Positions 1 to 64,000 of a stretch of 64,000 nucleotides of DNA are shown piece after piece. The notes under the pieces are model-generated. The model was not told the DNA's origin. It saw nothing but the letters and a program-made list of their open reading frames with translations, and made no database searches. Position numbers and translations under genes: made by a program. Every line of letters begins with the position of its first letter. Positions within the stretch are counted from its first letter, which is position 1. Origin of the DNA: Tubulanus polymorphus (lineage: Eukaryota > Animalia > Nemertea); the NCBI RefSeq assembly GCF_964204645.1, contig NC_134025.1, positions 11,718,001 through 11,782,000 on the forward strand, given 5' to 3'.

Positions 1-21
1 GTTTTCTTTTTAAAATTAAAG

Positions 22-156
22 GTTTGTTAACAGTGCTGTGTACTATGGTTTGACGATGAGTGCCGGAAACCTTGGAAGTAACATGTATATAAGCGTTGCG
101 CTGTCGGGACTTGTTGAAGTGCCGTCGTACCTGTTTTGTATAGGTTTATTGAACAG
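22..156 (+). CDS. SLC22A15: SLC22 organic cation transporter (SLC22A15-like), internal exon; gene starts upstream of window
   Basis: AG acceptor at 20-21, GT donor at 157; encodes FVNSAVYYGLTMSAGNLGSNMYISVALSGLVEVPSYLFCIGLLN, the SLC22 TM7-TM8 pattern (YYGL..., SGLVExP). The A15 subfamily call is from recalled similarity. Confidence 0.85.
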
Positions 157-263
157 GTTTGTATGAAAGTTATTTATGAGTCGCTAACTTATCAAAACCC
201 TGTAATTTTCTTTAAAAAGTGTACTAGACAACATGTCAATTTTTTCAATGTTTTTCTTTCCAG

Positions 264-343
264 AGTTGGGCGAAAACTGATTATATGTATGTTGATGTTA
301 GTTGGTGGTGTATCTTGCATGTTGGTTATGCTAATTCCACAAG
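264..343 (+). CDS. SLC22A15: SLC22A15-like exon (GRK loop, TM9)
   Basis: tttccag acceptor, gtaact donor; VGRKLIICMLMLVGGVSCMLVMLIPQ; phase consistent with neighbouring exons. Confidence 0.85.
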
Positions 344-564
344 GTAACTCATCATTTCACTTCTGCATTATGCCATCGGTATCAAAAGCAGTGAAGGAAT
401 ATTTTTCAAGGAGTTGATAAGCGATGACTAGTCATGAAGGGTATTAGCAAAAAGAGAGGACAGTAGAGGTGGCAGTCAAAAACACTTTAGAAGTCGTATT
501 TTGAATACTGTGGGTTGATTTTGCTTCATTTTTCCAGCACTTGTGTTCTCACTTTCTATTTCAG

Positions 565-673
565 CATATTCAACATTTGCAACAGCTTGTGCACTGATTG
601 GCAAACTAGCAATTGCAGCATCATTCGCCATTATTTATGTACATTCCGCTGAAATATTTCCAACTGTTATTAG
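565..673 (+). CDS. SLC22A15: SLC22A15-like exon (TM10, EIFPT motif)
   Basis: tttcag acceptor, gtacgt donor; YSTFATACALIGKLAIAASFAIIYVHSAEIFPTVIR contains the SLC22 E-[LI]-[FY]-P-T-x-[IV]-R signature. Confidence 0.88.
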
Positions 674-1501
674 GTACGTGATTGTATTGCCTTCGCATGT
701 GTTAACATATGGACATTATAAACTGGGACCGATTACAAGCTGCTTACAAACTATTTCGATATTCAGCTCTTCAATGAAATTATAAGCCCAAATAGAATAA
801 TCCATTATCCATTCACTGATTGATTTTCTATTTGCAAACCGCCCTGCTAACAATGAATACTTCGTTAGAGATTTTTTCACCCTGTACTGAGAATGGCTGG
901 TTCGCGTTATAGGGATACCAATAGCTCAGTGAAGAAATTCTGTTACTGTGATAGAATCTCATCAGGTGCTAATAGGGTCTGTGTCAAACACAGTAACAGA
1001 TAACACAGTTCACACGCATATGTACACGCCATCTACTGCAGCCAACTTCAGAAATCTACCGAGATTTTCAGTGATCTAAATTTAGTGAAATTAGATGTTG
1101 GAGCCAATCAAAATTTGTTTCTTTACTATAAGATACTATTCCTCTGTGTATGTGCCAAGTTTCATGCCAAACAACGAATAGATTTTGCGCAAAGTGGTTA
1201 TGAAAAATGACATTTTCCCCTTTATAGTATCGATTAAATGAAAATGGAATTCAACGAATTGACAAAACCAGTGCAATTTCGACTTACATGATGGAAAACT
1301 GTAAATCCCGAGAAAAATGGCAGTGAAATAGAATTTGGACTGAATGGATGGTTTGAAGCTATGCCCCTGAATGAATTTCATTTATCCAATGCCGGGAACA
1401 ATTATGATATCCAGTTTGTATTGATTCCAGGCAATGAATAGCATTGCCATGGGTTTATTTATAACAGTATCATTCTGGAATTTTATTTTCATTTTTTTCA
1501 G

Positions 1502-1574
1502 GAATATGGCGCTAGGCATAACAAGTTGCGGTGCTCGATTTGGTGGCATAGTGGCTCCTATGATTGCATCGTTG
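1502..1574 (+). CDS. SLC22A15: SLC22A15-like exon (TM11)
   Basis: tttttcag acceptor, gtaagt donor; NMALGITSCGARFGGIVAPMIASL. Confidence 0.88.
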
Positions 1575-1661
1575 GTAAGTACATATTGTACATTGGATTT
1601 GTACACAAAACATATTTTGTATGAAAATGTTACATCATATGTTATCCTTGTATATTTGTAG

Positions 1662-1907
1662 TCGACAGTCAGTTCAGCACTTCCGTTTCTGGTGTTTGGG
1701 TGCATGGCATTTTCCGCAGGAGTTCTGAATTTCTATTTACCGGAGACGAAAGGCCAGCCTATGCCGGAAACCATCGACGATGTTCTGATGATGGGCTACA
1801 AAAAACGCCGACAGGAGCAACAACTGAGCAGTTCTAAGGAGCATGTTGTTAAATTACTGGATAGCCCTGCGAACAGCGAAAAGCTCAGTCAGGTTTTAAG
1901 CCTATAA
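1662..1907 (+). CDS. SLC22A15: SLC22A15-like terminal coding exon (TM12, LPETKG motif)
   Basis: ttgtag acceptor; STVSSALPFLVFGCMAFSAGVLNFYLPETKGQPMPETIDD...; TAA at 1905-1907. Confidence 0.88.
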   Translation, partial: STVSSALPFLVFGCMAFSAGVLNFYLPETKGQPMPETIDDVLMMGYKKRRQEQQLSSSKEHVVKLLDSPANSEKLSQVLSL

Positions 1908-2021
1908 AGAAAATACACTATGTGTATGTACAATGAATTTGAAATTCATGATGAAGGTATCCTAATAAAGCCACCATGTGGTGTTCATTTTTGAACTGCT
2001 GGATATCTGATTGATGTACTA

Positions 2022-2276
2022 TAGTGAAACCTCATTATCCAAAGTTATTATAGAAAGTTATTTGCTTTTTTATCACTTGAGTACTGTTGTTCAAAGTTTA
2101 TACCGAATTTCCGGCACTATAGGGTATTAACTAGTCAGCACTGAAAGGGTTAACCGTAGAAAAATGTTAAGATGGCGCCACTCACCATGATTATCAGTAT
2201 ATACTAGTATATGTAAGTGATTAGAAGCCTTCAATCGAAGATGTAAGTTAGTTCTATATAATGAGGCTCCACTGTA
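2022..2276. mobile_element. Degenerate Tc1/mariner-type MITE
   Basis: Imperfect TIRs tagtgaaacctcattat ... ataatgaggctccactgta; similar termini at 40479-40648. Confidence 0.4.
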
Positions 2277-3031
2277 TTAGGCAAAAAATTAAAAGAGAGA
2301 GTGGGTAGCATTGAATGATTATTTGTGATGTACTCTTTCGAGCTTGACAATTCAGACTCGAGATGAAAAATGTTTAACAACTTACTCAAAGGGTACATTA
2401 CTCAATTAGGTTCAAACGTTATGTATAGTCTAAATGCAATTTTGTTGGATAATGCAAGATAATCTTGTAAATTTTGTTATCATTGTTACTTACAGTACTG
2501 CTCGGCATCAGAAGTGAACCAAGTTTGATTAAGTTAAAATAGTTTATTTTCAATCATTTATCATTACTGACAGCACCCTTGGATTTATGCATATCTATCA
2601 GATGTTTTTCTGGATCTATTGATTTGAATTTTTACTTGTACATACTCTCTTAATATGTTTGTCAAAACAAACTGAGACAAATGCAAGCGATCTAAATGAA
2701 TAACAGCGGTTTTACATTTGGTGATATTTTGATAGTAAGAATAATAATTGTCATTTAGAAAGCACAGGTATCCTAACAAGAGCCAGTTCAAATGCGCTCC
2801 ACATTTGGTATTTCCCCCAACCAATGACTCATATCCATGTATCGGTCATCTCTCCCTGGGGAGAAGTAACATCTGAGCAGCTGCTAGGCACTCAGGAGTC
2901 ATCTTTCGGGCCAGTTATCCCATTTAAGTTGAAAATGTATTTCCTGGTACACAAAATGTACACAATATATTACAACATGTATGTAAGGAAAGGTAGCCCG
3001 CTTTCATTTCCGCATTGACTACATGCAGTTA

Positions 3032-3189
3032 GGAGGTCTTGCAGCCATGCAGGCCTACTTTCTTTCTATGTGACTACACCATATTGGTTGGCAGACACAA
3101 TAAGTAATTTACATGACACACCCTCAAAGTTACCTATGGCAAGTCTCCAGCACTGGTTGGCACATACATGTCACATGCAAGACCTCTAT
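3032..3189. mobile_element. Short MITE (related copy at ~13119-13290)
   Basis: Termini gaggtcttgcagccatg ... catgtcacatgcaagacctctat; the related copy has atagaggtcttgcatgtcac ... catggctgcaaaacgtctat. Confidence 0.45.
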
Positions 3190-5446
3190 CCTGGGTGTTT
3201 TAGGTGTCCGGACCCCTGCCTTCCAGTTATGGTTACCCCTTTCATCAAAACAGAGATCATTAAAACCTGCAAAATTGATTTCTTGGAAATTGCATCTTCT
3301 CGGAAGTATTTCTTCAAAAATATCGAAGACCGTGGGTTGCCGCTTGTGGCCTTTGGTGTGGCTACTCTGGACCTTGCCTTCCAATTTTTGTTAGAATCGC
3401 CTCTCTATTCATGAAGTAGATGTTACCTGACAGCTCCACTTGCTTCGATCTTTTTAAGGAATCTCTAGTCCTCTAAAATTTTACAAATGCAGCTATTCGA
3501 AAAAGAGTTGAAGTTCTGGTCATTTGCAAAGAATTACGATTATTATGAAATTGATTAATTCAGTATTTAATCTTGTCATACAGTATTCTCTAATGGACAT
3601 GCAATACTGATTAATGTGGTATAGTTTTCCAGTGCAAATGTTGACTCTAATATCATTATATTAACTTCTACTGGTACTATTATGATTGCATTTGGCATAG
3701 TTAATGTCTCCATTTAATGTCAATGGTAATTCAAATATCAGAGTATGTATAGCTCATTTAGCCAATTCGAATGAAGAATATTGATTCAAATGTTATTACT
3801 GTATGTGAAATCTTTAAGGTACCGGTAATAGAATTAATGAAAGTGAAACTTTTCACTTAAAATTCTTGGTTCACTAAGTCTAAACAGCAGCTTGTAAATT
3901 TACCAGGTATGCCCATGTTATCTTTGGGTCTGGCATCCCATTACTAGTAGGTGGTTTTGTGGGTATCACAAGTTGCTGCCGAATCTCACAATTTGACATT
4001 TGACTGTTACGTTAGGTATACCTATGTTACACATAACTTCAATGTTGTTGTGACATTTGAGCTGACAAAGGATATTTGACTATGTGGTAATTTGGGAAGT
4101 CTGTCTACTTTCGTTCTATAATTTAATATACCGGCATATAGAAATTAGAGGGTTGATAATGAGCATTCCTTGTGTTTAGTGTATCAATGCCGTGTTGTTC
4201 ATACCTATATGTACTATATCTATATATTTATACAGTTTTACCGAAAAGTCTTTAAAAATTATACTGTAAATAAGGAAATGAATAAAGTCATTAAATGGTT
4301 ATTCATTTATATTTGTTGGTTATAACATTCATTATTCTTTTCATTGTGGCTTTTCATTCTATCATCATGCAATGATGTTTAGGTGAGGTGACACCACGAA
4401 ACAAAGGCCCCAAACATGTTTGAAGTAATGATGTTTTACTGGAAATGTAAGTCTCTACTTACCAAGTGGCATAAAACCGTAGTCAATCAAATTTCTATGA
4501 TAACGATTTCTATTTCTGCGGCGTTTTGATAAGTGGCTCTCATGTAAGGTAATTGTGGAATGAACCAATCTATTAGATTGATTAGATTAGACTAACCAAC
4601 AACTGTAGAACTGGCCACATATATAAGGATTTAAAGCCTTGCACACGATTTAATTCTATATCCACTTTTTCCATACATGTAAATATTTTGAGATTTGGTA
4701 ACTTGCATCAGTGTTAATTTTTTTCTACTTCATTGTTATCCTATGTACAAAAATATTTCCTGTACACTATTCTTTCTTTTGTAAATTTTATTCTGTTTAT
4801 CAACAATCGTGCAAGATTTCATGATAAATAAATATTGAATTGAATTGAATATATCACTCGCCTGATATTCCACAGGAGACGGACAAGAATCAGAGAATAA
4901 GGACAGATCCCAGTATCATCTGTAGCCTGGAACTAATCCTCTTCTGAAATCTAGATGGTTGTGGCACCATGAGGTCAGTTTCAATAAGAAACGTGTAAGG
5001 TGAGGTCTGAAGAAAAACTGGAACGGTATTTCTGTGTCTAATAGGGGATTTGGTACAGACCATAGAACACCTGAAAAACTATAGCGAATATATTTGCCAC
5101 ACAGCTTTAATATATCCACAGCTTTAGTTCAACTCTTACACAACCAGATGACACACGGATTGAAGAGTGACGAGATATATTTCACAGTACATGTTTACAC
5201 ATTTATTACTTTACAGTAGCATTTACAAGTATATACATAATATATCTGAACAATATATTATCAATAACCTCGACTAGTAATATGTATATAATAATACATG
5301 TACAGTTATATATTTACAGTCACTTTTTATCCCATATAAAGCCTCATCTTAACAATTCCAAATAAATCAAATATCGTCATCGTCGGTTCATATACCGGGT
5401 ATATCTCATCACATAACCATTTATATACATCTTTGGAATGTTTATA

Positions 5447-5449
<3 letters not shown>

Positions 5450-5535
<86 letters not shown>
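5450..5535. repeat. (TA)n microsatellite
   Basis: Direct read of an uninterrupted TA run. Confidence 0.97.
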
Positions 5536-5537
<2 letters not shown>

Positions 5538-8120
5538 CGCTTCCATAAATAAATAAATAAATAAATCTATTCACCTATAATTTAGAATTTTGCAGTCGCA
5601 GTGGATTTTACCGGTTAATAGACTATCATCATATTGCAAAACCCGGTATAAGGTTCTATTTTGATACCCCTAACTTTTTTTAATCTTTGCAAAATTCACT
5701 AATTTCGAAGTTGACCGACGATGCATAAAGTTGATAAGTTCTATCCATGAGAAAATACAGAGATTTATGAGACTGAACTATTGTATTCCGATGTTGTTTG
5801 AAAAGGAAATGTGTGGGGCAAAAAAGGTCAACAAAAGGTCCAAGGCGATCAATATGACACGTGTGAAGAACTTAACCTGCCTCTTCGACAACAGATGGGA
5901 TTTTCTTAAGGTACTTAATGTGTACTGTTGGTGTGTGGAACTGGATCCAGTGTCAAATAAAACTCACACACCACTGTGGTCCTGGATCCAGAGTCAAATT
6001 CATCGTTCAATAATCTACGAAAACGATTCCCTGATGCCAGATCTCATTCCTCATTAAGCAACCTGTTTCACATAAAATTCAGCACAACTGTCACAAGACT
6101 AGAACAAAATCATAAAATTGTAGAGATTCGTATTAGAGAAATACGGTTTTTGAAAGAAACCTTCATTTCCATAGTCGGGTCTTTTGACCTAAGTGAGAAA
6201 ATTCAACTAAATATCGATGAAATGAAATATCAGTAATAAACAGATTTTCTAGTCATGTGAAATCCAATTATTTACGCGTACTCTCTTTCATGTATTATTC
6301 ATATTCCTCTGTAATTTGTACTAGAAATGTATAACCTTAGTACCACAGCTACATTAGTCCAATACAGAATGGTTTACCCTATGATTACAACTATAAACCT
6401 GGGCCGCCTTCTCATATACACATACACTATGTGAAATTAATACTCTAATAATATATCATCCCTTATCCTCTTATTATGATTGTTATAAGGGGGTAGTAGC
6501 CGTATCTATGATATGGCCTCAGGGCACCAATCTTATAGAGGTAAATCATATACAGCAAATTTTATAATTAGACCATAAAACTGGCACCTCGGTGAACATA
6601 GGTGAAATCGAACAATGTTATGGTATAAATGAATGAATACATTCCGGGTTGTCTGTGGTGAAAAATACATGAATATCTCCAGCAATTTCCAATGAAAACT
6701 GCAGCGAATGATAGCTCATAGTTCATGTAGCAAAAACACTAAACCCCATATGGGATGTAATTGTGACTCAGTGTCTCTTAACCTGCCACTAGCTACCAAT
6801 GATCTGAACGAACTGAGATAACAGGTAATTTCTACAATCAGCAGAGATATTTACCGCTTCTGGCAATTTGTATGCAACCTCTTAAGATGTTGATTCAAAA
6901 TCGAAACACAAAGTGGGCGTCACTAATCATTTCTAATGTTGCTAAATTAAGATCACATTTAGCAGTTTTAGGGCTAATACTATCTGGTCATCCCTGAATT
7001 TGAGGATTTTTAGGAGTATTCGGGGGGTAAATGTCAGCTATCAGGCAGGAATTATGAGCCTAGCTGATTATCTAGAAACAATATCATATATGCGGTCCAA
7101 TCCAAGCACTTTTCCGATTGCCCGGGACAAGTATATTCTCATCAGGGCAAGTAGGTTATCATTATCATCACTTGTCCCGATACAACGGATGATAGTGCCA
7201 CCGATCGGACAGCCTGTGTAGGGCAAGTAGCTTTTGGAGGGGGCAAGCAAAATTTCAGATATGCTTGCCCCCTGGGCAAGTGGCTTTCATTCCTTAGATC
7301 GGACCCTGATATAGTAAGTCACAAAACATTGCATCATGCGTGTGCAGAGGGGAGTTCGGAACAAACACCCTTTTCTGGAAAGTGCCCCCCACAAAACCAA
7401 CTTTATGGACTTATGACGAATGATTAAATGGCCAATGAGTAACTAAATAGAAATAGGTTTCTAGTCTTGTTCTTGGGGATTAAGATATCATTTGGATATG
7501 TAAACCTACATTTTATAGGGCGAAACAGATAACTAGGGTCCAGGAACACCATGTCCGCTTGGGGAAATGCATGACGATTATACAATTTCAATATTCAACA
7601 CCCCTTGGTTTACAAAAACAGTCATCATTGAGCTTTTGAAACTTTTATCACAATATGCATACGTACCAACACATATGGAAATACCGCATTTTCCGCTTTT
7701 CTACTACCCTGGACACACACCAAAACCAATGACCTTGAACCTCACCATAACCATAGAGAATGTCACACGCCGGAGTAAAAACATGCCTAAGTACAAATAT
7801 ATAGGTCTTTGGTAAAAATGGATACCATATTTGCTCGCTAATGCCCCCTGGTGAATATATACAAAAACCAATGACCTTGAAATTCAGAAAGCGCCCGCTG
7901 GTGAACAAATAACCTTGAAATTCAGGACAATTATAGAATATGTCACATTAGCTAATGTTTCGTAAACAATTACGTACAAAATGGCATCTGAAATGTTCCC
8001 ATGTCAGTTTTTGGGCTGGGGATGTGTGTGGGGTAGATAAATGTATAAACCAAACATCAAGATAATCCATCTAAGTGTCTCAAAGCTTTCTAGAATAACA
8101 GGATTCTGTCTAGGACTGAC

Positions 8121-8441
8121 TATCCTCCCTCGGCAGGGATTCAAACCTGATGGCATTGAGATCGCCATGACACGAAACCCTGCCACACACTACATGCCCA
8201 GTTTAGATGATGTCATTATTATCCTATTTTATTTTAGCCCAGGTCTTTACCCATTTACAGTTATTCTGCGAAATTTGCCTCAGCGATTATACAACGAGCA
8301 ATCTGATTGGTGCCGCCAGTTTTTGTGTGGTAAACCTGTGCATGTACCAGCGCCGTGCGCCCGGTCTAGTGTTGCAGGGGTTCATGTCGTGGCTGAGTGT
8401 AGTGATGCCATCAGGTTTGAATCCTATCCAATAGGGGATGA
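8121..8441. mobile_element. MITE with ~65-bp imperfect TIRs
   Basis: atcctccctcggcagggattcaaacctgatggcattgag ... gatgccatcaggtttgaatcctatccaataggggat; homologous copy at 19536-19952. Confidence 0.6.
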
Positions 8442-9210
8442 GGACCAATGGACACAGGCGGTTGGAAGGACAAATGAAAGCAATTGTCCGCTAGGACTCA
8501 ACTCTCAATTGGCCTGAAAATAGGTAAAAAGTGTGCCCTTAGTCTATCAAGAGTGCCTTGGATTCGAACTGGCCCCATCAATGTAAACTCAGCACACCCA
8601 TGATGAATGACCTACAATGACTTAAAAAGAAAAAAAATTTCTACCAGTAGTATTTTTCCAGAATTCAAGGAAGTTTCAAGGAGTTAAAGTGCAAATTATT
8701 TTAAATTAAGAGGAGATTCGAGGTCCTTGAAAGTATTGAGGTCCTCAAAAGTACTTGTTCAAATTAGACAAGTTTTCAAGGAGAATCAAGGAATGCTAGT
8801 ACATTGTGGTATGAACACTGGGTTCCCCTGTTAGTCCATGTATGAGCTTATAACAAGACAACGTGAATCCTAAATATCTTGCTAGAGCAATAATTGACAA
8901 ATTCTACCTAACATAATAAGCCTCGCAAGGTTTTCCCGCGATAGGAATCTTAACCAATTTTTATCAGTAAACCTTACTTAATCCTGATCATTTGGGACCT
9001 ATGAAATCAATCATGTTCAGGAAAAATCTGCATAACCAGCAAACATAAAAATGCACGCATATATTTATGTATTCATTTTAAGTTGAAACATGATGGCCGG
9101 ATTATGGTAGATCAATCTGCTTAAACTGATCTGGCTAAGTGAGTTTACCGGAAATATTGATAATATCTCTTCGAAAAAAAGGTTGGTACTTGTGCTATAC
9201 AAGCTGCCTT

Positions 9211-9485
9211 TCAATCAGACAATCTAGCTGCCTCTTGTGAAGGTGAAGTATCAGTTGTTGTCGGACTCGTCAGCGGAAACATCAGTACGCCGGCCTGCAT
9301 GAATGAGAGATTCTGCAATGTCGCCAAAATGCTTGTTGCTTCAGCGGTCAAATTCTCGTCATTTTTATCACAAACTTTCATCGTTGGTTTCATGGACGCC
9401 AGGATGCTCTCAAGTGCATTGATAGGTTTGGTTTCTGTTTGCTCTTTCGGTGGTTCAATAGACGATAAGAACTCACTTTCGAGGG
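9211..9485 (-). CDS. AFTPH: Aftiphilin terminal coding exon
   Basis: Acceptor TAG (plus cta 9486-9488); ...ENLTAEATSILATLQNLSFMQAGVLMFPLTSP... resembles the aftiphilin C-terminal LPDLxFMxAxVLMFP motif; TGA at 9213-9211. Confidence 0.88.
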
Positions 9486-11759
9486 CTATTGATAAAAAGA
9501 TGGAAAAAGATTTATTATATTACTCTCCTTCAAAAATTGTAAATGGGTTCATCTAACTTTCCACTGCTATTTATCATTTTTTGGTAATTATCATAAACAC
9601 TAGCAACCAAATGTCTTGTAAACAAAAAGTGCAAGTCTACAAATTACTCAACTGGGCACCCATAATTCGAAGCAACATTGGGGCCAAGTGAACTGAGTTG
9701 AAACTGTTCAACCACTACTGATTTCCTTTTGATCCAGTTGTAGGACACTAAAGTCACATTCCGTCTTAAGCCCAGAGTTATGATAAATACCAGTCATATG
9801 TGATGAGACATCTCCTGGGGTTTTAATGTGGACCTTTAACCCGGGGGGGAGGGGGATTGTTCAATTCATTGTCCCAGTTTAAAGTTAAAACTTGTCTACA
9901 AAACGAGTACCCAGATATTAACCCTGCTGTCACACCCTCCATCTCTCTGCACCTGTCTCAAATAATGACTAGAATGTCTGACCCACAATGCTTTGACCAC
10001 TCATGTTTAAGAAACTAATGGTCACAGGTTTGACATTAAAATTTCTAAAATAGTTTTCCATTCCAACTGTGTAACTCGGTCACATCGTTGGTCTCATTTC
10101 AGTTCATGTGTAAACAAAAATTTAGGTTTCTCACCTAATGATAAATGTTTATCATTTTATTTACTCGCCAGTCAAAATAACATAGTTCATTATGCTTGAA
10201 CTGTTCTGTATTCTAACATAAATCTGGCATACCCTCATATAATACTGGTAGTCATTCTATGATATGATTTTAGAAGACTGAAATTGAGAGATTTTAGATG
10301 AATTTTCACCAGGCATGAATTTTTATTTTCCATTGTGGATCAAACATTCTAAATATCCGAAACCTTCCACAACCATTCTACATTTTGTATTATTCTTTCT
10401 AGAGACAAATCAGTTATTACACAGTGTTTTACTAGGTTGCATCAGTGGCATTACATATAACAGACTTTGTATCTTGTAGTTTTTGATATAACATACTTCA
10501 AACAATGAAAAACATATGAAAAAACTCATAACAAATCAAATCCACTTCATGAACATCAAATGATGATTGAATCATGAGTAAAGTGGATCTCATGGGAGCC
10601 ATTACATTTTCAACTGAAATATTTGAGTATCATATGCACAACAGGAAAATAAGTCAGAGACTACAAATAGATATATAATCCTGCATACATATATAATACT
10701 GCATTTAACTGTAATGTTAAAAGCTCATATCCTTTAACGGATAAGTATGATTACTAATGTCTAATACCGCATGAAGACTGTAAACTGAAAAGGTCTGCTG
10801 AAACGGCATTCTAAAAAAAGATGTTTACAATTTCGAATGAAATGTATTGAATCGATTTAAGTGCAAAGAGTTGCTGAATTTACTGGAGGAGCAACATAGT
10901 TCTTTGAAGTTGTAAGATTGAAATTTTGGTCCAACTACATGCACAGGTATACAGATGATTGAACTAAATTCATCTGATGAACTCCTATGACTATCCAGCT
11001 CATATTGTTTGGTCAGCATTGACCTATTAACCTAACTCAATGTCCGGCCAGTCCTATTAAATCGAATAATCACTTGCACAATCCTAGGACCATTGCTTGG
11101 TACGTATCATATCATAATTTGTCTAACTCCTATATCATGATCAATAAAGTTGAAAAAAATCACTGGTCTCAAATCAACTCAAATTAGGAGAAGTCTACCG
11201 TACATATCACCCAAGCCAGACATATTCTCAGTCTAGAAAGATCCGACTTGAGCAGAGTCTACGGTAAGGCTGGTTAAAACCAATTTACAAAGCTTACAAA
11301 AACTGATACACCCCCAGCTTACAAACACTGATTACATGAACAGAAATCATCGACAACAAACTACATGTAGTTTTCACTGAATACACATATATCAAAAGAA
11401 AAATTGTGACTCGATGGTGCATAAAATAAAAGACAAAAATGGATTTAAGTACATAATAGCAAACGAATAGTTACACAGTAAATCAAAACGGCATGCACAT
11501 GCTCCTTCTAACCCCAAGCTACCATAAGAAAAATAACCTCATCAGTGGGAAAATAGAAACAGGCAAATTGCAGGTATCTAAGATAAAGAGTCGACAACCA
11601 TAAGTGATAGATATGAGATGTGCAAAGTTGTCAAAAATTGTAATTTTCTTTTGTACAACATTTAAAAAATTAAAAGAAAAAACAAAAAACCAACATGGCC
11701 GCGTCCTAACACCGAATAAGATTTCAACTGGATCACCATATTAGAAGCTACTGACATAC

Positions 11760-11843
11760 CTGACGGCTTTGATTTGACTTCGGCATCCATAGAGGAATTT
11801 TTGGTAAAGAAGTCCAGGTCCAGTAAACAGGAACTGTTTGTCG
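11760..11843 (-). CDS. AFTPH: Aftiphilin exon with clathrin box LLDLD
   Basis: tttctag acceptor, gtatgt donor; TNSSCLLDLDFFTKNSSMDAEVKSKPS; 84 nt, phase 1/1. Confidence 0.85.
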
Positions 11844-12784
11844 CTAGAAATTAATGATTCAGTACGATTTTCGTTTTAGGAAATGGAACCCAATTCAACT
11901 ACAAGCTTGAAAACTCTACAGTTGACTGTGGCAAACGAGAATCCACCAGGTGACCACAATGAGCATTTTTTAGGACGATGAAGCCGGATTTCTTCTCAGT
12001 TTCAATTAAATCATAATTATCCATACATCTCAAATTCTAAGAATGGGGAATAGCACTATCAATGAACCCTAAAACACAATCTGAATTCATCAATTATTGC
12101 CTGATTTTTTTATGTGGGAGGCTAAAAATCTATATTTAAGTTAATTAATAATGAACTAAATTTTGACTAAGATGTTCCAATCTTACGCACGCCATCTGGT
12201 GGGATAGCTGGTGACACAAGGTCCTCATTAAGTTTTATTCAATTGCAAGGCCTATCTAACTAAGCACCTCTTCGTGAATTCAAGAAGTAACATGATATAT
12301 CCTGTTTTATGAAATAATGTGATGGCTCATGAAACTCCCCAAGATGTAAATGGACTTTTAAATACCTAAATCCAAGTTACCCATTCTTAAATGTATCATT
12401 TGTAATTATTTTTCAATTTTAAAAGCACTGGGTTATATAGCAATTTCGAAACATTGTAAGAGATTTAGCAACAGGGACATCAATTCAGTTCAAGTACAGT
12501 AGAACAGAATTACTGCCTATCATGAAAAACAAAGTGTATCCCTACAAAATCTTCCTAATCGAAATTTTCATATCTCAATTTATAGAACTTTTGTACTGCT
12601 TTTATATCAAACAGATTCAAATTAACTCAGTACAATATCCTACTAAAACAGATTTGTCAAAACCTTTTTAAAAGCGGTCACATTCCAATTCTTTCAACAC
12701 CCACATGGGAACAACGATGATATCGTATCAATACTGAATTGTGTGAGATAATTAACAAACAATATTATAATAAATGATGCTTAC

Positions 12785-12851
12785 TATCCAAAGGGTTCGT
12801 GAGTCCGCTACTGCCCCAGTCAAACTCCACAGGTGGAATCGACTCCAGTGG
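12785..12851 (-). CDS. AFTPH: Aftiphilin exon (IPPVEFDWGSSGLTNPLD)
   Basis: tttcag acceptor, gtaag donor; motif matches the recalled vertebrate AFTPH PPVQFDWSSSGLTNPLD. Confidence 0.92.
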
Positions 12852-14060
12852 CTGAAACAGATAGCAGTACAGTTTGTTTCAACAAAAATCAATTACGTCA
12901 GACGAAATTGATGTTAAATGTACCTATTTGAGCATGGCATGGAATGGTGATGAAAAACATATATAAAGCACACATACAAAAAACAAGGGTAGGAAAAAGC
13001 CCAAAAGAGAATTCATTAGAACAAGTGGTTCACACCAATCAATACGCATGGCACCTTTATTTCATACAAAAAAAAAGTTTCACCTCGGATATACCATAAC
13101 CTTAGATATCTACATTCTATAGAGGTCTTGCATGTCACGTCACAGTTAATTTGCCAATGAATGCCGAGGCTTGCCATAAATAACAACAAAAAACAATCAG
13201 GGGATGTACAAACTTTGTGGGTCTGTCATGTTGATCACATTGTGATTGCCAACGAAGATGGCAAAGCACATGGCTGCAAAACGTCTATATGAAGTATCTA
13301 TGTCAACATTTTTTCTAAGAGTGTGTATTTCTCATAGATAACAAACGTCCGAAATTCGACGACCACCGGTGTACTAAACTGATATGATGTCGAGTACCGG
13401 TATGTATCAAAGTAGAAGACTGAATTGAATTTTGATCCCCAAACCGCATCGAAGGCCAATATAATAACGCCAATACATGCTGTAGAATTCTTTCAGTTTA
13501 ACAGTTTATAGTAAATAAATGTATGGTGCTATGACATTATTTCGAAGGTGCGTGCGTTAGTGGTTACATTTAATACCGGACAGTGGATGACAAGCAAAAA
13601 GATGAAAAATGAGCTCGAGAACCTTCATGCTACGACAGTTGGCTCTTCACTTGTTAGTAAATGAAACCATCTTCAGTATATCTATGGTATACCGGTATAT
13701 GAATAAATTGCAAGCTGTTATGTTTAGAGTAGGGTAGATAAGACAGGCAATGAGTGAAACCCAAGTGTTTGTTTACCCCAGTACGTTCCTGGGTACCGGT
13801 ACTCAGATACATTTGCATACATAACAGAAGCGGGAAATCATCCAAATAGTAAGTTCAAGGTAGGACCACAATCTAAATCGGCAAACGTGCCTGATGAATG
13901 ATCTCTACTACCGGGTAGCAGCAAAATAACTACTTAACTAAAATTTCAAGCATGTTACCCAGGTATAATAGACATGAGAAAGCATTAACTTGTGCTAGAC
14001 AATGAAGGTTGCTAATCTTACGGTAACCTATTACAGTATGAGTAACACTAAAACACTCAC

Positions 14061-14210
14061 TACATGCTGTTGTGTAGGAGATTCCTTCGATGTGTCAACT
14101 AATGTGGCGTCGGATTGCGGCTCGATCTTCTGTACTGGCTCGCGACTGGGTTCTAACAATCCGAGATTTGCTGCAAAGATCGGTATGGCCGGTTTCTTGT
14201 GGCCATGCAG
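14061..14210 (-). CDS. AFTPH: Aftiphilin exon (clathrin-binding domain, part 2)
   Basis: tttcag acceptor, gtgagt donor; LHGHKKPAIPIFAANLGLLEPSREPV; 150 nt, phase 0/0. Confidence 0.9.
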
Positions 14211-14315
14211 CTGAAAAATTCATGGAAAAAAATACATTTGTCGAAATATGAAGTTGTACACCTATTTAAATACACTACAAGATGGATTTGTGTCAAAAAC
14301 AGTCTCAACACATAC

Positions 14316-14454
14316 GATATTTCGCGGATCAATATGCAAAGCGGTTAGAAGTTTTCCGTAACTTTTAGAATCCGCCCATTGATGTGTCAACGCGTTCGTA
14401 TTTTCGGAATCATACAAGTTCTTCCACACGTTCAACTCTAACATCTGTATTTGA
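14316..14454 (-). CDS. AFTPH: Aftiphilin exon (clathrin-binding domain, part 1)
   Basis: tttcag acceptor, gtatgt donor; VWKNLYDSENTNALTHQWADSKSYGKLLTALHIDPRNI. Confidence 0.9.
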
Positions 14455-14854
14455 CTGAAAATAGAATATTCAACATTTCATTCAGAAGAATGATTCTCGA
14501 ACTATGGAACCGGGGATACCATTACAACTTGGTGAAATGCCTGTCAATCCGACAATTTCAATATTGAATGCGCCCTGGGGAACAAATACTGTTAATAAAT
14601 TGGCTCACCATAGTCATAGAACTTGTCATCAGCTAGAATTTTGCAATTATTGATTAATAGGGCCTATATAACATATAGCCCCCATAACTGTATTTCGTCT
14701 AAGAACGGATGGATGATGGACGAAAAGTGAATGCAATAGCCCGATGGGACATAAGCCCCGAGTGGGCTAAAAGATTAGCCCATAAGTATTGATGTTACAC
14801 GATATTTCAATTTTTAATTTTGAACTATATCTAACGCAGTACATGACATATTAC

Positions 14855-15030
14855 CTCGATTTATTCTTATGTTTCCCTTCGGTCTTTTTCTCATCCTTAT
14901 TGACAATCACTTTTCGATCCTTAATGATCACTTCGGCGAGTTTGTAAATTGTGGCTCCAATGGAATCTTCATCATCATCATTAGTGAAGCATTTACTGAT
15001 GACAATGCTGATTTTGGACTGGACAGTAAC
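14855..15030 (-). CDS. AFTPH: Aftiphilin exon
   Basis: gtcag acceptor, gtaat donor; VTVQSKISIVISKCFTNDDDEDS...; 176 nt keeps the frame between flanking exons. Confidence 0.75.
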
Positions 15031-15363
15031 CTGACAACAGGGTAGGAAATCACTTCATTACAAACGGATAAAGATGTCTCTCAAATAGGCTTATTACTGT
15101 CAACCATAAGCCTCAATTTTTAATAATCACTCAATCCATTTGCCACACATTATTTCAGTCAACTCCAGCTTACATTTCTTACTACCATCTGATTTTGTCT
15201 GAGGTAGCCTTTGCACAATTAGCAAATTTTGAATCTTAAATTTTTTCATTCAAGGCAATTTTGTGAGGTAAGGCCTCGCCACGAAGTTCAAGGTATCTCA
15301 TTTTATTTCATTCCTCATTATAGACAAAGAAACTCTGGTGCCACCAGAACTATGAGCACTTAA

Positions 15364-15746
15364 AGGGGTGATGAAGAGGTTTTAAAAAAACTTCTCAATC
15401 TTATTTTCTTTGTATAAAACATTCACAACATTCAATAACAACTGTTGGCTTCCTAAACTTCCGACGTTTGATTGGAATCTGATGTATTTGAGTCACTATT
15501 TTGCACTTTAATCGCTGTTAGTATCACCCGTTTCTATACACTACACCATGTTGTTTTGGTTCGGGTTCTCAGAAAGACGCCACACTTCCGGGTTAGGAAG
15601 GAATCAGCGCGGCCGATCAAAAGTCTTGTTTTAACACTAATTGAAGAACTAAAAATTAATTTCTTGACCACTAAATCAATAAATAGGTTATAATTGATGA
15701 TAAAAAATACTTTTAGCCATATCTCAAAAACCTCTTCATGACCCCT
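15364..15746. mobile_element. Non-autonomous DNA transposon with TTAA TSD (Kolobok/piggyBac-like) in AFTPH intron
   Basis: TTAA at 15360-15363 and 15747-15750; TIRs aggggtgatgaagaggtttt / aaaacctcttcatgacccct (AG...CT ends). Confidence 0.75.
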
Positions 15747-16874
15747 TTAAGGATAGTGACCAATACAACACCCCTGTCATTTCATTGATATTGCCCCAAT
15801 CTATCAAATTCTAGGGAAAATTACTGTTGGATAATGTTTGTCAAAGGTAAGCCAGGACATACATTGTACACAAAACCATCAGAAATTCAATACAGCTTAA
15901 ATGTTATAGGCAAATTAAATGTATATCAACGCATGTTTTTCAATGATCTGTCAGTACATCCTATCACTCAAATTTCCAGGCAATCGATTGCCACAGACGA
16001 TTGCTAACCCCGGTCAAAATGTTTTAAAATAGTTTTTGATGACCCATTATTTTCACTGACTGCCCTGCAATTCGCCTTCTTGGAAAATATTTGTCTTGCA
16101 AGAAACAAGTCTCTGCTGTAGAACGATAACCACACTCAAACGTGGTGAACGGATGATAAGATAATAAATAGTGGGATTTTATCTTATTAAGTCTCTGCTG
16201 TACTACAAGGAGTCCATTGTATATGGTTGTAAGCATTTAGGTCAAAATGAAGTACAACAGGATGACCACAATCCTTCCACATCCAAATTGCTGGTGTTTT
16301 CGTGGTAAAAGCACTTCTCACCCAGGAGTCAATAAGTCCCTGGCATTATTGATGACTCCTGAAGAGTGCCTAGTAGCTGCTCGGATGTTACTTCTTTTCG
16401 CGCCATTGAACATTGTATCACAGTGAAAAAGAGCGCTATAGAAATCAAATAACTATAACTATTACTATGACCAGAGAGTTTTTATCTTGACAGACCCAAA
16501 ATTTTCACTTTCAGCTGATATTATTTTTTTTATAGGGATTTTAAAATTTACCATATAAAACAAAAATTGTAGAGTTGTTAAGTTCCAATGACAGGACGTT
16601 GCGACTATAAAATTACAATCCGTTGGGAAAGCGGGCGAGTGAAATAAACACCATTTCCTGTGTTTACCAGAGTTTATCCAATTCCCTGTTATGTTTTCCC
16701 TGTTTTCCAGCATCGTGGTCACCCCATACAATATCAATGACATATTCATTCATCAATCCCACGAAAATATCAGTCCCCACATGATTAAAATGTTATAAAT
16801 TTCGATTTAATCCAATGATTGGAGGTTTGTTCCAACGATTACAATGACAAGACATTTTTAGTTCAGTTACTTAC

Positions 16875-19031
16875 TGAGTTCTGATGATTTTTCTGTAATG
16901 ACTCGACAGATGGCTTAACTGCTGAGCTATCAAAGTCACCGAAACTGTTATCGCAATCTTCAAAATCACCGAAATTATGCGCTGGCGCTTCAATGGTTGT
17001 TCGAGTAGCTTCTTCAAATCCTCCAAAATCGTCATCATCTACATCATTATCTTGATCAATTTTCAATGGTTCATCACTAGGACCAGCAAAACTGGCCCAG
17101 TCACTCTCTTCTGTAGATGCTGTTGTCAAACCATTATCAGCTGTATCATCACTTGTAGCAAATGCTGCCCAATCAGAGGCACCATCTGGCTTGGCAACAC
17201 TTCCGAAATTATCCGCAAAGGATGTAAATTCAATTTTTTGGCTATCAGCGAATTGGAAGTCATCGAAATCATTTTCAGCATTTACCATGTCAGAAACTTT
17301 CTCATCCTCAACAGGTTTATGATCATCTACTTCTTGATTGCGGATTTCAAGCTCTTGCGGAGATTGAAACTCATCGAAGTCATTTTCAGCATCTGCCATT
17401 TCAGAAATATTTTCATCTACACCAATTATTGGATTATTGGTATTCGCGTCTTGATCGGAAACTTTGAATTCTGGCCGAAATTGAAAATCATCAAAATCAG
17501 TCTCAGCATCTATCTTTCCGGAAATATCTATATCGTCCAAATTTTCTATAGATTTTAAATCAACAGTTTCTCGCTCATGATCGCGAGCGGAATCCTTGTG
17601 AACTTGTTTATCATCGATTTCATTAACCATTGGACTATGATTGACGTTAGTAAATTCTTCATCTGAACAACCAGCGGAAACGTTTTTCTCTTCGTGAGTA
17701 GCTGTGTCCTTCTCGGCGCTATCGAGAACATCTGGCGTATCGAGATTGCTTGCAACTTCATTTTCTAAATCGGTGGCATTTTCTGCATTCACTACATATG
17801 CACACGATCGATAATCAAGATCTGTCACTTCTTCAATTTTTGTTTTTTCCACCACCTCAGGGCGATCGAAACTAGCAGGATCTTCAAATTCGTTACAACC
17901 CAACTTTTTGACAATTTCATTTTGACTAGATTGACTTTGTTGTGACGATTTGACACCCACATTCATGACTGAATTGGACAAATCCGACGAACGAACGAGT
18001 TCGTTAGCAGCTATAGCTTTATCGTGAGAATTAACAGTACTTTGTTCTGAGTTTGGATTGCCATTCGTAACATGAACTTCGTTTTCTAGGCGTAGCTCTT
18101 CGCCGAAAGACTTTGCATCCCCGCGAATATCATCGTTAGTCGAAGGTGTGATGATCGATTCCCTGAAGTCGAGGTCCGAAGTTGGTTGGTCGCTCATCGC
18201 GCTTGTATTCGTGCTAGAAGAGGAATCCTGGTCGTCAACGTCGTGAGGGATTTCTTCCCCTGTGTCTGCTTGGGCGGCTTCTTCGCGATCGCTAGAAACG
18301 ACGACGTCTCTAGGCTTTTCCGTAGTAAGCTCCGGATAGTAATCAAAGCTGCGATTGTCTTCGGAGAAATCGGGATATTCTTCCGATTTTGGCAGAGGAG
18401 AAATGTCACTGCTCAAACCTGAGTCGATAATCGATTCATCAGTGAACTTTCCGACGGTGGAGGCAGTGTCAGTAGAAGTATTTTCAGAATCGAGCTCAGA
18501 CAGGTCCGGCTTCACGTTACCGCATCGATCTTCTAAGACATTTTCAGATGGAATGCTTTGCTGTTCGGTGGCGTCGAACTTATCAGTTGACAATTCATTT
18601 GGTATATTCGAATTACACGCAAGTCCGCTATCCACATTCGCGCTGTATTCATAATCGTTGAAGTCACTGTTCGCTTTCGGACTGTGACTGAGCTGTCCCG
18701 ACGAGCAGGGCGAACTTATATCCGCGAAGCCACCGTGCGAATCACTCGCCGGTGAAAAATCCGGTGGACTCTCAGCGAAATTCGCCCAGTTGTCGTTCAC
18801 TTCGATCGGAAACGAAACATTATCCAAGCTTCGATGCTTTTCGGATTTCGTTTTGAAAAACGCATTGTTTTCATTTGTTTCAGCTGGAAGACCATTATCG
18901 ATTATGTGGTTCGCCGATGTAAATCTTCCGAATTCATCGTCGTCGTCATCGTCATTCCACACGTCATCATTCACCGCGCTGTCGTCAAGAGGAGGCGGAC
19001 TCGAAGAGAGGATCGGTATCACACTTGACAT
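16875..19031 (-). CDS. AFTPH: Aftiphilin large first coding exon (acidic, WxxF/FGxF AP-1 gamma-ear motifs)
   Basis: N-terminus MSSVIPILSSSPPPLDD...DDDDEFGRF matches the aftiphilin SSSPPPLD...DDDEFG start; DWAAF, DWASF, DFGGF, NFGDF, SFGDF motifs; gtaagt donor starting at 16874; acceptor at 19076-19074. Confidence 0.93.
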
Positions 19032-19109
19032 GATCGTTGATGAGCGACGCAGATCACCGCATTATACAAACACCTGGAATGAAACCTTGTCGTTATCAGT
19101 AAAGTCTCT

Positions 19110-19330
19110 GAGTGTTATGGAGTGGTGTGGGTGACTTAGTTTGGCTCTAAGAAGCCAGGACATGGGTTTGAAGCCCATAAGTTACTATAGTGGCCCCAGG
19201 CAAGAAATGAATCATCAATGCCTCTCTCCACTCAAGAGTGAATGAAAACTTATGGTTAGAAACATAGGCTGGGGGCAATAATACAGATTAATGAGTGTCG
19301 TTGAACACTGTATCACAGTGAAATGTGGGG
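19110..19330 (+). repeat. Degenerate tRNA-derived SINE-like repeat
   Basis: A-box-like tggagtggtgtggg, B-box-like atgggtttgaagcccat, and a tail ttgaacactgtatcacagtgaaa also seen at ~16407-16430. Confidence 0.35.
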
Positions 19331-19535
19331 CTAAAATTAAATAATAATGTTGTAATATTTTACTAAGGCCTATGTCATTTCATAGTCCTCAATCATATTT
19401 TACCAATTCAATTCATTGTAACTCGTCATTTGGATAAGTCATGGACATAAGCTTTGACAGAGAGTTTGACTGCAGAAGTTTATAGGACTATTTGTAATCC
19501 AAGGCATGAAATATCTGCCTGTCCATACTACAATC

Positions 19536-19952
19536 CATCCTCCCACGGCAGGGATTCGAACCTGATGGCATTGAGATTGCCACAGTACAAAACCCTGCCA
19601 CACTTATCCGAGTGCGCAGCTTAGAATAGATGTCATTATTAGCCAATCAGATTTATTTTAGCCCAGATCTCCCTATAGTTCTTCCGTGAAAAGACGAGAA
19701 GATATACAATAGACCTATCCGTGTAAGCCCATGATTACCAGAAAAACGTTGCTCGAAATATAATCATTTTAATATAGAACTTTTCATATTTGACTGAATT
19801 TATTGTGGGATTTCTCTTGTTATTCTCCCGTGAAATTTACCTCAGCGATTAGGCCTATACAACAAGCAATCTGTATAGTTTTCAGCAGGGATTCATGCTG
19901 TGGCTGAGCGTAGCGATGCCATCAGGTTCGAATCCCTGCCGAGGGAGGATGA
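19536..19952. mobile_element. MITE, second copy of the 8121-8441 family
   Basis: catcctcccacggcagggattcgaacctgatggcattgag ... gatgccatcaggttcgaatccctgccgagggaggatg. Confidence 0.65.
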
Positions 19953-20410
19953 CAACAATCATAAGGGTCCACCTAAAAGAACTAGGCCAAAATATAAGTG
20001 GCTATTTTTCAAACATGCGGCAAGGCTATAGCATTAACAATACCAAAAAACAGTACAGCCTACTAGAAGAAACTCCACTGAATTAGCTTTGGTTTGCGTT
20101 GGTTTTTATATCATTCGAAACGTGTTAGCCTAACTCATTTTCGTTTAGTTTCAAAAACGGTTAAATTTTTGATAGATCTGAATTAATCGTTGCTCAGTAG
20201 CTAAATTCCTTTTAACACCTATCAGATATATGTAGGCCTAAACTGACATTATACACAGACTCCACAAGACTGAGGCTGAGCTTTTTTCAGCAGGCCACCC
20301 GTCCGAAGCACCCGTCCCAACCCAAGAACCAGACGTCCTTTCCTTTCTTCAAGCCACGGCACAAGCCACAAGGCGTTCAAGTTGAAATAGATTTTTAACC
20401 ATTATAAAGG

Positions 20411-20560
20411 TTACCGAAACCGCAGTCTTTTTCAGTATTAGATACCGTCAGTCACTGATGTCTCCGTGATTAATCATCTTTCGGTTAATTAATTAACTTT
20501 TCTTCTCGACGAAATGATTTTTTACTTCCGGGTTTGACACTACTGTAGATAGCGCATTAT
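20411..20560 (-). promoter_or_regulatory. Probable AFTPH promoter and non-coding first exon
   Basis: ETS-type CCGGAAGT on minus at 20531-20524; candidate G|GTAA donor at 20414-20411; the coding exon has an upstream acceptor, so a 5' UTR exon is required. Inference. Confidence 0.45.
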
Positions 20561-20664
20561 CGCACGCTAGCGTACTCCCGACACCTCCACTGTTGCCAGC
20601 AAACGCTTTTCATTAAAACTAACTCAAAATACGAAACGATGGTTAGTCGGAAAAACATCCCCGT

Positions 20665-21734
20665 CAATTTCAATTTCAATGTTAATTTCAATTTATTCAT
20701 TATAAATCCAAAGTATAAGATTGTGAATGAAGAAAACAACAATAATAACAAACAGACAAAAAACAAAAATGTGTGACACAAAGATGTGCACTAACAGAAA
20801 AATAATAAAAGGAGAGAGAACTAATACCACGTCTAATAAGTGTCTGTTAAGACATAAATGAGGTATGTACCCCAAAAAGTGAGCAAAATATCCAAGAAAA
20901 ACAGGTCTCATCAATTAATAAATAGACATTAACATATATATATATACAATATTATTTAAGTGATATTTACAAGCCCATGATATATGAATTTCGCAATATT
21001 TAAGAAGATTGGTTTATTGGGATTAGTAAAGGCCGAAAGAAAAGTGTCTAGGTTTAGATTTACAATATCATATTTAGTTCTTAAATTATCCTGCAGTTTA
21101 CAATAAAAAAGAAAATGGGATTCATCGCCGACAGCGTTACAGTGGGGGCAAATACGATTTGGTTGAGCGATGCCGAGTCTCCTTCCTTTTTCAATTATAA
21201 GGTTATGACATGACATTCGAAGTTTTGCTATTGCTGATTTTAGAGAGTGGTCTTTTAAGAATAATAAATATGGTTCTAGCTGAAATTTAGATTTCATAGT
21301 TCTATAAAAGTTATACCGGCTGTGAGTTGGATCATTGATCTCTGAATTCCAAAAAATAAGAAAACCCTGCTGCATATATTTACATACAATTCTAGTTGAT
21401 CTGGTTATATTTGGATTGTGCCCTAAATTTTCCCATATATGGTTAAGATTACAGTCTAATAGAATTTTTTTTATACAAGAAACAAAATTAAAACGAGAGT
21501 CTCGGGACGAGGATTCATGCATATCTAACAAACAAAGATAGAGCAGGGAGTTTTGATTATTTTTCATGCAATTTAACCAATATTTCACAGAAGATAAAAT
21601 TATTTCAATGAGTATGGGAAATTGGCCAAGATCTCCAAGGAGAGGTAGAATAGGTGATCTGTTATGGAGTCCAAGGATATGACGAAGGAAACGGTTAACT
21701 ACTTTTTGCATTGAGCAAAGTTTGAAGATATCAC
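20665..21734 (-). mobile_element. LINE (L2/CR1-group-like) 3' part: end of RT ORF, 3' UTR, TTGAAA-repeat tail
   Basis: ORF C-terminus ...FYRTMKSKFQLEPYL...IAKLRMSCHNLIIEKGR...RICPHC...GDESHFLFYC (stop 20956); tail aataaattgaaattaacattgaaattgaaattgac on minus. Confidence 0.8.
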
Positions 21735-21978
21735 TGTTGGTGAATGACTGTAATGGTACTGTGATCCTCTGGTTATTGGTAAGAGACAACGTAACAAGAC
21801 CTGGTTACTGTATACTGACTGACTGGAAACATTTATTCGGAGCTTATATACAACAATTATGAAAGAGAGGATTATTTTGACATTTGAATGGTTTTGAGTT
21901 TGAACAGTTTTGGTTGATTTGGTACCTGTAATATAATAGTATAGTACTGTAATATAAGCCTATATACAATTCCCGACA
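21735..21978 (-). repeat. BEL/Pao 3' LTR
   Basis: Direct repeat of 29432-29675. Confidence 0.95.
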
Positions 21979-22211
21979 TTCTCCGGGGCGCAAAGAGTCT
22001 TAGATGATGATCCGTGATCTATTGAAGTCCAGCGTTACGTCATAACGATTATGACAATTATTGAATAAACGTACACATATCGATTTCACGATTATTTTAC
22101 GACGAACGTATATCACAACGGGTAATGATCGATTTCATTACGAAATTTCAGATCGAAATTTCACGACTTATGTATCACAATTAACACGGCGACAACTCGT
22201 ATAAATATACA

Positions 22212-23630
22212 CTACTCACTATCACTATTGCCCTCCGGGGCACAAACAGAGTTTTCCTGTTCGTAGATTCGTAGTATTCGTTCCCGAGCGGTATCGGCAG
22301 CTTGTCTTCTGGGCCGAGTGTCCGAGCGCGACGAGTCACACGATTGACTATTAGTCGGTTGTAGTTCCTCCGGATATGAACAGGTAACTTCTAACGGCAC
22401 TAATTTAGCTAGCGGCCTGTTCGTGATTCCGTTGGCGGTACGTAGAGAAGCTGATCGAGGGAACCCGTCTCTCCCATACTTAATATCAATAATAATTCCC
22501 ATCTTCCACTTTACCCGGGGAGAATCATCACAAATATGTACCAAATCCCCTTTTTTAACCTTGATGTCATAATGACCAGAGGAGTTTGTAAAGCGTTCAC
22601 GTAGTGATGTAAGGTATTCCTTACGCCATCTTGCCCATAATTGTTGGAAAACAAAACTCATGTGCTTCATGCGTGAGGTCAAACTTGCACTCGTCAGAAA
22701 GTCTGGATCAGATAAGTTATCTGATTCAAGTTTAACATGGGGAAGGTTTCTAATACGACGACCGTGAATTAAATGTGCAGGAGTTATAGGTTCGGGGTCA
22801 TCAAAATTTGATGACATGTAGGTAAGAGGTCGATCGTTGACGACTGCCTCGATTTCTGAAACGATTGTTATCAATTCAGTGCTAGAAACGCGTGCGCGAC
22901 CTAAAACCTTCTTCAGACAAGTCTTAACGATGCCAACCAGCCGTTCCCAATACCCTCCCATCCAAGGGGCACGTTTGGGAATAAATGCCCACTCGACGTG
23001 CTCAATTGCCAGCTCATGTGTTAGAGAGGGAGAGGAAAGTAACGTTTTTATTTCTTTAGACGCGCATTCAAATGTCGAGGCGTTGTCAGACATCATTTTC
23101 TGCGGAGAGCCTCTGCGACTCGCGAATCTTCTAAAAGTATGCATGAAAATTTCCACTGATAAACATGGAACAACCTCTAAATGTACAGCTCTGGTGACTG
23201 CGCAGGTAAAGAGGCAGATGTACATTTTACCTGGTTCGTCTTTAACTGGAATTTCCCCAGTAAAGTCGACGCCGCAAATCGCGAAAGGTCGCATTTCGTT
23301 TACGCGTAGAGATGGTAAAGGTGGACTGCGTGGCGTCATGTACGACTTACCAATTACCTTTCTACAGATGATGCATTTTTGTATAATGGATTTAACGACT
23401 TGGCGCGCACGGGGCACCCAATACTTTTGACGCAATGTAGTCACCGTCTGTGTAACACCTACATGTTTGGAACGTTCATGGCTATCCCAAACGATAAGAG
23501 TAGTAAATTCATCGCGTGGTGGTAGTAACGCGGGAAAACGAGTCTCTGGAGCTAAATCACAATTATGTATACGCCCTGATGACCGTAAAACACGATTGTG
23601 GTCAAGGAATAACCGGAGCTGATTAATCAT
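22212..23630 (-). CDS. BEL/Pao integrase (HHCC + DDE) and C-terminal domain
   Basis: H...H...CIIC zinc finger, GVDFTG, SDNAS, GGYWERLV, RWRKEYL, RPLAKLVPLE; separated from the upstream pol by a frameshift near 23630. Confidence 0.9.
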   Translation of the reverse strand: MINQLRLFLDHNRVLRSSGRIHNCDLAPETRFPALLPPRDEFTTLIVWDSHERSKHVGVTQTVTTLRQKYWVPRARQVVKSIIQKCIICRKVIGKSYMTPRSPPLPSLRVNEMRPFAICGVDFTGEIPVKDEPGKMYICLFTCAVTRAVHLEVVPCLSVEIFMHTFRRFASRRGSPQKMMSDNASTFECASKEIKTLLSSPSLTHELAIEHVEWAFIPKRAPWMGGYWERLVGIVKTCLKKVLGRARVSSTELITIVSEIEAVVNDRPLTYMSSNFDDPEPITPAHLIHGRRIRNLPHVKLESDNLSDPDFLTSASLTSRMKHMSFVFQQLWARWRKEYLTSLRERFTNSSGHYDIKVKKGDLVHICDDSPRVKWKMGIIIDIKYGRDGFPRSASLRTANGITNRPLAKLVPLEVTCSYPEELQPTNSQSCDSSRSDTRPRRQAADTARERILRIYEQENSVCAPEGNSDSE

Positions 23631-25986
23631 AGGTTTAGATCTAGTACTCGTTTTAGTTCAATACATTCTATAATGTCATGATAATGAACCGACTGAGTCT
23701 GCTTCACTATTGCTAATTCAGCATCCTTGAGCTCAGACGCTGTAATCGGTTCCAGGTTTTTATTTCTCGATTTGAGACAAGAAACGAATCGTAATACGTA
23801 AGCCATGATGCGTAATACTTCCCGCAATGACGTGAATTGCGATACTTCAATAACAACGGGTCGGACATCAGAATTAGTCATTAATAACGATTTGCATTCT
23901 GTTTCAAACAATGAAATTTCAGGGAGATGGCTTGCGCTAGGATGAGTAGGCCAGTTATCTTTCCTTGAAAGCCAAGATGGGCCAGTCCACCACAAGGTAT
24001 CACTAGCGAGAGTGAAACTATCACAGCCCCTACTCAAAACATCACTAGGATTACTGCTAGATGGGACATAACGCCAGTTGTATTGTGATGTTAAACTACT
24101 GATCAAGTTTACCCTATTTCTTACGAATACTGGTAAGGATTTAGACGAATGAATCCATCCTAGTGTGACTAAACTATCAGACCAGAGAAAAACTTCTACA
24201 TCTAGTTCTGACCCTAGACTATCAACAATATGTTGGGCAAGTCGCGCCGCAACGACAGCGGCCGACAGTTCTAGTCTCGGTATAGACATCGACTTAACGG
24301 GAGCAACCCGGCTTTTAGACATAACGAGATAACTCGAAGTAATATCCGGAAAAGACAGATATGCGCAAGCGCCGAAAGCTTTTGCAGATGCGTCCGCGAA
24401 CACGTGTAGTTGTTCTGAACCGACACCGACTGTCGAGACAGGAGATCTAGGCACTGTGATGGATTCAACTGCTCTTTGGAGATCGCGTATAATCGGTAAC
24501 CACGAATCCAACACGGTGGCATCGAGCGGTTCGTCCCACTCTGTACCTAACGACCATAGATTTTGTATGAATATTTTGGCCCTAACGGTTATGGGTGCGA
24601 TGAACCCAAGTGGATCGTATACCTTACTTGCGTCACTTAAAATCTCGCGCTTAGTAGCAAAATTAGTTGTAATGCTGGGTTTTGTCGAGAAACTAAGTAA
24701 ATCATTATCAACATTCCAATGAAGACCTAGAAATTTAACGATATCTGACTCATCTAAGATCCCTTCAGAACGCGCGAGTTCGCGCGTAGATTTGCAATTT
24801 GTCGCCCAAGACCGCAAATTGAATTTTGCATCTGACATGATTTTGCGACTTTCGTGGAAATAGTGATCCAGCTGATCCGGGGATGAATATGAAACTCCAA
24901 AGTTATCAACATATACATTTGTAAGCATTGAAGATGCAACAGCAGTGCTGTATTCGGACAAATGTTTGATGACTGTAGAATTTAAGATAAAGGGAGATGA
25001 AGTTGCCCCAAATAAAACAACTTTGAACCTATAATGAATGAACCTACGCTCAGGATCAGCTGGGTCACTCAACCAGAGAAAACGAGTGTAATCTCTGTCG
25101 CTGTCTGTAAGCAATATTTGTAGAAAAGCCTTTTCTAAATCGGAGATGGCAGCGTACCCGTGAAGCCGAAAACGGATAAGAATGGATGTAATATCGTGTT
25201 GCAGTGGAGGACCGGCCTCCAAACAATCATTTAAGCTACGAGAATATCTACCTTCACTACAACTGCAATCAAAAACAATGCGTACTGGCGTTGTTGCAGA
25301 TTTGCGGAAAACAGGGTGGTGCGGGATATAATGCACATTATTCGAGTCAATTTCATCGGGCGGAATTTCTTCAATAAAATCGCGCGCTTTCTGATCATTT
25401 ATTAGATCAGAATAAAGTTTCAACATAGGAGGATCTTTAGCTAGTCGACGCGCCGTTGATCGCGTTCGTGCATTAGAAACACTGAAGTTTGAAGGTAGAG
25501 TGTCAAAATCGTCCTTCCATGGTAGCGGAGCAATATAACGACCGGTTTGATTTCTCGTAATTGTACTGTTATATCGATGCATGAAATCTAATGTATCGGA
25601 ATCATTGGTGTCCGTAAGAATCTGAATTTCCCAAAACTTCTGCAACTTTGCATTATCAGAAGAATGACTACGTACAATGGTAAGCATAGACAAAACAGTA
25701 GAAGTACGAGAATCATTATGGACAGGTCCAGATAAAACATACCCTACTTTGGTTTTGACAGCAATGGGATCAGACTCAAATGGACCCTTGATTAATTCAC
25801 CCTCAACTAATTTATAATACTGGTCGGCCCCTATCAGCATTTGTATGACGAATATGCCAGACATGGAAGTCGGAGGGTGAGCTAAGTCTAGGCCAATAAG
25901 ATGAGGACAATCCTTTGCTCTATTTACCGATGAAGTGCTAAGCGGTGAAGCAATCGTATCTGTTACGATTAGCTCAACTGTAACAA
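23627..25986 (-). CDS. BEL/Pao pol: protease C-part, RT, RNase H
   Basis: LIGADQY, YIPHHPV, RIVFD, DLEKAFLQI, FGATSSPF, YVDN, DPLG, FADAS, IPRLEL, WSDS, NPSDVLSRG. Confidence 0.92.
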
Positions 25987-27746
25987 TAAACCATTTTACA
26001 GTTGCTAGCCGCCATTTTGTTAGGGTACTTTTGTCCCGTATTGTTGGGTCATTTTTTTCGTTTTTTTAAAAACTATCCGTGATGTGTATTGTATCATATT
26101 TCATCTGCCCATGGATGGATTTTGACAACTTCAGCAACATTCAAACCGCATAAATCTCTAGTTTTCAGTTATGTAAAAATCATTTCTCAAATTTACAACA
26201 ATGCGACATGAGAGCAATATAAAAATCGGTGGTCAGTTTTTGCCGTGCGCATAGAAATCCAGGGTACTGAAATTTGAAGTTCGTTATTTTCAGAAATAAT
26301 TTTCTAAAAAATCCAAACATTTCAAGCACTGTGCGCATAAACGCCCCCTTTCAGGTGAACTTTGAAATTTTAAGATATCTTGCCTAGTTTTTTTCCTATG
26401 GCACTTTAACTGCAGCGCGTGTATTGTCATTCCGAGATTCGGCGCTGTTTTCTTTGCGTGTATTTCAGTATATGGGTGTTATTTCTTCATTTTCACTACA
26501 CTTGTCTCTACGGAAAATGGTTTTAATTGTTGGTACGAGTATCAGGTTTAAATATTACGGCATTAATACTGTATTCCGTTCTCCGGCGCTAGTTCGTAAT
26601 GGCTGTAATGGTAGCCGCTTTTACGGCAGGCAGAGGCTTACGTACATGCACCCAAGAAAACCCAAAATATCACTCTTTTGTTGTAAATGCAATCCACACA
26701 CTTCTTGCGTTTTTGTGATGGTAGATGTCACTTTTTACTTTTTATCACGTGCGTCTGACATTCGAACTTGATACTTGATATTTCACCACCAAAACAAGAA
26801 AGTTTTCCTATATTTTCTTCCCAATCTAATCAATCTTGTGTGTACTTAATACAAAGTATTCATAGAAAGTAGCTGAATATTTGCCCCACCCCATTTGTCC
26901 AGCTTTTTGACCACTTCTCCATCCATCTAATTTCAGTAGATTTTTATGTAAATTTATTGATAGACTACTGATTTAAATGGTCATCATACTCGATTTTGAG
27001 TGATATATTTCTTTTCTTCTTCCATCTCAATATAGGCCCATATATTCTCTTCCCGCGCGCAACTTCGAATGCGTGATCAAAATGCCGCTCAGTCTCGCTG
27101 CTAAAACTGGTCAGAAAAATCCCTTAAACCCCAACATCTCTAATGTCTTCGACCTATTATATTGCATAAACGACGTGATATTTAAACCTGATACTCGTAC
27201 CAACAATTAAAACCATTTTCCGTAGAGACAAGTGTAGTGAAAATGAAGAAATAACACCCATATACTGAAATACACGCAAAGAAAACAGCGCCGAATCTCG
27301 GAATGACAATACACGCGCTGCAGTTAAAGTGCCATAGGAAAAAAACTAGGAAAGATATCTTAAAATTTCAAAGTTCACCTGAAAGGGGGCGTTTATGCGC
27401 ACAGTGCTTGAAATGTTTGGATTTTTTAGAAAATTATTTCTGAAAATAACGAACTTCAAATTTCAGTACCCTGGATTTCTATGCGCACGGCAAAAACTGA
27501 CCACCGATTTTTATATTGCTCTCATGTCGCATTGTTGTAAATTTGAGAAATGATTTTTACATAACTGAAAACAAGAGATTTATGCGGTTTGAATGTTGCT
27601 GAAACTGTCAAAATCCATCCATGGGCAGATGAAATATGATACAATACACATCACGGAGGGTTTTTAAAAAAGAGAAAAAAATGACCCAACAATACGGGGC
27701 AAAAGTACCCTAACAAAATGGCGGCTAGCAACTGTAAAATGGTTTA
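25987..27746. mobile_element. Non-autonomous DNA element with ~570-bp TIRs inserted in the BEL protease region
   Basis: 25987-~26560 is the near-perfect reverse complement of ~27172-27746 (taaaccattttacagttgctagccgccatttt...); no transposase in the ~600-bp core. Confidence 0.9.
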
Positions 27747-29382
27747 TTTCAGTCCGACACTGAATGGCTAAATTCACGACGTCCATTACTCGACATTCAG
27801 AAGTTTCCGCGCCGAATCCTGATAGTTCTATTATTTCGCGTCTAATAGGCTTTAAATCCAAGGAAGTGGCTAAATCTTGCGAAATAAACGACCGTTGCGA
27901 GCCGTCATCAAATACTAGGTTCGCTGATGCGCATGAATTCTCGACGTTAGGGACAAAAACGCTGACGACCGCGGTTTTCAGAAGTATTGCATTATCAGAA
28001 CTAGTAAACATTTGAGTTGTGCGATTACGACGCGGCGCGGGACGTGAAACAGTCCGAGGTATAGAGCGTGGAGCAGGACGTGGCACGGTATTGTTTACTG
28101 GCTGTATACCTGAGGCCTGTTGTTCATTCGACTTAAAAGTTTGACCTTGCATGTTGCTGTTCAAAATATCAGGACATATGCTACTGTGGTGCTTACGCTT
28201 GCAAGTTTTGCAATTAAATCGAGATGTACATGTAGCAATTCTATGAGGGCCTAGACAGTTATAGCACAAATTGTTGGTTTGTATAAAGGCAATGCGTTGG
28301 TCACGCGTTACAAACTCCCTGCAATTCCCCGTGTAATGATCGTTTGAACGACAAAAAGTACACGTGAATGATTTAGGTCCAAACCCGGGTGATGTGGAAG
28401 GTACAACACGATTTAAACTAGAATTTTGACCATTCGCCCCCTTTTGGGCAACTACTAAACTAAGGGATTTAACCCCATCGAATCCAGCTTCTAACACGTC
28501 GACTTCTTTCAATAAAAACAGTCTCAGTTCCGATAGAGTATACCTTTGATTACCGTTATAGCGCACAATACTACATCTAACGTTAGACGGAAGTTTATTC
28601 CAGATTAATGAAACAAGCATATCGCTGTAGGACATATCACCTAATGTTTCAAGAGACCTAATATGACACTCAATTCTATCTCGAAAATTTCGTAATGACG
28701 TCAGGTTATATGACGGTGCGGGTTCCGACATCAGAGCTTGCATGTGAGCATCAATGATAAGGTGCTCTTGGCCATAGCGTTGCGTTAAAATATCGATGGC
28801 GTGATGATAATTTGACTCAGTGAGAGTGAGTCCTTGTATTGAACTCAACGCTGATCCGGACAGAAGAGATTTCAGATATTGGAATTTCTGGACCGGTGCG
28901 ATATTTGAAACTGAATGGACTGCTGCAGCGAACGAATCCCAAAACGGTAACCAATTCATAATCTCCCCATTAAACTCTACCAATACTAATTTTGGCAAGT
29001 TGGTTCTGGGTGACGCAAGTTTAGAGGCATTGCTCATCGGTGGAGGCTCTACGGAATTATATGAGGAAATGTATTGTTCGTAAAACAACTTACGATCTAT
29101 CGCGTCTCCGATTACCGATTCCGCTTCATCTGCAATTGTCGCGTACAGGGTGTCGCACGTGACCATTTCCAACATGGAATCGTTGATGATTGACAGCTCA
29201 TGTATCTTATCTTCAAGCCTCTTGATTAAGCGCTGAAGTTTTTGCAGATCTGGAAGTTGAGCTGTCTGGGTATTGACGATTGTGTCTGCGTCTTTGCAGA
29301 TCTTAGTAACCTGTCCTCTTTGAGCAGATCTTTTCCGGAAGAGAGCCTGGTATTCGGACGAGTTGGTGACTTCTTCGCCCAT
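27747..29382 (-). CDS. BEL/Pao gag (three Cys/His knuckles) and protease N-part
   Basis: LPKLVLVEFNGEIMNWLPFWDSF, KFQYLKSLL, CTFC..H...C / CYNCLGPH...C / CKTCKRKHHSSIC, LLKTA, FDDGSQRSFI. Confidence 0.92.
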
Positions 29383-29431
29383 CTTGATCGCTGAATCCCT
29401 GTTTCCACTAATTGCTCGAGAGGGACCACAA

Positions 29432-29675
29432 TGTTGGTGAATGACTGTAATGGTACTGTGATCCTCTGGTTATTGGTAAGAGACAACGTAACAAGACCTG
29501 GTTACTGTATACTGACTGACTGGAAACATTTATTCGGAGCTTATATACAACAATTATGAAAGAGAGGATTATTTTGACATTTGAATGGTTTTGAGTTTGA
29601 ACAGTTTTGGTTGATTTGGTACCTGTAATATAATAGTATAGTACTGTAATATAAGCCTATATACAATTCCCGACA
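29432..29675 (-). repeat. BEL/Pao 5' LTR
   Basis: Direct repeat of 21735-21978. Confidence 0.95.
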
Positions 29676-29945
29676 ATCACCTATGTTGTCTTTTATAGTA
29701 CGATCATCTCCTTTATTTAGATTTTTAATCAAAGGTGTGACTCCCCAAACTTCGCTACCATATGTAATAATAGGTTTGATGAGACTGTTGAAGAGTTGCA
29801 GTTGTTGGATAATGCCTAAATTTCTAAAGCCAGGAATTTTTATGAGGTTGAATAATGCTCTAGATCCCTTTTTACCCAATGCATCTTGGAGACTATCCAG
29901 TTTACCATTACAGTGAATAGTAAAACCCAAATAATTATATTGATA
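29676..29945 (-). mobile_element. Upstream part of the 5'-truncated LINE split by the BEL element
   Basis: YNYLGFTIHCNG...KGSRALF...LFNSLIKPIITYGSEVWG; joins in frame (NIGD|IFKLC) with sequence from 21729 downward when the BEL element and one TSD are removed. Confidence 0.85.
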
Positions 29946-30121
29946 CGATATTGTAATTTAACTATAAAATATAGCTATAAAAAGAATATATATAGTACCT
30001 TGCTTGGGATGATCTAAGCAACAGTTCACCCCCTTCAAATACGAACCCCTGTGGAAGTGTCCCCCGGGCGCAAAACTGAGTGACATACCAATTCGGACTA
30101 GAATTAAATCCCGCTACGCTG

Positions 30122-30852
30122 CTAAAGTCTATCCCAGTGGTTATGATCGCGGCATTTCCACTCTCAAAGAGCCAGTATCAACAACAATTTAATTGATACT
30201 GACAGCTGTTACAGCAAGTGGTCAAACTCACCATGAGCATCGCTGACTCGCTGGACCCCAGCTGCTTGTTACTATAGTTACAGGCAAGAGTGAATAAAGA
30301 GCAAAACTTTTCGAAGCTTACACTAAGAAAATGGAGAAATTAGCAAGGAAAAATTAGTTTGAAGTCTTGTTGCATTCAAGAGTGAATATTTTCCGAGGAT
30401 ACCAAAGTCAATGTTTACATTAGAAAGTGTCAGAACTAATTTTCAAGTTGAAACATTATATTTGGACGGTGTGTAAGCAAAATAGCAACACAGAACGTAC
30501 GACTCATGAGATGATAATCAAATCCACAAATAGTCATTTGTTAACATATTTGCGCATGTCTAGCTTTGTTAAGTGCACAAAATAAGAAATTAATCCTCGA
30601 AATTCCATGCTTAAATACATTTTAAGTAATCGGTGTTCTTTGAGAATATACAAGAAGAAACCAAATCTAGAGGAATAAAGAGAAGTGAATGACCAGGATG
30701 TGAAAACTTTAGTATTATTCACTCTTGAATGTAGTAGTTGCCTGACCTCAGTTACTTGCAGGGTTGAGCATATAGAAACCACAGGGTTCCAGATCCGCGA
30801 TGATATGAACTGTTTGATGCACCGCGATCATAACCACTGGGATAGACTTTAG
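30122..30852. mobile_element. MITE with ~30-bp TIRs
   Basis: ctaaagtctatcccagtggttatgatcgcgg ... ccgcgatcataaccactgggatagactttag. Confidence 0.75.
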
Positions 30853-31322
30853 TGCCCGGATCTTTACTGGGTCGATAACCAAAAGCTACTATTGAAAAAA
30901 AAAATCAGAACTGGTCGACTGGGTACAACGGACAAAACAAAACCATAGATAAACTTTCGTTTTGGAGTCGGAACCTGAACTAATTGCAAAAAACGCACCC
31001 CATTCGAGATAGCGTCTGTCGGCTACAGAAACTCTCAGGTGGCCCTGGCCTTTGTGTACAATCATTTCCATAAAATTCGAATCATCAACCTGAAATCTTT
31101 TAATATTGAAAGGGGCTGGATTCAATGAGTCTTTAAACCGTATCTTAGGATCGCGCCACAGGAAGGAATGTATCCTTCCCCAATATCATCTCTGGGCACA
31201 AACCGTGCATTCTAGACTGGATTTGTTGATGTGATGCGTATTTTGTTCCCCTCACCTCCGGTAAGACTTAATAAAATACAGATATTGACTATGACGAGGT
31301 GCATCTTTTATTTTCTTCACTA

Positions 31323-31357
31323 CAAGACGTTTTGGCCTTCAAGCCTTCATCAATTGA
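31323..31357 (-). ncRNA. Degenerate minimal type-I hammerhead ribozyme in PLE pseudo-LTR
   Basis: Minus strand CAA-UUGAUGA-A-GGC-UUGAAG-GCC-AAAA-CGUC-UUG. Layout and position fit PLE hammerheads, but the core has C3U and G12A deviations. Confidence 0.5.
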
Positions 31358-31514
31358 GAATTGAATTAGACGGTTGAAGCAACAATACATCGTTGATAAG
31401 GAAACATTATACCCGCAAATAAAATACAAATATGGAATTTTCAACATGAGAATGAATGGATTAACAAGTACGAGCTTTCACAGATATATTATACATAGTA
31501 ATAATGATAATCAA

Positions 31515-31583
<69 letters not shown>

Positions 31584-31622
31584 TATTATTATTATTATAA
31601 TAAAAATAATAGTAGTAGTAGT
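31515..31622. repeat. (AAT)n/(ATT)n microsatellite in PLE 3' region
   Basis: Direct read. Confidence 0.9.
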
Positions 31623-31729
31623 CATATGAAATACTGACCTAACACCAATAACGATAACAATAATGTACCACAAGAGACAATTTATCAGATGGGGATTTCA
31701 TTTAAATATCGACATAAACTGAATTAGAA

Positions 31730-33490
31730 TTATCTACGATAGGTATCATCTTCGAGATTAAGGCCGCAGGGGGACAACGTATTAAGTTTGTGGATGTAGA
31801 ATGATTCCTTGAGGCGACGTTCAGAAGTAGATTCTACGCTTTCAATGGCAGTAACCGAGATATCTGACAGGCTGTGATTGTTTGAATTGAAATGTTGTGC
31901 AACGAGGGTGTTAGTGTGATTTTTGGTGATAGAATAAAGATGCTCCCTGAATCTATCACCTAATCTTCGTCCTGTTTCACCGATATATTTGATATCACAT
32001 TTGAGGCAAATGAGGCAATAAATGACGTTAGCACTAACGCATGAGAAGGACTGTTTTATACGGACGGATGAATGGCTCCCCACGATAGATTCAATATTAC
32101 CTATTACATGATCACATGTTTTACAAATTCTGCGTTGACAAGGGAAAGTGCCAGGAATTTCACATTCCTTATTTAGTTTAGTACGCACGAGCTTACTCCC
32201 AATACATCTGTCATTTTTGAAGCAGGTAAGGAGGTAACTGTCAAAAAGGTGTCCAATGTCATTGTCCTCGGATAGAATGTGAAAGTTACGTTTGATGGCA
32301 CGTGCGACTTTAGAACTATATTGATTGAATGTAAGAACTAGAGGAATTTTATGTTCGGAGCTTTTCACGGTTGTGGTCAGAGTGGTAGATCTTTCTATTC
32401 TACGGCATTTGTCAAGAGCTCTTGATAGGAGATTTTCAGGATAGCCACGTTCAGAGAAAAATATTCTCATGTCGTTAGATTTAATTTTGAAGTCCTGATT
32501 GTCAGAACAAATACGCCTTAGTCGCAAGAATTGGCTAAATGGTATGCTATTGATACATTTAGATGGATGGTTTGAATCATATCGAAGATAGCTGTGTGAG
32601 TCGGTGTTTTTATAGTGGACTGACGTTTCAATTTTGTTCGGTCCAACACTAAATATGGTGTCAAGAAAAACCTCGGATGTATCAGATATGGAGTGAGTTA
32701 CTTCGATGGACCTATGAAAGCTATTGAAACTTTCGATAAAGTTTTCCAAATTCTCGCGTGACATATCGGTTTTACCCGCAACATCGTCAATAAATCTAAC
32801 ATAAATGTCCGGTATGGGGCCTTGGAAGCTATCGAAAAAGCATTTCTCAAGATGCCCCATGAAAATATTAGCGTAAACAGGCCCAAATCGAGTTCCCATG
32901 CTAACTCCCGATACTTGGTCGTAAAAACGACCATTAAATTCAAAACAATTTCTTGTGAGCACCAGTTCAGCAAGACGCAAAATAGTGACAGTAGGTATAA
33001 CTGGGTTGCGGTTAAGATCTAAGTAATATTTGAGGGCACGGAGGCCATCAGCATGGGGAATGTTAGTATATAAGGATTTTACATCCATGGTAAATAATAG
33101 CGTATTTTCGGAAACAGGTACATCCTTAATTAAATTGAGAAAATGGGTAGTATCCCTTACATATGATGGTAGTGTGGTGACAATATGTTGGAGGTGATCA
33201 CTTAAAAAGTGTGAGATTCTTTCAGTCGGGCAAGAACATGCTGACACAATCGGTCGGCCGGGATTGTTAAGTTTGTGAATTTTAGGAAGCATATAAAATA
33301 TACTACACCTGGGTACATTATTGATAAGCGATGCAGCCGTTTCAGGTAGATTGCCTAAATTAATTTCTTGTTTTATAATAGTAGCAATATAGTCATTGTT
33401 TTCGATAGTTTTATCGGTTGATAGTTCCACATAAAAGTTCGAGTCTCTGAGTTGACGTTCAGCTTCATTTATGTATAGTCCTTCTGCCAA
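31730..33490 (-). CDS. Penelope-like RT and GIY-YIG endonuclease
   Basis: LPKIHK..PGRPIVS, DVKSLYTNIP, GVSMG, RFIDD, FLD, SNHP, IPFSQFLRLRRICS, VIYCLICLKC..YIGETGRRLGDRFREH. Confidence 0.93.
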   Translation of the reverse strand: MAEGLYINEAERQLRDSNFYVELSTDKTIENNDYIATIIKQEINLGNLPETAASLINNVPRCSIFYMLPKIHKLNNPGRPIVSACSCPTERISHFLSDHLQHIVTTLPSYVRDTTHFLNLIKDVPVSENTLLFTMDVKSLYTNIPHADGLRALKYYLDLNRNPVIPTVTILRLAELVLTRNCFEFNGRFYDQVSGVSMGTRFGPVYANIFMGHLEKCFFDSFQGPIPDIYVRFIDDVAGKTDMSRENLENFIESFNSFHRSIEVTHSISDTSEVFLDTIFSVGPNKIETSVHYKNTDSHSYLRYDSNHPSKCINSIPFSQFLRLRRICSDNQDFKIKSNDMRIFFSERGYPENLLSRALDKCRRIERSTTLTTTVKSSEHKIPLVLTFNQYSSKVARAIKRNFHILSEDNDIGHLFDSYLLTCFKNDRCIGSKLVRTKLNKECEIPGTFPCQRRICKTCDHVIGNIESIVGSHSSVRIKQSFSCVSANVIYCLICLKCDIKYIGETGRRLGDRFREHLYSITKNHTNTLVAQHFNSNNHSLSDISVTAIESVESTSERRLKESFYIHKLNTLSPCGLNLEDDTYRR

Positions 33491-34518
33491 ACTACTATGG
33501 CACCACCTTTGTCTGCTTTCTTGATGACTAAATCTTCTCTGGTTTGCAACCTTTTTAGTGCTGTCTGTTCATCACGAGTCATGTTAGTCTTTTTGGATCG
33601 TGGTGTCTGGATCTGTTCAATTGAATTTTGGCATGTCCTGATGAAATTTGTGATAGCTGTAGGAGTGTCTTCGGGAATCCATATGCTCTGCTTTTTAGGT
33701 TTGTATTTATTGAAGATGGAGGGATCGTCATCGATGTTGTTCAGGTGTTTGTCACGGATGGTTTTGTTGGGATCATTAAAGTGAGCATGTAATTTCAATC
33801 TTCTGTAAAATTCGTTGACCTGGACCTTCGTGGTTGAAACTTCAGGCTGAGGAGTGGGAATGAATTTGAGACCTTTCGAAAGCACAGATCTTTCATTGTT
33901 CGACAATTCAAGGTCTTCTGGTATAGTCACAACTAGTTTCGTTTGACTGACATTTGTAGAGTTAGTTTTCGGTTGAAGTGCTTTTAGTTTGGTGTGTTTA
34001 GTCCGTTTTAGATCTTCGTAGAGTAGGTTGTTCAAATTCCGGATAAGTTGCTTGATGGTATAAAATAGGTTGGTATCAGTAGTTTCAGATAAATGTTGAC
34101 GGGATGATGAGATTGTTTCGTTTATACCTAGGATCTTTCGCTCGAATTCCTTGATGGCGGTACGCATTAATTCTCGAGAACATCTAGTCGTAATTTTGTT
34201 GATTTGAGATTGGTACATACCCGTGCGATGGATTAAGAAACCTTTTGGGATGATACGTTGGTGTAAACAGTCTCTTAGGAAACTGACGTGGCTGCAAAAT
34301 CTCGTTTTCTTGAAGATCACATTTCCGTACACGTTGATTTGGCTTCTGATATCTGGTTGTTTGCTCTGCGCGAATATTGCCAGTCTTCGGTGTATGTTCT
34401 TCAAGATCTTCATTTGAGGGAACGGTTGTTGTTGATTTGTTGATGTGATGCGTATTTTGTTCCCCTCACCTCCGGTAAGACTTAATAAAATACAGATATT
34501 GACTATGACGAGGTGCAT
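33469..34518 (-). CDS. Penelope-like ORF N-terminal part (frameshifted relative to RT)
   Basis: FLRDCLHQRIIPKG, LSKGLKFIPTP, EFYRRLKLHAHF, VIKKADKGGAIVVW; frameshift near 33480. Confidence 0.85.
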   Translation of the reverse strand: MHLVIVNICILLSLTGGEGNKIRITSTNQQQPFPQMKILKNIHRRLAIFAQSKQPDIRSQINVYGNVIFKKTRFCSHVSFLRDCLHQRIIPKGFLIHRTGMYQSQINKITTRCSRELMRTAIKEFERKILGINETISSSRQHLSETTDTNLFYTIKQLIRNLNNLLYEDLKRTKHTKLKALQPKTNSTNVSQTKLVVTIPEDLELSNNERSVLSKGLKFIPTPQPEVSTTKVQVNEFYRRLKLHAHFNDPNKTIRDKHLNNIDDDPSIFNKYKPKKQSIWIPEDTPTAITNFIRTCQNSIEQIQTPRSKKTNMTRDEQTALKRLQTREDLVIKKADKGGAIVVWQKDYT

Positions 34519-34607
34519 CTTTTATTTTCTTCACTACAAGACGTAGTGAAGAAAATAAAAGATGCACCTCGTCATAGTCAATATCTGTATTTTATTAATT
34601 CTAGACT

Positions 34608-34765
34608 GGAGACCGGTGATACTACTGCTACCCCGATACCACTGATACCAGTGATACTGCCCGATCCTTCTGGAGACCGGTGATACTACTGCTACCCCGA
34701 TACCACTGTTACCAGTGATACTGTCCGATCCTCTCAGAGACCGATGATACTACTGATACCAGTGT
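34608..34765. repeat. Short tandem repeat, ~65-bp unit, ~2.5 copies
   Basis: gagaccggtgatactactgctaccccgataccactg repeated at 34609, 34673 and partially at 34738. Confidence 0.8.
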
Positions 34766-36526
34766 TGCTACGGATGCTTTCGGCCCGTGTTGTATGCGGT
34801 GGTCCTGTTCTCACTGTATTGTCCCATGGCGCCCTCTACATAGCCGCCATCTTGAAACGGTGTTCTGGTACACCACCGAACAACCGACTAGGCTGTGTAC
34901 CTTACAGGAAAATATGTTGCGATGTAAACACCATAATAAGTTCGTTAGTTTAGTAGGCAATTCTAATCGATGTAATTAATCACGGCGTTATGCGTTATCT
35001 GGCGTTACAATCAAACAAGATAAAATCAATAAGATTTATTCATATTCTATGCGATAAAGAATATATATACGTTTATTTTTCATTTTACAGTACCGTTCAA
35101 AATCAAACATTTGTGCGGGAGATCGACTAAATCTTCTCCATCATGAATTGTTCTTTGAAATTAATGTTCGTTGTGTGCGCAGTGTTTTAATCGTTGAGGC
35201 GGCGCCGGCCGAAAAAAAGCTCGACTTACGGTAAATGTTCTCATAGCAAATGAGTTATGTCATCATCAAGTAGTCACGATCTTATAAGTATTCAAGTAAG
35301 ATACAGTGATCAGTGACACTGTATTTCGGTAAGCCTAATACACATTTTCTTAAAATCTTTTATATTCTTTTTCAACATCCAATTTGTTGACGTGACGTGA
35401 ATTATAGAATTATTACCCTTAACAAAAAATGGTCGGTCCCTTCCGGACCGAGCCAGGAGGTAGGCTTTCAGTGCAGATGTTGTGTATGAAAAGATCTAAC
35501 TGCTAAACGAGAAAGTATACGGAGTGAAGATCAGATACAAAGTAGGGTTTCGGTCGGGTCTTTATTTTGAATGAATTAATCTATTTATTTCATTGGTCGT
35601 CAGTATGGCATAGCTGGTTCGTTGACGTGATCCGCGTTAAAATATAGGCATGCGGAACATGCAGCAGCGAGTGGAGATATCAAATTTTCTGTAAATTCAT
35701 ATTTGAAAACGCGAACAGGCGCTGAATGAACTCGAAATAAACCAGATGATTGGCGGCCAAGCACTCAACCACATCGTCGCATATACGTACCTACGAGCAA
35801 TCATCTCAAGAGACGATTGCTCGTAGCATATACCAGTGATTATAACTGTATTCACGTATGTTTTGACGTGTCGAACAGCATTTAACCTTGGAGTAATCAG
35901 ACTGATACTCCCAAGATTTAACCGACATATCCCAGTTTTCATTGCTTATGTTGGCGCGCATCGAATTTGTCACACGTGGCGGACGTTTTTGTTTGCTAAA
36001 CCAAAGAATATATACATGTATTCATTTCTTTTGTGCTAATATTGACGGGATGTTGAGCTAGAAGTTGTAGTCGTCAACTGGCGAGTGTGACTGATGGCAT
36101 TTCCGAAGAGCTTTATCAGTCTCATAACAGATGTTGCATTTTCTAGCAGATGCGGATATACAGATGGTGTCGAGTGCGTTGGGCTTTTTAGACCAGTATC
36201 GGCGCTGAGCCCAGTGATGAAAAAGCAACGCGACATTATGTCGTCTGCAGAACATTCAAGCGCAAGAACAGCCAACCCTCGATAACAGCAGCGTACTTTT
36301 GTTTTTCGCACAATGGAATCTAATTCTTTTTCGTAGTGCGAATGAAAATCTCGCGACCGGGCATCCACACGACACCAAAAAGCGTTGTTTCAGAATCGAA
36401 CGACTTCAAGCGCCCGACTTAATTCAGAGGCATTAGCTCCGACCGATTCCTCAAGATTCGAAAACTTGTACTATCAAAAATACATATTTTTGATATTATT
36501 CATAACTTATTTGCAGGGTAAAAAGA

Positions 36527-37074
36527 CTAATGTCTATTTATTAATTGATGAGACCTGTTTTTCTTGGATATTTTGCTTACTTTTTGGGGTACATACCTCA
36601 TTTATGTCTTAACAGAATGCCAAAAGTCGCGGACAACAACTGAATATCCGATATATTTCCAGTTCTGTACCAATTAGATGGATTGGCAAAAAGACTCCTT
36701 AAGTCCAATTGAATGAGAGAGAAAATCCTCCATTTTGTGAAATTTCTTGAATTTTTACATTGTCACCATGCCTACGAAATGAAGTTATTTTTCTTGTGGG
36801 GTCTCAACAACTAAATCAGGGTGGCGTAGGCATGGTAACAATGTTCAAATCCAAGAAATTTGACAAAATGGAGGATTTTCTCTCTCATTAAACTGGACTT
36901 AAGGAGTCTTTTTGCCAATCCATCTAATTGGTACAGAACTGGAAATATATCAGATATTCAGTTGTTGTCCGCGATTTTTGGCATTCTGTTAAGACATAAA
37001 TGAGGTATGTACCCCAAAAAGTAAGCAAAATATCCCAGAAAAACAGGTCTCATCAATTAATAAATAGACATTAG
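36527..37074. mobile_element. Near-palindromic (foldback) MITE, ~250-bp arms
   Basis: 36527-~36776 is the reverse complement of ~36825-37074 with a ~50-bp spacer. Confidence 0.85.
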
Positions 37075-38716
37075 CAACCGGTGCTGATTGTATTGTGATT
37101 GGGCAAAGTGAATTCGATGGCTGTGATCTGTGCGTCTGTAAAGCGGGACTGAAATTCGTCTGCACACCGTTAATTCGACCGTGTACACCGAAGGTTTAAA
37201 AATAAATTCGCAGCATTGAAGTCAATTTAACCTTGATCACTTTATAATTATCTAAATACAGCACCATTTACCAAGAAACATGTTTATATACTCTATCTAT
37301 GTCATAGCCGTTGGCAAATTCATCTTTCATTCCATCTTGATCTTTAATCATCTATTCCTCAACAAAACACATCTTCATGGAGCACAGAATATTAACACTT
37401 TTAACATGAGTGTATAAGTAAATAGCCCAATCGGCGTCAAAAATCTATTCACCGATTGTGTATATATATGACTGACATTCCATAGCATAACTGAATTTCA
37501 ATATGCTACAGAATATTTTAGACAGTGGAACCGCTCCATGATACTTGAAAATGTGTTTGTGAATAAAGAACTGATAATTAATTACAGATTCGTTAATTTG
37601 CGTTTTGTTGGCGCACATACAGAATTTATGCTTTTCTTGGTCTTATATGCATAATTTTGTCAAAATCAGACAAGATTTTATGTATTTATGTAATCAGAAT
37701 CCGGAATGGATTTTTAAATCACATGGATGATGGTGTGGGAACGCTACCGAATGGAAATCGATCAGTGTTATTTAAACAACGAAGCTTATCGTATTGTCTC
37801 CGTTTGCACATGTTATGTTTCCGAGCGAAATTGTTCGTGTTCCTACGTAGTTTAATCGCGCGGTGAGCTGTTACTTCACTTTTTAACCCAATCACAGATT
37901 CCGGAGAAATGGTTCAGTGCGAAATGGCGTGATATCGAACGACTGTCAGTGACGGATTTATGCGCTGGGGCATACGGCTCTTTTTCAACAAGAGTCCTTT
38001 AATTTTTTTATTAATTTTTAATCAGAAAAGAAATTTACAATTGATAGTTTATCTACACTCGAACAACATACATGTACTTTGTCTGGTACGATTATGGTAA
38101 AACATGCCATCAAATGAATGATGACTAACAACGAAAAGAACAAACACATAGGTTCCAAACAGTACTGAAATGAAATACCGCCAACCCGATGCGACGTTTA
38201 GACAATTTCACGAAAGTACCAGTTTTCAGGGTCGATATATCCGCAAAATTGACTGAAAAGTGTTTTGTAAGGTTTTCCTAGCCATGTTCAATAAAAAAGA
38301 AAGACGGGAACTTACCTAACTGTACAGTACAATTTGTGCTGGTGGAGTCTCAGACTCCACCAGAATACGTTTTAACACTTGTTTACGATTTCCCTCTAGA
38401 GCATCGCAGTCAGCTTCTGTTAAAAAGGACATACCCATTTTCTGTGTGTGGCAATCATAATTTACAACCATACATATAGTTTGGGTTTTGAAGATCATTA
38501 ACTATGAAAGGCCGCATTTGGATGGAGGTTCGGGAGTCCCTGCCCTCTCGGATGTATAAATTTCTTCAAAAATATCTAAAACCGAGGGTGAAACCACGCG
38601 GAACCCCAATAAAGACCTTTTACTTGGTTGCTTTTCTTTTCTTTTGTACCCCGGTTTTCTAATTTTCCTAATGTTACGGTAGAAATTACCAAATTCTGAC
38701 CACACGAAAACTATCA

Positions 38717-39029
<313 letters not shown>

Positions 39030-40478
39030 TGTATAAAGGAGACATTCACATTTATTCGAAACGACTATAAAAACTGGCCACGTCACGCGCAGGTCTCCTT
39101 TATATACCCAATTGGTCAGGTGACCGAGTCCTGCGAGTGACGTGAACCATTCATACATATCATAATACATGTATAACAGAATCAGCGATCGTATCATATT
39201 TAATATGAACCATCCGCATATAACACCGAAGAGTTCATTTTTTTCTTGAGTTGCGCGCGGCCGCTGATGAGCGACATGGTGAGCTGGCGGGCGTTAGGCC
39301 CAACAGATTCATTTTTCTCAGAACGAACGATACGTTGCGGCAATAAAGAAGTTCCCAGTCTCTCATTGCATTCAAAAATCCCAAGAATCACCGGCAATCT
39401 GCACTTCATTTCCTTTAAAATGGTAAATGAATTAATCAGTTGCTTGGTGGGAATCTATAATCCCTCGAAGAATCGAACCGAAAACCAGCAAGCACAGCGC
39501 GGGACGAGGATAGGAAAAGGAGATTTAAGTGAGACATTAATATCTTAATTTCTTAACTCTTTCCACTGGTGATAATGATAAACGATACCATGTTAATGAA
39601 AGGTGATTTATTTTCGCAATAAATATTGCCAACAAAGTTGAAAGTGTGCTTGCAAAATATTTGAGGAAATAAAATCTGAGAGTGACCAGCTGAAATTTAA
39701 GTACAGCAACGTTGCCAGTGTTTTTTGAGTCCCTATGAATAAGTTAAAGATGCAAAATGTGTAATAAGTCAGTGTATCCTGTTATCCTGTATCATGTATC
39801 CTGTTGATTCTGTTATTAATTACTTGTGGTCAGATATGCGCAAGCAGAAATTTGACTGTGTTCTAGGTCAACGCTCTGTTCGTCATGCATCGTTTTGTGG
39901 ATAGCTTCAAAATAACTCCTCTGCAATCTCAATAAGATTTGGCTTCACATATTGACTGCAACTGAAGTTATTGGCCTTTTTCTGAGGGACCGATTTTTTG
40001 AAATACTGTATGATTGTGGTGATTTCAAGTTCATTGATTTTTGTATATGATCACCAGGGGGCTTGGAATAGCGGAATAATAGTAATACATGTATGATAGA
40101 ATTCATTCGTCAATATATGTACAAGATTTTTTATTAATGTTGCTTTGACATCCACCGGTCCTAAATAATTGAAAGGACATCCCCAAGCTTAAAGGCTGTA
40201 CCAAAAAGGGGGAATGCCCAAGAAAAAGTGAACTTAGTATTTCCATAATATATTGGTACCTAGGGATACTTACAATCAATTGCAAAATTGTAGATCAGGA
40301 TATGTTCTATGATTGTGGCGAGTTTCAAGGTCATTGGTTTCAGTATATGATCACTAGGGGGCATTAAATATTAAAATTGTCAAGATTGTTGCGCATTTCA
40401 ACTCACTTATTAGTGGGCATGATTTCCCTAGACCCCCGGTAAATAACTAGGGGTTATCACTTTTGTTTTCTAGTATAC

Positions 40479-40648
40479 AGTGGGACCTCGTTACAATGAA
40501 CTTCCAGAAAATATGTTCGTTATGACCGTTAAATCCAGTGTGAAATTGATTAAATTTTCTTATTTGGGACGAAATTCCGTATTTGTTATATTCGATGAAT
40601 AGTTTTACATGTATCCAAGTTCATTATATTTAACGAGGTTCCACTGGA
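40479..40648. mobile_element. Tc1/mariner-type MITE
   Basis: ta-cagtgggacctcgtta ... taacgaggttccactg TIRs. Confidence 0.55.
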
Positions 40649-41914
40649 ATGTGAAATTAGTATACGGTATATATTGAATTTAGTATATAAATGGAATAAC
40701 TTGACATCGGATCTGGACGGAACACGCGAGTGCCTTGAGCAAAGTTGCCGATTCTGTCCGAGAAACAACACGTCAGACCGTCGCCTTATGCATGTGCAGA
40801 ACATAACGAAGATAAGAAGAATAACCATTTATCACGAAATTGATGATAAATAAAAGTTTATTGCATACGATAAAAACAATAGGTAAAATATAAAGCTGTT
40901 ATTATCGATACTATAATCAATACAATATACGTACTTATAAATACTAGCGTACAATAAAAACAATTGGTAAAATATAATAAATTGCCCATGGGCAAAGTGT
41001 GGTTTACCTTGAATGCTAGAGGTTGTTTGGAGCAAGGGCATTGCTTGAAAAATCCTTTTAATTCGTGACTTCAAAGTTCTACAAGTTTAAATTGTATTTT
41101 ATCTTTCTTAAAGAATTATTTTGTAGTAAAATAAGACGAAAGATATACATTTGTTTACGGTCCACGTCCGAAATTTCGTAGGGTACAGGCGCGGCAGGGA
41201 AATTATTTTATATTTTCAAAAAATATTTTTCACAATATGAAAAAATATTCAAATAAAATTTATACGATGTCACCAATCAGAGGGTAGCTGAATATTGAGT
41301 CTTGGAAACCTCTTCCAATGTATGGCCGCGGAAACTAAAATACCGGTACAGTAAGAAATCGGCGTATTAGATCGTCCTGGAATTTACTACTACAATATTC
41401 AGACCTCGATCTATACCTATAGTTTGCTGCTTAGTATTATCAGGTCACAAGAAATTACAATTCATTACAAATTCTATCAGACAGAAAACACAGCGCTCAT
41501 CTTCTGGTCAAACGTAGGTGCCGGCAAGCACGCACAAATCTATATCACCATCGCCGGTGCGCAGCGAATCCAGCGAGCTTTCTAGCGAAGAGGTAGAAAA
41601 GCAAGAAGAGGAAAACGAAGATGAGGGAAAAAGTCACAGCAAGACCACTACTCTATCGAGGGGAGAGTAACTTCCTCACCACAACCGGTATCCGTGGGAG
41701 CCAAAATTTTCGAACACGTGCACACTGATGATTTATTTTCGATCCAATTTCCAAATGAAAATGATTTTGAAGAAATAGCAGACGATGAAAGCTTTCAAAT
41801 CGATACAAGGCAGTTAAACAAATTGCAAAAACAATTAATCGAAAACGAAATAAAAAGCATCTGCGCAGAAAAGAAAGACGCGGATAGGTTGATAAACGCT
41901 TTTTTTATCACCGA

Positions 41915-43755
41915 TGCTTAACCTCACATGAGGGGGGAATGACAGTCATTCGCGTAACCTTGACTGACGAAGACTTGCCCAAATTGACGGTATGGTTGAA
42001 GTAAATTGCATCGGCACCTGGTAACAAAAGGGCCTTTCTTGCATAATCAATAACTGCCTGGTTTTGTTCTAAGAAATCGGCTCCAAGAATTGCATCAGAC
42101 GTGATACCGTACATAGAGTGCGAAATTTGCAAATTGCCTATACAAAATCCACAGAAATAACTCCGAGATTTAGTTCCATCTACCCCACGGGCAGATTGGA
42201 ATTGACCCACCTGCAAAGGGCCATTTGATATCTGAGGATCAGTCGTGAAATAATTGTTTGATAATACAGAAATTTTGGCGCCCGTGTCAATCAAAATACT
42301 TAACGGTGTTCCTGAATGACAACCTGTCACTCGGTTGGCAACAGTTGCCATAATTGACGGGGAATAAGCCTCCTGTCCAAAGGTGTTATTTTTACAGGAA
42401 AAAGACTCGATGTCGTTGGTTGACGAATCATCTAAACCGGTTGTAACAAGTGGGAATGGTTCCTGACAGTGGACAGTTGGTTGACACTGGTTGACATTTG
42501 AGTTCGAATTTCCTATCCCAACATTGTCGTTGATTGGTGTAATCGGTTTAGACGTGGGGACAACCTCTGTCCTGTTCGTTGGACATTCCATCACCAACCG
42601 GATGATGAAAACTACTAGTCTTTGAGGTGACAGGACGATCCTGTTCTTTTTCGAATAACTGACAACAATTTTCCGACGTTGACTCCTGATTTGATACATT
42701 TGACAAGATAGTCCTTGTATTATCATGATCATTACGACATTCCGACCGTGAACTGTTATTACTTAAATCTGATGACACAAGGTCACATTGTACCGCTGAT
42801 ACGGAAGTTACTGGGTACTTATACTGACCAAGAGTGTGTTCATGACAATTGAAATGAGACTTTTTATCTCTAAAAAGGTTATCTTCTGCCGAATCCGTCG
42901 GACCATTAACGCCTCTAGGGTGTGACCTATCGATTCAAAACTTGTCACCCAAGCACGCCATATCAGTACGTACCTGCTGCAATTCAACCGGATCGCTGAA
43001 CGTGACCCTCCTGTGTCTTTTTACAGGCTCTTTAGTAACCGACAACTGGGAATTATCCCTCCTGTTGTCCTCAAAATTGGATCCTTGATCCATATAAAAA
43101 TTTCCATCTAATGACAACTTGGAATTGTCCCTCCAGCTGTCCCCAAAGTTACGATCCTGAATGTCATAAACGTCATCGGCACCCCATGAAGGAATGTGAT
43201 AACCAATAAACTCATCTAAATGTATAAATTCATTGTCATCAAAGTAATCTGCATTACAGTTCTCCTCAGGTTCAAAATAACAAGATAATGAGTCACCTAG
43301 AATATCGCCTTGATCAAACGACAAGTCAAATATACCATCCTTTTCGTCCATCATAATCAAAAATATAAATTGAAGAAAACGCCGTCAATACCAAACGAGG
43401 GTCGTGGAAGATGGCTGAAATCGTATAGACATACGCCGGTGATGATAACTTTGTTCGCGTTGTTGATGTAAGGTGTGCTGATGGAAGTGTTCTCAAACGT
43501 CCCATTACGAAATCAGTGCTCCTGATGAAGAGAACCGAGAGAATGGACTTGATATAATTCGTGGTTAAGCGTTCATATAAGACATTTCGCATGTTCCAGA
43601 ACGTTCTGATGTTCGAAAACAAACATTTATTGCTAGTTAGCGTGAGAACTCTAATTCGTGTTTCGTTGTCAATTGTCGGACTGTCGTTGTCTTATCTAAG
43701 GTAACCCGAATATGAGTCGTCCCACCAAAAATCACTCCTTATCGCCGAATCGTAT
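41915..43755 (-). pseudogene. Gypsy host copy (family A-related): acidic spacer and aspartic protease, decayed
   Basis: Inverted homologue of ~46610-48170; LIDTGAKISV and ILGADFL; stops and frameshifts. Confidence 0.85.
43365..43700 (+). pseudogene. BEL/Pao pol C-terminal fragment embedded in the Gypsy copy
   Basis: RGSWKMAEIV*TYAGDDNFVRVVDVRCADGSVLKRPITKSVLL, a BEL C-terminal pattern. Confidence 0.7.
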
Positions 43756-45017
43756 TGATCCACAGCTAGATTTTCGTAGTAACTGAAAATGTTTCGTAGT
43801 ATTTAGAAATGTTCTTAATGTTGTTTCCGTATGCGTGGGGGTTACGCTAAAGCCGTCAGACAAGAACGTACTAGTAGTAAGAATTACGAAAGTTCTTGTT
43901 TGATGCTTTCATCTACCAACGCAAACCATAAATCAGTCTATAAACAACAATTCTTTCTCGGTTCTTCTGCTGTGAGATCTGGCAAACATTCAGAAAATCT
44001 TTATATAAAACTTTTAAATAGTTGGAACCATATTTGGTTGGGTCGGAACAATGGAGTGTATTTATAATGAGGCTCGTGAAGGGATCACGCTGATACTTGA
44101 TGATATTCCCGGCTACTTTCCGTAAAAGGAAAAACCGGAAGTTTAGGAAGATGTGGTTGTTTTGCTTATCCTGTATTAAAATAGAATTAGTTAAATTGTA
44201 GATAAAATAATTAGTATAAGTATTTCAAATAATTTAAGAATTGATAATCAATCACAATGTATTCCGAATCGTAGTTAATTATAATAATTAAAAAAGAAAC
44301 AATGAATTTGTACTGTAATTAGAAAAGAAAACAAAGTTTTGAAAAGATATTTAATTTGAATATCCTAGATGTTAAATGAGAACAAAGTCTCTATAATCGC
44401 TAATGTTTTAGACAAATTAATTTGTGTTAAATGTTAAAACTAGCTGTCTGAAGTTTCTGTTGTCTGTATGCGCTCGTTGGTAATTCACAGACAATAGCTG
44501 CTCTCTCAACAACGACTAGCAAGGAGTGAGTAAATCACAACGCGTCATGACAGGAGGGTTGGAAGGAAAAAGTTAGTTTAGCAAATCAGTTTTGAAAATA
44601 ATTTTAGATCAGCGAATCATTAAGGCCAAATTCTATATGACCAAAACAGTCACGACAGTAACGTTGCTGCTCCTTGCCAAAAGTCGAGTGGGAGAGTCGG
44701 TATTTTAAGAATGCCGATTCTTTCTGTAAAAGGGACCCGCATCTTGAGAGAGCAGTTAATCGGGAGAATCTGTACCTTAGTAAGACGAGTGTCGACAGCA
44801 GGACAGGAGAAGCTTCGGAACGATAGGGATTCATATAATAGGGATTAGGAAAATCATTCTCAGGTTCAAGGTAAATAGAATATATTATCTTCAATATTAT
44901 CATCCGGTATTTCAGTTTATTCATTCAGATTTGTGCACGGACACGTTCTCTCGCCAGGGCCTTACTCAAGTATTTTAATAGATAACGATTAAAGAGAGGA
45001 TTGTGACCGGTGTATCA
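43756..45017 (+). repeat. Gypsy A 5' LTR
   Basis: Direct repeat of 49974-51227. Confidence 0.93.
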
Positions 45018-45018
45018 C

Positions 45019-45031
45019 TGGTGCCGAAACC
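45019..45031 (+). promoter_or_regulatory. tRNA-Phe primer binding site
   Basis: TGGTGCCGAAACC, complementary to the 3' end of eukaryotic tRNA-Phe, 1 nt after the LTR. Confidence 0.85.
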
Positions 45032-45176
45032 ATATTGATTAATTATTGTGTCGAGCTTTTATTATTTGTAATTTATTAATTTTAATGGTTCGAATTTTTA
45101 TTTGTTCACACTGTGGTGAGAAGAACGCTTTTTCAAAGAAGCGCCGCACTCCAGTAAACAGGCCGACACAGGCATT

Positions 45177-45429
45177 GTGGGATTCGAACCCACCCCGTGC
45201 ATGACCATTTCAGATCCCGGAGGAACTTCGAGAGCCGTCGTGGGATTCGAACCCACCACTGCACGCTCATGTGTAATACCGGAGGAGTGTCGGGGACCTC
45301 TGTGGGATTCTAACCCACTCGCCATGCAGGTCGACACCGATGGGGCTGCACTACAGCCATTGAGGGGTTCGAACCCTCCACCTTGTGAATTGCCAAAACC
45401 GTCCAGCCAGGATGGGGAATCGAACCTAC
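45177..45429 (+). repeat. Array of 5 T-arm/B-box-like hairpins (GGGATTCGAACCC) in Gypsy leader
   Basis: Units at 45177, 45240, 45302, 45362, 45413. Confidence 0.8.
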
Positions 45430-45496
45430 ATCTGTTTTTTTGGGTTGGAAAATTTTAAAATGTTATTTTAGATTAGTATTCGTTTAAAGATATACA

Positions 45497-46562
45497 ATGT
45501 CGACTGGAGGGGAGACGACGTACGGTGCGGGTGGCTCACGGGAACGATCCGCTGTAAGCAACGACACTGTTCTGCAGGCCCTCTCTGGCCTTCGCGAACA
45601 GGTGGACACAGCCACGGCGTTCATGAATTTCTCTTTGCTCCCTAAATTTACGGGACGAGACGACCAGTGCGTCACTGATTGGTTCAGAGGATTTGACCGT
45701 TTGGCCGATCTAAGGGGTTGGAACGATGACGCTAAAAAGAAACAGTTGTATTGGTTTTTGGCTGGCCCGGCCCTAATCTTATTTAATGATCTTCGAATTG
45801 ATCAGGGTATCGATGCGACCGGTAGAAATATTGCCACTCCCTGGGAGCATATTGTTCATGCATTTTGTTTACAATTTAGCCCCACCTCGTGGGCTTTGGT
45901 CAAGGAGTCGGCTTTGACGACGATGCGACAGGGGGAGACAACCGGTCGATAGGTTTGCGGAAGAGATTGATCGTGTGGCCTCGAGTTTGAAATTTTCGGA
46001 CCACCAGAAAAAGATGTTACTAATTAACAACTCTCGCCCTGACATCTCTGTCTACCTGTTGTCACAGCGTCCGACGACATTTAGGGATGCATGGGAGGCA
46101 GCCAGAATGGCGGAGCATATCGAACAACGTAAAGCTCTGTCGTCTCCCAAGGTATCGCAAATTGGGACCGAACCAAATAAAGCGATGGGTGATGTCATGA
46201 CTGAGCTACGGGACATGTTTCGCCAGATCATGGACACTCAAAAATCTACCCGTACTCAGCGAAATGATAGAGGTACCTACTATAGTGAGAACCGTCAATC
46301 ACAAAGGTCGCAAGATGGACAGGTGGTGTGCTATCAATGTCACGCCCCTGGTCATTACGCCAGGAATTGCCCGACGTGGCGTTACGACCAACAAAGGTCA
46401 CGGGTCTCGCCAAACCGGGACGCATTTCAGTGTGATAATCGCCGGCCCCAAAATTCTGGTAGGGGTCAGTTTCGGTCACAGAATCTTGGGCATGATTCCC
46501 AACGGGTTAATCGAACATTTGGTCAGGGAAACGACCGGAGACCTCATCCTATGGACCGATAA
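45497..46562 (+). pseudogene. Gypsy gag (capsid + CCHC knuckle), one frameshift near 45945
   Basis: LPKFTGRDDQCVTDWFRGF...GW...FLAGPAL; MRQGET; CYQCHAPGHYARNC. Confidence 0.88.
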
Positions 46563-46587
46563 GGGTGGGGTCGCGCAATGAATGGTC
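46526..46587 (+). promoter_or_regulatory. -1 ribosomal frameshift signal (G GGA AAC + stem-loop/pseudoknot)
   Basis: Heptamer 46526-46532 is in gag frame; 7-nt spacer; 11-bp stem 46540-46550/46562-46572; the -1 frame is open into the 647-aa ORF. Confidence 0.75.
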
Positions 46588-48508
46588 AACTGAGCCCTCG
46601 CCGGACTCGTTAATAAGGAGTGATTATTGGTGGGATGACACATATTCGGGTTATCATAGTTATGATAATGACAGTCCGGTAATTGATAGTTATATCTGTG
46701 ATGATGATGATTATTTTGAGGACGATAGGGATGATATATTTGACATGTCATTTGATCAGGGCGACATGCTAGCTGACTCATTTTCTCTTTATTTTGAACC
46801 TGAGGGGAACTGTAATGCAGATTACTTAGATGACACTGAACCTTTACATTTAGATAAGTTTATTGATTATCACACTCCTTCATGGGGTGCCGATGACGTT
46901 TATGACATTCAAGATCGTAACTTTGGGGATAGCTGGAGGGACAATTCTCAGTTGTCGTTAGATGGAAATTTTTATATGGATCAGGGATCCAATTTTGAGG
47001 ACATCTGGAAGGACAATTCCCAGTTGTCGGCTACTTACGGGCATATAAATAGACACAGGAGGGTTACGTTTAGCGATCCGGTTAAATTGCAGGAGGTACG
47101 TGCTGATATGGCGTGCTCAGGTGACAATCTTAGTATTGATAGGTCGCACCCTAGAGGGGTTAATGGTCCGACGGTTTCGGCAGAAGATGACCTTTTTAGA
47201 GATAGGAAGTCTCATTTGGATTGTCACAAAGGCGCTCTTGGTCAGCATAGGTACCCAACAACCTTCGAATCAGCAATACAATGTGATCTTGTGTCATCAG
47301 GTTCAAGTAGTAGTAATAATTCACGATCGGAATGTCTTAATGATCAGAGCAATATGGAAACTATTTTGTCAAAGATATCTAGTCAGGAGTCAATGTCGGA
47401 GAATTTGTGTCACTCGTTTGAAAGAGGACAGAACTTTCCTGTCACCTCAAATGCCAGCAGTTTTCACCATCCAGTTGGGGATGGAATGTCCCATGAACAG
47501 GACAGAGGTCAAGTTGTCCTCACGTCTAAACCGAATATGCCAATCAACGAAAAGGTTGGGATAGGAGATTCGAACTCCGATTGTCAACCAACTGTTCACT
47601 GTCAGGAACAATTTCCACCTGTTATGATGACTTTAGGTTACACGTCAACCAACGACATAGGGTCCTTTTCCAGTCAGAACAACACTATTGGACAGGAGGC
47701 TTATTCCCCGTCAATCATGGCAACTGCCGCCAACCGAGTGACTGGTAGTCATTCAGGGACACCGTTAAACATTTTGATTGATACGGGTGCCGATATTTCT
47801 GTAGTGTCAAACAATTACTTCATCAATCATCCTCAGATATCGAATGGCCCTTTGCAGGAGGGACAATTTCAGTCCGCCCGTGGGGTAGATGGTACTAAGT
47901 TTTATTTAAAAGGTGTTATTTCCGTAGATTTTGTATTAGGAAATTTGGACGTGTCGCACTCTATGTACGTGGTCGACGGTATCACGTCCGATGTAATTCT
48001 CGGAGTTGATTTCCTGGAACGAAACCAGGCAGTTATCGATTATGCTAAAAAGGCTCTCTTGTTGCCAGGCGCCGACATAATTTACTTTAGTAATGATGTC
48101 ATCTTGGGGAAATCTTCGTCGGTTAAAGTCACGCGTATGACTGTTATTCCCCCTTCATGCGATGTCACCGTAGACCGTAAGTGGTTAATTGACAAGTCTC
48201 AGTCATCGATTGCAGCCTTTGAGCCTGTTCATGATTTGAGAATGCGTGATCTCATGAGCGCAAGGTCAGTTGTTAGCGTCATGCCATCAAGGCATAGGCT
48301 TCGACTCACGAACCCTACGTCACGACACGTCTCCCTCTTTGAAGATACGTGTCGTAGTGATTCGTGGACAGATGGGTGGTCACTTGACCGATCACTCAAA
48401 ACAGAGGCGAAGTCAGGACAGCTTCCTCGGCCACCGGAGGTGTCTATCACACATGTGGAAGACCCTCAGACGTCAGACGAAATTTGTAAGTATAATCGAA
48501 TTATTTAG
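46565..48508 (+). CDS. Gypsy pol N-part: ~400-aa acidic spacer + retropepsin, truncated before RT
   Basis: LIDTGADISVV and VILGVDFL; the ORF ends without RT motifs. Confidence 0.85.
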   Translation: MGSRNEWSTEPSPDSLIRSDYWWDDTYSGYHSYDNDSPVIDSYICDDDDYFEDDRDDIFDMSFDQGDMLADSFSLYFEPEGNCNADYLDDTEPLHLDKFIDYHTPSWGADDVYDIQDRNFGDSWRDNSQLSLDGNFYMDQGSNFEDIWKDNSQLSATYGHINRHRRVTFSDPVKLQEVRADMACSGDNLSIDRSHPRGVNGPTVSAEDDLFRDRKSHLDCHKGALGQHRYPTTFESAIQCDLVSSGSSSSNNSRSECLNDQSNMETILSKISSQESMSENLCHSFERGQNFPVTSNASSFHHPVGDGMSHEQDRGQVVLTSKPNMPINEKVGIGDSNSDCQPTVHCQEQFPPVMMTLGYTSTNDIGSFSSQNNTIGQEAYSPSIMATAANRVTGSHSGTPLNILIDTGADISVVSNNYFINHPQISNGPLQEGQFQSARGVDGTKFYLKGVISVDFVLGNLDVSHSMYVVDGITSDVILGVDFLERNQAVIDYAKKALLLPGADIIYFSNDVILGKSSSVKVTRMTVIPPSCDVTVDRKWLIDKSQSSIAAFEPVHDLRMRDLMSARSVVSVMPSRHRLRLTNPTSRHVSLFEDTCRSDSWTDGWSLDRSLKTEAKSGQLPRPPEVSITHVEDPQTSDEICKYNRII

Positions 48509-49973
48509 AGTTTGGATCAAGATGCATACGTCCTATTGAAAATTATGAATTGTATACGGTAAGCGTCTCTTCAGTAAGTTATCGAAATATAATTACATAA
48601 GTGTTGTGAAACTGAAGTATATATAACGCATTGTTGCCAATGAGTTAACTCCTGATCTGGGTTTAATCTAATATAGGAGATAAAGACAACCATAAATAAA
48701 GTGAATAATAGCTTGATTGTCGTGATATTGGTTTTTTTTTCGCTGAAATATCACTAGTCTCTAGGGTTTATTATCCGTAGTCTGAATGGATGTCATTGAT
48801 TGTCAGTTAGAAAAGAAAGAGTTATGAAATTTTTATATAATCTCTGTGTTTTTATTTGATTGTAAGGTACCCTTATCGGATTTGTGAAGATGAGACCGTC
48901 GGGATATGACAGCACTACGATGGAAGAATGTCTTCTTCTGTCAACCGCAATAGATGTTGACGGGTACCCCCCTGATAGTGACCATATGGAGATGGGGACT
49001 TGTTGGGAGGTATCCTGAAACTCTATTCGACGCAACTGATAGTATGATAAACCAGCAACTGGTATGCTCTGGTCGAGATGGGTGATATTAATTCACCGAT
49101 TCGTCAATTAACGAGGAAAAAGGAACAACTATATACAGCCTACAACAACGATCTAGGGCGTTGCTGTTTCAACGGGATGGAATCATGCTCGATGATTAGT
49201 CATGCGATTCTGGCCATTGTTAGTGGTGTTTGTCACTCTCGAAGACCTGTTATATACTCACAAACTTAAGTGATGAAGGGTGGACAAAGACACCTGGCCA
49301 ATGCGATACGAAATATGAAGAAAAGTGATAATTTCCGTAGACATTTTAGCGGAGTAAAGCCGAGTGTGCTCAAGATGGCTCCCGTGTAGTTACATTAACA
49401 TTCGATGGAATGTTGTTCGCTCAAGCCGTAAGATGCGAATACATTACTGTTCCGTTTCTATATTAACTGTGGAGAAAAGACTCCGATATAGTAACCGTAG
49501 TACTATAGCGTCTATGAATAACGAGCAAGTATCAGCTGAACATCAATGCGTTTTGCCGTACTATCGACGTTGCAGTACGCGCTTCGAGGAACTGCGGTGG
49601 ATGACGTCATTCGTCCGTCCATGACGTACTTTGTTGTGTCTGGTAGCTGTTGCGTCACTTCGCGGTAAATTCTAAACTCAAACTGTGAACTGTTTTGTGC
49701 TTAACTTTCGACTGTTTAGTGTGCGGGGACAGCGGTCTCGAATGAACTTTTTTCCGATTGGGTATCCAGAACTTTAAATGCGGTTTTATGATAAACTATA
49801 TCATGAACTTTAATATGCGTTGTAGTGTCGAACTCTAAGAAATAGTTACTCGTTATAATGAATTGTTTACTAATGTTCTTTTTCAGGATTTGTTCTAGAG
49901 GTATCAGCGGGATATTCACGAGTTGGTTTAAATTCAAAATTTCGGGACGAAATTTAAACTGGATAGGGAGTGT

Positions 49974-51227
49974 TGATCCACAGCTAGATTTTCGTAGTAA
50001 CTGAAAATGTTTCGTAGTATTTAGAAATGTTCTTAATGTTGTTTCCGTATGCGTGGGGGTTACGCTAAAGCCGTCAGACAAGAACGTACTAGTAGTAAGA
50101 ATTACGAAAGTTCTTGTTTGATGCTTTCATCTACCAACGCAAACCATAAATCAGTCTATAAACAACAATTCTTTCTTGGTTCTTCTGCTGTGAGATCTGG
50201 CAAACATTCAGAAAATCTTTATATAAAACTTTTAAATAGTTGGAACCATATTTGGTTGGGTCGGAACAATGGAGTGTATTTATAATGAGGCTCGTGAAGG
50301 GATCACGCTGATACTTGATGATATTCCCGGCTACTTTCCGTAAAAGGAAAAACCGGAAGTTTAGGAAGATGTGGTTGTTTTGCTTATCCTGTATTAAAAT
50401 AGAATTAGTTAAATTGTAGATAAAATAATTAGTATAAGTATTTCAAATAATTTAAGAATTGATAATCAATCACAATGTATTCCGAATCGTAGTTAATTAT
50501 AATAATTAAAAAAGAAACAATGAATTTGTACTGTAATTAGAAAAGAAAACAAAGTTTTGAAAAGATATTTAATTTGAATATCCTAGATGTTAAATGAGAA
50601 CAAAGTCTCTATAATCGCTAATGTTTTAGAAAAAATTTGTGTTAAATGTTAAAACTAGCTGTCTGAAGTTTCTGTTGGCTGTATGCGCTCGTTGGTAATT
50701 CACAGACAATAGCTGCTCTCTCAACAACGACTAGCAAGGAGTGAGTAAATCACAACGCGTCATGACAGGAGGGTTGGAAGGAAAAAGTTAGTTTAGCAAA
50801 TCAGTTTTGAAAATAATTTTAGATCAGCGAATCATTAAGGCCAAATTCTATATGACCAAAACAGTCACGACAGTAACGTTGCTGCTCCTTGCCAAAAGTC
50901 GAGTGGGAGAGTCGGTATTTTAAGAATGCCGATTCTTTCTGTAAAAGGGACCCGCATCTTGAGAGAGCAGTCAATCGGGAGAATCTGTACCTTAGTAAGA
51001 CGAGTGTCGACAGCAGGACAGGAGAAGCTTCGGAACGGATTCATATAATAGGGATTAGGAAAATCATTCTCAGGTTCAAGGTAAATAAAATATATTATCT
51101 TCAATATTATCATCCGGTATTTCAGTTTATTCATTCGGATTTGTGCACGGACACGTTCTCTCGCCAGGGCCTTACTCAAGTATTTTAATAGATAACAATT
51201 AAAGAGAGGATTGTGACCGGTGTATCA
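49974..51227 (+). repeat. Gypsy A 3' LTR
   Basis: Direct repeat of 43756-45017, preceded by a polypurine tract. Confidence 0.93.
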
Positions 51228-51231
51228 GTAT

Positions 51232-52120
51232 CATTTCACGACCCCACCCTTGTCGGTCCAAAGGATGAGGTCTCTGGCCGTTTCCCTGACCAAGTGTTCG
51301 ATTAATCCCTTGAGAACCACGCCCAATATTCGGTGACCGAAACTGACCCCTACCAGAATTTGTGTGACATTGATGGCACACCACCTGCCCATCTTGTGAC
51401 CTTTGTGATGGACGGTTTTAACTATAGTAGATACCTCTATCATTCCGCTGAGTATGGGTAGACTTTTGTGTGTCCATGATCTGGCAAAACATGTCCCGTA
51501 GCTCAGTCATGACATCTCCTATCGCCTTATTTGGTTCGGACCCAATTTGCGATACCTTGGGAGACAACAGAGCCTTTCGTTGTTCAATATGTTCAGCCAT
51601 TCTGGCTGCTTCCCATGCATCCCCAAACGTCGTAGGACGCTGTGACAACAAATAGACAGAAATTTCAGGGCTGGAGTTATTGATTAATAACATTTTTTCT
51701 GATGGTCTGAAAACTTCAATCTCCTCCGCAAACCTATCGACCGGTTGCGTTTCCCCCTGTCGCATTGTTCTCAAGGCTGACTCTTTGACCAAGGCCCACG
51801 AGGTGGGGCTGAATTGTGTACAAAATGCATGGACAATATGGTCCCAGGGAATGAAAATTTTAGCGCCGGTTAAATCGGTTCCCTGATCAATGTGGAGGTC
51901 ATAGAATAGAACTAGGGCTGGGCCAGCCAAAAACCAATATAACTGTTTCTTTTGGCGGTTTCATCCCAGCCTCTCAGATCGGCCAAACGATTGAACCCTC
52001 TGAACCAATCAGACGCACTGACCGTCCCGTCCCATCAATTTAGGGAGCATGGAGAAGTTCATAAAGGCAGTGGCGGTATCCACCTGTTCGCCTAGGCCCA
52101 GAACCATGTCATTACTAATT
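51232..52120 (-). pseudogene. Gypsy host copy gag (continues into 43755 and below once element A is removed)
   Basis: Inverted homologue of 45550-46580, including the GGGAAAC heptamer and stem. Confidence 0.85.
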
Positions 52121-52426
52121 GGGGGGGGGGGGGGTGACCCTGTGGGACCCCGTCGGTAGGGGTTTGCCTCTGCAAACTACCCACATCATCTGGCCAGTAT
52201 GCTGTCACGCTTCTAGTTGCCATTTCAACCAGAGTAAATCAAATTATTATTGATCCCTACTATGATACTATTTTAAATACTAAACCTGATTCTGATGATC
52301 AGCCCAATGAAACAGGTTTTCCCAAGTACGGGCAACCTCTTCCACCATGAATTCTTCCCTTAATAATGCCTTAATAATGACGAAAGAATGTCGTCAATCG
52401 CCTCAAAAGTTCACAAGGTGCAAGGG

Positions 52427-53790
52427 CTAAGGGCAGACTGACTTTCCGAAAATTGGCCTCCCTCTGGGTGACAGATCCAACGGTTGGTCAACCGCAGATG
52501 CACCTAAGGAGAAGTCTAGTGGAAAATTTTGGACTTGTGTGCCCGAAGGTCCGCACAACAATTGGCCAGCTATGGGCGTATCAACTACTAACGGTCTGTT
52601 TTTGAAAGATCGAGTTACAGACAGGTCTGCCGGTTGCTCTATGTTGAATTGACCAATGCCTATAGGTGGACCAGGCGGCTGCGAACAACAGCACGAAATA
52701 CTCGAGCCGCTGGAACCCGTTGATCCAGCTGATGACGGCGGCCGTGTGGAAGGTTCACCAGTCCGTATCGAGCAATACCGGTTCGAATCCGTACTCGTAG
52801 GACTTAGGGGCGGAGGAGGGGTCACTGAAAGTGAACAAGTATATACAATTTATCCAGTCCTGAAAACCGCTAACGTCGGGCACGCACAATACAAACAGCG
52901 TCTGAAGACTGAGAAGTTGGGGTCCCAGCACTGGTCCCAGGAGGAGACTGCGCAGCAGCTATAATCATAGGCGCTGCAGGTGCCACACTCCAGTAGTGAG
53001 ACACTTTTTCTGGGGTAGCGTACTCCAATAACCAGTGCTAGCGACGTTTGTTTGTGCACCTCACCGTAATCGGCCCCGACATTAACGTACTAACTCACGG
53101 ATTATAAGTAATACAAAACAAAAAATTATACAATATGTATATAATATCTTATAACGATCCCAATAAATAAACCCCAAATTATTCAAAATAGCTGTATATC
53201 CGCCACTTGTCAGCCAACAATACGTCGTGATCAGGGATAGCGCATAAACTGAAATCCCCCTGATCCCAGGTAGACGAATAAGTTAACCTACTGGGTGGAG
53301 GGTTCGAATCCCTCAGTGTCTGTCCAACGGCTCCATTGTTGGTGGTACCCTTGGTGCTGAGTGTGTTCGAATCCAACAGTGGCTGTTCGACAGCACTGTC
53401 GTTGGTGGTACCCTTGGTGCTGAGTGCGTTAGAGTCCCACAGTGGCTCCCTTAAATGAGCTCATACCTCCCAATAAGACTTGGGAACTGGGGCAAGCGTG
53501 TGTGTCTTGTAAACCGTTGCCCCACAGTGACCACACTTCAACCCAACGGACATGTATCAACCACAATAAAAAAATTAAAGTATTAAAAATTTAAAAAATA
53601 TATATATGTATTCAACCAAATAACAACAGGCAATCGTGATGATAACAATTGAATGGTACTATAATACCCCACTTGGTCTATGCTGGACAAAGAATGTAGC
53701 CATCTGCGTCTTTATCACCAAAGTACAACTCGGCCGGGTTCGCAAAATCGCGAAAGAGATGTGCCCAAAATGGGTCGAATTTTAATCTAT
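52427..53790 (-). pseudogene. Gypsy accessory region upstream of gag: Cys/His modules, DSNP repeats, PxDLS-motif ORF
   Basis: FDPFWAHLFRDFANPAELYFG..LCPA; CYHHDCL; LKCGHCG; EPLWDSN repeats; LECGTC...CLYCAC; PADLS/PLDFS/PLDLS. 53040-53790 is homologous to 58975-59595 (+). Confidence 0.6.
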
Positions 53791-53811
53791 CAGTGCTGAC
53801 CATAAATCAGC

Positions 53812-54780
53812 CTGGTGTAAAAATAATTCTTTCTCAGTTCTTCTGCTGCGATATCTGGCGAACATTCAGAATCTTTTTATAAAACTTAAGAATAGACGGA
53901 ACCGTATTTGGTTGGGTCAGAACAATGAAGTGTATTAATAATTATGTGGCTCGTGAAGGGATCTCGCTGTTACTTCTTGATACTCCCTACTACTTTCTAT
54001 AAAAGGAAGAAACGGAAGTATAGGGAGATGTTGTTTTGCTTTAAAGTTAAATTACAAATGAAAAATTAGTATAACAGTTATAGAACATTTTTAAGGTTGA
54101 TAATTAACCACAATGTATTTCCGAATCATAAGTAATATTAATAAGTCGAAAAGAAACAATGAGTTTGTACCATGATTTGTGATGAAAACGAAGTTTTGAA
54201 AATATATTTAATTTGAGTAATCTGGATGTTATTTAAGAACAAAATGTTAATAATCGCTAAATTTTTAGGAAAATTAATTTGTGTAAAATGTTAGGCCTAA
54301 TGCTAGCTCTTTAAGGTTTCTCTTGTAGTATACGTCTGTTGGTAATTCGCAAAGAATAGCTGTTCTCTCAACGATGATAAGCAAGGAGTGAGTAAATCAT
54401 TCCGCGTCATGACAGGAGGGTTGGAAGGAAAAAGTTAGTTTAGCAAATCAGTTTTAAAAATAATTTTAGATCAGCGAATCATTAGGGCTAAATTCTGCAT
54501 GACCAAAACAGTAATGACAGTTAGGTTGCTGCTCCTTGCCAAAAATTGAGTGGGAGAGTCGGAATTTTAAGAATGCTGATTCTTTCTATAAAAGGGGTGT
54601 GCAGTCTTGAGAGAGTTCGATTCGAGAGTTCTATTCAAGACCTTGTTTGGAGAGTTTCTTTCGGGAAGACAATTACCAACAGGAGTGTAGACTAGAAATC
54701 ATTTTGAGAGTTAGGATCTGGATTGTGGAGCTACATAGAAAAAACATTCCGGTTTATGTTTTATAACCGATCCATAGCAA
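53812..54780 (+). repeat. Diverged, truncated LTR related to Gypsy A LTR
   Basis: Colinear similarity with ~43945-44760 (e.g. catgacaggagggttggaaggaaaaagttagtttagcaaatcag). Confidence 0.75.
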
Positions 54781-54799
54781 GGGACTCACAACTGTTAGG

Positions 54800-55130
54800 T
54801 TTGGCAAACCCGGGGCAACAACCAGTCGTAGGACCAGCTGATCCAGCTGTAGACCATGGAAATGACGATTATGAAAGTGATGATGAGTTCGTCATAGTGC
54901 CGAAAGGCCAAAGTGGACTAAAACTGGAACATTTTGATGGTACGAACGATCCGGAACTGTGGTTGGACGTGTTTTTGCAATACGTGAAACTCATGGCGTG
55001 GACTGGCCACCAGCTGTTGCAGACCTTCCCTTTATTTTTACGAGGGGAAGCCAGGTCTTGGTAAATTTATCTGGGTGTTGACAAGGGGAAGAAACGAGTT
55101 TGGAATGATTTGATCAAAGAATTACATCAC
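54800..55130 (+). pseudogene. Gypsy gag N-terminal fragment (another family)
   Basis: LKLEHFDGTNDPELWLDVFLQYVKLMAW...FPLFLRGEARSW*. Confidence 0.75.
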
Positions 55131-55218
55131 TGATATAATAATCCGGATAAGAAAATGCTCGCATAACCAACATCGTCGAGGGGGTTAAGAATAATTCTAG
55201 GAATATGGATCAGTTGGC

Positions 55219-55601
55219 GACTTGCATGACTCGCAAGGGAAGAGAGTACATGGACCATGACTTGCATTGATATGAGAGTACATGGACTATAACTTGCAAA
55301 GAAAAGGAGTAAATGGATCATGACTTGCAAGGGAAGAGAGTACATGAACCATGACTTGCAAGGGAAGAGAGTACAAGGACCATGACTTGCATTGATAAGA
55401 GAGTACATAGACCATAACTTGCATTGATAAGAGAGTACATGGACTATAACTTGCAAGGAAAAGGAGTAAATGGATCATGACTTGCAAGGGAAGAGAGTAC
55501 ATGGACCATGACTTGCATGAGGAAGAGAATACATAGACCATGACTTGCACGGGTAAGAGAGTACATGGACGATGACTTGGATGGGGAAGTACATGACTTG
55601 C
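55219..55601. repeat. ~30-31-bp minisatellite (catgacttgcaagggaagagagtacatggac), ~12 units; 3-4 more units at 56700-56808
   Basis: Direct read of tandem units. Confidence 0.9.
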
Positions 55602-55727
55602 GAGTCTTTGTTTTCAGTACAGAACGTGGGAGCCTGAAAAGAATATTTCTCGACAAATCAGTTATTGACGCGTTTAATGAAAAGAAGAAAAAAGACATTG
55701 AATTTCAATTCGACTAAATAATACACA

Positions 55728-56305
55728 TGCCATTAGGAGACCAATTTCTTGCAAGTGTCTCTTCTTTCCACCTTTTGTAGGCTGCCTCATCCTTTCTATA
55801 TCTCCAACACGGCAAATGCGATGATGACTCAGTTGTAAAACAGGGTATGGTGTATTGTTCGAGAAAGTGGCCACCATTGACGATGGTCATTCCGATTGGC
55901 TGCACACCATGGTCATACCCTGGATACAAGTTCAACCCGTCAACTTAGACATGCCAACGTGTGATCGTAACGATGAAGTTTGCAATAGTTTTACTGACAC
56001 CCTCAAATTTTTGCTATTTAAACATAATGCTTTGATCGAGAGTGTTCAAACTAACATGAGAACGGTTCAGAAATTGATTTCAAGTACGGATGCGCCGAGG
56101 AATAGTAGGGCTAAATGTACTGCTGGGTTTTTTGCTAGTGTTTTTAAATCATTATTCGGCACTGCGCTTGTTGACGATGTCCTGCAAGTACAGGATCATG
56201 TCAATCGGGTGGAAAAATTGACGAAATTAAATACGAAACAAATAAATTCTTTGACAAAACGTTTGGTCCATTTGCAGGGGCTGTTGATAAACGAATTGAT
56301 AATTC
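55728..56305 (+). pseudogene. Envelope (F-type fusion glycoprotein)-like N-terminal fragment
   Basis: YGVLFEK...WLHTMVIP, two Cys, heptad-like helix, RAKC (RAKR with CGT>TGT) followed by fusion-peptide-like AGFFASVFKSLFGTA and a coiled coil. Confidence 0.7.
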
Positions 56306-57441
56306 CATGTCCTGGAACTGGAACTTCACTGGAAATCGGAACTGGAACTCGAGAAATTTTATTCTATATGCAGTTAGTTCAGTTCACATAACTGTATGCA
56401 AAATTATATAAAAAACTTATTCAACTTGATATGACATCGATGTAAAGGATTCTAACACACACAAGCAACGAATAAACATTTCACGGACATTAATTCAACG
56501 TCTCAGACTTTGTTCTTGATCCGGTATACCAGTACTTACATTATGCGATGATACCATGCATCATCACACTTTGTCAGGCCCTCACAAGTGCTAGTGTTAT
56601 GCCATATAAGGTATGATGTCGGGGCCTCGCCGAACTAGCGGCTGATGTGGGTGTCAGCTACTTCCTCATATCAGATTATAGATAAGAAGATAAATAAGAA
56701 GAGAGTAAATGGACCATGACTTGCAAGGGAAGAGAGTACATGGATAATGACTTACAAGGGAAGAGAGTGCATGGATCATGACTTGCAAGGGAAGAGAAGG
56801 CATGGATCGAGATGAAACTTTCAAACTTAGGCGATTAAGGGGGGGGGGGGTTGAAAACTAATTAAAGAAACATGGACCAATTAGCAAAAGATGAATCAAA
56901 TCCATTTCAGAATCAAAACCATAATAACAACATTTATATCATTGAAAATCAAACAACTGATGCCTGTTGGTGCCAATAAGAAGGCGTTTTTCTGAAAATA
57001 AGTCAATCCAAGACATCGTATCATGTTTGTAAGTTTGTTTTGTTGCTCATATTCTGTATTAATAATTCTGAAAATAGTGATTTACTGGTTGAGAGTTCTT
57101 AGATACCAATGAAGCCTCAGTTATGCATGTGAAACACTTATTTTATCTTATATTGGAGATTTTAATATGTTAAATATTTTGGGTCTTTTTATGGTCATCT
57201 TGCTAATGAGATGGGTTGGGGGAATTGGCTATATATACTGGGATTTTTGGACCGTTTGGGGTACCGCTAGAAATATTTAGATCGTTGAGATCAGTTCATG
57301 TAATAGAGAGAACGCTGTGAGATAAAAATAAAAATAACTCTGAAGACAGGAACTCTGTGTGGTGTGACTTGTTTTCTTCTCTGACGTTTTGTGGTATTTT
57401 CACTCACTCAAGCGAAATTCAAACATCCCGTTGGTGACAAA

Positions 57442-57462
57442 TGGTGGAGAATCTGGCGGGCA
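57442..57462 (+). promoter_or_regulatory. tRNA-Ala-type PBS after an LTR end (...GTGACA at 57439)
   Basis: TGGTGGAGAAT(CTG)GCGGGCA resembles the complement of the tRNA-Ala 3' end. Confidence 0.6.
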
Positions 57463-57748
57463 TTTTACTTGAGTGAGATCGAACTATATATTAAATAGGC
57501 TTAAAAAAAACAACGGAAAGTCACTGGAACTTCACTGGAAATCGGAACTGGAACTCGAGAAAAACACACGGAAGACAATGGATTTTGGTAAATATTGAAC
57601 AATACTTGTTATTTAATTCTAATTTCGTCGTGTGCGTGGAACAATTTTCTGTGGATAGACCGGATATTTTTCCGTCTCCTCCGGTCTATCATACAATTAA
57701 TAGACATAATATTGAAGAACGCTAGAAAATACTTGATTATAATTGTGT

Positions 57749-58012
57749 ATGCCGGTCGAAACGAGGTCTGGAATGGACCGCGCTTTGGCAGATAGACTAG
57801 CTGAAATGACAGCCAAGATTGACGATAAGCCAATAGGCATGACTCGTTTACAACCGCCACAGTTTACCAGTATGGTAAATGAAGGCGCTATTATTTGGTG
57901 GCGGTGGTTCATCCAATATTCTACTTTTATGGGCTGGACCAACGAAAAGAAACTTAAGGCAGTGGGGCTGTTTTTAGATGGACTTGCTTCCGCTTGGTAT
58001 TGGACCGTGGTC
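57749..58012 (+). pseudogene. Gypsy gag N-terminal fragment
   Basis: MPVETRSG...LQPPQF...WWRWFIQYSTFMGWTNEKKLKAVGLFLDGLASAWY. Confidence 0.75.
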
Positions 58013-58055
58013 AAAAGTCAAAAGACGCAACCGTTAAGACAACGGCAAATAGTAT

Positions 58056-59600
58056 TAACAGTCATGACAGTTAGGTTGCTGCTCTTTGCCAAAAGTTGAG
58101 TGGGAGGGACTCGGAATTTCAATAATGCCGACTCTTTCTATAAAAGGGGCCTGCAGTCTAGGGAGAGCAGACACTCGAGAGACATTCAATGGACACTCGA
58201 TAGACACGAGAAATTTGTTAGAGACTAATGCTCGTGAAAGTTGCTGACAGGAGCATAAGAAACTAGAGCTAGGGACCTGGATTGTGGTTGTTGGCTGAAC
58301 ATTAAACTATTTAAGGTAAATAAGCTTCGTTTATATTATTATCATTAATCAGGATTCCGGCAATTCTAGTTTTTACTTGGCTTTGTGCACGGACACGTTT
58401 TCTCGCCAGGGTCCGATCTCTACGTTTAACAATTAACGATTAAGGAGAGGATTGTGACCGGTGTATCATTGGTGCCGAAACCCGTACTGTTTATCAGTTG
58501 CCGGAAATTTTTTTTGCATTGATCAATCATTGTTGTTCGAATGGTACATATTTTTGTATGTTCTCATTGTGGTGCGAAGAACGTGTTCTCTAAGAAGCGG
58601 CGCACCACAACCGACTCGACACGCGGAAAGTAATTGTGGGAGTCGAACCCACCTAGTATACAACCATTTGAAATTCCGGCGGAGTTTCCGGAACCATTGT
58701 GGGATTCGAACCCGCTGCCCACTCCGGTCATCCCTGTTGTTGAGACATTGCGGGATTTGAACTCGCGCTGTACGCGACCATTCGAAATTTCGGAAGAGCA
58801 TAGGGAGCCATTGAGGGATTCGAACCCGCTGCCGACTTTGGCCGTCTTTGCTGAGCCTTTGCAGGATTCTAACCCAACTGCTACACAGCACGAGGCCTCA
58901 GTTTCGATCACATCAAGGGATTCGAACCCCCTAGAACGCCGGCAAAGGGTAAAGCCGGTGAGAGTGCCGGAAAAACTCGACCCATTTTGGGCACATTTCT
59001 TTCGCGATTTTGCCAACCCGGCCGAGTTGTTCTTCGGTGACGCAGGCGGCAACTTTCTTTGTCCAGCCTAGACCGGGGAACTACCGTTAGTTGATATCAT
59101 CGCGATTGTCTGTTTTTTGTTGTTGATGCATGTTAGTTGGGTTGAAGTGTGGTCACTGCGGGGCAACGGTTTTTAAAATGCGCACGCTTGCCCCAGTTCA
59201 CGAGTCTAGTCGGGAGGTACCGGCTCGCATATTAAGGGAGCCACTGTGGGATTCGAACCCACTCGGCACCAAGCGTACTACCACCGACGGAATTGTTGAA
59301 CAGCCGCCGAGGGATTCAAACCCTCCACCCAGCAGGTTGCTTTATAAGGCTACCCGGCATCGGGGGGGGGGGGATTTTAGTTTATGCGCTATCCCTGATC
59401 ACGACGTATTGTTAGCCGACAGGTCACATGTTTAGGGTTACTTCGAGTGATCTGGAATTTTACAGTGTTATTTTGTAATAACGTTTTGCATACTACGTAT
59501 TTCTTTTGATATTCATCTATCGCGTGTTAATGAGGGGCCGATACCAGTTCGGTGTACGAATAACGTCAGAGCGCTGGCTATTCAGGTGCCCGAATTCGGG
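58056..59600 (+). mobile_element. Gypsy A-related fragment: LTR 3' part, tRNA-Phe PBS, accessory region
   Basis: LTR end gaggattgtgaccggtgtatca at 58468; PBS 58470-58483; ORFs 58634-59071 and 59130-59435. Confidence 0.8.
58636..59325 (+). repeat. Array of 8 T-arm/B-box-like hairpins encoding (W/R)DSNP repeats
   Basis: Units at 58636, 58699, 58750, 58813, 58861, 58915, 59246, 59309. Confidence 0.82.
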
Positions 59601-60503
59601 TGAAGGAAATCACGGCGATGTAGTCATGAGAAGAATTCGTGGAAATGAGCAATTATGAAATAAACTTATGAAACACTCGCTGACCCTTCGTCTGATAAAT
59701 CAATTATAAGGAGTAATTAAAGAGTAATATTAAAGAGTAATATTAAAGAGTTTTATTATTCTAATTAATAAAAGTTTGTGTCTTTAAATTTGAATGTACT
59801 AATTATGATAAAGAATATAAATAAGAAAGATGATATTTTGGCTTACATTGTATATTACTATTTAGACAAAATTAAATACCGTTCATTATGGGAATTGTGA
59901 TCATTGGATAAGTTAAATAAATGAGTTCGAGGGTTGGAAAAATAATATGTAATCTCTTCGGTGGGGTTGAGAAGGAGATCAGACGGGCAGGTATCATGAC
60001 GTCGAGGGTCGAGTTTAAGTTAGCGGCGAATGAAAAGTCTAAGAATCAGGACCCCAGCTCTGCGTCGTGGTGCTGCGTTGGTTGCTCGTTCTCTTTTACG
60101 GCTGGCCGCAAGCAGGGTTCCGGATTTTTCTTGGGTGTGGACTCAGCCGTATAAGAGAGGCAGCACTGCGAGAGAGATCAGACTATTTTAGAGAGCATTT
60201 TCAGAGGAAGCATTAGAAGACTATAGAACAGATAACTTTCGGCTATCCGGTATAATTGTATCTTCTTGGGTGTGGGATTTACAACAAAATTCAAAATTAA
60301 AAGGTAGGGAATTTTATAAATTGTTGAGATTGAAGTTAAGTTTAAATTGTTAGAATAAAAGTTGAGTATCATCATATTTAAATCCGGAGTTCCTTTTTAT
60401 TCCTTGGTTTTCAGGTTTCTGTGTTCGTGGTCGACTTTCTCGCTGGGGACTGGAGTTTGTAATAGAGGAAAAAGACAATAGAGAAAGGGACCGCGGAACA
60501 TAT

Positions 60504-60521
60504 TGGTGCCGAAACCCGGGA
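60504..60521 (+). promoter_or_regulatory. Perfect 18-nt tRNA-Phe PBS after an LTR ending at 60500
   Basis: TGGTGCCGAAACCCGGGA, preceded by ...ccgcggaaca-tat. Confidence 0.88.
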
Positions 60522-60920
60522 ACTCTGGAATAATATATAATAAATTAACTACTTCAAATTCCAATTTGAATAACACAAAAAATTCTGAATTTCGACAATA
60601 ATATATATATAGATTTCTGAATTATGGATGAAGAGATCATAGAGAAACCTATGATTTTCTGTTAGAAGTATTTACAGATGGCCTATAGGGTCTCTGTTGG
60701 GCGGAGCAGGATGCGAACGCATCCGGTGACGATGATTCATTTTTACTTATTGTAAATGCTAATGGGCCAAAATTAAGGCACCTTCGAAATTGCCTTTTAG
60801 AAACCACAGAAGTGCTGGGTAAAGGGCACAAGGACCCCTCATGGGCGGAAAGCTCTAGGTTTTTGGCGATGATCTTTCAATAGATTTCACACATTGGCAT
60901 TAGTCATAAGAATATTAGGG

Positions 60921-60951
<31 letters not shown>

Positions 60952-61015
60952 TTATAATATCGGTAATAATAATAATAATATTAACATTAGAAATTGTGAA
61001 CGAAATTTTTTTATA

Positions 61016-63072
61016 ATGACGACTCGAAGTCGGGCCCAATGGAATCCAGGTACGGCTGCTGATTATTCGGTCAGCAATGACACAGTCATGCGGGCGCTGA
61101 CCGGGCTTCAAGAGCAGATGGGCTCAGCAGCAGCATTTGTCAATTATAGCCTGCTTTCAAAATTCACGGGGCGAGATAAGCAAAATGTAGATGAATGGTT
61201 TAGGGGATTTGATAGGCTCGCCAACCTCAGAGGCTTGACCACTGAGGACAAAAAGAAACAGATATTCTGGTTTCTGTCCGGACCAGCTTTGGTCCTTTTT
61301 AACGATTTTAATGCATATCGACCAAGAGATTGATGCAGCTGGCGAACGTATAATGACCCCATGGGATAACATCGTGGCGGCTTTTATCAAACAATTAAGC
61401 CCCACGTCGTGGGCTTTTAGTCAGAGAATCTGCCCTGACAACTATGAAACAGGGAGAGGGGCAACCGATTGACCAGTTCGCCGAGGACATCGATCGGATG
61501 GCCTCTGGCTTATAGTTTTCAGATCATCAAAAGAAAATGTTGTTGATAAACAACTAAAAGCCAGAAATTTCCGTTTATCTGGTCTCCCAGCGGCCCGCTT
61601 CTTTTAGAGATGCCTGGGAGGCCGGTAGGATGGCGGAACACATAGAGAAAAAGAAGAAAACTGCCCCCACGGTTAATCAGCTTGAGGCAAGCCCGAATAA
61701 GGAGGTACGAGAAGTCACGGCTGAATTGCGTGACAAGTTCAAACAACTCATGTCAACTCAGAATAGGGATTCGAACCCTAGACATCATGACCAGCATGAG
61801 AGGGGAGTATCTCCAGATGAAAGGCAATCTCTACAGAGATCAAGTGGAGGGAGCGTGATTTGTTACCGCTGCCACGCCCCGGGACATTACGCCCGTAACT
61901 GCCCTACCTGGCAAGTGGACCAAGGATATCAGAGGCGTCCAGATGACAGAAATGTTAATAATTCTAGCCCGGCAAACACTAGACGATATAACAATAGAAG
62001 ATTTAGCAATCAACGCTCAATTTTGAATAGGCCAAATCAGGGAAATGCCATGGGACCTCATCATGGTATACCACTTAATATTCTTATTGACACCGGCGCG
62101 GAAATATCAGTTTTAAATAGTGGTTGTTTACATAGGAATTCGCAGATTCAGTCAGGTGAAACGCGAGAAGGACTATCCCATTCTGCTCGTGGGGTAGATG
62201 GTAGTAAGTTTGGAGGAGTAACTTGCGAGGATTAGCAGACATAAAATTCCAGCTGGGTAATCTAGATCTCACCCATTCTATGTATATTGTCGATGACGTG
62301 AGCTCCGATGTTATTCTCGGAGCAGACTTCCTAGAACAGCAACATGCTGTTATTGATTACAGCAAGAAAGCTTTCCTGCTGCCAGGTGCCAACACCATCC
62401 ATTTTAGTAGCTATACAGTCAAATTAGGAAAACCCTCGACAGTTAAAGTGACCGAAATGACAATTGTCCCACCTTTGTGTGAAGTTATTGTGAAAGGGAA
62501 CTGTTCGTCGGACAAACCTCCAGCGCCGTTTGCTGTATTTGAGCCATCTAACCATCTACGCACTCAGGATTTGTTAGGTGCTAGGTCAGTAGTTGATGTC
62601 ACTTCAACAGGGATTCCCATTAGCGTCATGAAATCAAGGGGGATTTTGGCCAGCTTCCAAGGCCACCGGAGGTCAATTTTACTCGGGTTAACGAGCCGCA
62701 GACATCAGCTGACATACGACTACCGGAGACGATCTAGTCGAGTCAGACCTGACGCTGTCACAACGAACGAAACTTTGTAAGTTACTCCACTCATACAAGG
62801 ATGTTTTTGCTAGGTCCCCAGATGAATTGGGTAAGATGGTCTTTGTCAAACACGTTATAGACACCGGAGATGCACCCCCTATTCTGAAGAGGCCATATAG
62901 GGCAACCCCTCGTATGCAGGAAGTCATCGACACTCATGTCAAACAATGTTGGACAACGGAATTGTTCAATATAGTACGAGCCCTTGGGCTGCTCCAGTGG
63001 CTGTCCAGAAAAAGAGCCCAGACTGCGAGGTCAAGTGGCGATTTTGTGTAGATTATATAGGACTCAAAGAAA
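61016..63072 (+). pseudogene. Gypsy gag-PR-RT(start), family A relative, frameshifted
   Basis: LSKFTGRDKQNVDEWFRGF; CYRCHAPGHYARNC; LIDTGAEISV; ILGADFL; HVIDTGDAPPILKRPYR; SPWAAPV; WRFCVDY, then interrupted. Confidence 0.88.
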
Positions 63073-64000
63073 TGTTTCCGAGGGGTTGTAAAGACGGCCA
63101 ACCATGTAGTATTAGGAAAATAATTATATTCATTCCATAATTTATGTGTAAAAGCAGCTATATAGCAGAGCCAATTCGAGCCAATTCATATAAGGAGGGG
63201 CCCGAAACAGAGAGACAGAGAGCGAGGGAGACAGAGAGACACACCGGAACTGGAGAACAGCCCTGGGAACAGAATAGAAATGAAAGCTATACTATTCACT
63301 GGAGAAGATTTCTTTTAACGTTTCATTTTACTATCACCGGTGGAGAACAACCGGGCAACGTCACAGACAAGTAACTAGTGCGACATCGGAACAAGTGAGT
63401 TTTAGTTTTCAAACGGAATTTGACAGAATGAATGTGCCAATTTTAACGTTGTCAGGGTCTGTAGAAAAGAGCGATAATGGTGGACAGGCATTAGCACCTG
63501 GTCTACCCGATTTGCAGTTGCAGCTAATGCAGCTGCAGGCGCAAATTGCATCGCTTGTTTCAGACACGTTTGACAAGCTACCGTTCAAACTGGATGACAC
63601 ATTTTCGGGTAACTCAGACGAAGACGTAAATAGTTTTCTTAGGGATTTCGAAGCTAGAGTCAATTTTGGGGGATGGAAAAAGTCGATGGCTGTAGTGGCT
63701 TTTCCGATGTGCTTAAGCGGAAGAGCTAAAAATTATTTTTATGAGTTAAAAGATCAAAGTAAGGACGAACAAGGAAGTGCCACAGATGTTAATTTAGAAA
63801 ATTTTTATAAATTGTTTAAAGAGAAGTTCGGTGGTAAAGACATGTAATGGGTTTTACAATCGGAATTTTATTCAATTGAAATGAAGGAAGGAGAATCATT
63901 AGATTCTTACATATCTCGAGTGGTTGGGGTGGCTACTAGGCTACGCAAAAGGGGCGATGATATTTTGCAACCCTTTATTCACGGGTTACTACCGAATACT
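63073..64000 (+). mobile_element. Further LTR element (short LTR-like segment, then gag with an internal stop), running off the window
   Basis: Abrupt break in RT at TGTTTCC; TATA and GA-rich segment ending ...GTCACA (~63366); gag DTFSGNSDEDVNSFLRDFE...GW...FPMCLSGRAKNYF...MKEGESLDSY. Confidence 0.7.

Follow-up and report, generated by a model that had tools for sequence, protein, structure and literature searches.

A T-arm-like palindromic repeat within the accessory reading frames of a Gypsy retrotransposon leader: possible dimer-linkage sites

Results

Nested Gypsy elements in the window

The window, by which we mean the whole 64-kb stretch of DNA analysed here, appears from its translations to be animal DNA dense in nested retroelements, four of which, the related Gypsy elements A, B, C and D, bear on the repeat array described below (Table 1). 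The array is hosted by a multi-copy Gypsy LTR-retrotransposon family with a polycistronic leader. Element A has the structure of a Ty3/Gypsy element, with two LTRs, a tRNA primer-binding site (PBS), a PPT (a purine run ahead of the 3' LTR) and a short target duplication (4-bp GTAT flanks at its termini). Pfam domains above the cut-off were zf-CCHC and gag-asp_proteas in A and zf-CCHC in C, in agreement with a gag-then-protease order. Inspection by eye found no reverse transcriptase between the LTRs of A, and A is therefore likely to be non-autonomous; no complete pol of this family was found within the window. The 1.5 kb of A at 48500-49960, where the remaining pol would be, looks non-coding. 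An acidic, Asp/Tyr-rich region of ~400 codons lies between gag and protease in A (46511-47740) and in D (42548-43384, minus strand) and is absent from C.

A has inserted into element D, an older copy on the minus strand, whose gag begins at about 52224, after ORFc. Only the 5' end of B is visible, because B is interrupted at 59601 by the insertion of C; reads continue upstream of 58057 into A-type LTR sequence, and reads of C-type LTRs start at 59601. Supplement 1 of PMC13524379 lists, under the Phe(GAA)/His(GUG) type, the 12-mer that is the reverse complement of the B PBS. Read depth on the B leader reached 213-318 compared to 11-14 in the lowest bins, from which we estimate roughly 15-25 copies of the family at ≥80% identity, a rough figure that is inflated where units cross-map. 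Copies beyond the window are known from reads and contigs, and all of the evidence comes from one genome.

Table 1. Elements, leader reading frames and 17-nt units in the window (positions are those of the window).
Feature	Position	Strand	Description
Element A	43752..51228	+	LTRs 98.7% identical; PBS 45019; gag and protease
A leader	45085..45429	+	ORFa 45085-45276; five units at 45177, 45240, 45302, 45362, 45413
ORFc of D, broken	52427..53060	-	Cys-rich first half, then PADLS (52633), PLDFS (52522), PLDLS (52483)
D leader	53298..53783	-	ORFa tail; ORFb (ATG 53553, one stop); three units, 53424-53440, 53361-53377, 53298-53314
Element B 5' LTR, 3' part	58057..58469	+	69% match to LTR end and leader of A; TATA-like box 58139 (TATA scan)
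B PBS, Phe(GAA)/His(GUG) type	58470..58482	+	
ORFa of B, 176 codons	58541..59071	+	Interrupted by a single in-frame stop, 58631-58633
First cluster, six 17-nt units	58636..58931	+	58636-58652, 58699-58715, 58750-58766, 58813-58829, 58861-58877, 58915-58931
ORFb of B	59130..59435	+	CxHCG knuckle, two units, disordered remainder
Second cluster, two units	59246..59325	+	59246-59262 and 59309-59325
ORFc start in B	59531..59600	+	Aligns with D at ~53060-53020; cut off by insertion of C
Element C, related family nested in B	59601..63070	+	LTR 59601-60500; 18-nt PBS 60504; gag and protease pieces
Single perfect 17-nt unit in C gag	61764..61780	+	Upstream of zinc knuckle; outer pairs differ

Several features of the window lie apart from the array. 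The regions 20843-29681 and 31220-34544 are presumably a BEL/Pao-like and a Penelope-like element, respectively, each with long ORFs. A fragment at 55828-56391 resembles a retrotransposon envelope ORF, in which a hydrophobic stretch comes after a basic site of cleavage-like type; its only Pfam match (0.046) was to an unrelated family. A tandem array with a period near 31 nt occupies 55225-55600, with a separate partial copy at 56696-56806. On the minus strand, a 732-codon acidic host exon (16863-19061) with DDFGxF and WAxF motifs had no Pfam match, and is presumably aftiphilin-like.

Accessory reading frames between the PBS and gag

The leader that carries the array is protein-coding: in B, two small ORFs with ATG starts, ORFa and ORFb, contain the units in frame. 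The first-pass annotation had likewise proposed that the leader encodes an accessory peptide, which stands, and had missed that there are two separate ATG-started ORFs with CxHCG heads, followed by a third ORF. Translation of the window in all six frames gives four occurrences of the motif CxHCG, and every one of them heads an ORFa or ORFb. ORFa starts 71 nt past the PBS in B and 66 nt past it in A, and it encodes the CxHCG knuckle, a KKRR basic patch, six units of the form (W/R/Q)(D/E)(S/L)N(P/S) and a conserved DPFWAH...LCPA tail. Comparison of B with A gave a dN/dS of 0.06 for the head (first 22 codons; Fisher p 1e-5) and 0.20 for the first 56 codons (p 8e-6), and comparison of the tail in B and D gave 0.38 (p 0.14). 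This substitution pattern indicates purifying selection on ORFa. The stop at 45202-45204 in the A copy is missing from 205 of 212 reads and thus is nearly private to this copy. The leader of C (60504-61017) contains a broken ORF with a DPSW stretch, faintly resembling the DPFW of the ORFa tail, and an AAT microsatellite.

ORFb of B is ~73% identical to the corresponding pieces of D, with a dN/dS of 0.59 that is not significant (p 0.08), and its frame diverges from the sister copy at a G run near 59362-59373. A structural model of ORFb, of low confidence overall (mean pLDDT 58.7), places a beta-hairpin around two cysteines (pLDDT about 80 at residues 1-20) and predicts the rest to be disordered; no match to this model was found in PDB at a Z of 2 or more. 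ORFc of D contains three PxD[LF]S motifs within 50 residues, compared to one other match in the six frames of the window, and we take its PxDLS motifs to be of the CtBP-binding type. Pfam contained no family for any of the leader ORFs. The CxHCG/KKRR proteins may have a nuclear regulatory role.

The 17-nt unit and its array

All eight units reported in B by the first-pass annotation were recovered at the reported spacing, with cores starting at 58638, 58701, 58752, 58815, 58863, 58917, 59248 and 59311, that is, at intervals of 63, 51, 63, 48, 54, (331) and 63 nt. The array begins just downstream of the PBS, as had been stated, the first unit lying 168 nt after the PBS at 58470. The sequence GGGATTCGAACCC is matched exactly by four of the eight units, with one mismatch by two and with two mismatches by the other two. 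At ≤2 mismatches the window holds 24 matches (two of which are one site read on opposite strands) compared to 0.92 expected, and none of 100 shuffles reached 24. The unit counts given below refer to 17 units, five in A, eight in B, three in D and one in C gag, and exclude throughout the weaker matches at 52791 and 47565. The leader of C lacks the array.

Apart from a single additional purine, the unit forms a perfect palindrome of 16 nt, and it contains the palindromic hexamer TTCGAA. Ten near-palindromes of that type are present in the window, of which six are these units. The proposed geometry of a 5-bp stem and a 7-nt loop agrees with Watson-Crick pairing in 14/17 units at pair 5 and in 0/17 at pair 6. 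The reverse complement was confirmed to be the tRNA T-arm by a scan of contigs, in which 18 carried the motif twice and 14 of these had tRNA genes called; the 18 contigs are unrelated phage loci and were rejected as viral relatives of the element. In four of the phage contigs (L008, L013, L017 and L018), two T-arm motifs lie 77-80 nt apart without a tRNA call by ARAGORN, at position about 3001 (2869 in L018). An unrelated small repeat family in the window (8122-8430 and 19537-19945) bears T-arm motifs close to its two ends that point in opposite directions; these arms fold better than shuffles (z -2.5 and -3.4), with no tRNA (ARAGORN) or Rfam call.

The spacing keeps the reading frame in B, in agreement with the first-pass annotation, the six units of the first cluster sharing one frame and both units of the second cluster sharing another. 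In element A (PBS 45019), the spacings of 63, 62, 60 and 51 nt lose the frame, and the last three units are out of frame. Both the 62-nt spacing and the early ORFa end at 45276 are common to a high-depth contig; the last three units therefore lie outside the frame in that subfamily. The claimed covariation of the outer stem pairs holds in part: the score was 0.218 versus 0.098 in shuffles (1/500), and this signal comes essentially from one pair with about three independent events, a control slid by +1 scoring 0.240. G-U wobbles had been thought to favour the sense strand. We counted three favouring sense and four favouring antisense, so that no strand is picked. The wobble that had been cited in unit 3 is apparently confined to this copy, as 64 reads show the same unit type fully paired.

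Constraint on the unit as nucleotides

The codons of the units were compared with a background taken from the gag and protease frames of the elements. Asn is encoded by AAC in 17/17 units (background 46/129, 36%), Ser by TCG in 12/16 (41/209, 20%) and Asp by GAT in 13/14 (93/153, 61%), and the codon preceding the unit has G at its third position in 14/17 units despite TTG/CTG swaps. For most pairs of units, identity in the flanks is close to background. Pair 4 of the stem is Watson-Crick in 12/17 units (U-A seven times, A-U four times and C-G once) versus 6.1 in shuffles (p 0.002), although p-values for the units overstate, because the units are related by descent. This pair joins the non-synonymous first base of the Trp/Arg codon to the synonymous third base of the Pro codon, a link that is needed by neither the peptide nor a B-box.

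Variation among reads gave a similar picture for A: changes were seen at 14 of the 35 spacer positions, including 8 of the 11 synonymous third positions, compared to none of the 17 positions of the next unit, its 4 synonymous third positions included; these figures come from reads anchored by the conserved unit and from 40 of 61 variant rows, of which 31 were used after two in stop codons and seven past the ORF end had been dropped. The orthologous comparison of A and B is only suggestive (identical codons 7/8 versus 13/25, p 0.08). Element C carries one perfect unit in gag, whereas 2.5e-5 exact 13-mers would be expected by chance in its 2,567 nt. Together with the low dN/dS of ORFa, the fixation of synonymous sites in the 17-mer and their variation in the spacers bear out the dual coding proposed by the first-pass annotation, and we consider it probable that peptide and nucleotide constraint both act on the 17-mer.

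Candidate functions of the unit

A number of tRNA-related identities were rejected. ARAGORN and Rfam each returned no call for a tRNA gene or tRNA-like repeat, and the A-box that would be expected of a Pol III promoter lies upstream of none of the 17 units. A tRNA gene, SINE or TRIMp3 was excluded by the lack of a cloverleaf or of an A-box plus B-box, with an acceptor-like stem in 2/17 units compared to 4.5% in the background. Relic PBS copies (0/17 units) and Ty1-type extended primer-binding boxes (2-3 of 7 positions, as deduced from the 18-nt PBS of C) were likewise rejected.

The reading that we prefer, with a probability of about 0.4, is that the units are tRNA-T-arm-derived dimer-linkage or packaging sites of the genome RNA, overlaid on accessory peptides. 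Each unit is predicted to be able to close as a hairpin with a self-complementary loop, and such hairpins could rearrange into an intermolecular duplex of 16 bp in which two purines are bulged, as in the retroviral DIS and Ty1 PAL1/PAL2. Gag/NC would be expected to chaperone this conversion. Several units would give redundancy, and single units could therefore decay; the disordered parts of the accessory proteins in which the units sit would tolerate the overlay, and the unit may have originated from a captured T-arm. A packaging scaffold was among the uses suggested by the first-pass annotation and is the best-fitting of these, but it would work via self-complementarity (from palindrome to extended duplex), of which that annotation made no mention. 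HIV-1 dimerization reportedly uses a palindromic loop. Outside yeast Ty1 and Ty3, little has, to our knowledge, been described of how animal Gypsy elements select and dimerize their genome RNA, and a sharply defined, repeated 17-nt unit that also stands alone in the gag of a sister family is a direct target for testing.

The array lies after the PBS and before gag, and this position supports a role in dimerization. In folding calculations, the homodimer of a perfect unit reached -23.5 kcal/mol, which is 11.5 better than two hairpins (kissing lies outside the folding program), and when the leader is folded without restriction, unit 2 pairs with unit 7 over about 16 bp. Dimer-linkage sites would account for the conservation of the stem and the covariation of the outer pairs, and also for units that persist out of frame and for the single copy in C. 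The fit is poorer for the loop. A dimer site does not require an exact T-arm match, yet the loop is an exact T-loop complement; moreover, the hexamer palindrome is intact in 10/17 units, fewer than the B-box core, and two palindrome-breaking variants are common to many copies, the unit B1 type (58 reads) and the unit A3 type (contig depth 667), for which the dimer gain drops to 6.9 and 2.8 kcal/mol. In-context hairpins were predicted for units 1-6 with a probability of ≤0.25 at three span limits on both strands, and for units 7-8 with a probability of about 1.0 only under the short span limit.

Alternatively, selection may act only on an EPL(W/R)DSNP linear motif in the accessory proteins, with a functionless stem. 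The shared codons would then result from the descent of a T-arm-derived unit, template switching between repeats and templated quasi-palindrome correction, and reads in which whole units are duplicated or skipped are in line with this, as are the selection on ORFa and the weak in-context hairpins of units 1-6. Moreover, changes in the loop fall mostly on third codon positions (Ser TCT three times, Asp to Glu twice and Leu TTG/CTG swaps), as expected from peptide selection. A peptide motif does not, however, explain why the Asn codon and the preceding third-position G are kept in units whose flanks have diverged to background, why the pairing letters are kept when the residues at either end of the unit vary, why the A subfamily retains units out of frame, or why a lone perfect copy stands in C gag, where the gag residues of A and D are unrelated. 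We regard selection on the peptide only as rather unlikely; were it true, the RNA structure would be incidental, and a new sORF family would remain.

The unit may instead be a DNA element, each copy being a minus-strand B-box without an A-box (an extra-TFIIIC site); TFIIIC would be drawn by the array to a place next to the LTR promoter and serve there as a barrier or insulator. Scored with B-box and A-box consensus patterns, the B-box core is kept in 13/17 units, including three palindrome-breakers, with an A-box upstream of none, and the invariant letters are those of the T-loop core; the loop is thus explained slightly better by a B-box (13/17) than by a dimer site (10/17). The array also occupies the same position as cis elements in Drosophila gypsy, Idefix and ZAM. 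Tandem repeats are found in 19 of 49 Drosophila LTR-element 5' UTRs (PMC8872304), and the fission yeast boundaries IR-L and IR-R each contain five TFIIIC-bound B-boxes (PMC7474672). A B-box leaves the stem unexplained, since the outer pairs are kept and covary yet are not needed by TFIIIC. In addition, the key C of the B-box is lost in 4/17 units, once throughout a subfamily, and a single site in C gag, about 1.3 kb past the PBS, suits a barrier poorly. We consider such a DNA element unlikely; if it exists, it would be a retrotransposon using TFIIIC as an insulator.

It is improbable, though conceivable, that all three functions are combined, the T-arm having been turned at once into a multivalent RNA dimer zipper, a TFIIIC DNA barrier and a peptide repeat. 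Such a module would belong to a "complex" Gypsy lineage with a three-gene accessory leader, whose zinc-knuckle nuclear and CtBP-recruiting proteins would regulate the element's own chromatin in the manner of DNA-virus early proteins.

The T-loops of mature tRNAs are modified and buried, which counts against any annealing of the units to them. That the sense units, as T-arm complements, anneal to the T-arms of cellular tRNAs or 3' tRNA fragments and thereby load the primer, bridge two genomes or absorb silencing fragments is very improbable: sequences 3' of the Ty1 PBS do complement the T and D arms of the primer for its packaging (PMC4974528), but the units here agree with the complement of the T-arm of the family's own primer at only 2-3 of the 7 positions that could be compared, have no PBS-like start upstream (0/17) and pair with themselves, leaving little support for the tRNA sponge or primer binding proposed by the first-pass annotation.

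Searches for relatives

ORFa and the gag and protease region had no match in a set of 5.8 billion sequences, and a profile of ORFb and related pieces had none among 1.84 billion representatives. Atlas searches with ORFb and ORFc gave no usable match (best 0.88, a lead only), and contig scans revealed no related locus. Because the searches with gag and protease also found nothing, these results point to poor lineage coverage rather than novelty. In the literature, with subscription titles thinly covered, we found no paper on this design, and the exact 13-mer combined with "retrotransposon" gave 0 papers; an entry in Repbase, Dfam or GyDB may exist.

Comparison with known systems

The first-pass annotation knew of no described Gypsy leader with this design. 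Two small ORFs upstream of gag are in fact known in the MDG1 group (412, mdg1, Stalker, Blood and Tabor, with sORF1 and sORF2; PMC11952523), although the proteins that they encode differ from those found here. As in that group, whose small ORFs lie between LTR and gag with a low dN/dS and whose sORF1 protein is nuclear (PMC11952523), the present leader has two small ORFs upstream of gag, with dN/dS values of 0.06-0.38 for ORFa and 0.59 (not significant) for ORFb. MDG1 sORF1 is predicted to be a helix-turn-helix protein and sORF2 to carry a transmembrane fusogen-like helix (PMC11952523), whereas in the present leader a CxHCG head and DSNP repeats are common to ORFa and ORFb, and a third ORF carries PxDLS. 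The transmembrane helix and polybasic tail of sORF2 have no counterpart in ORFb, whose predicted model contains no helix and whose translation contains no hydrophobic stretch. The palindromic repeat goes unmentioned in the portion of PMC11952523 that describes the MDG1 sORFs. To the few small ORFs known ahead of gag, the leader adds a further kind of accessory gene set, which comprises two CxHCG knuckle proteins and a protein with CtBP-type motifs.

A comparable case is CERV, an accessory protein encoded by the Gypsy-type element Cer1 of C. elegans, which is nuclear and contains a Cys-rich region as well as a short basic NLS; it has three folded domains and a demonstrated role in RNA export (PMC10309623), and no similarity to the leader ORFs was noticed. 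The TRIMp3 elements Helenus, Cassandra and Ajax resemble the present family in being LTR elements with sequence that stems from the gene of a small RNA. What sets them apart is that they are short and non-coding and that their LTRs contain a complete tRNA-like promoter with boxes A and B (PMC10886601), whereas here isolated antisense T-arms without an A-box lie in the internal region and the LTR has a TATA-like box.

Tandem-repeat 5' UTRs are known from ZAM, Tirant and accord (the TERM motif) and from the gypsy and Idefix insulators (PMC8872304), and have in common with the array a repeated 13-bp motif in a Gypsy leader; the TERM sequence is unrelated to the unit, is not a T-arm and, in the sections of that paper on the motif, is not described as coding. 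The fission yeast boundaries IR-L and IR-R share with the array clustered B-box cores without A-boxes (PMC7474672). Here, by comparison, the whole 5-bp T-stem is kept, the sites are protein-coding and TFIIIC binding is putative.

The retroviral DIS and Ty1 PAL1/PAL2/PAL3 resemble the unit in being self-complementary 5' hairpins that can switch to an intermolecular duplex (PMC6844567, PMC4974528). In Ty1, the PAL1/PAL2 hairpin converts to an intermolecular duplex and PAL3 lies within gag (PMC6844567), so that one palindrome in gag, as in element C, may also have a parallel. The leader likewise has hairpins with a self-complementary loop near the PBS and a predicted extended duplex, with the reservations on hexamer and in-context folding given above. 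DIS and PAL comprise one to three unrelated palindromes, whereas the leader sequence here carries, within a coding frame, as many as eight copies of a single T-arm-like unit across 690 nt.
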